This document shows positions 1 through 64,000 of a stretch of DNA of 64,000 nt, in pieces. The stretch spans positions 14,446,001 through 14,510,000 of the forward strand of contig OZ024766.1 of NCBI GenBank assembly GCA_964016885.1, written 5' to 3'. Positions within the stretch are counted from its first letter, which is position 1, and every line of letters starts with the position of its first letter. This DNA comes from Eledone cirrhosa. Its lineage: Eukaryota. The notes under the pieces were generated by a model that was not told the DNA's origin, made no database searches, and worked only from the letters and a program-made list of their open reading frames with translations. Both the position numbers and the translations under genes were made by a program.

Positions 1-275
1 CACTGTGAAGTAGTCATGTTGGTGCCATGATAGTACCCAGCCCACACTGTAAAGTAGTCATTTTGGTGCCATGATAGTACCCAGTCCACACTGTAAAGTA
101 GTCATGTTGGTGCCATGATAGTACCAAGTCCACACTGTAAAGTAGTCATGTTGGTGCCATGATATTATTCAGTCCACACTGTAAAGTAGTCATGTTGGTG
201 CCAGGATAGTACCCAGTCCACACTGTAAAGTAGTCATGTTGGTGATACCGCAGAAAGCACCCAGTACACACTGCA
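1..275. repeat. 44-bp tandem repeat from an RTE/SINE 3' region
   Basis: CACACTGTAAAGTAGTCATGTTGGTGCCATGATAGTACCCAGTC recurs at 43, 87, 131, 175 and 219. Confidence 0.9.
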
Positions 276-689
276 AATGTAGTTGGCGTTATGAAGGGCA
301 TCCAGTCATGGAAACCGAGACCCGGTCATCTGATCTGAATTGTCTCACAATAGGACAACTCATCTAACCCATGCTAGCATGGAAAAATGGACGTTAAACA
401 GTGATGATGATGATTATGATGTTGAAAGTCTACGGTGCTGAGACCACAAATCAAGGGAGTAGTCTATGTGAAAAAGTAGAGTGGGTATAGAGGAAGGTAA
501 AAACATACCTGAGACATGAGTGTGTAACCTAGTAGTTAGTGACTTTATAGTTATGTCTAGAGGAACTCAGAGACAGAGGGCAACCTGGAGAAGAAGAATA
601 TGGAAGATAAAGGAGCCCTCAGCCAGTAACAAATTTAGAGATATTTTGTTTGACACTTTTCACAGTAAAGAAGAAGATATAGAGACTCA

Positions 690-1010
690 GAAGATAGAGG
701 AGGTGTTGGTGTTATATATATGTATGCTCTGATGGATGAGCAGCATTAGGAAACTGAGGGAATAAGTTGCTATAAGAGAAAGTAGATGTAGTGTGCTAGA
801 GAGAAGACTACGTTGGTATGGACATGTGATGTGTATGAAAGATAGCAGCTGCATAAAGAAATGGAGAAAAACTGATGTGGTTAGGACCATTGGAAGAGGC
901 AGACCCAGGAAGACATGGGATGAGTGTGTGAAGACCTTAAAAGACATCACAACAGAAATGACAAAGGACCACAAGAGCTGGCACTATGTTATGATAGTGA
1001 AGACCTGGTC
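690..1010 (+). mobile_element. RTE LINE 3' fragment
   Basis: ERRLRWYGHVM...GRGRPRKTWDECV. Similar decayed pieces at about 2900-3100, 3330-3560 and 12270-12530. Confidence 0.8.
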
Positions 1011-2304
1011 AACAGCATACAGTGGCCTGACCTATCCCCTTATCTTCCCTCTCCCTAGCACACCCGAACAGGTATTTCTCACTACACCACCCCAACTCCT
1101 TATCTGCTGCCCCTTCAAAACCTCTAGAATCCCTCACAGTTCACAATCTAGTAGACACTCCCCTCACTGTTATGTTCTCCATCCATGCCCCCTCCACTAG
1201 TACTCCCTAGCAGCTCCCCTCATCTCCACTAAATACCCTCACTCCATCCATGCCCCCTCCACTAGTACTCCCTAGCAGCTCTCCTCATCTCCACTAAGTA
1301 CCCCCACTCCATCCATGCCACCTCCCTCTAGTATTTATCCCTTAGCTTCTGTCTCCCCCACTATAAACCCTTAGAACCCTTCACTATCACACCTTAGTAG
1401 CTACCATGCCCCCTTCCCTATCCCTCTGCTATTCTCTCCATCACTACACCTCCCCGTTTCTGACATCGCTGTTCTCATCTTCATGGAGAAAGACAGGAGA
1501 CAGCTGAAGAGGACCCTTCAGTGGTGTCAAAGACAGGACAATGTTCCTAGTGTTGGTGATCTACAAGATAAACACACCCACTACATGCTATAAAGTTGGT
1601 GCTAGGAAGGGTATCCAGCCATAGAAAGCTTGCCATACAAAGTGCTGGGAGGACCCTTCACTTGTGTTAAAGATATGAAAACCTCTCCTGTGCACTTGAT
1701 AGTATGTGAGATCATACATAAGAGAGATAACAGACTCCTAACCATCCTGGAAGGTCAGCAGCCATGCATCAGTACTGACTTAGTCTATCTATACCCATCT
1801 ATCCCTTACTAGCAAGGTAAGCAGACATTAAAACTATGATGATGATGATAATATATGTATATGTGTGTGTAGTGAAAGAAATGTTTTCCCACAGTCTTCT
1901 CTTATGGACATGGCCACCAAAAAGTGACTTGTGACCTTGCAGAGAAGACAACAGTTCAATTTTCTGGAGGCTAGGTTTACAGCACCATTCCTACAAAGGA
2001 GAACATATTCTGGGGCCATCTGTTATTTATCAAAAATAACTAGCTGTCATTATAAATAGGCTGTCCTGTGGTCCTAACTCAGTCATCTGCCTCTTCATAT
2101 AAACACAGCTCCTTTGCCAGTTCTTACTACTACCTCAACTGGTACATACTGTCTGACTACAACTTGTCAATTTTTAATCAAACATAGCATATTAAACAAA
2201 GATTCTCCAGTACAACACTATATTCATTTGTAAATATACAACACTATATTCATTTGTAAATACTACAATCAAACATTATATTTATGATATGAGGGTGGGG
2301 AATT

Positions 2305-2481
2305 GGCAGTATCGGTAGAGGGTTGGACGCCATGCTTTCTAGCATAGTTACGACCCTTTACAGTCTCAGTTCAAATCCCACCGAGGTTAACTTTGCTTTT
2401 CATCCTTACGGGGGTCGATAAAATAAAGTACCAGTAATGTACTGGGAAATTGCTGGCCTTGTGCCTAAAGTAGAAACAATT
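2305..2481 (+). mobile_element. tRNA-derived SINE family A
   Basis: B-box-like GTTCAAATCCC and conserved core TTTGC(C/T)TTTCATCCTTACGGGG(G)TCGATAAAATAAAGTACCAGT. Copies at about 30335, 32200(-), 45640(-), 53190(-), 53430(-), 54085, 58005, 58275 and 63845. Confidence 0.75.
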
Positions 2482-2745
2482 ATATTTATGATTTGAAGTA
2501 ATCAGATTTTTTTACCTTTTTGCTGAAGTGAAGTAAAATTATATCTAACCAAAATTATTGTTATTTGTCTTGTTTATCATCCTCTTTCATAACAACCACT
2601 AACTTCCCTTCATGTCTACACACAGCCACATGTCTAATTCTCTTAATTTAAAATGTTTAAAAGTGAGTTGGCTGCTATTTCTAGCACATCGAGTAACAAG
2701 TTAAGAGACTGCTTCGTTGATATGTAATAATTATTTTATTGGTGA

Positions 2746-2913
<168 letters not shown>

Positions 2914-4373
2914 TGATGCACATGAAGGATGACATCTGTATAAAAAGGTACAGGGAACTCGAGGCTGTAGGGTGCCTCAAAAGAGGAAGACCTAGGCAGA
3001 AGTAGGATGTAATGACAAAAGGCCAACCTGGCTCAGCTGAACCCTCTCAATGGAGATGACACAGGACTGAGATATCTGGTACTACAACATACAACAAAGG
3101 ACCAGAGTGAACCTCACAAGGTGCAAGGCATGGTGCAGCCAATTGGCCTGACATCCCTCATAATGGGACCTCTCAGCTCCCAAATTACGGTTCCCCTGTG
3201 AACAGGGTACAGCAAGGCCAGCTGGCCAGACATTCCCCAAAACAGTGCCACCCAGTTCCACACTGTAAAAGTGGTTGGTACTAGGAAGGGCATCCAACAA
3301 CTGTAAAGACACAGCCACTACATAGTCAAAGCATGAGAGAACTGAGAGAGAAACTAGACATAAGAGGGATCAGATGTAGTGTGCAGGAGAGGAGATTGTA
3401 GTGGTATGGGGTGTGTATGGAGGGTGACCGCTGTATAAATATATTTAGGGCTCTCAAAGTTGATGGTAGCTCTGGAAGACTTCGAAGGAAGTGATAAAAG
3501 CTGACCTCACACAAATTCTCAAAGGAGACGACACAGTATTGAGATCTCTGGATCATGCTGTACTTCAGAAGACCTGCCCCACCTCCCATGTAAAATGATA
3601 TGAAACAAACATGTAGAGTACACACTAATCTGCACCAATCTTCTCCCTACACCTCACCATTCACCCAGTCCACACTGTAATGTGGTTGGCATTAGGAAGG
3701 GCATCCAGCTGTAGAAACCAAACCAAAATACAGATCCATGTGAACAAGACATGTTCACATGACCTGACATGTTTCATAACATGACACCTTGTCTAACATA
3801 TCAAGTGTGAAATAACAGACGTTAAATGATGATGATTATGATGATGATATACACATATATATATATTTGTATGTATATATATGTGTGTGTGTATACAGAA
3901 ATAATATATACACTACTTAATTATATATATATATACAACATATCAAAATAAATCAAATAAATTTAACAAACGACTGAATTTACCAAAATAGAATATTTTA
4001 TTTATTTATAATTTGGTGATAAACAAATATTTGGTAAAAGTAATTCTTCTTTTTCACGCTTTCTTTCCATCCTTTTTCCACACACACACACACACATTAT
4101 ATATGTATATATATACACACACACACAAGGGTATAAAGTGGTGGTGTAAAGTGATAGAGTTGCTGCCACAATAAAATACACCTTGTTCACTCTGTAAAGT
4201 AGTCATGAGGGTTCCACAATAAAATGCACCCTGTCCACTCTGTAAAGTGGTTGTCATTGAAAACATCATCCAGCAATGTCTGGTCTTGTTCCATGACAAC
4301 ACAACCCATCCAGTTAATGCTAGAATGGAACACAGATATAAGATGATGATGATGATGATGATGATGATAGAGA

Positions 4374-4579
4374 CTAGTTTTTCTCTGAATCTAGACAACC
4401 AAGAGCCTCAAAACAATCTGCTGTCTTTAGAGCCTCTTCCAGAGTGGCTATGGTGCATTCTTCTGGCTCACATTTTTCACCCCATCTGCGTAACATATGA
4501 AAAGCCTGTTTCACAACACTCTTAGGATTGTCATGCTCTATTTTGTCAAGTTCAATAGATGGAACCTCTAATTGAATAC
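4374..4579 (-). CDS. Exon 8 (terminal): death domain, C-terminal part
   Basis: attttgcag|GT; GIQLEVPSIELDKIEHDNPKSVVKQAFHMLRRWGEKCEPEECTIATLEEALKTADCFEALGCLDSEKN*. Fits the death-fold pattern W..(G)..L.....LD.I..D.P......A..ML..W......T...L..AL. Confidence 0.85.
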
Positions 4580-7500
4580 CTGCAAAATATAAAACAATAA
4601 GAAACCAATACTACAACAACAATAACAACATTAAACAGATTAGTTATATAAAATATGTATACCACAGGTTGTTGTAAATAACAAAGTAACTAGCTGTAGA
4701 GTAATAGAAATAATTAACATAAAAATTCTAAAATATTGTTCTATGTTTCCAAGGTTACCGACAAAAATAAAGAAGTTGAAGTGAGGAGAAGAAAGAAGAA
4801 CAAGATTAAAGAAAATAGACTTGAGAAATTTATGGCAAAGAAATGGCAGAAGTTTTTGTATTGTCAGAACTGGTGAAATAGTCAGGGTTCTGCCTAAAAT
4901 CTACCAAGACATAAATGACAAGTGACAAATATTTCCTCATCATCATCATCATCATTTTACATCCTCTTTTCACTGCTTGCAAGGGTGGGATGGGTCCTAT
5001 TCATCATCTCTCCATTTGACATGGTCCTTTGTCATCTACTCTGTGAGCTTCAGCGATCTGAGGTCTGCTCTCACCACCTCTCCCCATATTTTTGTGGTCT
5101 TCATCTACTGCGTCTTCCTTCCACTGGGATTTCTTGGCACTTCATTACTCAGCAGTCACCCGCCATGCATATCACACATCCATACCAACACAGTCTTCTC
5201 TCCTGCACTCTACATCTTATCCCTCTTATACACAGTTTTTCTCTCAACTCGTCTATGCTGGGTCATTCACACACATTGACATTGCACATCCAACGGAGCA
5301 TGCTTGCTTCATTTCTCTCCGGCCGTCACATTTCCTCTGCAGTTGCTGCCCATTTCTCACTACCATGCAACATCACACATCTCACACAGCCATCATATAA
5401 CCGGCCTTTCGTCTGTAGGGAGAAACCCTTCATTGTCAACAGAGGAAGCAGCTCCCTAAACTTCTTCCAACCCGTCCTTATTCTAGATACTATGGCCTCG
5501 GAACACCCTCCTCCCTTACTAATCTGATCACCTAGGTATCAGAAGCTATCAACTACCTCTATAGATCCTACCTGCATTTGAAAAATGTGTCTATCACTGC
5601 AATCTCTGTCAAATTTCCCTGTACATCTACTGCATACGTATTTCTCCCTACCTGTCAGTTTTCCTGCTATCCCACTACATCCCTTGTGTACCCAAGATCT
5701 GCATTGCGTACATTTTATAGAATTTATGCCAACTCCTTTTCTACATATCGAACATGGCGATATCCCTGACAGAATCAGAGTTTGGTCCTCTCTTCTACTT
5801 ATAAACACTTTTGTCTTAGCTAGGTTCCCTCTCAGTCTTCTTGATTCCAACTACTGTTTCCATAGCCAGAATTTATTCTCTAGCTCCTCTACTGATTCTG
5901 CTATAAGAACCAGATCATCAGCATAGAGAAGTTCCCATGGACAGCAAGTCTTAAACTCCTCTGTTATGGCTTGGAGGACTATAATGAACAAGAGCGGACT
6001 GAGGACCGAACCCTGATGTACACCTACACATATCTGGAATTCCTTACTAAACTCCATTCCTACTCTCACTTTACTGACAGCACCCCTGTACATAACTTGG
6101 ACTGTCCTCACAAGCCATTCCCCTACACCTAGTTTCCTTAAGGACCACCAGATGACAGATCGGGGTTCTCTATCAAAGGCCTTCTCTAGGTCAACAAAAG
6201 CTAAGTATAGTGGCTTATTCTTCTCTAAGAACCTGTCTTGTAGTTGTCTCACTAAGAAGAGGGCATCCTTGCTGCTAAATTTAATGGACATGTTGAGTAG
6301 CACGAAGATGACTCTTTTGGAGTACATGATGGCTAGAGGTATGGCTTGAAGGATCAAGACTCCTACAGTTCTGTGGTGTAAGTGACTTCAAGATATCAGC
6401 CAATCATTTGATCAGGTAGACATACAAGCTAGATTAATTTTATTCTCATCAGAAAACAAATAGACAGATGGTTGTGAATATTAAATCTGTTTCCAGAGAA
6501 GGAAGCGTTTGGTAGAGAGTGTGGACAAAGGAAGACTATAACCTTAACAATAAGACTACACCATCTCATAAGACAAAGATGGCTGAAGAACGAAAGAGTA
6601 ACAATCTCTAGGAATAATGTAGGGTGGTCACACCTGGAACACCCTCCATTATAAATCTGCAGATCATGGCAGAACCGAGACTAAATAACAATAACAACCT
6701 ATCTGTAAATTTAATATGTTTCAATAAAAACAAACAAAAACATTCCCATTAACTCACATGTTTACCCCAATACACCAACAGATTTTTATTCCCTGTTTTA
6801 GAAGACAATATTAGTTATATTGTGTCTTCTAATTTATTCATTTTTACCAATTCAGTTAAAAGTAAACTTTATAGAAATCAACAAGATACTGTAATCTTAT
6901 ACTCACCAACTGCATACCAATTTTCCACTAACAGTCCTGCTACCTTCCACAGGACTTTCTCATTCGGCTTTTGAGACCCTGAAAAAATATTTCCAAGTTT
7001 TTTCATTTTACTGTAAAGATTTTCTATTCCTGTTTATAATCTATATTTTATATTTTCAGACATTCCTATAATCAGAAGTCAACTAGTGATCACAATGGCT
7101 TTAGTCAATATTTTCTCTTCTTGTTATATCAGGTTATCTGAGTATTTAGACCCACAACAAAATATATTAAACTTTATAAATATTTTCTATCTATAAAAAC
7201 ATCTTATATATTCTAACAATGCTGTAATTATCTCATTCCACTAACAGCTGATTATACATTTGTTTTTCTCATAGCTTTGTCTTTCACTTATGCCAAATCT
7301 ACAATATAGCAACACTGTCCTCTCCTCTCTGCATTTTACTAATAAATATTCTGTTTATTTTCTTCTTAATTCTAATATCAGCCAAGTTGGTTATCAAAGA
7401 CCTAACAACAAATTCATGATAGCCGACATGAAATAGGAGTAGATACACCTGCTTTCCTTGAGAAAGGTTGATGTTGGCCATCTTTAGTGTAAACTGACCA

Positions 7501-10500
7501 CATCTGTGTTCACCAGAATGTCATCTGATTCATGTAATATTTACAAATATTTACATGTCACGTGTCCTCCATAATGATACAGGATCTTATCGGTGAGCAC
7601 TGATTATTCTATACAGGTGAGAAGGAAAGTGATAACAGGTGTCCTAAAACACTGTACACTTACACAAATCCTCATTAGCTCCCTTTAACAAGTCATCTCT
7701 ACATTAATGCAGTGAAAATATCTGAAAAGGATCCATGAAATGACCCCAACATTATAATTTATCTCCTACAGACCCCTTATATAAATAGATCATAGTTTCT
7801 CAAATCTTTGCTCACCCTCTCCATCAATACAGTGGACATCAGTAGCGGGAGAAGCCAACTACCTGAACATTTGAGGAAGTAGAAGTTACACCTGTCTTTT
7901 AGACATCTGTCAGTTCTAACAATGAGTGTTCCAATTGTTTGAATAACAGAACAGTTTACTCATGTAATTAAGGTGCAAATGGCTGAGTATTCCATAGACA
8001 TGTACACCCATAGCATAATTCTCAGGGAGATTCAGTATGGCACAGTGCGTGACAAAGCTGGTCCTTTTAATTACAGGTACAGTCCATCTTGTATTATAGT
8101 GAGAGTGGCTGAGTATTCCACAGACATATGTTCTCATAACGTGATTCTAAGGGAGATTCAGTGATATGTTGTATGTGATATAGCTGGCCCATTGAATTAC
8201 AGTAACAATAACGGTCACCATTATTATAATTCTCAGGGAGATTCAGCATAACAAAGTATGAAACAAAGCTGGTCTTTAGAATTACAAATACAACTCATTT
8301 TCCCATCTAAGTAGACTGAAGTAACATGAAATAAACTGTCTTGCTCAAAGATACAATATGTTCCTGGGAATTGAACTCAGAACCTTATGATCATGAGACA
8401 AACACACTAACCACTAAGTCATGAATGGAAATATACAGACAGATTATCAAATAATTACTTACTAAATTCATCCATGGATTTATTGGTGGCTTTATTAACC
8501 TTACATGGGGGACATACAGCTCTGTAAAAGGAAATAAAGATACAACTCACCAACATTAATTTACACCAAATATTACATTGTATACAAGTTTACAGAGATT
8601 ATGTGTGAAGGGCACAACAACCTCTCTAGTATTGGTGACATGATAAAATACAACCAGTACACTCTGTAATGTGGTTGCTAATAGGAAGGGCTTCCTGTCA
8701 TACAAAACTTTCCAAACAAAGGATAGAGAGGATTCTGTAGTGGTTTCAAAGACATGACAACATCCCTAGTGCTGGTGCCATGATTAAATCAGCAGTGCCT
8801 TTCATGATGATGATGATGATGATTTATAATAAAAGGTTGGATTTGAACTTAGAACGTTCAGGACCATAACTCTATGCTGCAAAGCATGGTGTGTGACGCT
8901 CTACTGATACTGCCAATCCATAATCAATAATAATAATGAAAATTATTGTGTACAATGCTCAGGTGCACTACAACTGGTATGACCGTAAAGCCAGGTGATG
9001 GTGAGACTGAGATACTGGAATAACCAAGCTCTCTCACCAGGGAGTATCAACTGGTATGACCGTAAGGCCTGGTGATGGTGAGGCTGAGATGCTGGAATAG
9101 CCAAGCACCTTCACATAAGAGCACCATGAGATACATCAGTAAAGCCAGGTGATGGTGAGACTGAGATACTGGAATAACCAAGCAGCCTCACCACCAGGAA
9201 CATCACCTGATACATTGGTAAGTGAAGCCACCAACAAGAACAAGAGCCTCATTGTCAATGGCTACCAACTCCCCCATGAAAGTATGAAATGAATCAAACA
9301 GAATAGAAATAATTGTTGTAAACTTACTGTGAAACAGCTTCATGTATTCGTGTGTTACCAGTTCTGTCTTCCTTTACCTGTAAACCAGCTGCTGCTCCAC
9401 TTAATTTCTCCATTTTAGCTGTTAATATATATATATATATCATCATCATTTAACATCCATCTTCCATGCTAGCATGGGTTGGACGGTTTTGTTTCACTTA
9501 AGGCAAGATTTTTCGGGAGACCGTGTCCTGCTCATACAGAACTGTCCCTGGCAGGTTTTCTATGGCTGGATGACATTCCTAACACCAACCACATTTACAG
9601 TGTGGACTGGGAGCCTTTTTACCATGTCTCCTACATGACCACTTTACAATGTGGACTGGGAGCTCTTTGTTGTGTCAACAACATGACCACTTTACAGTGG
9701 TCCTCCCATTTCTATGGGAGGACAGAGTAGGGTGTGTGGAGTGGGGTGTATATTGGGTTAAGAGGTACCTACTGACTGTAGGTTTAAGTTTGTATGCCAG
9801 AGAAAGCAGGTCTCCTGTACAACTGCATAGTGCCAAAGATCTCGATCCAGTGATATTGTCTTAGAGAGGTTTAAGTGAACAAGGTCAGTTTTTATCAGCT
9901 CGTCCCAGGTTTTCCTTGGTCTACCCACTCCGTAGCTTCCATCAATGTTCATTGCCCTGCACTTTTTTATACAGCTGTTGTCCTTCATAAACATCACATG
10001 ACCATACCAACACAATCTCCACTCCAGAACACAATATTTGACACCTCTTATGCTTAGTCTCTCTCTCAATTCGTTTATGCTTTGCCATTCGCTCACATTA
10101 CTATTACACATCCATCGGAGCATGCAAGCTTCATTTCTTTCTAATCTACACAAGTCTTCAGCACACGACACCCAAGTCTAACTACCATGTAACATTGCTC
10201 TTCGTATACAAGCATCATACAATCTGCCTATCACTTTTAGAAAAAAGCCTGTTGCCGCCAACAGCGGTATTAGCTCTCTGAACTTTTTCCATCCCGTTTT
10301 AACTCTGGCTACTTCAATTTCAGAGCACCCTCCACTACTGCTGATTTTGTCACCCAGTTAACGGAAAGTGTCTACTATTTCTATAGAACCATCTGGGCAG
10401 TTGAAATGAGATAGAATCCAATAGTTCTATAGAAATCATCATCATCAGTTTTACGTCCATTCTTCCACACTAGCATGGGTTAGACAGATTGTCCTGCTGT

Positions 10501-11063
10501 GGGCGATGTTAGGTCAGGTGACCTTGTCTTGCTCATACGGGAACTGATTTTGGCTTGATTTCTACAGCTGGATGTCCATATATATATATATATATATGCA
10601 AGTGTATTTTATTAAATGTAACTTAAAATTAAAACCTTCAATGTATGATTTTTGCCTATTAAAAATAATCTAAAAAAAGGGGACACCATTGCCTATGTGA
10701 CTCAAACTGACATTTGCCTTATACAGGACATCTTTACTTACCAGTTACAATCGACATATATATATATGGAGGCATATGGCTTAGTGGTTAGAGCATTGGC
10801 CTTGCAATCGAAAGGTTGTGAGTTCAATTCTCAGTGATGTGTTGTTTCCTTGAGCAAGACACTTTATTTCAGATTGCTCCAGTTTACTCAGCTGTAGAAA
10901 TGAGATGATAGGGACTATCATTTTTGCCACAGCAAAAAAGCACCCAGCACTCACTGTAAATCATGTTGGTGTAAGGAAGGGCATCCAGCTGTAGAAATCA
11001 AGCCAGAATCAGTTCCCGTCCCACCCTTGCAAGCAGGGAAAATGCGGACGTAAAATGAAATGA

Positions 11064-11116
<53 letters not shown>

Positions 11117-14100
11117 TACATACAAGGGTGAGTCAAAATATAATGCAATTTTTGTCATAGAAAACAACATCATACTTCGGGACTGGGCATATCAAAAGAT
11201 CAAAATAACGGAGGTAAACTTTGTTCCATCATTATGCTTTTCTTATTTTTCTGTTCAAGTTCTGATGAGATCATAGCTGTGGAATAATGGTTATCATCCG
11301 AAATATATATAACAGGGACTATGTATAAACAAAGTTAATTTTAACCTATTGACTTACACTTCTTGTTTATATATATGTGGAGGATATATAAAACAGGAAA
11401 CAAGAAGGTGTAAATAGGGGCATAAATATGAGGGAAGGGAGATAATTTGACAACATAACATAACTAGTATTTAATAGAATTTAATGTTGAAATACTAAGG
11501 AGATATTTAAAGAAAAAGGAAGAGAGGTGTTAGTATTATACTTAATGGTAGAATAAAAAGTGAATATAGGAGTGAAAAGAAATAGCATGCAAAATTAATG
11601 GAGAGGGTTAATATAGGAGGAATCATTAAAATTGAAATAATTAAGGGGAGTGATGTATATTAAGACAATGGAGGAAAGATAAATAAAAGTATATTATAAA
11701 ATAAAGGGTAAGAAAATGATAGAAGAAAAGAAAAGTAAGATTATCATGTTTAATGTCCAGGCTATGTATACGAGAGTGTAAGAGGTGAAATTATTAGGTA
11801 AATGTTCCTCAAGTGATTAATTTAAGTGTAGAGTTAAGGGGAGGTCTAGGTTGAGGGTCATACATAGGTGTGAAGAAATAGAGTGAAGAAGAAAAGGAAA
11901 GACTAAAGAGATGAAAGGAAAATAGGTGTTAATAAGTTATGCTAAGGTAAAAGGAGATTCAGCAATAGGAATACTAATTATAAAGATAAAAATAAAATAT
12001 AGATAGAAATTAAAATATTTTAAAAGAAGGGGATTATAAAGATATGGTCAAAGAGTATAAAATTAATCACAAAAGGGGAAAAGGCCTAGATAGGGAGGGT
12101 TAATACTAATAAGAAATAGGATAGAGGGATATTATAGGAAATGTATTATAAATAAATAATTATAATTCTCACAACTAATCTCCTATCTCTCCTCCTTGGT
12201 TAGTTGGTACACATAATATTGATATATATATATATAATGCAAGTATACAAACAGCAATAAATGTAAAGTAACTGAGAGAGACGCTGGGTATAAGAGGGAT
12301 CAGATGCAGTATGCTAGAGTGGAGAATGTGTTGGTTTGGTCATGTGATGTATATGAAGGACAGCAGTTGTATAAAAAGGTATAAAAAGGTACAGGATGGT
12401 CAAAATTGATGGAAGCTATGAAATAGGAAGACCCAGGAAGACCTGGGATAAGGTGATAAAAGCTGACCTTGCACACTTGCACCTCTCAAAGACAATGACA
12501 CAGGATAGAGATCACTGGTGTTAAGCAGTAATATACAATACACACTTTGCCATGTCCACAGACTCATACATCTAGTAGGCACCTCTTACTGTACCCACTC
12601 CTCTCCACACTACCTGTACACTGTGAATAAAACATATCCAGCCCACACTGTAAATGGTTGTGTAAGAGCCACAACAAAAAGCACCCAGCACACATTGTAA
12701 ATGTGGTTGGCATTAGGAGGGACATCCAGCTGTAGAAGCCTAGCCAGAAACAGTTCTATGTGAGTAAAACACGGTCACCTGACGCTACTTGCATCAAATG
12801 GGACAACCCGTCTAACCCATGCTAGCATGAAAAATGGACAGTAAACGATAAAAATTTGTTTTTGTACAAGAAAACACAAATATAGGTGAAGATAGAATAA
12901 AAGTTCAAATATAAGATTTATGACTATAAACCATTTAGACAGGTTTGAATAACAGAACAGCTTACTCATAAAATTAAGGTGCAAAAGATACAATATGTTC
13001 CTGGGAATTGAACTGGGAATTGAACTTATGATCATGAGACAAACACACTAACCACTAAGTCATGAATGGAAATATACAGACAGATTATCAAATAATTACT
13101 TACTAAATTCATCCACCGTACATACAGTCATTCCACACTGTGGACAATGTTCAATTGTGGAACAACATTTTCCACAAGCCACTTTATGTGGACATGGAGT
13201 GGATGTATTGGTGGCTTTATTAATCTGACATGGAGTGGATGTATTGGTGGCTTTCTTAATCTGACATGGAGTGGATGTATTGGTGGCTTTCTTAACCTTA
13301 CATGGGGGACATACAGATCTGTAAAAGAAAATAAAGATAAAACTCACAAACGACATTAATTTACACCAAATATTACATTCTGGATTCTGTAGTGGTTTCA
13401 AAGACATGACAACATCCCTAGTGCTGGTGCCATGATTAAATCAGCAGTGCCTTTCATGATGATGATGATGATGATGATGATTTATAATAAAAGGTGGGAT
13501 TTGAACTCAGAACGTTCAGGGCCATAACTCTATGCTGCAAAGCATGGTGTGTGACGCTCTACTGATACTGCCAATCCATAATCAATAATAATAATGAAAA
13601 TTATTGTGTACAATGCTCAGGTGCACTACGACTCATCAAAGGTGCATGTATTGTACATAGAGTAATGTAGAAATATCAGGAAAGTGAACAGTGATTGAGT
13701 CAAGATACACACACACATGCGCGCATGTATGGAGGTGAGGATATCAGGTGTAGTGTTGGAGTATTTCAGGAAGGATGGAGGTGTTAAAGGATGCAGTGTC
13801 CTGACAGCTAACAACTGATGCAGGTAGTTGGTTCCATGCTTCAGTAACTCTGAGCATGAAAAGATGTTTCTGAAAGTCATGGGGTCTGTACTGTTTTCCT
13901 GCTATTTCTTGGCTTAAAGCAGAAATCAGTTGTCAAACTTCCACAACTTCTGTATTGAGGGTCTATTTTTGTTGTTGTTGTTGATGTTCTTCAACAGGAA
14001 TGGTAGGGGAAGACATGGTAGTTGGTTTGTGTTGTTGTTCAACAGCAATGGTATAGGAAGACACACAGGCCAGGGACTGAAAGGACCAATTTGGTAGCTG

Positions 14101-14730
14101 CACCTTTTCCTAGAATCCATCCATCATCGAAATAGGGTGTCTCTTTTTTTGACCTGGGATCTTTGGAATGTTTATGGCACATTGACGACAGAGAGAAACG
14201 TGACATTTACCACATTGAATCTATTTTGGAAATAGTTCTTGGGTTCAGTACATAGATGACAGACGTGATTTTCCTGGCAATCAATCTTCTATTTTGGGAC
14301 AGAGAACAGTTTTATTACACACCCCTCATCTATGGATGTCACCATAGCAATTATGTTCTGTCTGTCCATCCATACAATACAACAATAGGTAAACAAATAG
14401 ATATGTCTAAGTATAACACACTTGTTAAGGAGATCAATAAAATATATTTTCTTTCTGTTTTCCTATTCTACGTGTGTGTGTATATAAAAAGATCTACACA
14501 TGTATATATAATTAAGAGATGTATATAGGCTAGAAATGAAGTCTATGTCCAGTGTTTATAATGTAGGTACGATAGTTACTATAGTTTCTCACACACGAAA
14601 CAGGATTTCCTTGCACTTTCTGTGTGTATATATATGTGTGTGTGTGTATATATATATGTGTGTGTGTGTGTGTATCTACATATATATGTGTGTGTGTATC
14701 TAGGTATATATATATATATGTGTGTGTATC

Positions 14731-14761
<31 letters not shown>

Positions 14762-14841
14762 GGGTGTGTGTATGTGTGTGTATCTACATGTATATATATA
14801 TATAGATACACACACACACCCATATATATATATATGTAGAT

Positions 14842-14880
<39 letters not shown>

Positions 14881-17800
14881 GACACACACATACACATATA
14901 TATATATATGTGTGTGTGTGTGATCTACATATATATGTGTGTATGTGTGTGTGTATCTACATATATACATATATGTATGTGTGTGTGTGTGTGTATCTAC
15001 ATATATGTGTGTGTGTGTGTGTATATCTACATATATGTGTGTGTGTGTGTGTGTGTATCTACATATATATATATGGGTGTGTGTGTGTATCTACATATCT
15101 ACATACATATGTGTGTGTGTGTACATATGTGTGTGTGTGTATCTACATACATGTATGTGTGTGTCTGTGTGTGTATCTACATGTGTGTGTGTGTGTCTAC
15201 ATATGTGTGTGTGTGTATCTACGTATATATGTGTGTGTGTGTCTGTGTGTATCTACATATGTGTGTGTGTGTATATCTACATATATATGTGTGTGCGTGT
15301 GTGTATCTACATATATATGTGTGTGTGTGTGTATCTACATACATATATGTGTGTGTGTGTGTATCTACATACATATGTGTGTGTGTGTATATCTACATAT
15401 ATGTGTGTGTGTGTATCTACATATATGTGTGTGTGTGTATCTACATATGTGTATGTGTGTGTATCTATATATATGTGTGTGTGTGTGTATCTACATATGT
15501 GTGTGTGTGTGTATCTACATATATGTGTGTGTGTATCTACATATATATGTGTGTATGTGTGTATATCTACATATATGTGTGTGTGTGTGTATCTACATAT
15601 ATATGTGTGTGTGTGTATATCTACATATATGTGTGTGTGTGTATCTACATATGTGTGTGTGTGTGTGTGTATCTACATATGTGTGTGTGTGTATATCTAC
15701 ATATATGTGTGTGTGTGTATCTACATATGTGTGTGTGTGTATCTACATATGTGTGTGTGTGTATCTACATATATATGTGTGTGTGTGTGTATATCTACAT
15801 ATATGTGTGTGTGTGTGTGTGTATCTACATATGGGTGTGTGTGTGTGTATCTACATATCTACATATATATGTGTGTGTGTGTATCTACATACATATGTGT
15901 GTGTGTGTGTGCATATGTGTGTGTGTGTGTGTGTGTACATATGTGTGTGTGTGTATCTACATATATGTGTGTGTGTGTGTACATATGTGTGTGTGTGTAT
16001 CTACATACATATATGTGTGTGTGTGTGTACATATGTGTGTGTGTGTATCTACATACATATGTGTGTGTGTGTGTGTATCTACATATATGTGTGTGTGTGT
16101 ACATGTGTGTGTGTATCTACATACATATATGTGTGTGTGTGTGTGTGTATCTACATATATGTGTGTGTGTGTGTACATGTGTGTGTGTATCTACATAATA
16201 TATGTGTGTGTGTGTGTGTGTGTATCTACATATATATGTGTGTGTGTGTATCCACATGTGTGTGTGTGTGTATCTACATATATGTGTGTGTGTGTATCCA
16301 CATGTGTGTGTGTATCTACATATATGTGTGTGTGTATCTACATATGTGTGTGTGTGTATATCTACATATATATGTGTGTGTGTGTATATCTACATATGTG
16401 TGTGTGTGTATATCTACATATATGTGTGTGTGTGTAACTACATATATATGTGTGTATGTGTGTATATCTACATATATGTGTGTGTGTGTATCTACATATA
16501 TGTGTGTGTGTGTATCTACATATGTGTGTGTGTGTATCTACATATGTGTGTGTGTATCTACATATGTGTGTGTATCTACATATATGTGTGTGTGTATCTA
16601 TATATGTGTGTTTGTGTATCTACATATGTGTGTGTGTGTATCTACATATATGTGTGTGTGTATCTACATATGTGTGTGTGTGTGTATATCTACATATATA
16701 TGTGTGTGTGTGTGTATATCTACATATATGTGTGTGTGTGTGTGTGTATCTACATACATGTGTGTGTGTGTGTGTATCTACATATATTTGTGTGTGTGTG
16801 TACATATGTGTGTGTGTGTATCTACATACATATATGTGTGTGTGTGTGTATCTACATATATGTGTGTGTGTGTACATATGTGTGTGTGTGTATCTACATA
16901 CATATATGTGTGTGTGTGTGTATCTACATACATGTGTGTGTGTGTGTGTATCTACATATATGTGTGTGTGTACATATGTGTGTGTGTGTATCTACATACA
17001 TATATGTGTGTGTGTGTGTGTGTATCTACATATATGTGTGTGTGTGTGTATCTACATATATATGTGTGTGTGTGTATCCACATGTGTGTGTGTATCTACA
17101 TATATGTGTGTGTGTGTATCCACATGTGTGTGTGTGTGTATCTACATATATATGTGTGTGTGTGTGTGTATCCACATGTGTTTGTGTATCTACATATATG
17201 TGTGTGTGTGTATCTATATGTGTGTGTGTGTATATCTACATATGTGTGTGTGTGTATATCTACATATATGTGTGTGTGTGTATCTACATATGTGTGTGTG
17301 TGTGTATATCTACATATATGTGTGTGTGTGTGTGTATCTACATATGGGTGTGTGTGTATCTACATATCTACATATATATGTGTGTGTGTGTGTATCTACA
17401 TACATATGTGTGTGTGTGTACATATGTGTGTGTGTGTATCTACATACATATATGTGTGTGTGTGTGTGTATCTACATATATGTGTGTGTGTGTGTGTACA
17501 TATGTGTGTGTGTGTATCTACATACATATATGTGTGTGTGTGTGTGTGTGTATCTACATATATGTGTGTGTGTATGCACATATGTGTGTGTGTGTGTATC
17601 TACATGTGCGTGTATGTGTGTGTATATCTACATATGTGTGTATGTGTGTGTATATCTACATATATGTGTGTGTGTGTGTATATCTACATATATGTGTGTG
17701 TGTGTGTATCTACATATATATGTGTGTGTGTGTGTGTATCTACATATGTGTGTGTGTGTGTGTGTGTATCTACACATGTGTGTGTGTGTGTGTATCTACA

Positions 17801-20800
17801 TATGTGTGTGTGTGTGTGTGTATCTACATATGTGTGTGTGTGTGTGTGTATCTACATATATGTGTGTGTGTGTGTGTATGTACATATGTGTGTGTGTGTG
17901 TGTGTATCTACATATGTGTGTGTGTGTGTGTGTATCTACATATGTGTGTGTGTGTGTGTATCTACATATATGTGTGTGTGTGTGTGTATGTACACATGTG
18001 TGTGTGTGTGTGTATCTACATATGTGTGTGTGTGTGTGTGTATCTACATATGTGTGTGTGTATCTACATATATGTGTGTGTGTGTGTATCTACATATATG
18101 TGTGTGTGTGTGTGTATGTACATATGTGTGTGTGTGTGTGTGTATCTACATATGTGTGTGTGTGTGTGTGTATCTACATATGTGTGTGTGTGTGTGTATC
18201 TACATATATGTGTGTGTGTGTGTGTGTATGTACACATGTGTGTGTGTGTGTGTATCTACATATGTGTGTGTGTGTGTGTGTATCTACATATGTGTGTGTG
18301 TGTGTGTATCTACATATATGTGTGTGTGTGTGTGTGTATGTACACATGTGTGTGTGTGTGTGTATCTACATATGTGTGTGTGTGTGTGTGTATCTACATA
18401 TGTGTGTGTGTGTGTGTGTATCTACATATATGTGTGTGTGTGTGTATCTACATATGTGTGTGTGTGTGTGTGTGTGTATGTACACATGTGTGTGTGTGTG
18501 TGTGTACACATGTGTGTGTGTGTGTGTGTGTATATCTACATATGTGTGTGTGTGTGTGTGTATATCTACATATGTGTGTGTGTGTGTGTATCTACACATG
18601 TGTGTGTGTGTGTGTGTGTATGTACACATGTGTGTGTGTGTGTGTGTATATCTACATATGTGTGTGTGTGTGTGTGTATATCTACATATGTGTGTGTGTG
18701 TGTGTATCTACACATGTGTGTGTGTGTGTGTGTGTATGTACACATGTGTGTGTGTGTGTGTGTATGTACACATGTGTGTGTGTGTGTGTGTGTGTATGTA
18801 CACATGTGTGTGTGTGTGTGTGTATGTACACATGTGTGTGTGTGTGTGTGTGTGTATGTACACACATATGTGTGTGTGTGTGTGTATGTACACATGTGTG
18901 TGTGTGTGTGTGTATGTACACATGTGTGTGTGTGTGTATGTACACATGTGTGTGTGTGTGTGTACATGTTGTTGTTTAGACAATACTTACAGCAGTAAGT
19001 ATATGTATTAAGTCCCATCATTAAAGAGACAACATAAGGAGGCCCCATGGTGGCATCTTGACATTAATGGCTGAATAAAAACCAGAGATTATTGAGTAAA
19101 AGAAAGAAATGTTGATATTCCATATCATTGTTAACTTACTGTTCCATTGTTCCTCCTGCAGCTCTGTCACCTGGAACAGGGCTGGCATGAGACCCCAACA
19201 TCTCTATTATAGCTGGGTATCCTTCACGTTTGGCCAGTTGTAAAGCTGTCAGACCTTTGACATTTACAATACTTAAGTCTGTTTCTGGCCTTGACAGCAA
19301 CACCTCCACAACCTCTGTATCTCCCATATATACAGCCCCATGTAAAGGCGTATTACCATTACAACTCCTCACATTCAGGTCAGCTCCCCCGGCTATCAAT
19401 AGCTTTACCATGGCAACACTCCTCCCCCACCCCCCTACAGCCCAATGTAAAGGTGTTAACCCAATTCTATTTCCTTGATTGATCTGAAAATGTAAAAATA
19501 TATTAAATATGGTGGGAGTGAGAGTGAAGGGGAGACTATGTAGTAAGAGAGGGGGCGAGTGGAGGTGTGGGGAGAGAATTAACAATAGACGAGAGAGAGA
19601 GAGAGGGGAAGAGAGAGTGAGAGCGGTAAATAGAGAGTGAGTAAGACAGAGTAAAAGAGTGAGAGAGAGGGAGAAATAGAGAGCGAGGGGAGAAAAGAGG
19701 GAGAGAGAGAGGAAGAAAAGTGAGAGAGAAAGAGAGAGTGAGAAATTCGTATCTGTACCCCCCCCCCGTCCTTCTTAAATTTTTGTATTAAATAAATAGA
19801 TTAATTCACACACACACACACACACACACACGTAGACAGATACACATACACACAGAAATACATAGAAAGATACACATATATACTCACACACAGACACATA
19901 CATACATACATACACAGACATATTCGTAGACCGATACACACGTATATACACACAGACAGTAACACACATACACACACAGACAGTCACACACGGACACACA
20001 GACAGTCACACACGGACACACAGACAGACACACACATACACATACACACACACAGACAGTCACACACACACACAGACAGTCACACAGACACACACACACG
20101 GACACACAGACACAAACAAATCCATACAGAGTGGTAGTAGCAGTAAGAGTAGACAACAGTGATAGTAGGAGGAAGGTGTGACGTCATAAGATAGACGCTA
20201 CAGAAAGAAATGGTGGAAATATGTAAATGTCTCTAATTTGAGTTAAGTTTGACTTATTTCTCTCATTTAATGACAGAAATATGACAATAATCTATATATA
20301 TAATTCCCGTTCTGTGTGTGTGTAAAAGAGTTTCACTTGGAAAATATTCCATCCATCTCTGTCAAATTAAACACATAGCCAAAATAGGCTACGGTCTGTA
20401 ACATAAAGAAAAAATTATTTCATAATGATTAATTTCGAAGTCACAAACTTCGATTTTATAATCTTATAGGCTTTTGCACTAACAAATTCCATGACGGCCA
20501 TTAAAGAGAGAGAGCGTTCCTTTTACACACTTCTTAACTGTCCCCCTTCCACAACACGACGTTATGGGATGGTATGTGTATGTGCGTGTGTATATGTGTG
20601 TGTATGTGTTTGTGTGTGTATGTGTGCGTGCATGTGTGTGTGTGTGTGTGTAATTTCCATAACGGCCAGAGAGAGAAGGATGTGTGAGAAGGAGATAGAA
20701 AGAGAGGAGTGAAAGAGAGAGAGAGAGTAAAATAAAGAAAGAGAGGAGTGTGTGTGACTTAACTCTCCCCCTTCCACAACGTCACGTCTTGGGATTATGT

Positions 20801-20811
20801 GTGTGTGTGTA

Positions 20812-20843
<32 letters not shown>

Positions 20844-23761
20844 TATGTGTGTGTGTGTGTGTGTGTTTGTGTGTATGTGTGTATGTGTGTGTATGTGTGT
20901 GTGTGTATGTGTGTATGTTTGTGTGTGTATGTGTGTGTGTGTACGTGCGTATGTGTGTGCGTGTGTGCATGTGTGTGTATAAATGTGTTAATTGTAAGAA
21001 ATAACAGACGATACTTTTTATTCAAAAAATTAAACTCTAAAGCAGTTTTGATGTCATAAATCATATTTTCAAAGTGAAAATCGTCATTTCTTTAATACTT
21101 ATTCAGAGGTTGAAATATATTTACTGTTTGTCTTTTGGTTTTTAATCAAATATTTACACATTGCTCAACCGACACTGCTAAACACGATATTAGCAAAATT
21201 ATTTTGTAAGTATGAAAATCTAATATATAATTCCCGTGTAGAAAAAGCAGATGATAAAATATACTTTTTCGTCTTGCTTATTATTACAAAAATTTACACA
21301 TTGTACACAACTATTTATTTCTTTTAATTGATTTGTATCAGCTTTATTCAATTACATATTTTCGGTAGAATGCCTCGAAAAAGAAAGAGTAACATTGGAA
21401 AAAAAACAAAAAATGCTTTTGCTTTGCGTTCTTTGCGCGCAAGCGAAACAGAAGAACAATGTGTGCTACGGCGTGCTCGCAATGCTGCTTCTACCTCGAT
21501 CGCCAGAGCATTACAAACAACTGAACAAGCAGAACTCCAGCGTGCTCACAATGCTGCTTCTACTTTGAACATCAGAGCATTACAGAAAGCTGAACAAGCA
21601 GAACTCCGGCGTGCTCGCAATGCTGCTTCTAATTCCAATAGCCGTGCTTTAGAGACTGTTGACCAAAGGGCAACAAGGCTTGCGGCTGATTCTCAACGGA
21701 AAATGCGTACTTATGTCTTTCCGAGGGATTCTTCCTGTTACTGGTCTAAGAAAGGTTTTCAATACAACCCCCAAGAGGACTACGCATCCCATCCACATAT
21801 CATCATTGGTAGTATGTCAACTGTTTGCGTCCATTGTAATGCAATGAGGTGGCCAGCGGAATCTACCGGTATATGTTGCTCCAATGGAACGGTTAGATTG
21901 CCTTATTTACAAGTCGGTGCCGAACCTTTGAATTCTTTGCTGCTTGGAGACCACCCTGATTCTAAACACTTTTTCAGAAATATAAGAGCCTACAGTTCGG
22001 CTTTCCAAATGACAAGCTTTGGTCATACACCAATAAAAGATGGGAATTATATGCCCACATTTAAAGTGCAAGGCCAAATTTACCATCAAATAGAATCACT
22101 TATTCCACAAGATGGCAAAGAACACAGTTTTCTCCAGATCTACTTTATGGGCAACGGACCTGAAGAAATTGCACGAAGGGCTTCAGTTGCTAAAGGAACG
22201 ACACCTTCTCTTCTGCAGCCCCTTCAATATATGCTTCATTCCATAAACCCGTACATCACCATTTTCAAAACTGCTTTACAACGTAGAGATGCTGACAACA
22301 ATCAATACAAGGTTGTCATTCGAAATGACCGCGATCCACCAGGGCAACATCAGGGTTGCTTTAATAGACCCCAAACCGATGAAGTTGCGGTGATTATAAC
22401 ACGTCCTAATCAGAGCGCTTCAAACCGTGATATTGTTATTGAATGGCAGGACTCGCATCTTCAAAAAATAAATGAACTTCATCCCGCATATGATGCTCTC
22501 CAGTATCCATTGCTGTTCCCCTTTGGCGACGATGGCTACCGCATTGATTTGCAAAAGTGTAATCCTGTAAGTTTAATGCCTCTTACACCAGGGAAAACCA
22601 TTTCACAAATGGAATTTTATGCATTTGTGAAAAACGACGTCAACATTCTGCATAGAACACGGATGCTCCACAATCAATACTGTGTAGACATATTTGCTAA
22701 GATTGACACTGAACGCCTCCAATGGATAAGACATCATCAAAAGGAACTGCGTTCAGAAGAATACGGCAATCTACGTGACAAAGTAAACCGAAATGATCAG
22801 GCTAATGCTTCGGATGTTGGGCTTTCTGTCATTCTCCCATCATCATACACTGGAGGCCCCCGTTACATGCATGAAAAAATGCAGGATGCTCTGACCTATG
22901 TCCGCCATTGTGGCCGTCCTGATCTTTTTATCACCTTTACATGCAATCCAAAATGGTTTGACATCCAGTCTCATTTACTGTTTGTCTTTCGGTTATTAAT
23001 AAAAAAAATTACACATTGTTCAACCGACACGGCTAACGATACATTTCTCTATGTTCACATTTTAATGACACATATCTGTAAATAAAACTTGCTCTTTTTG
23101 AATACCGTCTCATTTTGTTTTATTGAAAGAGTTGATCAGGTAAAATTATCCTCCAAGTTAAACATACAACACGGAAATTGACCATTAACATTGCAGCCCT
23201 ACCAAGAACTGACACCGTCCAATGGACGGGGGTCATTTGCTAGTTAAATATAAATTAACATGTTGCCAATGGATTCTCTACATTTTATTTTGTCTCTCTT
23301 GGAAAACTATTTCCATGTGAAAAGAAAGGTTTAATTTGTCGTCTGTTTGACAGGGTCTTTATTGAGGGGGGTGCAAGACAGATGCGGTGGCAGTGTTAGT
23401 AGAAAATTACAGAGAGAGTGAGGGAGGTGTTTATTGATAGTGGCGAAGGTGGAGAACGAGAGGGAAGACAGGGAGGGGGAGGGAATGAGGGAGAGGGAGG
23501 GAACGAGAGAGAGAGAAAAAGAGAAAGAGGGATGGAAAGAAAGAGAGAGAGGTAAGAAGTTAGAGAGAATGAGGAAAGTTTATCTGTCTGTGTGGCTGTC
23601 TGTCAGTCTAGCATATAGTTGACAAGGGAGATAATCAATTGGACAAACTTGGTGATATTTCGTTTTGAAAGAACATTTTTTGAGAGAGAGAGAACGTGTG
23701 AGAGAGTGAGAGAGAGAGAGAGAGATAGAGAGAACATGTGTGAGAGAGAGAGAGAGAGAAC

Positions 23762-23800
<39 letters not shown>

Positions 23801-23830
23801 GGAGAGAGAGAGAGAGAGAGAGAGAGAACA

Positions 23831-23863
<33 letters not shown>

Positions 23864-25502
23864 ACATGTGTGAGAGAGAGAGAGAGAGAGAGAGGTAGAT
23901 AAATATATAAATAGAGTGAGGGTGAGAGATAGATAGCTAGGTAGACAGACAGATAGATAGATAAATTGCCAAGGGTAGATAGGTGGATATTATACATAAA
24001 TTGATAAATATACAATGATTTGGAAATATTTTCAGTATTTATCAATAGTGATGGTCATATTGAACAATAATCAATAGAATCAGACAAATCTACAGAGTGT
24101 ATATGTTGACCCACCTTAATAGCAGGTGTGTTGATTAACAACTGTGCAATATCTGTACAGTTGTTAAGGACGGCCATGTGGAGTGGAGTATTCCCTTCTT
24201 TATTCAGACAATTTGCATCCACTCCAGAGGACAGCAAGGATTTCACCTCTTCATAGTTTTTTCTGAAAGTAGTAGAAATAAATACAAATACACATATATA
24301 GGAAATGAAGGCACATGGCTTAGTGGTTAGTGTGTTCTACTGAAGATCATAAGGTTGTGAGTTTGAGTCCTGGGGATGGCTTGTGTCCTTGAGCAAGACA
24401 CTTTATTACATGATGATCCAGTCTACTCAGCTAGCAAAACTGAGTTGTACCAGTAATACAAAGGGTCAGCCTTGTTAATCTGCTTATCCTTGAGAACTAC
24501 AATAAAGGTACACATTCATGTCTGTAAAGTGGTTGGTGATAGGAAGGGCATCCAGACCAGGATACTGGAATAGCCTAGCACCCTCATCTAGGAACATCAA
24601 CTGATACATCAGTAAGGACCAGTGATGGTGAGGCTGAGATGCTGAAAGAGCCAAGCACCTTCACCGAGGAGCATCAAGTGACACATCAGTAAAGCATGGT
24701 GATGGTGAAACTAAGATACTGCAATAGCCAAGTACCCTCACCTATGAGTATCAACTGATATATCAATAAAGCATGGTGATGGTGAGGCTGAGATACTGGA
24801 ATAGCCAAGCACCTTTACATAAGAGCACCATGAGATACATCAGTGAAGCCAAGTGATGGTGAGACTGAGATACTGGAATAACCAAGTTCTCTCACCAGGG
24901 AATATCAACTGGTATGACCGTAAGGCCTGGTGATGGCGAGGCTGAGATGCTGGAATAGCCAAGCACCTTTACATAAGAGCACCATGAGATACATCAGTAA
25001 AGCCAGGTGATGGTGAGACTGAGATACTGGAATAACCAAGCTCTCTCACCAGGGAGTATCAACTGGTATGACCGTAAGGCCTGGTGATGGTGAGGCTGAG
25101 ATGCTGGAATAGCCAAGCACCTTTACATAAGAGCACCATGAGATACATCAGTAAAGCCAGGTGATGGTGAGACTGAGATACTGGAATAACCAAGCTCTCT
25201 CACCAGGGAGTATCAACTGGTATGACCGTAAGGCCTGGTGATGGTGAGGCTGAGATGCTGGAATAGCCAAGCAGCCTCACCACCAGGAACATCACCTGAT
25301 ACATTGGTAAGTGAAGCCACCAACAAGAACAAGAGCCTAATTGTCAATGGCTACCAACTCCCCCATGAAAGTATGAAATAAATCAAACAGAATAGAAATA
25401 ATTGTTGTAAACTTACTGTAAAACAGCTTCATGTAGTGCTTTGTTACCAGTTCTGTCATCCTTTAGCTGTAAACTAGCTGCTGCTCCACTTAATTTCTCC
25501 AT
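4374..25502 (-). CDS. Spliced gene: ankyrin repeats x5 + C3HC4 RING + death domain (~406 aa; 356 aa if exons 5-6 are skipped)
   Basis: Manually joined exons 25502-25417, 24262-24115, 19483-19140, 13318-13104, 9418-9328, 8521-8463, 6978-6907 and 4579-4374. All introns are GT-AG, phases 2,0,2,1,2,1,1 are consistent, and the total is 1221 nt ending in TAG. Confidence 0.8.
4935..6270 (-). mobile_element. RTE-clade LINE fragment (RT plus PHD-like insert)
   Basis: LYLAFVDLEKAFDR, GVHQGSVLSPLLF, ELLYADDLVL; Cys-rich CSICRKGVGINSIKCTQCRSWVHKGCSG; stops present; (GAT)n tail near 4935-4955. Confidence 0.9.
6907..6978 (-). CDS. Exon 7: death domain, N-terminal helices
   Basis: attttttcag|GG; (R)SQKPNEKVLWKVAGLLVENWYAV(G); donor G|gtgagt; phase 1-1. 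Confidence 0.8.
8463..8521 (-). CDS. Exon 6: internally deleted duplicate of the RING exon
   Basis: cttttacag|A GCT GTA TGT CCC CCA TGT... = AVCPPCKVNKATNKSMDEF; donor A|gtaagt; same phases as exon 4. Confidence 0.6.
9328..9418 (-). CDS. Exon 5: diverged duplicate of exon 1
   Basis: Same 91-nt length and splice sites as 25417-25507; (T)KMEKLSGAAAGLQVKEDRTGNTRIHEAVS(Q); in frame. Confidence 0.6.
9440..10410 (-). mobile_element. RTE LINE 3' fragment with tail
   Basis: LERNEACMLRWMC, WRLCWYGHVM, GRPRKTWDEL; 3' UTR motif ggttggtgttaggaa..catccagc and (GAT)n. Confidence 0.85.
10768..10905 (+). mobile_element. tRNA-derived SINE family B
   Basis: A box TGGCTTAGTGG, B box GTTCAATTC, core TCCTTGAGCAAGACACTTTATTTC. 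Copies at about 24308, 48626, 50350 and 8310-8420(-). Confidence 0.75.
13104..13318 (-). CDS. Exon 4: C3HC4 RING finger (IAP/MIB spacing) with internal 36-bp triplication
   Basis: cttttacag|A; SVCPPC-[KVKKATNTSTPC]x3-PHKVACGKCCSTIEHCPQCGMTVCTVDEF; donor A|gtaagt, phase 1. Confidence 0.85.
14620..18968. repeat. 4.3-kb compound microsatellite: (GT)n punctuated by ATCTACATAT or ATGTACAC
   Basis: Direct inspection; source of the spurious CVY ORFs. Confidence 0.97.
19140..19483 (-). CDS. Exon 3: ankyrin repeats 3-5
   Basis: acattttcag|ATC; motifs GLTPLHWAV, GNTPLHGAV, GLTALQLA; donor CA|gtaagt, phase 2. Confidence 0.92.
20291..23243 (+). mobile_element. Helitron, internally deleted, both termini present
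   Basis: 5' A|TCTATATATATAAT at 20291; 3' hairpin CCGTCC-aat-GGACGG (23215-23229) followed by CTAG|T at 23240-23243; contains a Rep-Hel N-terminal ORF. Confidence 0.85.
21370..23085 (+). pseudogene. Truncated Helitron Rep-helicase ORF (N-terminus to Rep motif 1)
   Basis: MPRKRKS start, basic coiled repeats, Cys cluster CVHC...ICCSNG, FKVQGQIYH, YDALQYPLLFPFG, ILPSSYTGGPRYM, RPDLFITFTCNPKW. Homology ends near 22980; no HUH motif or helicase. Confidence 0.9.
24115..24262 (-). CDS. Exon 2: ankyrin repeats 1-2
   Basis: ctactttcag|A; KNYEEVKSLLSSGVDANCLNKEGNTPLHMAVLNNCTDIAQLLINTPAIK; donor AAG|gtgggt, phase 0. Confidence 0.9.
24560..25305. repeat. 77-bp minisatellite with A/B alternation (154-bp higher-order repeat)
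   Basis: GATGG(T/C)GAG(A/G)CTGAGAT recurs at 24855, 24932, 25009, 25086, 25163 and 25240; a shorter paralog lies at about 8972-9220. Confidence 0.9.
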
Positions 25503-25507
25503 TTTAG
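25417..25507 (-). CDS. Exon 1 (ATG at 25502): start of ankyrin repeat 1
   Basis: attaacag|CTAAAATG...; translates MEKLSGAAASLQLKDDRTGNKALHEAVL(Q); donor CA|gtaagt, phase 2. Confidence 0.8.
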
Positions 25508-27666
25508 CTGTTAATATATATATATTTATATATATACACACACATGTATGCATATACATATGCGAGTGTGTTTTATTAAACGTAACTTAACGTTAAAAGC
25601 TTAAATGTAAGATTTTTGCCTATGAAAATTAATCTAAAAAAAGTGGACACCATTGCCTATGTGACTTAAACTCACATTTGCCTTATACAGGACATCTGTG
25701 CTTACCAGTTGCAATCAACATATATATATATATATATATACATATATGTATATATATATATATATATATATACACTCCCGTCCCACTAACCCCACCTCCA
25801 CCGCCATCTACACCACCCCTTTGATGTAAAGCTATGTTTGTACCACAACATCCAGTCCTAAATAAATGAGGTTGTGTAGTTGTCACGACAAAAAAACACA
25901 GTCCACACTGTAATGTGGCCGTGTAGGTAACACGGTAAAAACCTCCCAGTTCCACACTGTAAACGTGGTTGGTGTTAGGAAGGGTACCCAGCCGTAGAAA
26001 ACCCGCCAGACAGTCCTGAGCAAGACAACCAACCTCGCCTCAAGTGGGACAATTCCCGTCCAGACCCATGCTAGCATGGAAAATGGACGTTAAACGATGA
26101 TGATGATAATGATATATATATATATGGGTGTGTATGTGTATGTATATATATATGTGTATGTATGTGTATATATATATGTGTATGTATGTATGTGTTGATA
26201 TCTGTTTGTATGTAGTATATATGGACTGTAGATATATTTACATATAGGGAAGTGAATATGTGAGCCAGCATGTCCCCCCCCCCCACCCTTCCTGTCCCAA
26301 ACCAATATCAACAACACATCTTTGACAAATCTTCCCAAACTATCCTTCTTTTCTCTTTTTCCTGTCATCCCATTCTTATCAAAAGACATGTATCTTACAC
26401 CTCATTAAAACCCAGACAAGCACCTAAATTCATCTTTGATATAGAAATTTGTAGAAGATATTCTTTATGGATTTGGAAGAGTTGATTCAGCTATGCCATT
26501 ATATACTCATCAAAGGTCAGCTAATGAAATAAAACCAGCAGGAGAGTATGTTTACAACTACCTTCTCAAACACCCTTATCTTACAACCTCACCATTTTCT
26601 GAGTGTATATATGTGTGTGTATGAGTGTATGTGTGTGTGTGTATGCTTTAATTCCTATGGACCTTCATCATCATCAACACTCATTAACACCACATGCCAA
26701 CCCCAGACACATCCAAATCTCTCTCTTATATATAGTCACACATTTCAACACAACCTGATCTCAGTTTGACAATCTCCACAGACAGAAGAATGCGAGAAAG
26801 TTCTCCAACCCAAGTTAACCAGGAATCTATAAAATTCTTCCCACCAAAGTTAAAGAACTTACTGGATCTATCAACTCATAATATTATAATATTATAAAAA
26901 TTAAATCAAACATGTTTTAACACTACAAATGACATCATTCTTTTCCTTTTTTTCAAATATACCTAACTGTACCAAGGATCTCACACATTTTCCAATATAT
27001 ATATACATATATATACACATACAAGGGTGAGTCAAAATATAATGCAATTTTTGTCATAGAAAACATACTTCGGCACTGGGCATATCAAAAGATCGAAATA
27101 ATGGAGGTAAACTTTGTTCCATCATTATCTTTTCCTGCTTATTTCAAGATTCAGTTCTATTAAAATGTCCAAATGTCAATACTTCCAGCTACGATATAAT
27201 GGACGCTATATCACATCGCTTATATTTCCATCACTAATTTTCTCCTTTTTCGTTTTCATAAAATTTCACCATGATGCAGTTTATATATAATATCATCTTT
27301 TTTAAATGTATCATGGATTACTTTACTGATTACAGAAGAAAGTGTAACACACTCTCTTCAATTTCTGTGGATATTGTCAATTACAATTTTATTTGAGGTA
27401 TCATATCTACATGTATGTATATTTGTGTATAATATCTATATACACACTACACATGCCAGCAGAAAACCAACCGAAGGGTGTATATAACAGCAACAACAAC
27501 AAAACAAGACAAAGATTACCAGGTAACTTACTTTTTCGTCTATTTTACATTGTTTAGTCTTATATCACTTTCCACATTTTACGTATGTGTGTGTATTTAT
27601 ATATATATATATATATATATGCTGTGGTTATCCCGATCTTACTCGGGATCTCTCACACACACACAT

Positions 27667-28509
27667 GCTAACTTAAAGAATGCCACGGTACTAAAGTACG
27701 CAGATGACATCAAGCTGTACCTTGAGATAAAAAGGACAGATCCTGAACACTATAGATCTTGCTTGCAGTCTGACCAGGACACAATGCAACAATGGATCTC
27801 AGACTGGCAACTCAAGCTAGCTGTGGACAAGTGCACCACCATACATTTTGGGAGTAAAAACCTAGCGTCCACATACTCCCTCCACAGCACTAATATCAAG
27901 AAGTCTTCTTGTGAACGTGACCTGGGCATTACGGTCAGCAGCGATTTGCGTTGGACGAAGCACGTCTGTAAAATTGTCAAGAGCGTCAAGGGTGTCTTAG
28001 CATCACTCAGCAAGACCTTTGTCAGCCGTTCTCCAGATATCTATTTAAGGCTGTACATGGCTATGGTGCGGCCACACTTAGAATTTGCATCACCAGTCTG
28101 GAACCCCTATCTTGCTCAGAACATTGACCGCCTGGAAACTGTTCAGAGATGTGCAACCAAGCGAATACCCTCCATCAGGCATCTACCTTACACTGAGCGC
28201 CTTGCTTCCCTGGGCATGGATACATTGAAGCTCCGACGCCTGGCAACTGACTTGATACACACCCACAAAATTGTTAACCATCTTGCCAACAACAACCCTG
28301 AGTACCTTTTTGATTTCCATGTGTCTAACACACGTGGACATGCCCACAAAGTCAGAAAACTGCACAGTTCCCAAGACTTTCGGAAACATTTTTTCACGCT
28401 CAGAGTTGCTGAAGCATGGAACAAACTACCTGCATCAGTTGTTAGCTGTCGAGACACTGCAACCTTTAAGGCCTCCATGCTTCCCGAGATCCGCAAACAC
28501 TACAGCTAA
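27667..28509 (+). mobile_element. 5'-truncated CR1/L2-clade LINE, RT C-terminus
   Basis: LKYADDIKLY, ERDLGI, VRPHLEFASPVWNPY, FFTLRVAEAWNKLP. A related 3' fragment lies at about 13720-13890 (-). Confidence 0.9.
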
Positions 28510-28807
28510 TGTTCCCCCTCCATACACATACACACATGTATATATATGTATGTTTGTTTCATCTCTGACACACACACACATATATATATATATGTATGTT
28601 TGTCTCAGGTTCAATCAGAGGTAACCACAGTAAGTACGGTGCTCAATACATAGCAGAGTATGAATATTTAATATAGAAATGGCTTCTACAGGACTAGAAC
28701 TGTTTCAGTCAGGAGAAATCATCAGGAAGCTTCCTGGTGATTTCTCCCGAATCAAACAAGTCTAGTCCTGTAGAAGCCATGTCTATATTAAATATAAATA
28801 TATATAT

Positions 28808-29172
28808 ATCATCATCATCATTTTACGTCCACTTTTCCCTGCTTGCAAGGGTGGGATGGGTCCTATTCAGCACAGCATCTCTCCACTTGTCACGGTCCCT
28901 CGTCATCTCCTCCGTGAGATTCAGCGATCTGAGGTCTGCTCTCACCACCTCCCCTCATGTTTTTTGTGGTCTTCCTCTACTGTGTCTTCCTTCTATTAGG
29001 ATCTCTTGGCACTTCTTTACTCAGCGGTCATCTACCATGAGCATCACATGTCCATACTATCTCAGTCTCTTCTCCTGCACACCACAACTTATCCCTCTTA
29101 TACTCAGTTTCTCTCTCAACTCATCTATGCTTGGTCGTTCACGCACATTGACATTGCACATCCAACGGAGCA
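28808..29172 (-). mobile_element. RTE LINE 3' end
   Basis: Closely similar to 4935-5300 (same subfamily). Confidence 0.8.
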
Positions 29173-29334
29173 TACATATATATATATATATATATAATAT
29201 TAATTTGAGTATTTTGGGGGTAATTAGCGACACTTCAGTATGCAGGTTAGAGCACTATATGCGACCAGTGCTTTGAGAAAACAACACCATACTTCGAGAT
29301 GGGGCATATCAAAATATCAGAAGTAAGCTTTACT

Positions 29335-30317
29335 TCATCTAGCTGTCTGGTGTGGTCATCTAGCTGTCTCCTGTGGTCATCTAGCTGTCTGGTGTGGTCA
29401 TCTAGCTGTCTGGTGTGGTCATCTAACTGTCTCATGTGGTTATCTAGTTGTCTCATGTGGTCATCTAGCTGTCTGGTGTGGTCATCTAGCTGTCTGGTGT
29501 GGTCATCTAGCTGTCTGGTGTGGTCATCTAGCTGTCTGGTGTGGTCATCTAGCTGTCTGGTGTGGTCATCTAGCTGTCTGATGTGGTCATCTAGCTGTCT
29601 GATGTGGTCATCTAGGTGTCTGGTGTGGTCATCTAGCTGTCTGGTGTGGTCATCTAACTGTCTGATGTGGTCATCTAGCTGTCTGGTGTGGTCATCTAGC
29701 TGTCTGGTGTGGTCATCTAGCTGTCTGGTGTGGTCATCTAGCTGTATGATGTGGTCATCTGGCTGTCTGATGTGGTCATCTAGCTGTCTGGTGTGGTCAT
29801 CTAACTGTCTGATGTGGTCATCTAGCTGTCTGGTGTGGTCATCTAGCTGTCTGGTGTGGTCATCTAACTGTCTCATGTGGTTATCTAGTTGTCTCATGTG
29901 GTCATCTAGCTGTCTGATGTGGTCATCTAGCTGTCTGGTGTGGTCATCTAGCTGTCTGGTGTGGTCACCTAGCTGTCTGATGTGGTCATCTAGCTGTCTG
30001 GTGTGGTCACCTAGCTGTCTGATGTGCTCACCTAGCCGTCTGATGTGGTCATCTAACTGTCTCATGTGGTCATCTAGCTGTCTGGTGTGGTCATCTAGCT
30101 GTCTGGTGTGGTCATCTAGCTGTCTGGTGTGGTCATCTAGCTGTCTGGTGTGGTCATCTAGCTGTCTGTTGTGGTCATCTGTCTGATGTGGTCATCTAGC
30201 TGTCTGGTGTGGTCATCTAGCTGTCTGATGTCGTCATCTGTCTGATGTGGTCATCTAGCTGTCAGATGTGGTCATCTAGCTGTCAGGTGTGGTCATCTAG
30301 CTGTCAGATGTGGTCAT
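29335..30317. repeat. 21-bp minisatellite
   Basis: Unit TCATCTAGCTGTCTGGTGTGG, about 46 copies. Confidence 0.95.
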
Positions 30318-32568
30318 TGTTGTTATATAATCGTTTGCAGTACAGTTACGTCCCTTTACGGACTGAGCTCAAATCCCGCCGAGGTAAACTTTGCCTTACG
30401 CGGTCGATAAAATAAAGTACCAGTAATACACTGGAATTATTGCAGGCCTTGTGCCAAAAGTAGAAACAATTATATATATAACAGTGAATATGAATAAACA
30501 AAGTTAATTTTAGTCTGTTGACTTACACTTGTTGTTTTATATATATACTAGACCTCCAGTGACCTGTTGGGTCACGTACACTTAAATATAATTTTTACTT
30601 AATTAAAATATACACAGACATGTATATATATAGGAAAATGTATGACCCCGACGGCAGAGCTGAAGCCGTTTCGACGGTTATTTCTGGACTAAATTTAGTC
30701 CAGAAATAGACGTTGAAACGGCTTGAGCTCTGCCGTCGGGGTCATACATCTTCCTATTACCCACTCTACTACCCTAAGTATTGAGTACTCTGGTGCATTA
30801 TGGTCCATCTGGTTCCTTACTACAACTCCTTCGTTATAAATATATATATGTGTGTATATATAAGTGTGTGTGTGTGTGGGTGTCTGTGACCTCTATACAC
30901 TGGTTACAGACAGACACACACACACACACATATATATATATACACACACTTAGAAACTCTTCCTATTCAGCAAGAGACAGTAATGTTGTAATTCAATTCT
31001 TTGAAGTCTCTGGTTATAAATTCATTCAACAACACCACCAGCTCTCTCTCTTCCATCCTCTGTCTCCTCTCCCTCTCTCTATGTCTCTCGTTCAATCTAC
31101 TCTTTCACAACCACTATCTCTTTCTATCTTTCTCACTCTCTATTTATGAAGGTACGCTGAAAAACTCCGTATCTCGGGAACCTGTGCTCCAATTTATGTG
31201 AAACTTGTTTTATTACATTTGTATTCCCATTTCAGGGCCAACTTCCTTTCAAACTATTTTCCCATTATGTGCCCTTTTGGTTGTATTACATTACACTAGC
31301 AGAAAAACCACACTTCAGGTAGTTTTCTGCTAGCATGTGTAGTGTGTATATTGATATTATATGCAGGTATATATATACATGTAGATATGATACATCAAAT
31401 AAAATCATAATTGACAATATATAATACATAGAAATTGAACGAAGACTGCGTTACACTGTCTTATGTAATAAGTAACGTAATCCATGATACATTAAAAAAG
31501 ACGATATTATATATAAACTGCGTTAGGAGAAAATTAGTGACGGAAAATTAGTATGTTTATTTTAGCGATGGCCAACAGGAAGTGTTGACATTTGAAAATT
31601 TTAAAGAAGTGAATCTTTAAATAAACAAAATATATTTAATGAATAGCCACGAAATTTAGTAGATAAATTATGTAATATTCATTCATTATTTATTCAAGGT
31701 AACCCAACTTATTTTACAAACGGGATAAAACTAAAAAAATCGTACGCAATCCCGCAGGCCTTCCTTATAGTTTAGATTACAGATAAGCAAGCAATAACAG
31801 AGTTTTAGTAGTAGATAGATAGATAGATAGATATCTTTATCTGCCACAGGGGTGCACAAAAATGGGACATTACAAGACGTGACGGCGGGGATTTTACATA
31901 AAAATCATATAACTTTAACATTAATAAATAACAATAAACTATATATAATAAAATAACAATTGAAATCCCCAATAGGGGGGAACGTTACTACAGGGTTGTT
32001 TTACACCCCATGGATAGAACAACCCTCAACACCAGGAACACGTTTTGTAGGTGTTCCCGTCTTCCCTCTGTTTATCTTCCTCAACCTACAGGTTTATATC
32101 ACTCGGGACATTTTCGCCACATTCACTCATCTTTCAGCGAATTTACTGAGGTGAGATAGATAGACAGATAGATAGATATATAGATAGATGTATTGTTTCT
32201 ACTTTTGGCACAAGGCCAGCAATTACCCTAGTGCATTGCTGGTGCTTTATTCTATCGATTCCGTAAGGATGAAAGGCAAAATTAACCTTGGCGGGGTTTT
32301 AACTCAAACCATAAAGGGTTGTAACTCTATGCCTCACAGCATGGCGTCCGACTCTCTACAAATACTGCCAATCCACTGCCCTTTTCTATCTACAGGAAGT
32401 GTTCCATCCCCAAGCCTTAATAGATTCAGGGTGAACAGCTCTGATTGTTCACCTCTACCAAGGTCTGCCCTCATCTTTGTAGAGAGTTCAAAGTGTTGAA
32501 TTTTTTCAAACAGGCTCAGATTTCATCACTTATTTCCTTTTGGAATGACAGGGAGGGTTTGTCTAGAA

Positions 32569-34258
32569 CACAGGTTCTCAACCCATTTAGGCCAAACGCC
32601 CCCTTTTGTCCCTCGAAACCACGGAACGCCCCCCAACACCATATTGTTTCACTTTTTCAATATACTACTGATTTTTATATCAGTAGATTACTAAAAAATT
32701 GATTAACAATATTCCAAACATGTGTGTATTATCTGATTATGTGTTGTATGTGGTCCTAGATGTATGTATTATCTGATTATGTGTTGTATGTGGTCCTAGA
32801 TGTATGTATTATCTGATTATGTGTTGTATGTGGTCCTAGATGTGTGTATTATCTGATTATGTGTTGTATGTGGTCCTAGATGTGTGTATTATCTGATTAT
32901 GTGTTGTATGTGGTCCTAGATGTGTGTATTATCTGATTATGTGTTGTATGTGGTCCTAGATGTATGTATTATCTGATTATGTGTTGTATGTGGTCCTAGA
33001 TGTATGTATTATCTGATTATGTGTTGTATGTGGTCCTAGATGTGTGTATTATCTGATTATGTGTTGTATGTGGTCCTAGATGTATGTATTATCTGATTAT
33101 GTGTTGTATGTGGTCCTAGATGTATGTATTATCTGATTATGTGTTGTATGTGGTCCTAGATGTGTGTATTATCTGATTATGTGTTGTATGTGGTCCTAGA
33201 TGTGTGTATTATCTGATTATGTGTTGTATGTGGTCCTAGATGTGTGTATTATCTGATTATATGTTGTATGTGGTCCTAGATGTGTATATTATCTGATTAT
33301 GTGTTGTTTGTGGTCCTAGATGTGTGTATTATCTGATTATGTGTTGTATGTGGTCCTAGATGTGTGTATTATCTGATTATGTGTTGCATGTGGTCCTAGA
33401 TGTGTGTATTATCTGATTATGTGTTGTATGTGGTCCTACATGTGTGTATTATCTGATTATGTGTTGTATGTGGTCCTAGATGTGTGTATTATCTGATTAT
33501 GTGTTGTATGTAGTCCTAGATGTGTGTATTATCTGATTATGTGTTGTATGTGGTCCTAGATGTGTGTATTATCTGATTATGTGTTGTATGTGGTCCTAGA
33601 TGTGTGTATTATCTGATTATGTGTTGTATGTGGTCCTAGATGTGTGTATTATCTGATTATGTGTTGTATGTGGTCCTAGATGTGTGTATTATCTGATTAT
33701 GTGTTGTATGTGGTCCTAGATGTGTGTATTATCTGATTATGTGTTGTATGTGGTCCTAGATGTGTGTATTATCTGATTATGTGTTGTAAGTGGTCCTAGA
33801 TGTGTGTTCTACTCGCTTCTGTTTTTTTCTTTTCTTTTTTTTTATTTGTAATATTATTTATACAATAGGGAATAAAATAGATCTACATAGTGTTAACTCG
33901 TTACGGTTGAGTCAATAATTTCAGACAAGATTCTAACTGTCTGCGCTCAAAGTGTCTTTGACCCAGTTGACTGTGGGTTTTTCCATTTTTAGGATCTCAA
34001 TTACCGGTTAACGTCTCAATTACCGGACATGCCTGCACACCTGCTCACAGCTGCAGACAGCATACCTATAGTCTGACCGCAGGTGTGCAGGCATGTCCGG
34101 TAATTGAGACGTTAACCGGTAATTGAGATCCTAAAATTTGGAAAAAACCAACGCCCCCACCCCCCTCCCACACCTACAAACGCCCCCCCCCCCTCCTAAC
34201 GCGACCTTGCTCCAAAACGCCCCCCGGGGGTGCATATGCCCCCCGTTGAGAAGCTTTG
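32569..34258. mobile_element. Non-autonomous hAT (Charlie-like) element
   Basis: Termini CACAGGTTCTCAAC ... GTTGAGAAGCTTTG; perfect 8-bp TSD GTCTAGAA at 32561-32568 and 34259-34266. Confidence 0.8.
32720..33807. repeat. 40-bp minisatellite inside the hAT element
   Basis: Unit TGTGTGTATTATCTGATTATGTGTTGTATGTGGTCCTAGA, about 27 copies. Confidence 0.97.
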
Positions 34259-34284
34259 GTCTAGAATGTCCTCCACTTCCTCTT

Positions 34285-35615
34285 CCCACTACTGCTGCTA
34301 CTACCATTACTACTACCACTACCATTACTACTACTACTACAACTACTACTACTACTACTGCTACCACTACTACTACCACTACTACTACTACCACTACTGC
34401 TGCTACTACCATTACTATTACCACTACCATTACTACTACAACTACTACTACTGCTACCACTACTACTACCACTACTACCACTACTGCTGCTACCACCATT
34501 ACTACTACTACCACCACCACTACTGCTGCTACTACCACCATTACTACTACAAGTGCTACCACTACCACTACTACTGCTACTACCACCATCATTACTACTA
34601 CTACTACAACTACTACTACTACTACTGCTACCACTACTACCACTACTGCTGCTACCACCACCATTACTACTACTACCACTACTACTACTACTACTAACAC
34701 CACTACCACCATCGCTACCACTATCACCACTACAACTACTACTACTACCAACACAACTACTACCACTACTACCACTATCACCACCACTACCAGCTAAACT
34801 ACCCCCACCACCACTACTACTACCACTTCTACCAATACTATTACTACTATAAATACTACTACCACCACTACCAACACCATGCCCACTGCCACCACCATCA
34901 CCACCACCAGCTAAACTACCACACCCACCACCACTGCCACCACCACTACCACCACCACTGCCACCACCACTACCATTATCACCACCACCACACCCACTAC
35001 CATCACCACCTTCTACCATTATCACCACCACCACCTCCACTGCCACCACCATCACCACCACCACCACTACCATCACCACCACCACCACTGCCACCACCAC
35101 TACCACCACCACCACACACAACCATCACCACTGCCACCACCACTACCATTATCACCACCACCACACCCACTACCATCACCACCTTCTACCATTATCACCA
35201 CCACCACCTCCACTGCCACCACCATCACCACCACCACCACTACCATCACCACCACTGCCACCACCACTATCACCACCACCTTCTACAATTATCACCACAC
35301 CACCACTGCCACCACCACTACCATTATCACCACCACCACACCACTATCAACTGCCACCACCTTCTACCTTTATCACCACCACCACACCCACAACCATCAC
35401 CACTATCACCACCACCATCACCACCACCACACCCACAACCACCACCTCCACTGCCACCAACACTACTATTATCACCACCATCACCACCACCACCACCTCC
35501 ACCACCACTATCACCACCACCACACCCACCACTATCACCACCACCTTCTACCATTACCACCACCACCACCACCACTGCCACCACCACTACCATTATCACC
35601 ACCACCACCTCCACC
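34285..35615. repeat. Degenerate (ACT)n/(ACC)n trinucleotide array
   Basis: Direct inspection; grades from ACT-rich to ACC-rich. Confidence 0.95.
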
Positions 35616-36701
35616 AGAATTCTGTGTTTGGGTGTGTACTTCCCCACCATCTGTTTATGGAGGGAGAATATACTGACCAATCAAAATCTTGTAAATTCCA
35701 TATTATGTGAGATAATTATGTGAGAAAAAGCCTTCACCATGAAAATATAATAGTAATGTAAATGCTAAAGGGTTAATGCTATCGTTAATATTAATTATCA
35801 TTAGAAAATAAAATTACAGATCAAAATTTATAAATTTAAAACTTCAAAAATCTAAAAATTTAAACATTTCAAATTTCAAAAATTAAAAGTCAGAAAACCA
35901 TAGCTTTAAATTGTATTCTCCCTTTGCGGTTATTGGTCGGTATATTATCCCGCCATAAATGGGAGGTGGACACACACACACCCAAACACAGAATTCTGCC
36001 GAACACCGAAGCTAGCAGTAAACAACAAATCTGTGGCTGATTTGAACTCTCTGTGACCGTATCATATTGCCAGCTAAGATGGTGGGGGACTGGTGGCTGA
36101 GAGGTTGTCCTACTGGACTCAGGGGCCCTATCCACCCCAGCATTTTACATCATGGACTGGGTGGTTTTATTGTACCACCAGCACTAGAGAGGTTGTCTTA
36201 CTGGACTCAGGGGCCCTATCCACCCCACCATTTTACATCATGGACTGGGTGGTTTTATTGTGCCACCAGCACTTGAGAGGTTGTCTTACTGGACTCAGAG
36301 CTCTTCTTCAATCCATAGTTTAGCATGCTTTTTAATAACTGAATGCTACTACAACACACCGAAACACAGAATTCTGCCGAACACCGAAGCTAGCAGTAAA
36401 CAACAAATCTGTGGCTGAATTGAACTCTCTGTGACCGTATCATATTGGCAGCTAAGATGGTGTGGGGCTGGTGGCTGGGGTGAATCACCTATGGTAGTAG
36501 TAATCTGGGTGGTGGTTAAGTGGTCAACTTCCCGCACCTCTGTGTCTATGCTGAGCTGCGGGAAGTCCTGAACTTCACAAGGGAGCTGACAACCCCAGCA
36601 AAAACAATAATTTTTTTTTAGTCCACTCCCTAGCACCCAGGACTGCCTCTGAAACGTAACATTTTACTCAATTTTGCTTCGTTTGGAACTGGTAAAATCT
36701 T

Positions 36702-36754
<53 letters not shown>

Positions 36755-37152
36755 TACATAGTAAAACCTACTCCAGCCAGTAGGCATCTCTAACAAAATA
36801 CACCCCGTCCCACCACCCCCACCCCCACCCCATCCACACCACCCCGTTTTATGTAAAGTTATGTTGGTGCCGCGCCATCCAGGCCGAAATAAATGAGATC
36901 GTGTAGGTGTCACGACAAAAAAAACACACAGTCCACGCTGTAATGTGGCCGTGTAGGCAACACGGTAAAAACCTCCCAGACCCACACTGTAAATGTGGTT
37001 GGTTTTAGGAAGGGCATCGAACTGTAGAAAACCTGCCAGACAGTCCTATGCGAGCAAGACAATCACTCTTGCCTCAAGTGGGACTACCCCCGTCCAAACC
37101 CATGCAAGCGTGGAACACGGACGTTAAACGTTGATGATGATGATGATGATGA

Positions 37153-37220
<68 letters not shown>

Positions 37221-37326
37221 GGAACCAGTAAGACCCCGACAGCTGAGCTCAAGCCGTTTCGACGGCTAATTCTGGAGTACTTTGGTGCGTTATGGTCCAC
37301 CTGGTTCCTTACCACATTTCCTTCGT

Positions 37327-37970
<644 letters not shown>

Positions 37971-37987
37971 CAATATATATATATATT

Positions 37988-38021
<34 letters not shown>

Positions 38022-38238
38022 TATATATATATATGAATATATATATATATTTATATATATATAAATATATACTATGAAATATGAGTTGAAAACTCAGGCA
38101 GTCCTTTATCAAATATATTAATTTATATTAACTTGTATAAATATATATATATATTTTATATATATAAATATATTTATATATATATGTATATATATATATA
38201 TTTATATATATAAATATATATATATATAAATATATATA

Positions 38239-38275
<37 letters not shown>

Positions 38276-40416
38276 CGAAGGAAATGTGGTAAGGAACCAG
38301 GTGGACCATAACGCACCAAAGTACTCAATACTTGGGGTAGTAGAGTGGGTAATAGGAACCAGTAAGACCCCGACAGCTGAGCTCAAGCCGTTTCGACGGC
38401 TAATTCTGGACTAAATGAAAATTTATCCTGGTATTTAAATAGCCGATCTTCTCAAGGGGTAATTCCATATATGGTCAAAGTGATTGTCAAAAATCAGTAG
38501 TAATTCTGTGATTGCAAATTAGTAGGGGAGATGGTGGCTAAACCTGCCAGTAGGATAAAGAGGGGAGGGGGTGGAGTAGACCCAATCAAGCGTTGGTAGT
38601 GCCAGCTACAGCTGGGCATGAGGTCAAAGAAGATACTGGGGAGGGGGGAGTCGGAACGGTAGGTAGAACAATGGGGGGTAAAAATATATATGAAAGAAAA
38701 AATACTGAGAGTGAAGAAAAGCGGATAAGTGTAAAGAAAAAAGTAAAGCAAGTTCTACGACCTAGGTCTCTAGCTATTGTTAGGCTAGAATAAATAAATA
38801 AATAAAGAAAGAAAGAAAGAAAGAAAGAAAGAAGTAAAGAAAGAAATAAAGAAATAACGAAATAAGTAAATGAACTATGTGGGACGGAATAGGCAAGAAC
38901 CCTTTTAAGAGGTATAAGTACGTAAATGATACGGTGACGGGTCAACAAATGGGGCCAAAATACTAAAGAGACTACCACGAAATAAATAATAAAGGTTTCC
39001 ATCCCGGGCACAATTCCAGCAACCACCCAGTGCAGCAAAGTGAACTAGTACGAGATAATAATTCTGAGTCCCGAAAAAAATATATACTAATGCTAACTCT
39101 AAAAGATCTAAAACAAGCTACATGAAAGTTCGTACGAAGTAAAGGTAGAATACGGAAAAATAAATTCAGAATCCACCCCGCCCAAAAGAAAAGCGAAGAA
39201 AGAAATACTGAAACGAGAAAATAAGGCATAAGTGCCACTAAGAAATATAGAAGGCACGGAGAATAGTGGGAGAGGTCGGAAAAAGGGGGCAAGTATCCGG
39301 GGTCTAAACCAACTGCTATAAAAGGCGGAGTCCGCCAAATCTATCATAGACTAGGGAAGAGGGTGGGGGTACTAAGGCTACAAGGGGCCAAAGGGCAGCC
39401 TCGGGTGGGCGAGAAAAGACGCCGACAAAGGAGAAGAGCTGGGGTAGAAGGACTAAGGAGGGAAGGGGGGAAGGAAATAAAGGAAGCGATAAAAGAATAA
39501 AAAGAAGATCTTACGTCTCCCTTGGCAAGCAGGGGTTACCCATTGCAAAATCGGCAAGTGGGGTGTTATAGGAGGGGCAGCCAGTTGGCCATGCAAAACC
39601 CACATGTTACCACAGTTTTGGGGCCCATCTCTCTCCAGGCAGATTTCTTCCAGAGAAAGAGAGAAAGTGAGAGAAAGGAAATGAGATGTAGAGGAAGAAT
39701 CAACTCCAGTATTTGACTGGTACTTTTTTGTCGACCTTGAAAGGATGAAAGACAAAATTGACCCCAGCAGGATTTGAAACCAGAGACCAGAATGAATACC
39801 ATAAAGCATACACATATATAAAAATGTATATATACATATATAACCAACATTAAATTAAGGGTGCCATAACATCTCTAAAATATGCTCAAAGATTCTAACG
39901 GATAGATCCAAGCATTTATAAGCATTCAATTAAAAATCGATTGACATATATATATATAAAATAAACATATCAAACAATGACAGGGGATAATTTGTAAAGA
40001 GTGTAAGCACACATAGGTAGGTAGGGAACTAATTAAAATTTAACGAGAACATCAAATATAGAAACCTTTCAATAATGATTAATCTCCTATAGACATATAT
40101 ATCTACAATTATATAAAATAATATTTTCCTTGCTACCGAGAAATCAATATGACAAATTTTGAAGTGAATAAAATTGACATCTTACCTGAAGGACAACAAT
40201 TTCTTCTATGACAGATTTCTTTAGACTTTTAATAATCAGGTGCCTGTAATTTAATGAAATGATCTTTATATGACCCTTACATATATATTTCAGAACAGGA
40301 TGTAAATAATATTTTGTATACATACACACCCATGTATCTATTAAATAAGATTGCGTCATTTTAATTTTGATTTGTTATATATTTACAAAGCTGTATAGAA
40401 ATACACACACACACAC

Positions 40417-40508
<92 letters not shown>

Positions 40509-40668
40509 TTCTATATAGCTATTTAAGAAATCAAGATTGGAATGACGAAATCTTATTCATTACACCTGAGTGAACATTCACAGAAGTAGTATTATTAATA
40601 TAATAGATACATGGGTGTATATATATATACATATATTTATATACACCGTAGACAATAGAAACTTCTAG

Positions 40669-40716
<48 letters not shown>

Positions 40717-40722
40717 CGTGTG

Positions 40723-40760
<38 letters not shown>

Positions 40761-41982
40761 CATACGCACATATATATATGTATATATGTATATAAATATA
40801 TATATATATATTTATATTATGTATGTATATATATATGTGTGTGTGTGTGTACGTGAGTGTGTATGTGTGCATGTGTGTGGGCGTGTGTCTGTGTGTATAT
40901 TTTATCAGTATCAGTAACTAGACATTAGCCATGCTGGAGCAATGCTTCACTTAGTCTATCATATCGACCCAAGTTCCTATTGTTTTAAAATCTGGTAAAT
41001 ATTTTCTCAGTCATATATTTGTTGAACTATTGATATATATATATATATAGGTGTGTGTGTGAGAGTGTGTGTGTGTGTGTGTCTGTGTATTATTTGTTGT
41101 TTTCGTAATTGTTTTGGCATTAATATATGCTGGTTGGATGCCCTTCCTAACACCAGCCCCACCATTTTACAGCATGGACTAAGTGGTTTTATTGTGCCAC
41201 CAGCACTAGAGAGGTTATCTTACTGGACTCAGGGGCCCTATCCACCCCACCATTTTAAAGCATGGTCTGGGTGGTTTTATTGTGCTACCAGCACTTGAGA
41301 GGTTGTCTTACTCGACTCAGAGTTCTTCTTCACTCCATAGTTTAGTATGGTTTTTAATAGCTGCATGCTACTACCATTACCTCCCTGTTACAGCATGGAC
41401 TGAGTGCTTTTATTCATGCCACCAGCAGTAGGGAAGTCGTCTTATTAGATTTAAGGGACTTCTCTACCCAGCACCAATTTATTCGGAGTGGTAGCTCTCC
41501 TAGGCGGGTTGCCTACACTACATCTTACGGAGTCTTCATCCGACCCATGACTGCCCTGAGTGGAACTGGGTTCAAGATGCTATAAACACGAGGAAGTTGC
41601 TAGCATACAGTGTCAGGCATTTATAGTGGAGGTGATAGAGGTGGGGTGGGCAGGTGGTTTGGGAAATGGTGATTTCCTAACACAGGTTTATTGTACAAAT
41701 ACATACACATAAATATTGACATCCTATATAAGAAATTATGTATATATATATATATATATAGACACACATTCAACACGCATATATACATCTATATATGATC
41801 ATACACATCAATATATGTGAACATCTAAAGAAATCAGGAAATTGAAAATCAACATTTATCTGAGCTCTATATCCATCTACACTAATGACCCCTTTTTTAA
41901 GTCTCATCTCAGCATCTCTTAACACAGCTTATGGCACAAATACGCATAAATATTGCCATCCTATCGCAATTTCCTAACACAG

Positions 41983-42043
<61 letters not shown>

Positions 42044-42271
42044 AATATTTATACTTATATATACACTATATATAATTATAAACAGGAAAGGTCAGTAATT
42101 CATTACTACCTTATTACCAGTAAGAAAAATAGCTCGATGTAAATACATCAGATGTTTTACAGAGCTGGAATATAATATGCAGAATAATCAAAATTATGTT
42201 CAAAACAATTTATTGCTGACAATCGTTTCTTCCAAACTTTAGTTTGGAATCATCGGAGCTCTAGGAAAGTT

Positions 42272-42600
42272 TAGACATATTATTAACCTCCTATTCCACA
42301 GAACAATTGTAAAGATACATAGATGTTAGTGTTGTCATTAACAGTGTCATAATTAAAGAGTGAAGATGATGTGGTCAGTATCAGTAGATGCGACAAAGAT
42401 TATAAAGGAATAATACGTATTATTCTTTTATAATCTTTTATAATCTCTATAATTGTATTATTCTTTTATAATCTTTGTTGCATCCACTGATACTGACCAC
42501 ATCATCTTCACTCTTTAAATATGACACTGTTAATGACAACGCTAACATCTACGTATCTTTACAATTGTTCTGTGGAATAGGAGGTTAATAATTTGTCTGA
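42272..42600. repeat. Imperfect inverted repeat (~145-bp arms)
   Basis: TTATTAACCTCCTATTCCACAG... pairs with ...CTGTGGAATAGGAGGTTAATAA. Confidence 0.9.
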
Positions 42601-42789
42601 TTTACTCGTTTTATTTACAATCCTTTAAAATTTATAATGGTATTAGAATGAAATAGTATGGTAGAATATTAAATGTTAAGTGTTAATTGAACAAGTACTT
42701 TCATGCTTTCGCAGTCTTCAGGTTCAAATTCTGTGGTGACAGTCAAGTTTGCAATTTTCAACTGTATATATATATATATATATATGCTA

Positions 42790-43315
42790 CAAGGGTAAAG
42801 GTGATACACTAGACAGGAGAAACCACAGGGGGATACAAATAATGGACCAAGTTACAGAAAGGGTTTTCACAAAAGGAAGTGCACCACAGATGCCCTGGTT
42901 TTAGTAAGACAACTACAAGAGACGTTCTTAGCTAAGAATAAGCCTCTATATCTAGCTTTTGATGATCTAGAAAAGGCCTTTGACAGAGTACTCTGATTGG
43001 TCATCTGGTGGTATTTAACCCTTTAGCATTCAAACCGGCCATATCAGGCCAGAAATGTCTCACCTCTTTCTGTTCAAATCAGCTGTAACTGGCCACTCAT
43101 ACTGATGTTAAGGTATTATTCTCAAGATAAATAACATCAAAATCTCATAGATTCGATATTATGTGAGATAATTATGTAAGATAAAGTGTTTACTACCAAG
43201 ATAAAATAGTATATATAGAGTAATGTGAATGCTAAAGGGTTAAGGAAACTAAGTGTAGAAGTGTGGGAGCTTTTAAGAGTAGTGCAAGCAATGTACAGAG
43301 GAGCTGTCAGTAAAG
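42790..43315 (+). mobile_element. RTE RT fragment interrupted by a MITE
   Basis: Encodes DALVLVRQLQETFLAKNKPLYLAFDDLEKAFDRV..IWW; resumes after the MITE. Confidence 0.75.
43019..43239. mobile_element. piggyBac-like MITE
   Basis: TTAA|CCCTTTAGCATT...AATGCTAAAGGG|TTAA. Other copies at 49999-50219, about 55340-55560 and 59824-60044; partial copy near 35680-35776. Confidence 0.85.
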
Positions 43316-44699
43316 CTCAAACATGACTAATATTAGCACTGTGTATGCAACTAGTGGAAATCTTATTGGTCATGCTTTTAATATTTTGGTTGGTTTCTTT
43401 TAGCTGGATGCCTTTCCTATTACCAAACTCTTTACAGTGTGGTCAGGGTGCATTATTCATGCAATAATCACTAGAGACATCCTCTTCACCCTGTATGAGT
43501 GTTTATTTGGATTGTCTACTCTCCTAGATGGGTTGCCTTCACTACGGCTTACAGGGACCACATCTGCCCAGACAGTCATTAAACGGGTCACAGATCAGTG
43601 AATTTACATTCGTGGTGTAGGAGGATACGTGAGTGTGTGTGAGTAAGCAAATGGCATAAATGTAAGGTTATATCTGCCAAACAGAAAGGTAGAGGACAGG
43701 AGTAGGTGGAAGGGATGTGGTGACAGATTCTGAGACAGGTAGATAGCTATTGTGATAAATAGCAGACAGGTTAGCAATAAATAGATGAAATGTTAAAAAA
43801 ACTGAGAAATATCGATGGTCTTATCTTTAAGATTTAAATCCTCCATTACCGCAGGAAGATTGGATATTTCTATGATTGGGAGAAGGAAAAAGAAACAGAG
43901 CACACTGCAGGCTGTGTACTGGTTTAATGGGGATGGAGAGACAGCATAAAGCAGGGTTCGAAAGTTGGATGTCACTTTTTAAAAAAAGCATCATAATGAC
44001 ACAGGTCTATACATAATTGAAAACATATACACAGATATATACATATATGTCATACACTATATATATATATACACATGTATGTATATAAAATGAATAAAAG
44101 AACCAGGGATTAATTACAATGTTTAATAGATCTGTGAATGTTTCTTTCAAATACAGAAGGACTTAGGGCCACACAACTAGCAACACCAGCCCCAGCAGCA
44201 GCTAAACCCCCACCAATAACAACCAAGACAGAACCAACCCAAGGGGAACATGAGGATATCTCCCCCACTCCATCCAAAAACAAATACATATTTAAACCCC
44301 CACAGAAATACACAAATACAAACATTTTAGAGTTACACAGGGACCTCGTCTTCTTGCAGTGAAGACAAGGGACAACCCAAAAGAGCACAAAACACAAATG
44401 TGCAAACAAAAGAAAAAAAACTCAAAGATCACATACTAGGGGCTCCCCATTTTCCAAACCTAACCCTGTCATTACCATTACCAATGGGCTTTACCTGTTT
44501 TTGTGGAGAGGTTTTGCTAACTCTTGTCACTGGCCTGAATTGTTGAAGTAGCCAACAGTTCACCTCCTGTGTCACACACACTTGGCTTACAAACTTGCCC
44601 TGTGGCCTCCCAGATGATATCATATAGGTTGGGGTAGTAGGCTGCAATGAGCTGCTGGCATGAGTGGTATATCTACCAATACCAACTCACCACCTGCTG

Positions 44700-45560
44700 G
44701 TCAGGCTCTTAGGTAAGTATATTGGGATTTAAGGTGGCCATTTCTTACATTTTGTTTCCAAGTTGTGCCTCCATGTCTGAAATTTATTCTCTAATTCTGT
44801 CATAGATTTGGCTAAGAGGGTCAGGTCATTGGCGTATAGAAGTTCCCAAGGGCAACCAGTCTTAAATTCCTCTGTTATAGCCTGTAGGACAATAATGAAG
44901 AGGATGGGGTAAAGGACGGAACCTTGGTGAACCCCTACCTGTCAGCTGCATTCCTCCCTGTATTCATTGTTGATATTAACTTTGCTGGTGGCCACTTTGT
45001 AAATGGCCTGTACTGCTCTCACAAGCCACTCATCCATGCCTTGTTTTTTGAGGGCCCACCATATTATGGGTTGAGGAACTGTCAGAAGCTTTCTCCAGGT
45101 CAACGAAAGCTAGGTTGAGTGACTTGCTTTTTGCCAACTACTTCTCCTGCATTTGCTTCGCAAGGAAGAGGGCATCGGTGCTGCTTCTTCCCGGCATAAA
45201 TCCAAACTGCATTTCATCTAGTTATATACGATCTCTAATCAGTTGTGTGATGACCCTTTCTGTAACTTTCATGACCTGGTCAGTCAGCTTTATGCCTCTG
45301 TAGTTACTTCTCTCTAGGGCATGTCTTTTACCCTTGTAACAGTTGATGATGATGATGCTATTTCAATCACTGGGAATTATACCATTCTCTATTATTTGTT
45401 TTCAATGAGGGTGGTTAGGTTGGGCCTTACTGCCCAAGATGCTTTCAACATCTCAGCTACGACTCCCGATGCTTTATGCGTCTTCAGCTTCTTAATTGTC
45501 TTACTTACAAGGTTGCTGTTTATGTGTATAGTTGGTCCTTCTGTTGGCTGTGCTTGGGGC
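44700..45560 (-). mobile_element. Degraded RTE RT fragment
   Basis: Minus strand reads EEFKTGCPWELLYANDL and QFGFMPGRSSTDALF. Confidence 0.75.
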
Positions 45561-46310
45561 ATCATCATCATCGTTTAACGTCCATTTTCATGGCTAGCAT
45601 GAGTAAATAAAATATCTATATATATTTATATATAATTGTTTCTACTTTTGGCACAAGGCCAGCAATTAACCCAGTGTATTACTGGTACTTTATTTTATCG
45701 ACCCTGTAAGGCAAAGTTAACCTCGGAGGGATTTGAACTCAGACTGCATATATTTATATATAATGAACTTGTGTAGATGTATGTCTGTGGGAGTGTAGAT
45801 GTGTATGTGTGTGCACTTGTATTTATATGTGTGTGAGTGTTTTTTTGTCCATGTTTGTCTGCGTTTTTATTGATATGACTCAGTGAAAGGAAATTTCTAT
45901 ACATTTCAATGAATACAGGCTAAACATTTTGCCTAATATATACAAATATGTAGTCATGTGTATGTATATACATATATATATTTATTATATATATATATAT
46001 ACATACATACATACATATGTGTATGTATATATATATATATATATATAGATGTATCAACACAGACAAAAGATAGAAATGTATGTAGGTGTGTATAATACAG
46101 GAGAAAAAAACAAGTTTCTTTGTAATATACGTATGACCTCATATCTTTTCAAATTACTGTAACTCATGCAAAATTACAAACTTAATATGGATTTCAACGA
46201 AATTTGTGCAATGAAAGAATTTATAAAGTTCAGTTTATCAGAGCGTGATAAAATTATATTTGGAAAATGTAAACAAGATCAGGAAAATGTCTCAAATATA
46301 ATATATATGC

Positions 46311-46357
<47 letters not shown>

Positions 46358-46396
46358 CCTTTAACGTCGATCCTCCATGCTAGCATGGGTTGTGTA

Positions 46397-46452
<56 letters not shown>

Positions 46453-46535
46453 ATACACGGATATATATATGTATATACGTGTATATATATATAAATGTAT
46501 ATATATACGTATATATATATATATATATATACGTG

Positions 46536-46594
<59 letters not shown>

Positions 46595-46735
46595 GTGTGT
46601 ATATATATATATATATGTGTATATATATATATACGTGTATATATATATATACGTGTATATATATATATACGTGTATATATATATATATATACGTGTATAT
46701 ATATATATATACGTGTATATATATATATATATATA

Positions 46736-47282
46736 TATAGGTTAACACAAATCAATATATTTGATACACAAATCCTCATATTTATGTATGTATTGTAAAT
46801 GACCAAGTTAGCTAGATAGAAATATACTAATAATAATATTACAGTTTGCCTATCATGACTTAAGATAATACATCATAAATCAACAAAAACAAATTGTATT
46901 GGCAATGGCCGTGGTGCTTGGACAAATTTAAATTTCAAAATCAAACCTGTTCCGTAGACAGGTTTAAACCTTAAAATCCAAATATGTTTCGAATAATGAA
47001 AAAGACCTTCCACTTTTTAATTATTCGAAACATATTTGGATTTTAAGGTTTAAACCTGTCTACGGAACAGGTTTGATTTTGAAATTTAAATTTGTCCAAG
47101 CACCACGGCCATTGCCAATACAATTTGTTTTTGTTGATTTATGATGTATTATCTTAAGTCATGATAGGCAAACTGTAATATTATTATTAGTATATTTCTA
47201 TCTAGCTAACTTGGTCATTTACAATACATACATAAATATGAGGATTTGTTTATCAAATATATTGATTTGTGTTAACCTATAT
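46736..47282. repeat. Long near-perfect inverted repeat (~260-bp arms, ~20-bp spacer)
   Basis: AGGTTAACACAAATC...GTTTCGAATAAT, then spacer, then ATTATTCGAAAC...GATTTGTGTTAACCT. Confidence 0.95.
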
Positions 47283-47358
47283 TACACGGCTCAGAATAGT
47301 CTTCCTTTGAGCTATTTCATTGTAAATGATCGCCTGAGATTTGAACTCATTATTATTG

Positions 47359-47393
<35 letters not shown>

Positions 47394-47466
47394 TGTATAT
47401 ATATATATATATACTGTATATTTATACTGTTTATATATATATATACTGTATATATATATATATACT

Positions 47467-47502
<36 letters not shown>

Positions 47503-47821
47503 TGTTTATATATATATATACTGTGTATATATATATATATTTATATATATATATATATATATGTGTTAGGAAGGGCATCCAGCTGTAGAAAACCCGCCAG
47601 ACAGTCCATGCTGTAATGTGGCCGTGTAGGCAACACGGTAAAAACCTCCCAGCCCCACACTGTAAATGTGGTTGGTGTTAGGAAGGGCATCCAACTGTAG
47701 AAAACCCGCCAGACAGTCCTATGCGAGCAAGACAACCACTCTTGCCTCAAGTGGGAAAACCCCCGTCCAAACCCATGCAAGCGTGGAACACGGACGCTAA
47801 ACCTGATGATGATGATGATGA

Positions 47822-47873
<52 letters not shown>

Positions 47874-47943
47874 TGTATATATATACTGTATATATATATA
47901 TATATATATACTGTATATATATACTGTATATATATATATATAT

Positions 47944-48337
47944 ATATATTGGTAAACGGAATAGAAAATGCTGACAAATTGTTCACAGTTGAAAAATGGT
48001 TTAATTAGGAATAAAAGAGTATTAGTGATTGTATGGGTTAGTATTCAGTTGTGGTTTTAAGTTTTTACCGGTTGCGCATTTCTAAATGCTTTTCAAAAAT
48101 AATTTTGAGATAGAGTGTCCGTGCTGTTTGCTCTGATCAGAGCAAACAGCACGGACACTCTATCTCAAAATTATTTTTGAAAAGCATTTAGAAATGCGCA
48201 ACCGGTAAAAACATAAAAACTTAAAACCACAACTGAATACTAACCCATACAATCACTAATACTCTTTTATTCCTAATTAAACCATTTTTCAACTGTGAAC
48301 AATTTGTCAGCATTTTCTATTCCGTTTACCAATATAT
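47944..48337. repeat. Spacerless palindrome (~190-bp arms)
   Basis: Centre GCTCTGA|TCAGAGC at 48136/48137; short insertion in the right arm. Confidence 0.95.
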
Positions 48338-48367
48338 AATAACTTGTGTGTTACACCTCTATTCTTT

Positions 48368-48409
<42 letters not shown>

Positions 48410-48544
48410 TATTGTATATATATACAGTATATATATATATACAGTATATATATGTACAGTATATATTTATATATATATACAGTATATATATATATATATA
48501 TATACTGTATATATATATACTGTATATATATATATATATATATA

Positions 48545-48575
<31 letters not shown>

Positions 48576-48737
48576 CTGTATATATATATATATATATATA
48601 CTGTATATATACAGTATATATATGTGGAGGCACATGGCTTAGTGGTTAGAACATTGGCCTTGCAATCGAAAGGTTGTGAGTTCAATTCTCAGACCGGGTA
48701 ATGTGTTGAAGTTATAGCTCTGGCTTTCATCCTAACA

Positions 48738-49480
48738 GGGTTGATAAAGTAAAGTACCAGTAACGTACTGGGGTTGATAAAGTAAAGTACCAGTAACGTA
48801 CTGGGGTTGATAAAGTAAAGTATCAGTAATGTACTGGGGTTGATAAAATAAAGTACCAGTAATGTACTGGCGTTGATAAAGTAAAGTACCAGTAATGTAC
48901 TGGGGTTGATAAAGTAAAGTACCAGTAATGTACTGGGGTTGATAAAGTACCAGTAACATACTGGGGTTGATAAAGTAAAGTACCAGTAATGTACTGGGGT
49001 TGATAAAGTAAAGTACCAGTAATGTACTGGGGTTGATAAAGTAAAGTACCAGTAACGTACTGGGGTTGATAAAGTAAAATACCAGTAATGTACTGGAGTT
49101 GATAAAATAAAGTACTAGTAACGTACTGGGGTTGATAAAGTAAAGTACCAGTAACGTACTGGGGTTGATAAAATAAAGTACCAGTAATGTACTGGTGTTG
49201 ATAAAATAAAGTACCAGTAATGTACTGGGCTTGATAAAATAAAGTACCAGTAACGTACTGGGGTTGATAAAGTAAAGTACCAGTAACGTACTGGGGTTGA
49301 TAAAATAAAGTAACAGTAATGTACTGGTGTTGATAAAATAAAGTACCAGTAATGTACTGGGCTTGATAAAATAAAGTACCAGTAACGTACTGGGGTTGAT
49401 AAAGTAAAGTACCAGTAACGTACTGGGGTTGATAAAGTAAAGTACCAGTAACGTACTGGGGTTGATAAAATAAAGTACCT
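48738..49480. repeat. 33-bp minisatellite derived from the SINE-A core
   Basis: Unit GTTGATAAAGTAAAGTACCAGTAA(C/T)GTACTGGG; paralogous arrays at about 54537-54820 and 58727-59308. Confidence 0.9.
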
Positions 49481-49522
49481 GGACTGGTGAGAGATAAAAG
49501 CTGAGATATGAAAATAACTAAC

Positions 49523-49660
49523 CTTTCTGACAACTGTTTCCTTCATAACCTGGAGCACATCTACCCCTTGAACAGATCCCTAATTCCACATTACACCTGT
49601 TGTTATCTTCACAATGACACACCTGATCACAGTTGGCACCAAGTCTTCCACTACTGCACA
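49523..49660 (-). CDS. EGF-like exon (SREC/MEGF10/Ced-1 type), copy A
   Basis: cctgttacag|TG TGC...; CSSGRLGANCDQVCHCEDNNRCNVELGICSRGRCAPGYEGNSCQK; donor G|gttagt; 138 nt, phase 1-1, 8 Cys. Confidence 0.8.
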
Positions 49661-50859
49661 CTGTAACAGGAAAACATTGGTGTAGATCAGGGATTGGCAA
49701 CTTCTTTGCCTCCACGGGCCGGACGAACGCCATAAAAGAATAATTATGGAAAATTACACAAGCTAAAATTTAATCTCGAGTGTTGACTATACTATTCATT
49801 TCTCAAATCTTGAATTATATTCACAAATACCTCTGAATCCTGTGATTTCCCTCCTTGAAATGATGGAAAATGCACATAATTTTTATTTCAAAGTTGATGT
49901 TCCCACAACTGTAGCTTTTTTTCAAAGGCAACAATATGGTTATACATTTCATTTACGAGCTGAGTTTTACCTTGAAGTTGTAAATTTAAGTTATTTAACC
50001 CTTTAGCACTTACATTACTCTATATTTACTATTGTAGTTTCACAGTAAACACTTTATCTTATATAGTTATCTCACATAATATTGAATCTATGAGATTTTG
50101 ATAATATTTATTTTGAGAAGAATACCTTAACGTCAGTATGAGTGGCTAGTTACAGCCGGTTTGAACAGAAAAAAGTGAGAGATTTCTGGCCGGATATGGC
50201 CGGTTTAAATGCTAAAGGGTTAAACGAGTCACAATATCCTCAATAAATACCAAAGTTGTAACAGCAGGCTTTTTATCGTATTCGAAAGGAATAATACGTA
50301 TTATTCTTTTATAATCTTTTATAATCTCTATAATTGTATTATTCTTTATCGAAAGGTTGTGAGTTCAATTCTCAGACCGGGTAATGTGTTGTTTCCTTGA
50401 GCAAGACACTTTATTTCAAATTGCTCCAGTTAACTCAGCTGTAAAAATGAGATGATAGGGACTGGGGTCCCTATCATTCCACTGTAAAGTGGTCGTAGAG
50501 GTGCCACGGCAAAAAATCACTCAGCACTCACTGTAAATGAGGTTGGTTTTAGGAAGGGCATCAAGCTGTAGAAATCAAGCCAGAATCAGTTCCTGTCCCA
50601 CTCTTGCAAGCAGGGAAAAGGGGACGTAAAATGAAATGATTTCATAATTCAGGGGTTGATAAAATATAGTACCAGTGATATCCTGGGGTAGATTTAATAG
50701 AATAGCTTAACACACACTCACATATATATATATATCTACTAACCAAAGTATCGCGTGATCTGGTGCGTTATGGTCCACCTCGTTCCTTACCATACTTCCT
50801 ACCACACACACACACACACATATATAGATATATACTTATAAATATATACAGAATAAGGA

Positions 50860-51150
50860 GCAGGTATTACAATAACCTGGGGTTCAAGGGCCCTCACCTC
50901 TTCAACAAGCTGCCAAGGAATTTGAGAGATCTGCATGGTGTGGACGTGGATGTTTTCAAGGAACATCTCGACACCCTGTTACCAGGATCCTGGATGAGCC
51001 CACAGCATGGTTCGAAGGTAACCTAAGGGCAGCAACAACGAACCCCCTCTTTGCCAAATGGCCAACCAACACGGGTTGGAGAAAGAATGTGTAACAAGGG
51101 CATGCCCCAGCATGGCCTCAACTGGATCGCTGGAACACGTTAAAAGAGTA
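50860..51150 (+). mobile_element. CR1/L2-like LINE 3' fragment (in each duplication unit)
   Basis: NLGFKGPHLFNKLPRNLRDLHGVDVDVFKEHLD; repeated near 56195 and 60685. Confidence 0.65.
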
Positions 51151-52007
51151 AAAGAGAATATATATATATATATATATATACATATAATGTAGGAGGTGAG
51201 TTTTATTGTAGTACAATAAAGCAATGCAGATATCGGATAAGAAGCACTCTACAGTTTGTAGGACTGGAGTATACATAATATAAGATCAAAAGATGGTTAA
51301 AGGAGTTCCATGTATTTTATTATGCGAATTTAAAACTGCACTATCCACAAGTGTTTTTTTAGCCTTCATATCATGTTCTCCTGTTTTATCTGATGAAAAC
51401 ACAAATAATATTGCATGATGATGTTTGTTTTTGAAATGCGCATAATAAAATACATGGAACTCCTTTAACCATCTTTTGATCTTATATTATATATACATAT
51501 ATATATATTTATATTTATATTTCTGGCTATTTCTGGCTGTCGATGGTCCTATTCAGGCCACTGGGATGACGTTGTTCAACGAGTGTATTTTTAAAAAAAT
51601 GCAACAAGTGGTTCATATCATTCGCAGATTTGCATTTGCTGTGTAAACGCAGATGGTTATTTTTCTTCTCATTTGGTGAACATCCAAGAATTTAACTGCT
51701 GTGATTTACGCATTAATAGGTGAAATATATTTCTTACTTAAAGAAATATATACAAAGGAGATTAATCATTTTAAAAGGTATCTATATTTGAAGTTGTAGT
51801 CAAGCTTTAATTAGTTACCTACCTAGCTATGTGTGCCTACATTCTTTACAAATTATTCCCTGTGATTGTTTCATGTATTTATTATATATATATATATATA
51901 TGTCAATCTATTTCTAGTTGATATGTAATGCTCGGATCTAATCTTTCAGCTTATTCTACGCATGGTGCATGTCTCTCAGACATGACAACCCTTAATTTTA
52001 ATTTTGG

Positions 52008-52079
<72 letters not shown>

Positions 52080-52190
52080 CTCAGAGTACTCAATACTTAG
52101 GGTAGAAGAGTGGGTAATAGGAAAAGAGCCAGGAACCCAACAGCTGAGCTCTGGCCAGAGATCAGCAGTTGGGGTCCTGACTCTTTTCCT

Positions 52191-52249
<59 letters not shown>

Positions 52250-52388
52250 TAAATGGAAACTATATTTATAAAACCATATTTATTTTATTATACATATTTC
52301 AAGGCAACCAAGGCAAACTGTTGAGTGCTTTATATCAGTTATAAACATTTTTAAGCTTATTGAATCCCAACAAATTAAATATAACCTC

Positions 52389-52429
<41 letters not shown>

Positions 52430-52844
52430 CAACATTAGAATTACTACTACATTTTACTTTCTATCTCTCTGCCTCTTCCACTTTTAGTCTCCATTCTTCC
52501 CACTTTCTCTCTCTCCCTCTCTCTCTGTCTCTCTCACATCTCTTTCTCTCCCTCTATCTCCCTCTCTCGATATCCCTCTCTTTCTCTCTCTCTCTGTCTC
52601 TCTCGCCCCCTCTCTCTCTATCTCTCCTCCTGTCTCTCCCATACACTTACCTAAGGTCATGTAATTTAACTGGGTGTGACTTTCTCTAAAAGTTAATACA
52701 AAGACTTGCTTTCAACTGACAGAAACATAGCTACGATGTTGCACACTCATATCATGTGTCTGTATGGCTGACTGTCTGAACTTCATACAGAAATAAAAAA
52801 CCCACACAACCAACATTCTGGGGTTGATAAAATATAATTGTTTC

Positions 52845-54075
52845 TAATTATATTGACTAATTATATTTACTAATAATATTTAGTAATAATATTGACTAAT
52901 TATATTGACTAATTATATTGACTAATTATATTGAGTAATAATATTGACTAATTATATTGACTAATTATATTGACTAATTATATTGACTAATTATATTGAC
53001 TAATTATATTGACTAATTATATTTACTAATAGTATTGACTAATAATATTGACTAATTATATTGACTAATTATATTGACTAATTATATTGACTAATTATAT
53101 TGACTAATTATATTGACTAATTATATTTACTAATTATATTGACTAATTATATTTACTAATAATAGTAACTAATTATATGAACTAATAATTGTTTCTACGT
53201 TAGGCACAAGGCCAGCAATTACCCAGTACATTACTGGTACTTTATTTTATCGACCCCGTAAGGATGAAAGGCAAAGTTAACCTCATTAACTAATTATATT
53301 GACTAATTATATTAACTAATATTATCACCTAATAATATTAACTAATAACATTCACTAATTATATTAACTAATAATATTAACTAATATTATCAACTAATAA
53401 TATTCACTAATAATTTAAATAATTTTTACATTAGGCACAAGGCCAGCAATTACCTCAGTGTATTACTGGTACTTTATTTTATCAACCCCGTAAGGATGAA
53501 AGGCAAAGTTAACCTCGGCGGGATTTGAATTAGTTAATATTATTCGGTTGATTGGCAGTATCGGTGGAGCGTCGGACGCCATGCTTTGATGCATAGAGTT
53601 ATATAATTAGTAAATATTATTAGTTAATATTATTAGTTAATATTATTAGTTAATATAATTAGTTAATATTATTAGTTAATATTATTAGTTAATATAATTA
53701 GTTAATATAATTAGTTAATATTATTAGTTAATATTATTAGTTAATATTATTAGTTAATATAATTAGTTAATATTATTAGTTAATATTATTAGTTAATATA
53801 ATTAGTTAATATTATTAGTTAATATTATTAGTTAATATTATTAGTTAATATAATTAGTTAATATTATTAGTTAATATTATTAGTTAATATTATTAGTTAA
53901 TATTATTAGTTAATATTATTAGTTAATATAATTAGTTAATATTATTAGTTAATATTATTAGTTAATATAATTAGTTAATATTATTAGTTAATATTATTAG
54001 TTAATATTATTAGTCAATATAATTAGTTAATATTATTAGTTAATATAATTAGTTAATATTATTAGTCAATAATAA
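52845..54075. repeat. 13-bp AT-rich satellite in two opposed orientations with interleaved SINEs
   Basis: (TAATTATATTGAC)n followed by (TAATAT(T/A)ATTAGT)n; also at about 57420-58270 and 62380-63835. Confidence 0.9.
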
Positions 54076-54863
54076 CATTAATGGCAGTGGATTGGCAGTA
54101 TCAGTGGAGGGTGGGACGCCATGCTTTGATGCATAGAGTTACGGCCCTTGCCATTCTGAGTTCAAATCCCACCGAGGTTAACTTTGCCTTTCATCCTTAC
54201 GGGGTCGATAAAATAAAGTAGCAGTAATTCACTGGGGTAATTGCTGGCCTTGTGCCTAACGTAGAAACAATTATTAACTAATATTACTAACTAATAATAT
54301 TGATTGTTGACTAGAAATTTAGAGATTATTTTAATGGTTTCTGATTTAGATGCAAGGCCAACACATTTGGGGAAGGGGTGTTGATTGACCCCAGTGTGTT
54401 ACTGGTACTTTATTTTATCAACCCAGTAAGGATGAAGGGCAAAGCTTACCTTGATGGGATTTGAACTCAGAACGTAAAGGGCCGTAACTGGGTTCAAATC
54501 CTACTGAAGTTATAGCTCTGGCTTTCATCCTAACAGGGTTGATAAAGTAAAGTACCAGTAACGTACTGGGGTTGATGAAGTAAAGTACCTGTAACGTTCT
54601 TGGGTTGATAAAGTAAGGTACCAGTAATGTACTGGGTTTGATAAAGTAAAGTACCAGTAACGTACTGGGGTTGATAAAGTAAAGTACCAGTAACGTACTG
54701 GGGTTGATAAAGTAAAGTACCAGTAACGAACTGGGGTTGATAAAGTAAACTACCAGTAATGTACTGGGGTTAATAAAATAAAGTACCAGTAATGTACTGG
54801 GGTTGATAAAATAAAGTACCTGGACTGGTGAGAGATAAAAGCTGAGATATGAAAATAACTAAC

Positions 54864-55001
54864 CTTTCTGACAACTGTTTCCTTCATAACCTGGAGCACA
54901 TCTACCCCTTGAACAGATCCCTAATTCCACATTACACCTGTTGTTATCTTCACAATGACACACCTGATCACAGTTGGCACCAAGTCTTCCACTACTGCAC
55001 A
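54864..55001 (-). CDS. EGF-like exon, copy B
   Basis: Identical to copy A by eye, including splice sites. Confidence 0.8.
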
Positions 55002-56491
55002 CTGTAACAGGAAAACATTGGTGTAGATCAGGGATTGGCAACTTCTTTGCCTCCATGGGCCGGACGAACGCCATAAAAGAATAATTATGGAAAATTACAC
55101 AAGCTAAAATTTAATCTCGAGTGTTGACTATACTATTCATTTCTCAAATCTTGAATTATATTCACAAATACCTCTGAATCCTGTGATTTCCCTCCTTGAA
55201 ATGATGGAAAATGCACATAATTTTTATTTCAAAGTTGATGTTCCCACAACTGTAGCTTTTTTTCAAAGACAACAATATGGTTATACATTTCATTTACGAG
55301 CTGTGTTTTACCTTGAAGTTGTAAATTTAAGTTATTTAACCCTTTAGCACTTACATTATTCTATATTTACTATTGTAGTTTCACAGTAAACACTTTATCT
55401 TATATCGTTATCTCACATAATATTGAATCTATGAGATTTTGATATTATTTATTTTGAGAAGAATACCTTAACGTCAGTATGAGTGGCTAGTTACAGCCGG
55501 TTTGAACAGAAAAAAGTGAGAGATTTCTGGCCGGATATGGCCGGTTTAAATGCTAAAGGGTTAAACGAGTCACAATATCCTCAATAAATACCAAAGTTGT
55601 AACAGCAGGCCTTTTATTGTATTCGAAAGGAATAATACGTATTATTCTTTTATAATCTTTTATAATCTCTATAATTGTATTATTCTTTATCGAAAGGTTG
55701 TGAGTTCAATTCTCCGACCGGTTAATGTGTTGTTTCCTTGAGCAAGACACTTTATTTCAAATTGCTCCAGTTTACTCAGCTGTAGAAATGAGATGATAGG
55801 GACTGGAGTCCCTATCATTCCACTGTAAAGTGGTCGTAGAGGTGCCACGGCAAAAAATCACCCAGCACTCACTGTAAATGAGGTTGGTTTTAGGAAGGGC
55901 ATCAAGCTGTAGAAATCAAGCCAGAATCAGTTCCTGTCCCACTCTTGCAAGCAGGGAAAAGGGGACGTAAAATGAAATGATTTCATAATTCAGGGGTTGA
56001 TAAAATATAGTACCAGTGATATCCTGGAGTAGATTTAATAGAATAGCTTAACACACACTCACATATATATATATATCTACTAACCAAAGTATCGCGTGAT
56101 CTGGTGCGTTATGGTCCACCTCGTTCCTTACCATACTTCCTACCACACACACACATATATAGATATATACTTATAAATATATACAGAATAAGGAGCAGGT
56201 ATTACAATAACCTGGGGTTCAAGGGCCCTCACCTCTTCAACAAGCTGCCAAGGAATTTGAGAGATCTGCATGGTGTGGACGTGGATGTTTTCAAGGAACA
56301 TCTCGACACCCTGTTACCAGGATCCTGGATGAGCCCACAGCATGGTTCGAAGGTAACCTAAGGGCAGCAACAACGAACCCCCTCTTTGCCAAATGGCCAA
56401 CCAACACAGGTTGGAGAAAGAATGTGTAACAAGGGCATGCCCCAGCATGGCCTCAACTGGATCGCTGGAACACGTTAAAAGAGTAAAAGAG

Positions 56492-56522
<31 letters not shown>

Positions 56523-56818
56523 TTATATTTATATTTCTGGCTATTTCTGGCTGTCCATGGTCCTATTCAGGCCACTGGGATGACGTTCAACGAGTGTATT
56601 TTTTAAAAAATGCAACACGTGGTTCAAATCATTCGCAGATTTGCATTTGCTGTGTAAACGCAGATGGTTATTTTTCTTCTCATTTGGTGAACATCCAAGA
56701 ATTTAACTGCTGTGATTTACGGATTAATAGGTGAAATATATTTCTTACTTAAAGAGCCAGGAACCCAACGGCTGAGCTCCGGCCAGAGATCAGCAGTTGG
56801 GGTCCTGACTCTTTTCCT

Positions 56819-56851
<33 letters not shown>

Positions 56852-57004
56852 AATAATATATTAATAAATGGAAACTATATTTATAAAACCATATTTATTT
56901 TATTATACATATTTCAAGGGCAACCAAGGCAAACTGTTGAGTGCTTTATATCAGTTATAAAAATGTTTAAGCTTATTGAATCCCAACAAATTAAATATAA
57001 CCTC

Positions 57005-57049
<45 letters not shown>

Positions 57050-59351
57050 ATAAATATATATAATACAACATTAGAATTACTACTACATTTTACTTTCTAT
57101 CTCTGTCTCTCACATCTCTTTCTCTCCCTCTATCTCCCTCTCTCGATATCCCTCTCTTTCTCTCACCCCCCCCCTCTCTCTCTATCTCTCTCTATCTCTC
57201 CTCCTGTCTCTCCCATACACTTACCTAAGGTCATGTAATTTAACTGGGTGTGACTTTCTCAAAAGTTAATACAAAGACTTGCTTTCAACTGACAGAAACA
57301 TAGCTACAATGTTGCACACTCATATCATGTGTCTGTATGGCTGACTGCCTGAACTTCATACAGAAATAAAAAACCCCACACAACCAACATTCTGGGGTTG
57401 ATAAAATATAATTGTTTCTAATTATATTGACTAATTATATTTACGAATAATATTGACTAATAATATTGACTAATTATATTGACTAATTATATTTACTAAT
57501 AATATTGACTAATAATATTGACTAATTATATTGACTAATTATATTGACTAATTATATTGACTAATTATATTTACTAATAATATTGACTAATAATATTGAC
57601 TAATTATATTTACTAATAATATTGACTAATAATATTGACTTATTATATTGACTAATTATATTGACTAATTATATTGACTAATTATATTGACTAATTATAT
57701 TTACTAATAATATTGACTAATTATATTTACTAATAATATTGACTAATTATATTGACTAATTATATTGACTAATTATATTTACTAATTATATTTACTAATA
57801 ATATTGACTAATAATATTGACTAATTATATTGACTAATTATATTGACTAATTATATTTACTAATAATATTGACTAATAATATTGACTAATTATATTGACG
57901 AATTATATTGACTAATTATATTGACTAATTATATTGACTAATTATATTGACTAATAATATTAACTAATAATATTAACTAAATAATATTAACTATCAAGGG
58001 CGGTGGATTGGCAGTATCGGTATAAGGTCGGACGCCGTGCTTTCCAGCATAGTTACGTCCCTTTACGATCTGAGTTCAAATCCCGCCGAGGTAGACTTTG
58101 CCTTTCATCCTTACGGGGTCGATAAAATAAAGTACCAGTTATGCACTGGGTAATTGCTGGCCTTGTGCCTAAAGTAGAAACAATTATTAGTAAATATAAT
58201 TAGTTAATATTATTAGTTAATATAATTAGTTAATATTATTAGTTAATATTATTAGTCAATAATAATATTAATGGCAGTGGATTGGCAGTATCAGTGGAGG
58301 GTCGGACGCCATGCTTTGATGCATAGAGTTACGGCCCTTGCCATTCTGAGTTCAAATCCCACCGAGGTTAACTTTGCCTTTCATCCTTACGGGGTCGATA
58401 AAATAAAGTAGCAGTAATTCACTGGGGTAATTGCTGGCCTTGTGCCTAACGTAGAAACAATTATTAACTAATATTTCTAACTAATAATATTGATTGTTGA
58501 CTAGAAATTTAGAGATTATTTTAATGGTTTCTGATTTAGATGCAAGGCCAACACATTTGGGGAAGGGGTGTTGATTGACCCCAGTGTGTTACTGGTACTT
58601 TATTTTATCAACCCAGTAAGGATGAAAGGCAAAGCTTACCTTGATGGGATTTGAACTCAGAACGTAAAGGGCCGTAACTGGGTTCAAATCCTACTGAAGT
58701 TATAGCTCTGGCTTTCATCCTAACAGGGTTGATAAAGTAAAGTACCAGTAACGTACTGGGGTTGATAAAGTAAAGTACCTGTAACGTTCTTGGGTTGATA
58801 AAGTAAGGTACCAGTAATGTACTGGGGTTGATAAAGTAAAGTACCAGTAATGTACTGGGTTTGATAAAGTAAAGTACCAGTAACGTACTGGGGTTGATAA
58901 AGTAAAGTACCAGTAATGTACGGGGGGTTGATAAAGTAAGGTACCAGTAATGTACTGGGGTTGATAAAGTAAAGTACCAGTAATGTACTGGGGTTGATAA
59001 GGTAAAGTACCTGTAACGTTCTTGGGTTGATAAAGTAAGGTACCAGTAATGTACTGGGGTTGATAAAGTAAAGTACCAGTAATGTACTGGGTTTGATAAA
59101 GTAAAGTATCAGTAACGTACTGGGGTTGATAAAGTAAAGTACCAGTAATGTACTGGGGTTGATAAAGTAAAGTACCAGTAACGTACTGGTGTTGATAAAG
59201 TAAAGTACCAGTAAAGTACTGGGGTTGACAAAATAAAGTACCAGTAATGTACTGGGATTGATAAAATAAAGTACCAGTAATGTACTGGGGTTGATAAAAT
59301 AAAGTACCTGGAATGGTGAGAGATAAAAGCTGAGATATGAAAATAACTAAC

Positions 59352-59489
59352 CTTTCTGACAACTGTTTCCTTCATAACCTGGAGCACATCTACCCCTTGA
59401 ACAGATCCCTAATTCCACATTACACCTGTTGTTATCTTCACAATGACACACCTGATCACAGTTGGCACCAAGTCTTCCACTACTGCACA
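59352..59489 (-). CDS. EGF-like exon, copy C
   Basis: Identical to copy A by eye, including splice sites. Confidence 0.8.
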
Positions 59490-61636
59490 CTGTAACAGGA
59501 AAACATTGGTGTAGATCAGGGATTGCCAACTTCTTTGCCTCCATGGGCCGGACGAACGCCATAAAAGAATAATTATGGAAAATTACACAAGCTAACGTTT
59601 AATCTCGAGTGTTGACTATACTATTCATTTCTCAAATCTTGAATTATATTCACAAATACCTCTGAATCCTGTGATTTCCCTCCTTGAAATGATGGAAAAT
59701 GCACATAATTTTTATTTCAAAGTTGATGTTCCCACAACTGTAGCTTTTTTTCAAATGTATATGGTTATACATTTCATTTACGAGCTGAGTTTTACCTTGA
59801 AGTTGTAAATTTAAGTTATTTAACCCTTTAGCACTTACATTACTCTATATTTACTATTGTAATGTCACAGTAAACACTTTATCTTATATAGTTATCTCAC
59901 ATAATATTGAATCTATGAGATTTTGATATTATTTATTTTGAGAAGAATACCTTAACGTCAGTATGAGTGGCTAGTTACAGCCGGTTTGAACAGAAAAAAG
60001 TGAGAGATTTCTGGCCGGATATGGCCGGTTTAAATGCTAAAGGGTTAAACGATTCACAATATCCTCAATAAATACCAAAGTTGTAACAGCAGGCCTTTTA
60101 TTGTATTCGAAAGGAATAATACGTATTATTCTTTTATAATCTTTTATAATCTCTATAATTGAATTATTCTTTATCGAAAGGTTGTGAGTTCAATTCTCCG
60201 ACCGGTTAATGTGTTGTTTCCTTGAGCAAGACTCTTTATTTCAAATTGCTCCAGTTTACTCAGCTGTAGAAATGAGATGATAGGGACTGGGGTCCCTATC
60301 ATTCCACTGTAAAGTGGTCCTAGAGGTGCCACGGCAAAAAATCACCCAGCACTCACTGTAAATGAGGTTGGTTTTAGGAAGGGCATCAAGCTGTAGAAAT
60401 CAAGCCAGAATCAGTTCCTGTCCCACTCTTGCAAGCAGGGAAAAGGGGACGTAAAATGAAATGATTTCATAATTCAGGGGTTGATAAAATATAGTACCAG
60501 TGATATCCTGGGGTAGATTTAATAGAATAGCTTAACTCGCACTCACATATATATATATCTACTAACCAAAGTATCGCGTGATCTGGTGCGTTATGGTCCA
60601 CCTCGTTCCTTACCATACTTCCTACCACACACACACACACACACATATATAGATATATACTTATAAATATATACAGAATAAGGAGCAGGTATTACAATAA
60701 CCTGGGGTTCAAGGGCCCTCACCTCTTCAACAAGCTGCCAAGGAATTTGAGAGATCTGCATGGTGTGGACGTGGATGTTTTCAAGGAACATCTCGACACC
60801 CTGTTACCAGGATCCTGGATGAGCCCACAGCATGGTTCGAAGGTAACCTAAGGGCAGCAACAACGAACCCCCTCTTTGCCGAATGGCCAACCAACACAGG
60901 TTGGAGAAAGAATGTGTAACAAGATCATGCCCCAGCATGGCCTCAACTGGATCGCTGGAACACGTTAAAAGAGAAAAAGAGAATATATATATATATATAT
61001 ACATATAATGTAGGAGGTGAGTTTTATTGTGGTACAATAAAGCAATGCAGATATCGGATAAGAAGCACTCTACAGTTTGTAGGACTGGAGTATACATAAT
61101 ATAAGATCAAAAGATGGTTAAAGGAGTTCCATGTATTTTATTATGCGCATTTAAAACTGCACTATCCACAAGTGTTTTTTTAGCCTTCATATCATGTTCT
61201 CCTGTTTTATCTGATGAAAACACAAATATTATTGCATGATGATGTTTGTTTTTGAAATGCGCATAATAAAATACATGGAACTCCTTTAACCATCTTTTGA
61301 TCTTATATTATATTTACATATATATATATTTATATTTATATTTCTGGCTATTTCTGGCTGTCGATGGTCCTATTCAGGCCACTGGGATGACGTTGTTCAA
61401 CGAGTGTATTTTTAAAAAAATGCAACAAGTGGTTCAAATCATTCGCAGATTTGCATTTGCTGTGTAAACGCAGATGGTTATTTTTCTTCTCATTTGGTGA
61501 ACATCCAAGAATTTAACTGCTGTGATTTACGGATTAATAGGTGAAATATATTTCTATATTTCTTACTTAAAGAGCCAGGAACCCAACGGCTGAGCTCCGG
61601 CCAGAGATCAGCAGTTGGGGTCCTGACTCTTTTCCT

Positions 61637-61714
<78 letters not shown>

Positions 61715-64000
61715 ACGAAGGAAATGTGGTAAGGAACCAGGTGGACCATAACGCACCAAAGTACTCAATACTTGAGGTGGTAGAGTGGGTAATAGGAACC
61801 TTATTATATATTTATATATATATATATATAAATAATATATTAATAAATGGAAACTATATTTATAAAACCATATTTATTTTATTATACATATTTCAAGGGC
61901 AACCAAGGCAAACTGTTGAGTGCTTTATATCAGTTATAAAAATGTTTAAGCTTATTGAATCCCAACAAATTAAATATAACCTCTGCATATATATATATTT
62001 ATATATATATATATAAATTTATATAATACAACATTAGAATTACTACTACATTTTACTTTCTATCTCTGTCTCTCACATCTCTTTCTCTCCCTCTATCTCC
62101 CTCTCTCGATATCCCTCTCTTTCTCTCACCCCCCTCTCTCTCTCTATCTCTCTCTATCTCTCCTCCTGTCTCTCCCATACACTTACCTAAGGTCATGTAA
62201 TTTAACTGGGTGTGACTTTCTCAAAAGTTAATACAAAGACTTGCTTTCAACTGACAGAAACATAGCTACAATGTTGCACACTCATATCATGTGTCTGTAT
62301 GGCTGACTGCCTGAACTTCATACAGAAATAAAAAACCCCACACAACCAACATTCTGGGGTTGATAAAATATAATTGTTTCTAATTATATTGACTAATTAT
62401 ATTTACGAATAATATTGACTAATAATATTGACTAATTATATTGACTAATTATATTTACTAATAATATTGACTAATAATATTGACTAATTATATTGACTAA
62501 TTATATTGACTAATTATATTTACTAATAATATTGACTAATAATATTGACTAATTATATTTACTAATAATATTGACTAATAATATTGACTTATTATATTGA
62601 CTAATTATATTGACTAATTATATTGACTAATTATATTGACTAATTATATTTACTAATAATATTGACTAATTATATTTACTAATAATATTGACTAATAATA
62701 TTGACTAATTATATTGACTAATTATATTGACTAATTATATTGACTAATTATATTGACTAATTATATTGACTAATTATATTGACTAATTATATTTACTAAT
62801 AATATTGACTAATTATATTTACTAATAATATTGACTAATTATATTGACTAATTATATTGACTAATTATATTGACTAATTATATTTACTAATAATATTGAC
62901 TAATAATATTGACTAATTATATTGACTAATTATATTTACTAATTATATTGACTAATTATATTGACTAATTATATTGACTAATTATATTGACTAATTATAT
63001 TGACTAATTATATTTACTAATAATAGTAACTAATTATATGAACTAATAATTATTTCTACATTAGCCACAAGGCCAGCAATTACCCAGTACATTACTGGTA
63101 CTTTATTTTATCGACCCCGTAAGGATGAAAGGCAAAGTTAACCTCATTAACTAATTATATTGACTAATAATATTAACTAATTATATTGACTAATTATATT
63201 AACTAATAATATTAACTAATATTATCACCTAATAATATTAACTAATAACATTCACTAATTATATTAACTAATAATATTAACTAATATTATCAACTAATAA
63301 TATTCATTAATAATTTAAATAATGTTTACATTAGGCACAAGGCCAGCAATTACCCCAGTGTATTACTGGTACTTTATTTTATCAACCCCGTAAGGATGAA
63401 GGGCAAAGTTAACCTCGGCGGGATTTGAATTAGTTAATATTATTCGGTGGATTGGCAGTATCGGTGGAGCGTCGGACGCCATGCTTTGATGCATAGAGTT
63501 ACGGCCCTTAGTCAATATAATTAGTAAATATTATTAGTTAATATTATTAGTTAATATAATTAGTTAATATTATTAGTTAATATAATTAGTTAATATTATT
63601 AGTTAATATTATTAGTTAATATAATTAGTTAATATTATTAGTTAATATTATTAGTTAATATAATTAGTTAATATTATTAGTTAATATAATTAGTTAATAT
63701 TATTAGTTAATATTATTAGTTAATATAATTAGTTAATATTATTAGTTAATATTATTAGTTAATATTATTAGTCAATATAATTAGTTAATATTATTAATTA
63801 ATATAATTAGTTAATATTATTAGTCAATAATAACATTAATGGCAGTGGATTGGCAGTATCAGTGGAGGGTGGGACGCCATGCTTTGATGCATAGAGTTAC
63901 GGCCCTTGCCATTCTGAGTTCAAATCCCACCGAGGTTAACTTTGCCTTTCATCCTTACGGGGTCGATAAAATAAAGTAGCAGTAATACACTGGGGTAATT

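Follow-up and report, generated by a model that had tools for sequence, protein, structure and literature searches.

Does a gene whose product has ankyrin repeats, a RING finger and a death domain in a single chain encode a ubiquitin ligase, or has this combination been put to another use? The locus that raises the question lies on the minus strand of a window of 64,000 nucleotides (G000:C27:14446001-14510000, the whole stretch that we analysed) in the 3.0-Gb genome of the octopod Eledone cirrhosa. A first-pass annotation had seen there eight exons joined in frame by GT-AG introns, and had proposed a lineage-specific E3 ligase or adaptor coupled to death signalling. It gave no exon list, and the coordinates used below are a reconstruction made here.

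The gene and its transcripts

The features of the locus are the following.

25417..25502, minus strand: exon 1, counted from the ATG; N-terminal half of ankyrin repeat 1
24115..24262, minus strand: exon 2; ankyrin repeats 1-2, Pfam Ank above cut-off
21328..23082, plus strand: Helitron Rep fragment in intron 2 (Pfam Helitron_like_N, 1.6e-31)
19140..19483, minus strand: exon 3; ankyrin repeats 3-5 and linker, Pfam Ank above cut-off
13104..13318, minus strand: exon 4; RING of MIB/IAP type, with a 36-nt unit present three times
9328..9418, minus strand: exon 5 (E1'); second copy of exon 1, with a phase-1 acceptor, beginning a collapsed second Ank-RING module
8463..8521, minus strand: exon 6 (E4'); copy of the RING exon with an internal deletion, keeping the first two of its cysteines
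6907..6978, minus strand: exon 7; N-terminal part of the death domain
4374..4579, minus strand: exon 8; remaining death domain and stop, Pfam Death
3981..4373, minus strand: 3' UTR, with AATAAA at 4006-4001; the homologous site carries the poly(A) tract in retrocopies

Once joined, the eight exons give 1221 nt and 406 aa with no internal stop and GT-AG ends at 7/7 introns, so that the structure first proposed for the gene is recovered; a six-exon form without exons 5 and 6 (356 aa) is likewise in frame. The ATG of exon 1, which has a phase-1 acceptor AG 5 nt 5' of it, is a candidate 5' end, and this exon has 15 matches in the genome. The five ankyrin repeats that had been announced are all found in the translation, with Pfam support on exons 2 and 3 but not on exon 1 alone; taken singly, exons 1 and 7 gave no Pfam match at all. 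Exons 5 and 6 are the remnant of a second Ank-RING module and not new linker exons. A paralog on C26 has two whole Ank-RING modules followed by the death exons.

Three other candidates were not retained. A 57-nt exon at 11276-11220 would keep the frame, but its donor is weak and it overlaps a dispersed repeat (also found at 27.1 and 29.3 kb); a cysteine-rich frame at 14220-14113 is intronic and has weak Pfam matches only; and EGF-like exons upstream, frame-compatible with exon 1, were taken as a separate gene. An EGF-like exon lies upstream in 1 of the 13 stretches searched, namely that of the near-identical sister copy. The Helitron fragment of intron 2 is found in six C27 copies and not in the C26 copy.

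The C-terminal region is a true death domain, as had been claimed. Exon 8 scores 25.5 bits against Pfam Death (PF00531, cut-off 22.6), its predicted model is helical (pLDDT 79), and the structure-search rows listed for this model are death domains down to rank 26, with a best E of 0.08 and no row at E<=0.001. A homologous-protein search with exon 8 gave no match among 23 candidates. The intron between the two death-domain exons is in phase 1, at a position common to a gene of the same genome that carries a RHIM and a death domain (on C24); no RHIM-like motif was seen in the 406-aa translation.

Transcription was studied with four runs of a single study (X1-X4) mapped to positions 4000-14450, exons 1-3 lying outside; no run is annotated as RNA, and X1 was counted as such solely from its splice-like joints. 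Among the 15 joints listed, out of a set with 1287 more, two in X1 have intron ends of the model, 4579/6907 (exons 7 and 8) and 6978/8463 (exons 6 and 7), with short sides of 21 and 27 letters; neither was seen among the joints listed for X2-X4. Because the genome has the 3'-terminal 27 nt of exon 6 only once, the exon 6/7 joint most likely comes from the window copy. X1 also has a loose end at exon 5. The loose end at the acceptor of the RING exon is a consensus of two contigs, from which we infer two ends joined to a RING exon, one of exon-1 type and one of exon 3. X1 thus shows the predicted junctions on both sides of exon 7, and no joint from exon 4 to exon 5 or 7 is among the 15 listed in 4000-14450. 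That RING and death exons belong to one gene in this family, in line with the first-pass annotation, is shown by processed retrocopies of a paralog at C1:208.684-208.690 Mb. In these retrocopies exon 3 is joined to the RING exon twice, the RING exon to exon 7 twice and exon 7 to exon 8 eight times, and poly(A) follows the homologous 3' end in two cases. Together with the X1 joints, they show that the family splices Ank-RING-Death, and they make a full-length transcript of the window copy likely.

Relatives and probable donor genes

The paralogs that the first-pass annotation had thought worth looking for exist: 42 candidates for exon 8 were scored and 36 match, of which 27 are exon-type copies of the family, mostly on C27 and C18, 8 belong to the retrocopy array and 1 is an outlier on C24. 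The RING exon has at least 29 matches (150 of 1667 candidates scored), and exon-3-type donors occur exactly 11 times. The order RING, exon 7, exon 8 is kept in 15/19 non-retro stretches, which were picked around exon matches. Many C18 copies consist of RING and death exons, with no ankyrin exon within 10-30 kb upstream, and several paralogs carry stops or frameshifts. Upstream of the gene lies a duplication of 24.9 kb with an identity of 99.87%.

The architecture, in which the first-pass annotation had recognised no characterised protein, is already present in databases for three Octopus species. A death-exon profile matched 56 proteins among 1.84 billion; at least 8 of the 47 scanned have Ank, RING and Death above the Pfam cut-offs and at least 13 of the 47 at E<=0.05, in a scan where five families per protein were listed for part of the set. 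Thirty proteins were looked up, and all family members among them are from Octopus sinensis, O. vulgaris or O. bimaculoides (such as XP_029652081.1, XP_036355694.1, CAI9744078.1 and XP_014780589.2). The idea of a lineage-restricted protein is supported, with members in these three species and in Eledone. Most of the Octopus members are auto-named 'MIB2-like' or 'MIB1-like', and the label 'ankyrin-3-like' also occurs. They have in common with the window gene the Ank-RING-Death order and the same death-domain clade, whereas the RING repeat expansion and the two-module genes were seen only in the Eledone genome. In a tree of 43 death-domain rows, 24 rows from Octopus and from this genome form the family clade (support 96/96); the own-genome copies form a subclade within it (99/96), which argues that they expanded separately. 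Among 120 matches listed of 289, exon 3 found generic ankyrin proteins only, while the MIB-like region of P0158 found three Octopus proteins and six weak others, and an Atlas search with a RING-death fragment gave no usable match. We found no description of the family in the literature accessible to full-text search; the gene-family tables of cephalopod genome papers could list it.

Where do the parts come from? A gene at C24:25.7-25.8 Mb, with two MIB_HERC2 matches and two RINGs, is on that basis taken to be MIB2. Its last ankyrin exons are 36-50% identical to Octopus members, and its RING1 reaches 61.1 bits with the RING profile of the Octopus family, the runner-up among 26 RINGs reaching 41.6; with the own-genome RING profile, two IAP-like RINGs (29.6) rank above it (28.0). 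The RING tree groups the family weakly with RING1 of MIB1/MIB2 (support 80/83) and not with the terminal MIB RINGs (L185/L187), in a comparison of the 26/30 fetched RING loci and 15/19 Octopus proteins that fitted the extraction pattern. The RING exon ends ten codons and one base past the last cysteine, in the same phase, in the family and in MIB2 RING1. For the death domain, the RHIM-bearing gene, at about C24:15.35-15.36 Mb, scores 42.7 bits with the death-exon profile, against 20.0 for the runner-up among 11 death-domain loci; upstream of its death domain is a VQIG, which we take to be the core of a RHIM motif. The death-domain tree does not resolve the link of the family to RIP1/IMD-like genes. 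Most likely, the family arose from the ankyrins and RING1 of MIB2 and from the death domain of a RIP1/IMD-like gene with a RHIM, and in the simplest history that we infer, phase-1 shuffling would have swapped the terminal RING of MIB2 for two death-domain exons.

The product shares with MIB2 and MIB1 ankyrins that are directly followed by a C3HC4 RING, as well as the 3' boundary of the RING exon, and MIB2 heads the Atlas structure rows of an Octopus member. Ankyrins with a C3HC4 RING homologous to RING1 are clear in Octopus members and weaker in own-genome copies. The product of the window gene differs in that its locus has no MIB_HERC2/ZZ region (PF06701 has 9 genomic matches, 0 of them on C27 and none near the window gene), and in that the protein carries five hypervariable ankyrins and ends in a death domain, with no terminal catalytic RING. 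A search for the MIB-specific insert found no trace of it in the lineage of the window gene, and also missed MIB2 itself. Judged by its domains, the protein is not a Mind bomb, lacking two defining features, the MIB_HERC2-ZZ region and the terminal RING. RIP1/IMD-like adaptors of octopods with RHIM and death domain (such as XP_052833014.1 and the C24 gene) have the closest death domain by profile and the same phase-1 intron, but they possess the RHIM-like motif and have neither ankyrins nor RING. ANKDD1A/B, ankyrins, p105/p100 and DAPK, all conserved, low-copy genes, likewise combine ankyrins with a C-terminal death domain (Atlas feature matches 0.92), but there is no RING in between and their death domain is not the closest to that of the window.

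Selection on the ankyrin face

Six near-identical C27 paralogs of this one genome were compared, with minimum changes counted. Exon 2 has accumulated 20 nonsynonymous and 0 synonymous changes (P=0.006 vs neutrality) and exon 3, whose repeat-3 loop also varies by in-frame indels, 51 and 2 (P=4e-5), that is, at least 71 against 2 for the two exons together; exon 1 has 5 and 0 (P=0.26). Neither exon 7 (21 and 5) nor exon 8 (40 and 12) departs from neutral. Under a codon model, omega is about 30 for exons 2 and 3 (LRT 42.9, P=6e-11), a magnitude made imprecise by the two silent changes. For the death exons it is 1.2 (P=0.49 vs 1), a value that also fits relaxed constraint on these sequences. The distance between paralogs is 5.6% in exon 2 and 6.4% in exon 3, versus 0.2-1.1% in the flanking introns, and in the death-domain exons, too, it is far above that of their introns. 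From its nearest sister, the window copy differs at 2/2701 upstream bases vs 18/344 in exon 3.

The changes are concentrated on one surface. As binding face we used ankyrin positions 33, 2, 3, 5, 10, 13 and 14, a scheme that we take to be that of DARPin design and that agrees with the positions varying among the repeats of 6MOL; gapped columns and repeat 1 were not counted as face. Variable positions make up 22/28 of the face and 26/118 of the remainder (Fisher P=4e-8), or 18/24 vs 30/122 when position 10 is excluded and six DARPin positions are used. Codon positions 1-2 hold 56/64 of the variable columns. The four-gamete test is failed by 153/325 informative pairs, implying tract exchange between copies or repeated mutation at the same sites. 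We read this signal of selection as one of conflict, which by itself is not one of immunity.

A proposed sensor-adaptor and its alternatives

What would such a protein do? With somewhat more confidence than doubt, we propose that it is a variable intracellular sensor-adaptor, and not an E3 ligase. The hypervariable ankyrin face would bind a changing, probably foreign, protein; this ligand would cluster the death domains, which would then recruit RIP1/IMD- or FADD-type partners and feed NF-kB or caspase signalling, the RING being reduced to a spacer or scaffold. We favour this proposal because the RING that the family kept is the likely counterpart of RING1, and because the subfamily with the fastest ankyrins let its RING decay. 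Octopus hemocytes have been surveyed for genes of such pathways, with no mention of ankyrin or Mind bomb in the accessible part of that report (PMC4199593).

A lineage-specific E3 ligase, in which the ankyrins would choose substrates and the RING would ubiquitylate these or partners of the death domain, seems to us rather unlikely. All eight zinc ligands are present in the window RING, which reads C-x2-C-x35-C-x-H-x3-C-x2-C-x6-C-x2-C, and in paralogs with a single 36-nt unit the spacing is canonical and the RINGs resemble those of XIAP/cIAP (E 4e-5); the Octopus proteins with all three domains above cut-offs also count for a ligase. Positively selected E3 substrate adaptors are, moreover, known in nematodes and plants. 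However, the x11 spacing that had been reported for exon 4 is found in single-unit paralogs only: in the window, the unit is tripled and loop 1 is therefore x35, longer by 24 residues. Exon 4 scores 16.7 with Pfam zf-C3HC4_3, under the cut-off of 27, and its last Cys is followed by Gly, not by the Arg of terminal MIB RINGs. The predicted structure of this RING, with a pLDDT of 39, speaks for neither side. Canonical spacing is found in 0/6 C27 copies, three having 2, 3 and 7 units and the other three having lost the C-x-H, all in frame and with ankyrins that diversify alike. No BIR domain was detected on the six exons scanned by Pfam, nor among the matches listed for homologs. A RING of Mind bomb type is supported by the weak grouping with RING1 of MIB1/MIB2, canonical spacing being absent from the window copy. 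In human MIB2, according to PMC7815719, the second RING alone is needed to ubiquitylate cFLIPL, and mutation of the first has no effect. The E3 half of the original proposal thus suffers from a RING that groups weakly with RING1 and is expanded or broken in all six C27 copies, whereas the adaptor or sensor half gains from the gene family and from the selection on the ankyrins.

A decoy or inhibitor, absorbing effectors aimed at MIB2 or at death-domain proteins, or capping RIP1/IMD-FADD assemblies and so damping the signal, is in our judgement unlikely. It would agree with the loss of the catalytic part, with the many copies that have RING and death exons and no ankyrin exon nearby, and with death-domain exons diverging far beyond their introns, but if a conserved host complex were simply to be inhibited, a hypervariable ankyrin face would not be needed. 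Both parts would also be drawn from genes of one pathway, as human MIB2 acts on RIPK1 and cFLIP according to the same report (PMC7815719). Positive selection being blind to its cause, the conflict might instead lie outside immunity (over self/non-self recognition, gametes or a selfish element), death being its output, and the retrocopies do imply germ-line transcription of a paralog; we regard this as improbable, given that the probable donor genes are of innate-immune and death-receptor signalling and that a link to gametes is otherwise nil. Lastly, debris of segmental duplication, transcribed and decaying with no function, would explain the collapsed second module, the broken RINGs, the paralogs with stops or frameshifts, the near-identical upstream duplication and the death-domain omega near 1, yet it is very improbable, since decay cannot yield a ratio of 71:2 with enrichment on the face, the compared exons of 6/6 C27 copies have no stop or frameshift, the rearranged exons are in frame and the unique exon 6 is spliced.

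As in NLRs, TRIM5/finTRIM and adaptors of the F-box and MATH-BTB kinds, tandem clusters are shaped here by birth and death and by gene conversion, and a positively selected repeat surface that would bind ligands is coupled to an effector. The window family has no NTPase, no B-box/coiled-coil/B30.2 and no F-box; its variable surface is made of ankyrins and its effector is a death domain. If the sensor-adaptor proposal is right, the family would work as other diversifying immune sensors do, through an architecture not described for them. More tentatively, and as a possibility that we would not yet rely on, these proteins may be natural DARPin-like cytosolic immune receptors of octopods, germline-encoded and recombining, derived from MIB2 by exon shuffling, which would sense pathogen proteins through their ankyrins, with a death domain of RIP1/IMD type and without the NTPase switch of NLRs.

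To our knowledge, cephalopods have no adaptive immunity, and the basis of their specific cell recognition is poorly known. The name 'E3 ligase MIB2-like' that Octopus proteins bear in databases is probably misleading. In this family one can follow how a new signalling protein would have been assembled out of two genes that belong to one pathway. It also provides cloneable candidates in which an arms race has left a strong mark on a surface, and since DARPins have made the binding chemistry of such surfaces well understood, isolated ankyrin domains could serve as bait for the ligand.

Sequence context of the gene in the window

The following features lie in introns of the Ank-RING-Death gene or upstream of it.

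59353-59499, minus strand: EGF-like exon, phase 1-1
54865-55011, minus strand: EGF-like exon, phase 1-1
49524-49670, minus strand: EGF-like exon, phase 1-1
29250-30317, minus strand: 21-nt tandem repeat, 314 codons open
27433-28506, plus strand: LINE reverse-transcriptase-like fragment
21328-23082, plus strand: Helitron Rep fragment in intron 2, 585 codons open
9761-10357, minus strand: LINE reverse-transcriptase-like fragment
5329-6387, minus strand: LINE reverse-transcriptase-like fragment

The three EGF-like exons are almost identical to one another, each lying within tandem duplications of about 5 kb, and the acceptor of exon 1 is frame-compatible with them; their source is probably a separate multi-EGF gene located upstream. 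The 21-nt repeat, common to the C27 copies of the gene, reads as a heptad, coiled-coil-like pattern in what is an open frame, not an established exon. From their sequence, the reverse-transcriptase-like fragments, intronic and upstream of the gene, look like LINE remnants.

Related domain combinations elsewhere

Three further contigs of the same genome (G000) carry related arrangements.

C18:5.3-12.8 Mb (stretches L061-L064, L067, L068, L072-L074): roughly a dozen RING-plus-death units
C1:208683000-208692500 (stretch L056): processed retrocopies of one paralog, arrayed head to tail
C24:15.35 Mb (stretch L127, 9030-9805 and about 8 kb upstream): RHIM-like motif and two-exon death domain

RING spacing is canonical in the C18 units, and no ankyrin exon was found in the 10-30 kb upstream of them. 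The C1 array preserves two isoforms, one ankyrin-only, which ends in a last exon and poly(A) of its own, the other Ank-RING-Death, its death part multiplied as a 325-nt unit. The C24 gene is a RIP1/IMD-like adaptor gene, and MIB2 is located on the same contig. In Octopus vulgaris, one gene model (P0121, CAI9744465.1) brings together a RING, leucine-rich repeats and two death domains, a mix that may be a gene-model artefact or a further shuffled variant.

Divergence of the death-domain exons

Among the C27 copies, the death-domain exons (window 6907-6978 and its counterparts in paralogs L057 and L060) are 11-18% different, silent sites included, whereas the adjoining introns differ by 1-4%. This contrast may reflect either exchange limited to the exons or their resistance to homogenisation.

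Follow-up and report, generated by a model that had tools for sequence, protein, structure and literature searches.

A partial copy of a gene's own front end, lying within that gene, raises the question of whether it encodes a selected inhibitor or is a by-product of duplication that is still spliced. The gene is found in the octopod Eledone cirrhosa, on a stretch of 64,000 nucleotides of contig OZ024766.1 (here, the window), and the evidence leads to the verdict that the copy is truncated but still spliced, and comes from a family with fast turnover. The parent gene has six recognisable coding exons, all on the minus strand. E1 (25417..25507) is the first, with an ATG at 25502, half an ankyrin repeat and a weak match to the family profile. 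The ankyrin exons E2 (24115..24262; Pfam Ank_4, 2e-11) and E3 (19140..19483; Pfam Ank, 8.6e-21) both score above the Pfam cut-off, and the end of E3 is joined to the start of exon 4 in the loose end of a contig. They are followed by the RING-finger exon E4 (13104..13318), which carries 3.2 copies of a 36-nt unit, the first death-domain exon E5 (6907..6978), which is single-copy in the window, and the main death-domain exon E6 (4374..4579), which includes the stop codon and reaches 25.5 bits against Pfam Death (cut-off 22.6). Searches of the window with tblastn (47 relatives) and with a 16-protein profile (2,505 six-frame pieces) found no further ankyrin, RING or death-domain exons.

The death domain is of the family type, scoring 101 bits against a profile built from 16 relatives only, and in the tree it nests on a long branch among RING-bearing members. 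The best solved match of the family profile is the death domain of RIPK1 (9e-12), while a PDB search with the single sequence gave nothing below E 0.066. ESM Atlas matches (up to 0.88) fall in death-domain clusters and serve as a lead only. The RING of E4 has all eight ligands, with a first loop of 35 residues, whereas the spacing C-x2-C-x11-C-x-H-x3-C-x2-C holds in 12/12 relatives tested; it scores 21 bits with the family profile and 16.7 bits with Pfam, under the cut-off of 27. This RING finger, whose loss best motivates a dominant-negative reading, had been overlooked in the first-pass annotation.

By its sequence, the gene is assigned to an ankyrin-RING-death-domain family expanded in Octopus, where dozens of gene models have this layout. 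Of the 34 non-redundant relatives whose death domain is whole, 12 lack both RING and ankyrin motif. For this death-domain-only state the starred branches of the tree force at least five changes, and the tree also includes a RIPK1-like clade of this kind, though incomplete annotation may account for such models in other octopuses. Among relatives, the linker that separates RING from death domain is highly variable and often built of repeats. That the gene belongs to a family of many copies, truncated ones being common, had previously gone unnoticed. Protein searches found no near-identical protein; in word-based searches, neither the 107 generic ankyrin proteins obtained with E3 nor the 23 candidates obtained with E6 included a close relative. 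The closest counterparts are octopus models named 'E3 ubiquitin-protein ligase MIB2-like' (XP_029652081.1, CAI9744078.1, XP_014780589.2), automatic annotations only, which share domain order and death-domain subfamily with the window gene, and RING spacing apart from the first loop, at 26-33% identity over its 356-aa model and up to 49% in the death domain. Unlike them, the window gene has a stretched RING loop and an internal gutted copy, and its long form begins about 15-55 residues into the best matches. Mammalian MIB2, whose RING ubiquitylates RIPK1 and cFLIPL, is described in the available part of the source as starting with MIB and zinc-finger domains at its N-terminus and as having nine ankyrins and two RINGs, a death domain being unlisted there (PMC7815719). 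The window gene resembles it in placing ankyrin repeats before a RING, but its RING is single, its death domain is C-terminal and the exons found contain no MIB region; in a scan of seven exon stretches within the window, Pfam detected only Ank, a weak RING and Death, and neither MIB nor zinc-finger domains. A literature search (full text with few subscription journals, titles and abstract starts, main articles only) found no paper on the octopus ankyrin-RING-death-domain family, and for death-domain-only or decoy proteins it gave unrelated papers only.

The duplication at 7.9-11.4 kb is real. Within-window comparison shows that 12943-27134 has a collinear, rearranged second copy at 7937-11242, and every block named in the first-pass annotation, which had proposed an intragenic duplication, was recovered (E 1e-11 to 1e-164). 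On the intron-3 and intron-4 side, 7937-7979 pairs with 12943-12985 (93% identity), 8347-8474 with 12984-13115 (95%), 8475-8579 with 13272-13379 (92%) and 8730-8975 with 13382-13633 (96%). Further upstream, 8971-9440 pairs with 25060-25529 (87%, minisatellite included), 10577-10767 with 25541-25731 (88%) and 11096-11242 with 26995-27134 (90%). The copied start of intron 4 (7937..8462, unstranded) loses its likeness to the upstream copy at 7937/12943. Among the duplicated upstream blocks, 10588..10767 (minus strand) copies 25552-25731, with a candidate GTAAG donor following 10742 in the copy and 25706 as the parent equivalent. Another, 11104..11242 (unstranded), copies 27003-27134 and presumably represents something like a DNA-transposon end. 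A possible extra upstream block beyond those previously described, 11303-11376 (unstranded), matches 30472-30546 at 89%, is collinear and has one other match in the window. Of eight blocks tested, four occur just once more in the window, a fifth has an additional 47-nt match, two overlap dispersed repeats, and the eighth is this extra block. Divergence between the copies is patchy, at 0.6-2.6% in four blocks versus 6-12% in four (chi-square P=1e-5).

Between the two halves of the copy lies a deletion junction (8960..8985, unstranded), where intron-3 sequence ending at 13629 abuts a 77/154-bp minisatellite of intron 1. The predicted fusion at 8970 and a loss of about 11.4 kb both hold, but the exact size becomes one of three values because the fusion point falls in the minisatellite: with 24906, 25060 or 25214 as the upstream side, the loss comes to 11,277, 11,431 or 11,585 bp, respectively. 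Both ankyrin exons, E2 and E3, are missing from the second copy. The gap between collinear blocks at 9441..10587 (unstranded) is a 1,147-bp retroelement-derived insertion with LINE-like open frames and repeat matches, unnoticed earlier, that lies 22 nt upstream of the 9418 acceptor.

Two remnant exons survive on the minus strand. R1 (9328..9418), the remnant of E1, has its ATG at 9413 and eight differences that change seven residues; R4 (8463..8521), the remnant of E4, is 156 nt shorter, with the RING deleted in frame. As had been claimed, both keep AG/GTAAGT splice sites and open frames, and products of 406, 356 and 140 aa can be read to one native stop. The end of E4 and the start of R1 are both in phase 1. 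After exon 13104 either remnant singly shifts the frame, and the pair together keeps it. The predicted 140-aa product contains a whole death domain (residues 55-137, profile positions 2-84 of 85) and no RING pattern, R1 itself having no Pfam match. Frames, splice sites and domain agree with the proposed short product, but a start at 9413 is so far unsupported, RNA-like cover with window letters lying upstream at 9.7-12.8 kb.

One run, X1, which its joints mark as probable RNA, shows a remnant-type exon spliced to those of the death domain. In this run, the joint 8463>6978 (R4-type to E5; 6977-8462, CT..AC ends) has a depth of 782 and the joint 6907>4579 (E5 to E6; 4577-6905, CT..AC ends) a depth of 2125. 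Both are GT-AG and have zero counts in X2, X5 and X6, the listed pieces of X5 and X6, which represent related organisms, ending short of R1 and R4. The shorter side of the R4-type joint spans 27 letters, exceeding the 12 nt common to R4 and E4, and an R1-type end is joined to an exon-4 start in the loose end of one contig. The 15 joints listed (of 4,139) include neither 13104>9418 nor 9328>8521, nor the E4-to-E5 joint 13104>6978, although one listed joint has a depth of 311. In X1, contigs that differ from the window by 0-1 letters also cover 9725-9946 and 11137-12759 at depths of 230-340.

Judging from contig depths, which are not copy numbers, and from variant exons, there appear to be several sister copies that are nearly identical. 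In three X1 contigs the R4-type end is joined to an E5 variant differing at 4 of 30 letters. In X2 the main intron-4 contigs (depth 342-412) do not match the window, and the window's own letters have depths of 5-20 at four sites; X6 shows two depth tiers on the same intron (17x and 209-325x). Because of these copies, the R4-type splice, which partly bears out what the first-pass annotation had anticipated, is not assignable to this copy rather than a sister. A short death-domain protein that lacks the ubiquitin-ligase part is a likely product of this locus or of one of its sisters.

The explanation we favour, at about an even chance of being right, is that the block is a tandem copy of the front end that lost its ankyrins and RING in frame, carries an exon of the type seen spliced in X1, and most likely arose recently as a by-product of the turnover of copies in its multi-copy family; it would yield a death-domain protein free of ligase parts. 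Sister copies would have produced the duplicated unit through unequal recombination or tandem duplication. With E1 ending and E4 starting in phase 2, the 11.4-kb loss may have left the frame intact at no cost. A copy of the promoter is likely to be included in the duplicated upstream blocks; it would give the 140-aa form, whereas the 406-aa product would come from read-through out of E4. Competition for death-domain partners would be a side effect of any short protein, since its last two exons are those of the long form. The ankyrin exon R1 shows no sign of constraint, all eight substitutions being non-synonymous (P=0.14 under neutrality); the death-domain exons, belonging to both forms, are uninformative on selection of the short one. 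Positive selection on R1 was considered and rejected: the exon diverges by 8.8% versus 2.0% in downstream intron blocks (P=0.002), yet upstream blocks reach 8.3% (P=0.83), and the cluster of changes is ordinary in a scan (P=0.18). Some observations sit uneasily with a by-product. Frame and ATG are intact, as are all four splice sites, and a simulated neutral copy kept frame and ATG in 18% of cases and the splice sites too in only 9-15%. The R4-type splice is abundant (782 vs 2125 for the last junction) and not a trace, the E4-to-E5 joint is missing from those listed, and the RING deletion removed precisely the catalytic part.

The same features could instead mark the copy as a selected unit with its own start, whose 140-aa product would cap or compete at a death-domain complex that recruits the ligase, a reading we consider unlikely. 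It draws on the whole death domain, the in-frame loss of both ankyrins and RING, the accompanying duplication of upstream blocks, the abundant R4-type splice, the R1-type end joined to exon 4 and the signalling-type domain nearest to RIPK1. There is also precedent in CARD16/17/18 and POP1-3, described in the available text as single death-fold domains left by duplication and effector loss, for which competitive binding is proposed (PMC13148956, PMC3056782). The 140-aa form is alike in its whole death-fold domain, lack of effector domains and origin by duplication with loss of the effector parts. Its fold, however, is Pfam Death and not CARD or PYD, so it is neither a COP nor a POP and at most alike in action. 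COPs and POPs are separate genes with their own domain copy and tested inhibition, whereas the 140-aa form has its domain exons in common with the long form and retains a 54-residue leader, its inhibition being putative. It also fits the description of microProteins as single-domain proteins under 20 kDa related to larger ones, in size and in its single intact interaction domain, as far as the source's available part goes (PMC9638782); microProteins, though, are defined by shown interference with a complex, which for the 140-aa form is putative. Against selection stand the lack of any sign of purifying selection on R1, the X1 cover at 9725-9946 and 11137-12759, which fits transcription entering from upstream, and the lack of the exact 9328>8521 joint among those listed. 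That selection has kept the copy as a decoy is rather improbable. If it has, the short form would give invertebrates a death-domain equivalent of the CARD-only and PYD-only proteins of primates, seen at an early stage and reached by an unusual route, through common domain exons and a second front end, and would open the little-studied regulation of RIPK/death-domain signalling in cephalopods. More speculative is the picture of an undescribed, expanded octopod ligase family that repeatedly spawns death-domain-only brakes, here inside the parent gene, where gutted first exons behind a duplicated promoter would use the parent's own death-domain exons, giving ligase and inhibitor the same interaction surface under a promoter switch; we hold this, too, to be rather improbable. 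The finding at present is one truncated copy in a fast-turnover family, and even as debris it draws attention to that family, given its many Octopus models of the same layout.

R1 and R4 might alternatively form a paired cassette used in read-through transcripts only, where it would separate RING from death domain by a further 50 aa as a spacer (406 vs 356 aa), with no short protein made. The matching phases of E4 and R1, the frame kept only by the pair, the RNA-like cover between E4 and R1 and the variable linkers of relatives all suit such a cassette. A weak argument against it is that the 13104>9418 joint is not among the 15 listed; in addition, the pyrimidine tract of the R1 acceptor, next to the retroelement insertion, is weak (0.44). 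We rate the cassette as quite unlikely.

The layout rests on the assembly, none of the listed contig pieces crossing 8970 or 12942. A mis-join of sister loci or haplotypes, combining an E1-E4 front with a separate real short gene R1-R4-E5-E6, would make the intragenic arrangement false and would suit the many near-identical copies, the minority status of the window's intron-4 letters in X2 and the patchy divergence, but it is very unlikely, since the halves have collinear blocks with independent insertions and deletions, as true tandem copies do, gene conversion also yields patchy divergence, and X1 pieces tile 11137-12759 almost without gaps. Within the duplicated region, Rfam gives a single marginal tRNA-like match, at 10775-10836, inside a repeat.

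The minus-strand ankyrin-RING-death-domain gene comprises six recognised exons. E1 (25507-25417), the first coding exon recognised, carries ATG 25502 and is followed by two Pfam-matched ankyrin exons, E2 (24262-24115) and E3 (19483-19140), the RING finger exon E4 (13318-13104), the death-domain exon E5 (6978-6907), and E6 (4579-4374), whose death domain scores above the Pfam cut-off. Two further minus-strand exons, R1 (9418-9328, with ATG 9413) and R4 (8521-8463), are remnant copies of E1 and E4, while E5 and E6 occur once in the window. Self-comparison recovered every duplicated block named in the first-pass annotation, collinear and on the same strand at 87-96% identity: 7937-7979, 8347-8579 and 8730-8975 copy 12943-13633, and 8971-9440, 10577-10767 and 11096-11242 copy 25060-27134. 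An extra block, 11303-11376, resembles 30472-30546 (89% identity), and likeness to the upstream copy ends at 7937/12943. The proposed junction near 8970, with its loss of about 11.4 kb, was also borne out; depending on the position within the 77/154-bp minisatellite to which 13629 is fused there, 11,277, 11,431 or 11,585 bp are missing.

The 406-aa (R1 and R4 included), 356-aa (both skipped; the long form) and 140-aa (from ATG 9413) products agree with those first predicted, and R1 alone or R4 alone after E4 breaks the frame. The E4 RING keeps the cysteine pattern of 12/12 relatives tested except in its first zinc loop, which has 35 residues versus the usual 11 because of a 36-nt unit present in 3.2 copies (13191-13305, 96% matches). 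R4 retains the first CxxC, the remainder of the RING being deleted in frame. The 140-aa product has no RING but a whole death domain at residues 55-137. This stretch scores 104 bits against a profile from 16 relatives, covering positions 2-84 out of 85. Alignment of the long form to its best relatives begins only at their residues 15-55, so ATG 25502, and ATG 9413 with it, may not be the original start. Both copies contain a candidate upstream donor (25706 in the parent, 10742 on the remnant side); a search of the window with family relatives and the profile found no upstream coding exon.

Splicing was surveyed in all contigs over 4300-14000 from four (X1, X2, X5, X6) of ten listed sequencing runs. 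CT..AC joints lie exactly at predicted exon ends in X1, at 4577-6905 (depth 2125) and 6977-8462 (depth 782), with none in X2, X5 or X6; X1 is therefore likely an RNA run. The shorter side of joint 6977-8462 spans 27 letters and R4 has just its last 12 nt in common with E4, hence the exon spliced to E5 is of the R4 type. The 15 joints listed, of 4,139, do not include three junctions that the first-pass annotation had singled out, 13104>6978, 13104>9418 and 9328>8521. A loose end at 8519 (two contigs) continues either into E3's end (18/18 letters) or into a 12-letter piece whose last ten letters match R1's end (10/10; E1 9/10). Both pieces adjoin an exon beginning with E4's two letters, not R4's; an R1-type exon is thus joined to an exon-4 start with the ankyrin exons skipped. 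The joint does not reflect exactly the window arrangement, but a sister copy, a different allele or a back-splice. E4 plus R1 total 306 nt, and a back-splice 9328 to 13318 would yield a circle in which one frame is free of stops. Such a circle is compatible with the loose end, but the simpler source would be a sister copy or allele.

In three X1 contigs, an R4-type end continues into a variant of E5 with 4/30 letters changed. The main X2 contigs in intron 4 (depth 342-412) are unlike the window, whose letters at 7758, 7788, 7813 and 7868 are left with depth 5-20; X6 has one 17x piece there beside pieces of 209-325x. These observations suggest some ten near-identical copies or more, although contig depth does not equal copy number. 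The window's letter at 6936 encodes Gly in E5, and the other letter appears in the listed X2, X5 and X6 contigs and, at depth 813 of 2938, in two contigs of X1; copies or alleles therefore differ in E5.

Internal duplications as such are well known. The duplication, two in-frame losses, whole death domain and R4-type splice are established; there is an even chance that the gutted copy is an unselected, still-spliced by-product. The 91 nt of R1 carry 8 differences from E1, every one of them non-synonymous (P=0.14 under neutrality); the divergence of R1 exceeds that of downstream introns (2.0%) but not of upstream blocks (8.3%), and a scan finds nothing unusual in the clustering of the differences (P=0.18). 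The 11.4-kb loss preserves the frame because of the exon phases. When the observed changes are simulated on a neutral copy, frame and ATG survive in 18% of cases, and splice sites as well in 9-15%, so their retention is at most mild support for selection.

The long form would be a ubiquitin ligase docking via its own death domain, as its domain layout suggests; one report on mammalian MIB2 describes RING-dependent ubiquitylation of death-pathway proteins (PMC7815719). The second front end probably feeds the same E5 and E6, where its own promoter copy would give the 140-aa form and read-through the 406-aa form; no transcript starts are seen in the contigs. That the gutted copy is a selected decoy is unlikely. 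CARD-only and PYD-only proteins, to which the 140-aa form had been likened, are described as arising by duplication and inhibiting by competitive binding (PMC13148956, PMC3056782). The 140-aa form, a putative inhibitor, resembles them in duplication origin and single-domain content, but not in fold type or possession of an own domain copy.

X1 pieces with 0-1 differences from the window (9725-9946 and 11137-12759, depth 230-340) fit transcription entering from upstream; that R1 and R4 are only a linker cassette is unlikely. An assembly mis-join is improbable. None of the contig pieces listed spans 8970 or 12942, and divergence between the two halves ranges unevenly from 0.6% to 12% (P=1e-5), a pattern that either gene conversion or a chimeric origin could produce.

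Searching 1.84 billion representatives with the death-domain exon retrieved 42 relatives at 24-52% identity; the 30 looked up include 27 from Octopus, one from Argonauta and one from Branchiostoma. Such low identities suggest that the host is an octopod distinct from the three species with annotation. A profile search added 35 rows, all Octopus-named (one name cut after 'Oct'). Many models are labelled 'MIB2-like' and combine ankyrins, one RING and a C-terminal death domain; judged by the exons found, the window gene is not an orthologue of Mind bomb. Death domains occur in 84 of 88 proteins fetched, and removing 22 redundant entries (isoforms or cluster mates) and 28 whose domain is incomplete left 34. 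RING and ankyrin motif are both absent from 12 of these, scattered on the tree with at least five changes forced by its starred branches and no clustering (126/500 shuffles as low); the entries are predicted models, part of which will be incomplete. Among the papers listed by full-text searches, none concerns the family, although gene-family tables of octopus genome papers could contain it. Of solved structures, the RIPK1 death domain is the one that the family profile matches best (9e-12). The Octopus death-domain proteins P0183, P0184, P0186 and P0190, two of them named RIPK1-like, form a RING-less clade (support 99/100) and are candidate partners.

The window is eukaryotic in character, AT-rich and loaded with repeats. 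Intron 2 holds a Helitron fragment (21370-22980, plus strand; Pfam Helitron_like_N, 2.5e-31), and intron 3 is filled by a degenerate TG/TA microsatellite of ~4.5 kb (14470-18970). At 48700-64000, a segment of ~4.5-5.3 kb is repeated in at least three tandem copies (93-98% identity) and shows no match to the ankyrin-RING-death-domain family. Upstream of E1, inverted repeats at 27276-27480 and 31309-31521 (85%, ~4 kb apart) flank a LINE-like open frame (27433-28506) and a 21-bp minisatellite (29335-30320). A marginal Rfam tRNA match at 10775-10836 (plus strand; 30.6 bits versus a cut-off of 29) heads a dispersed repeat that is probably a SINE of tRNA origin.
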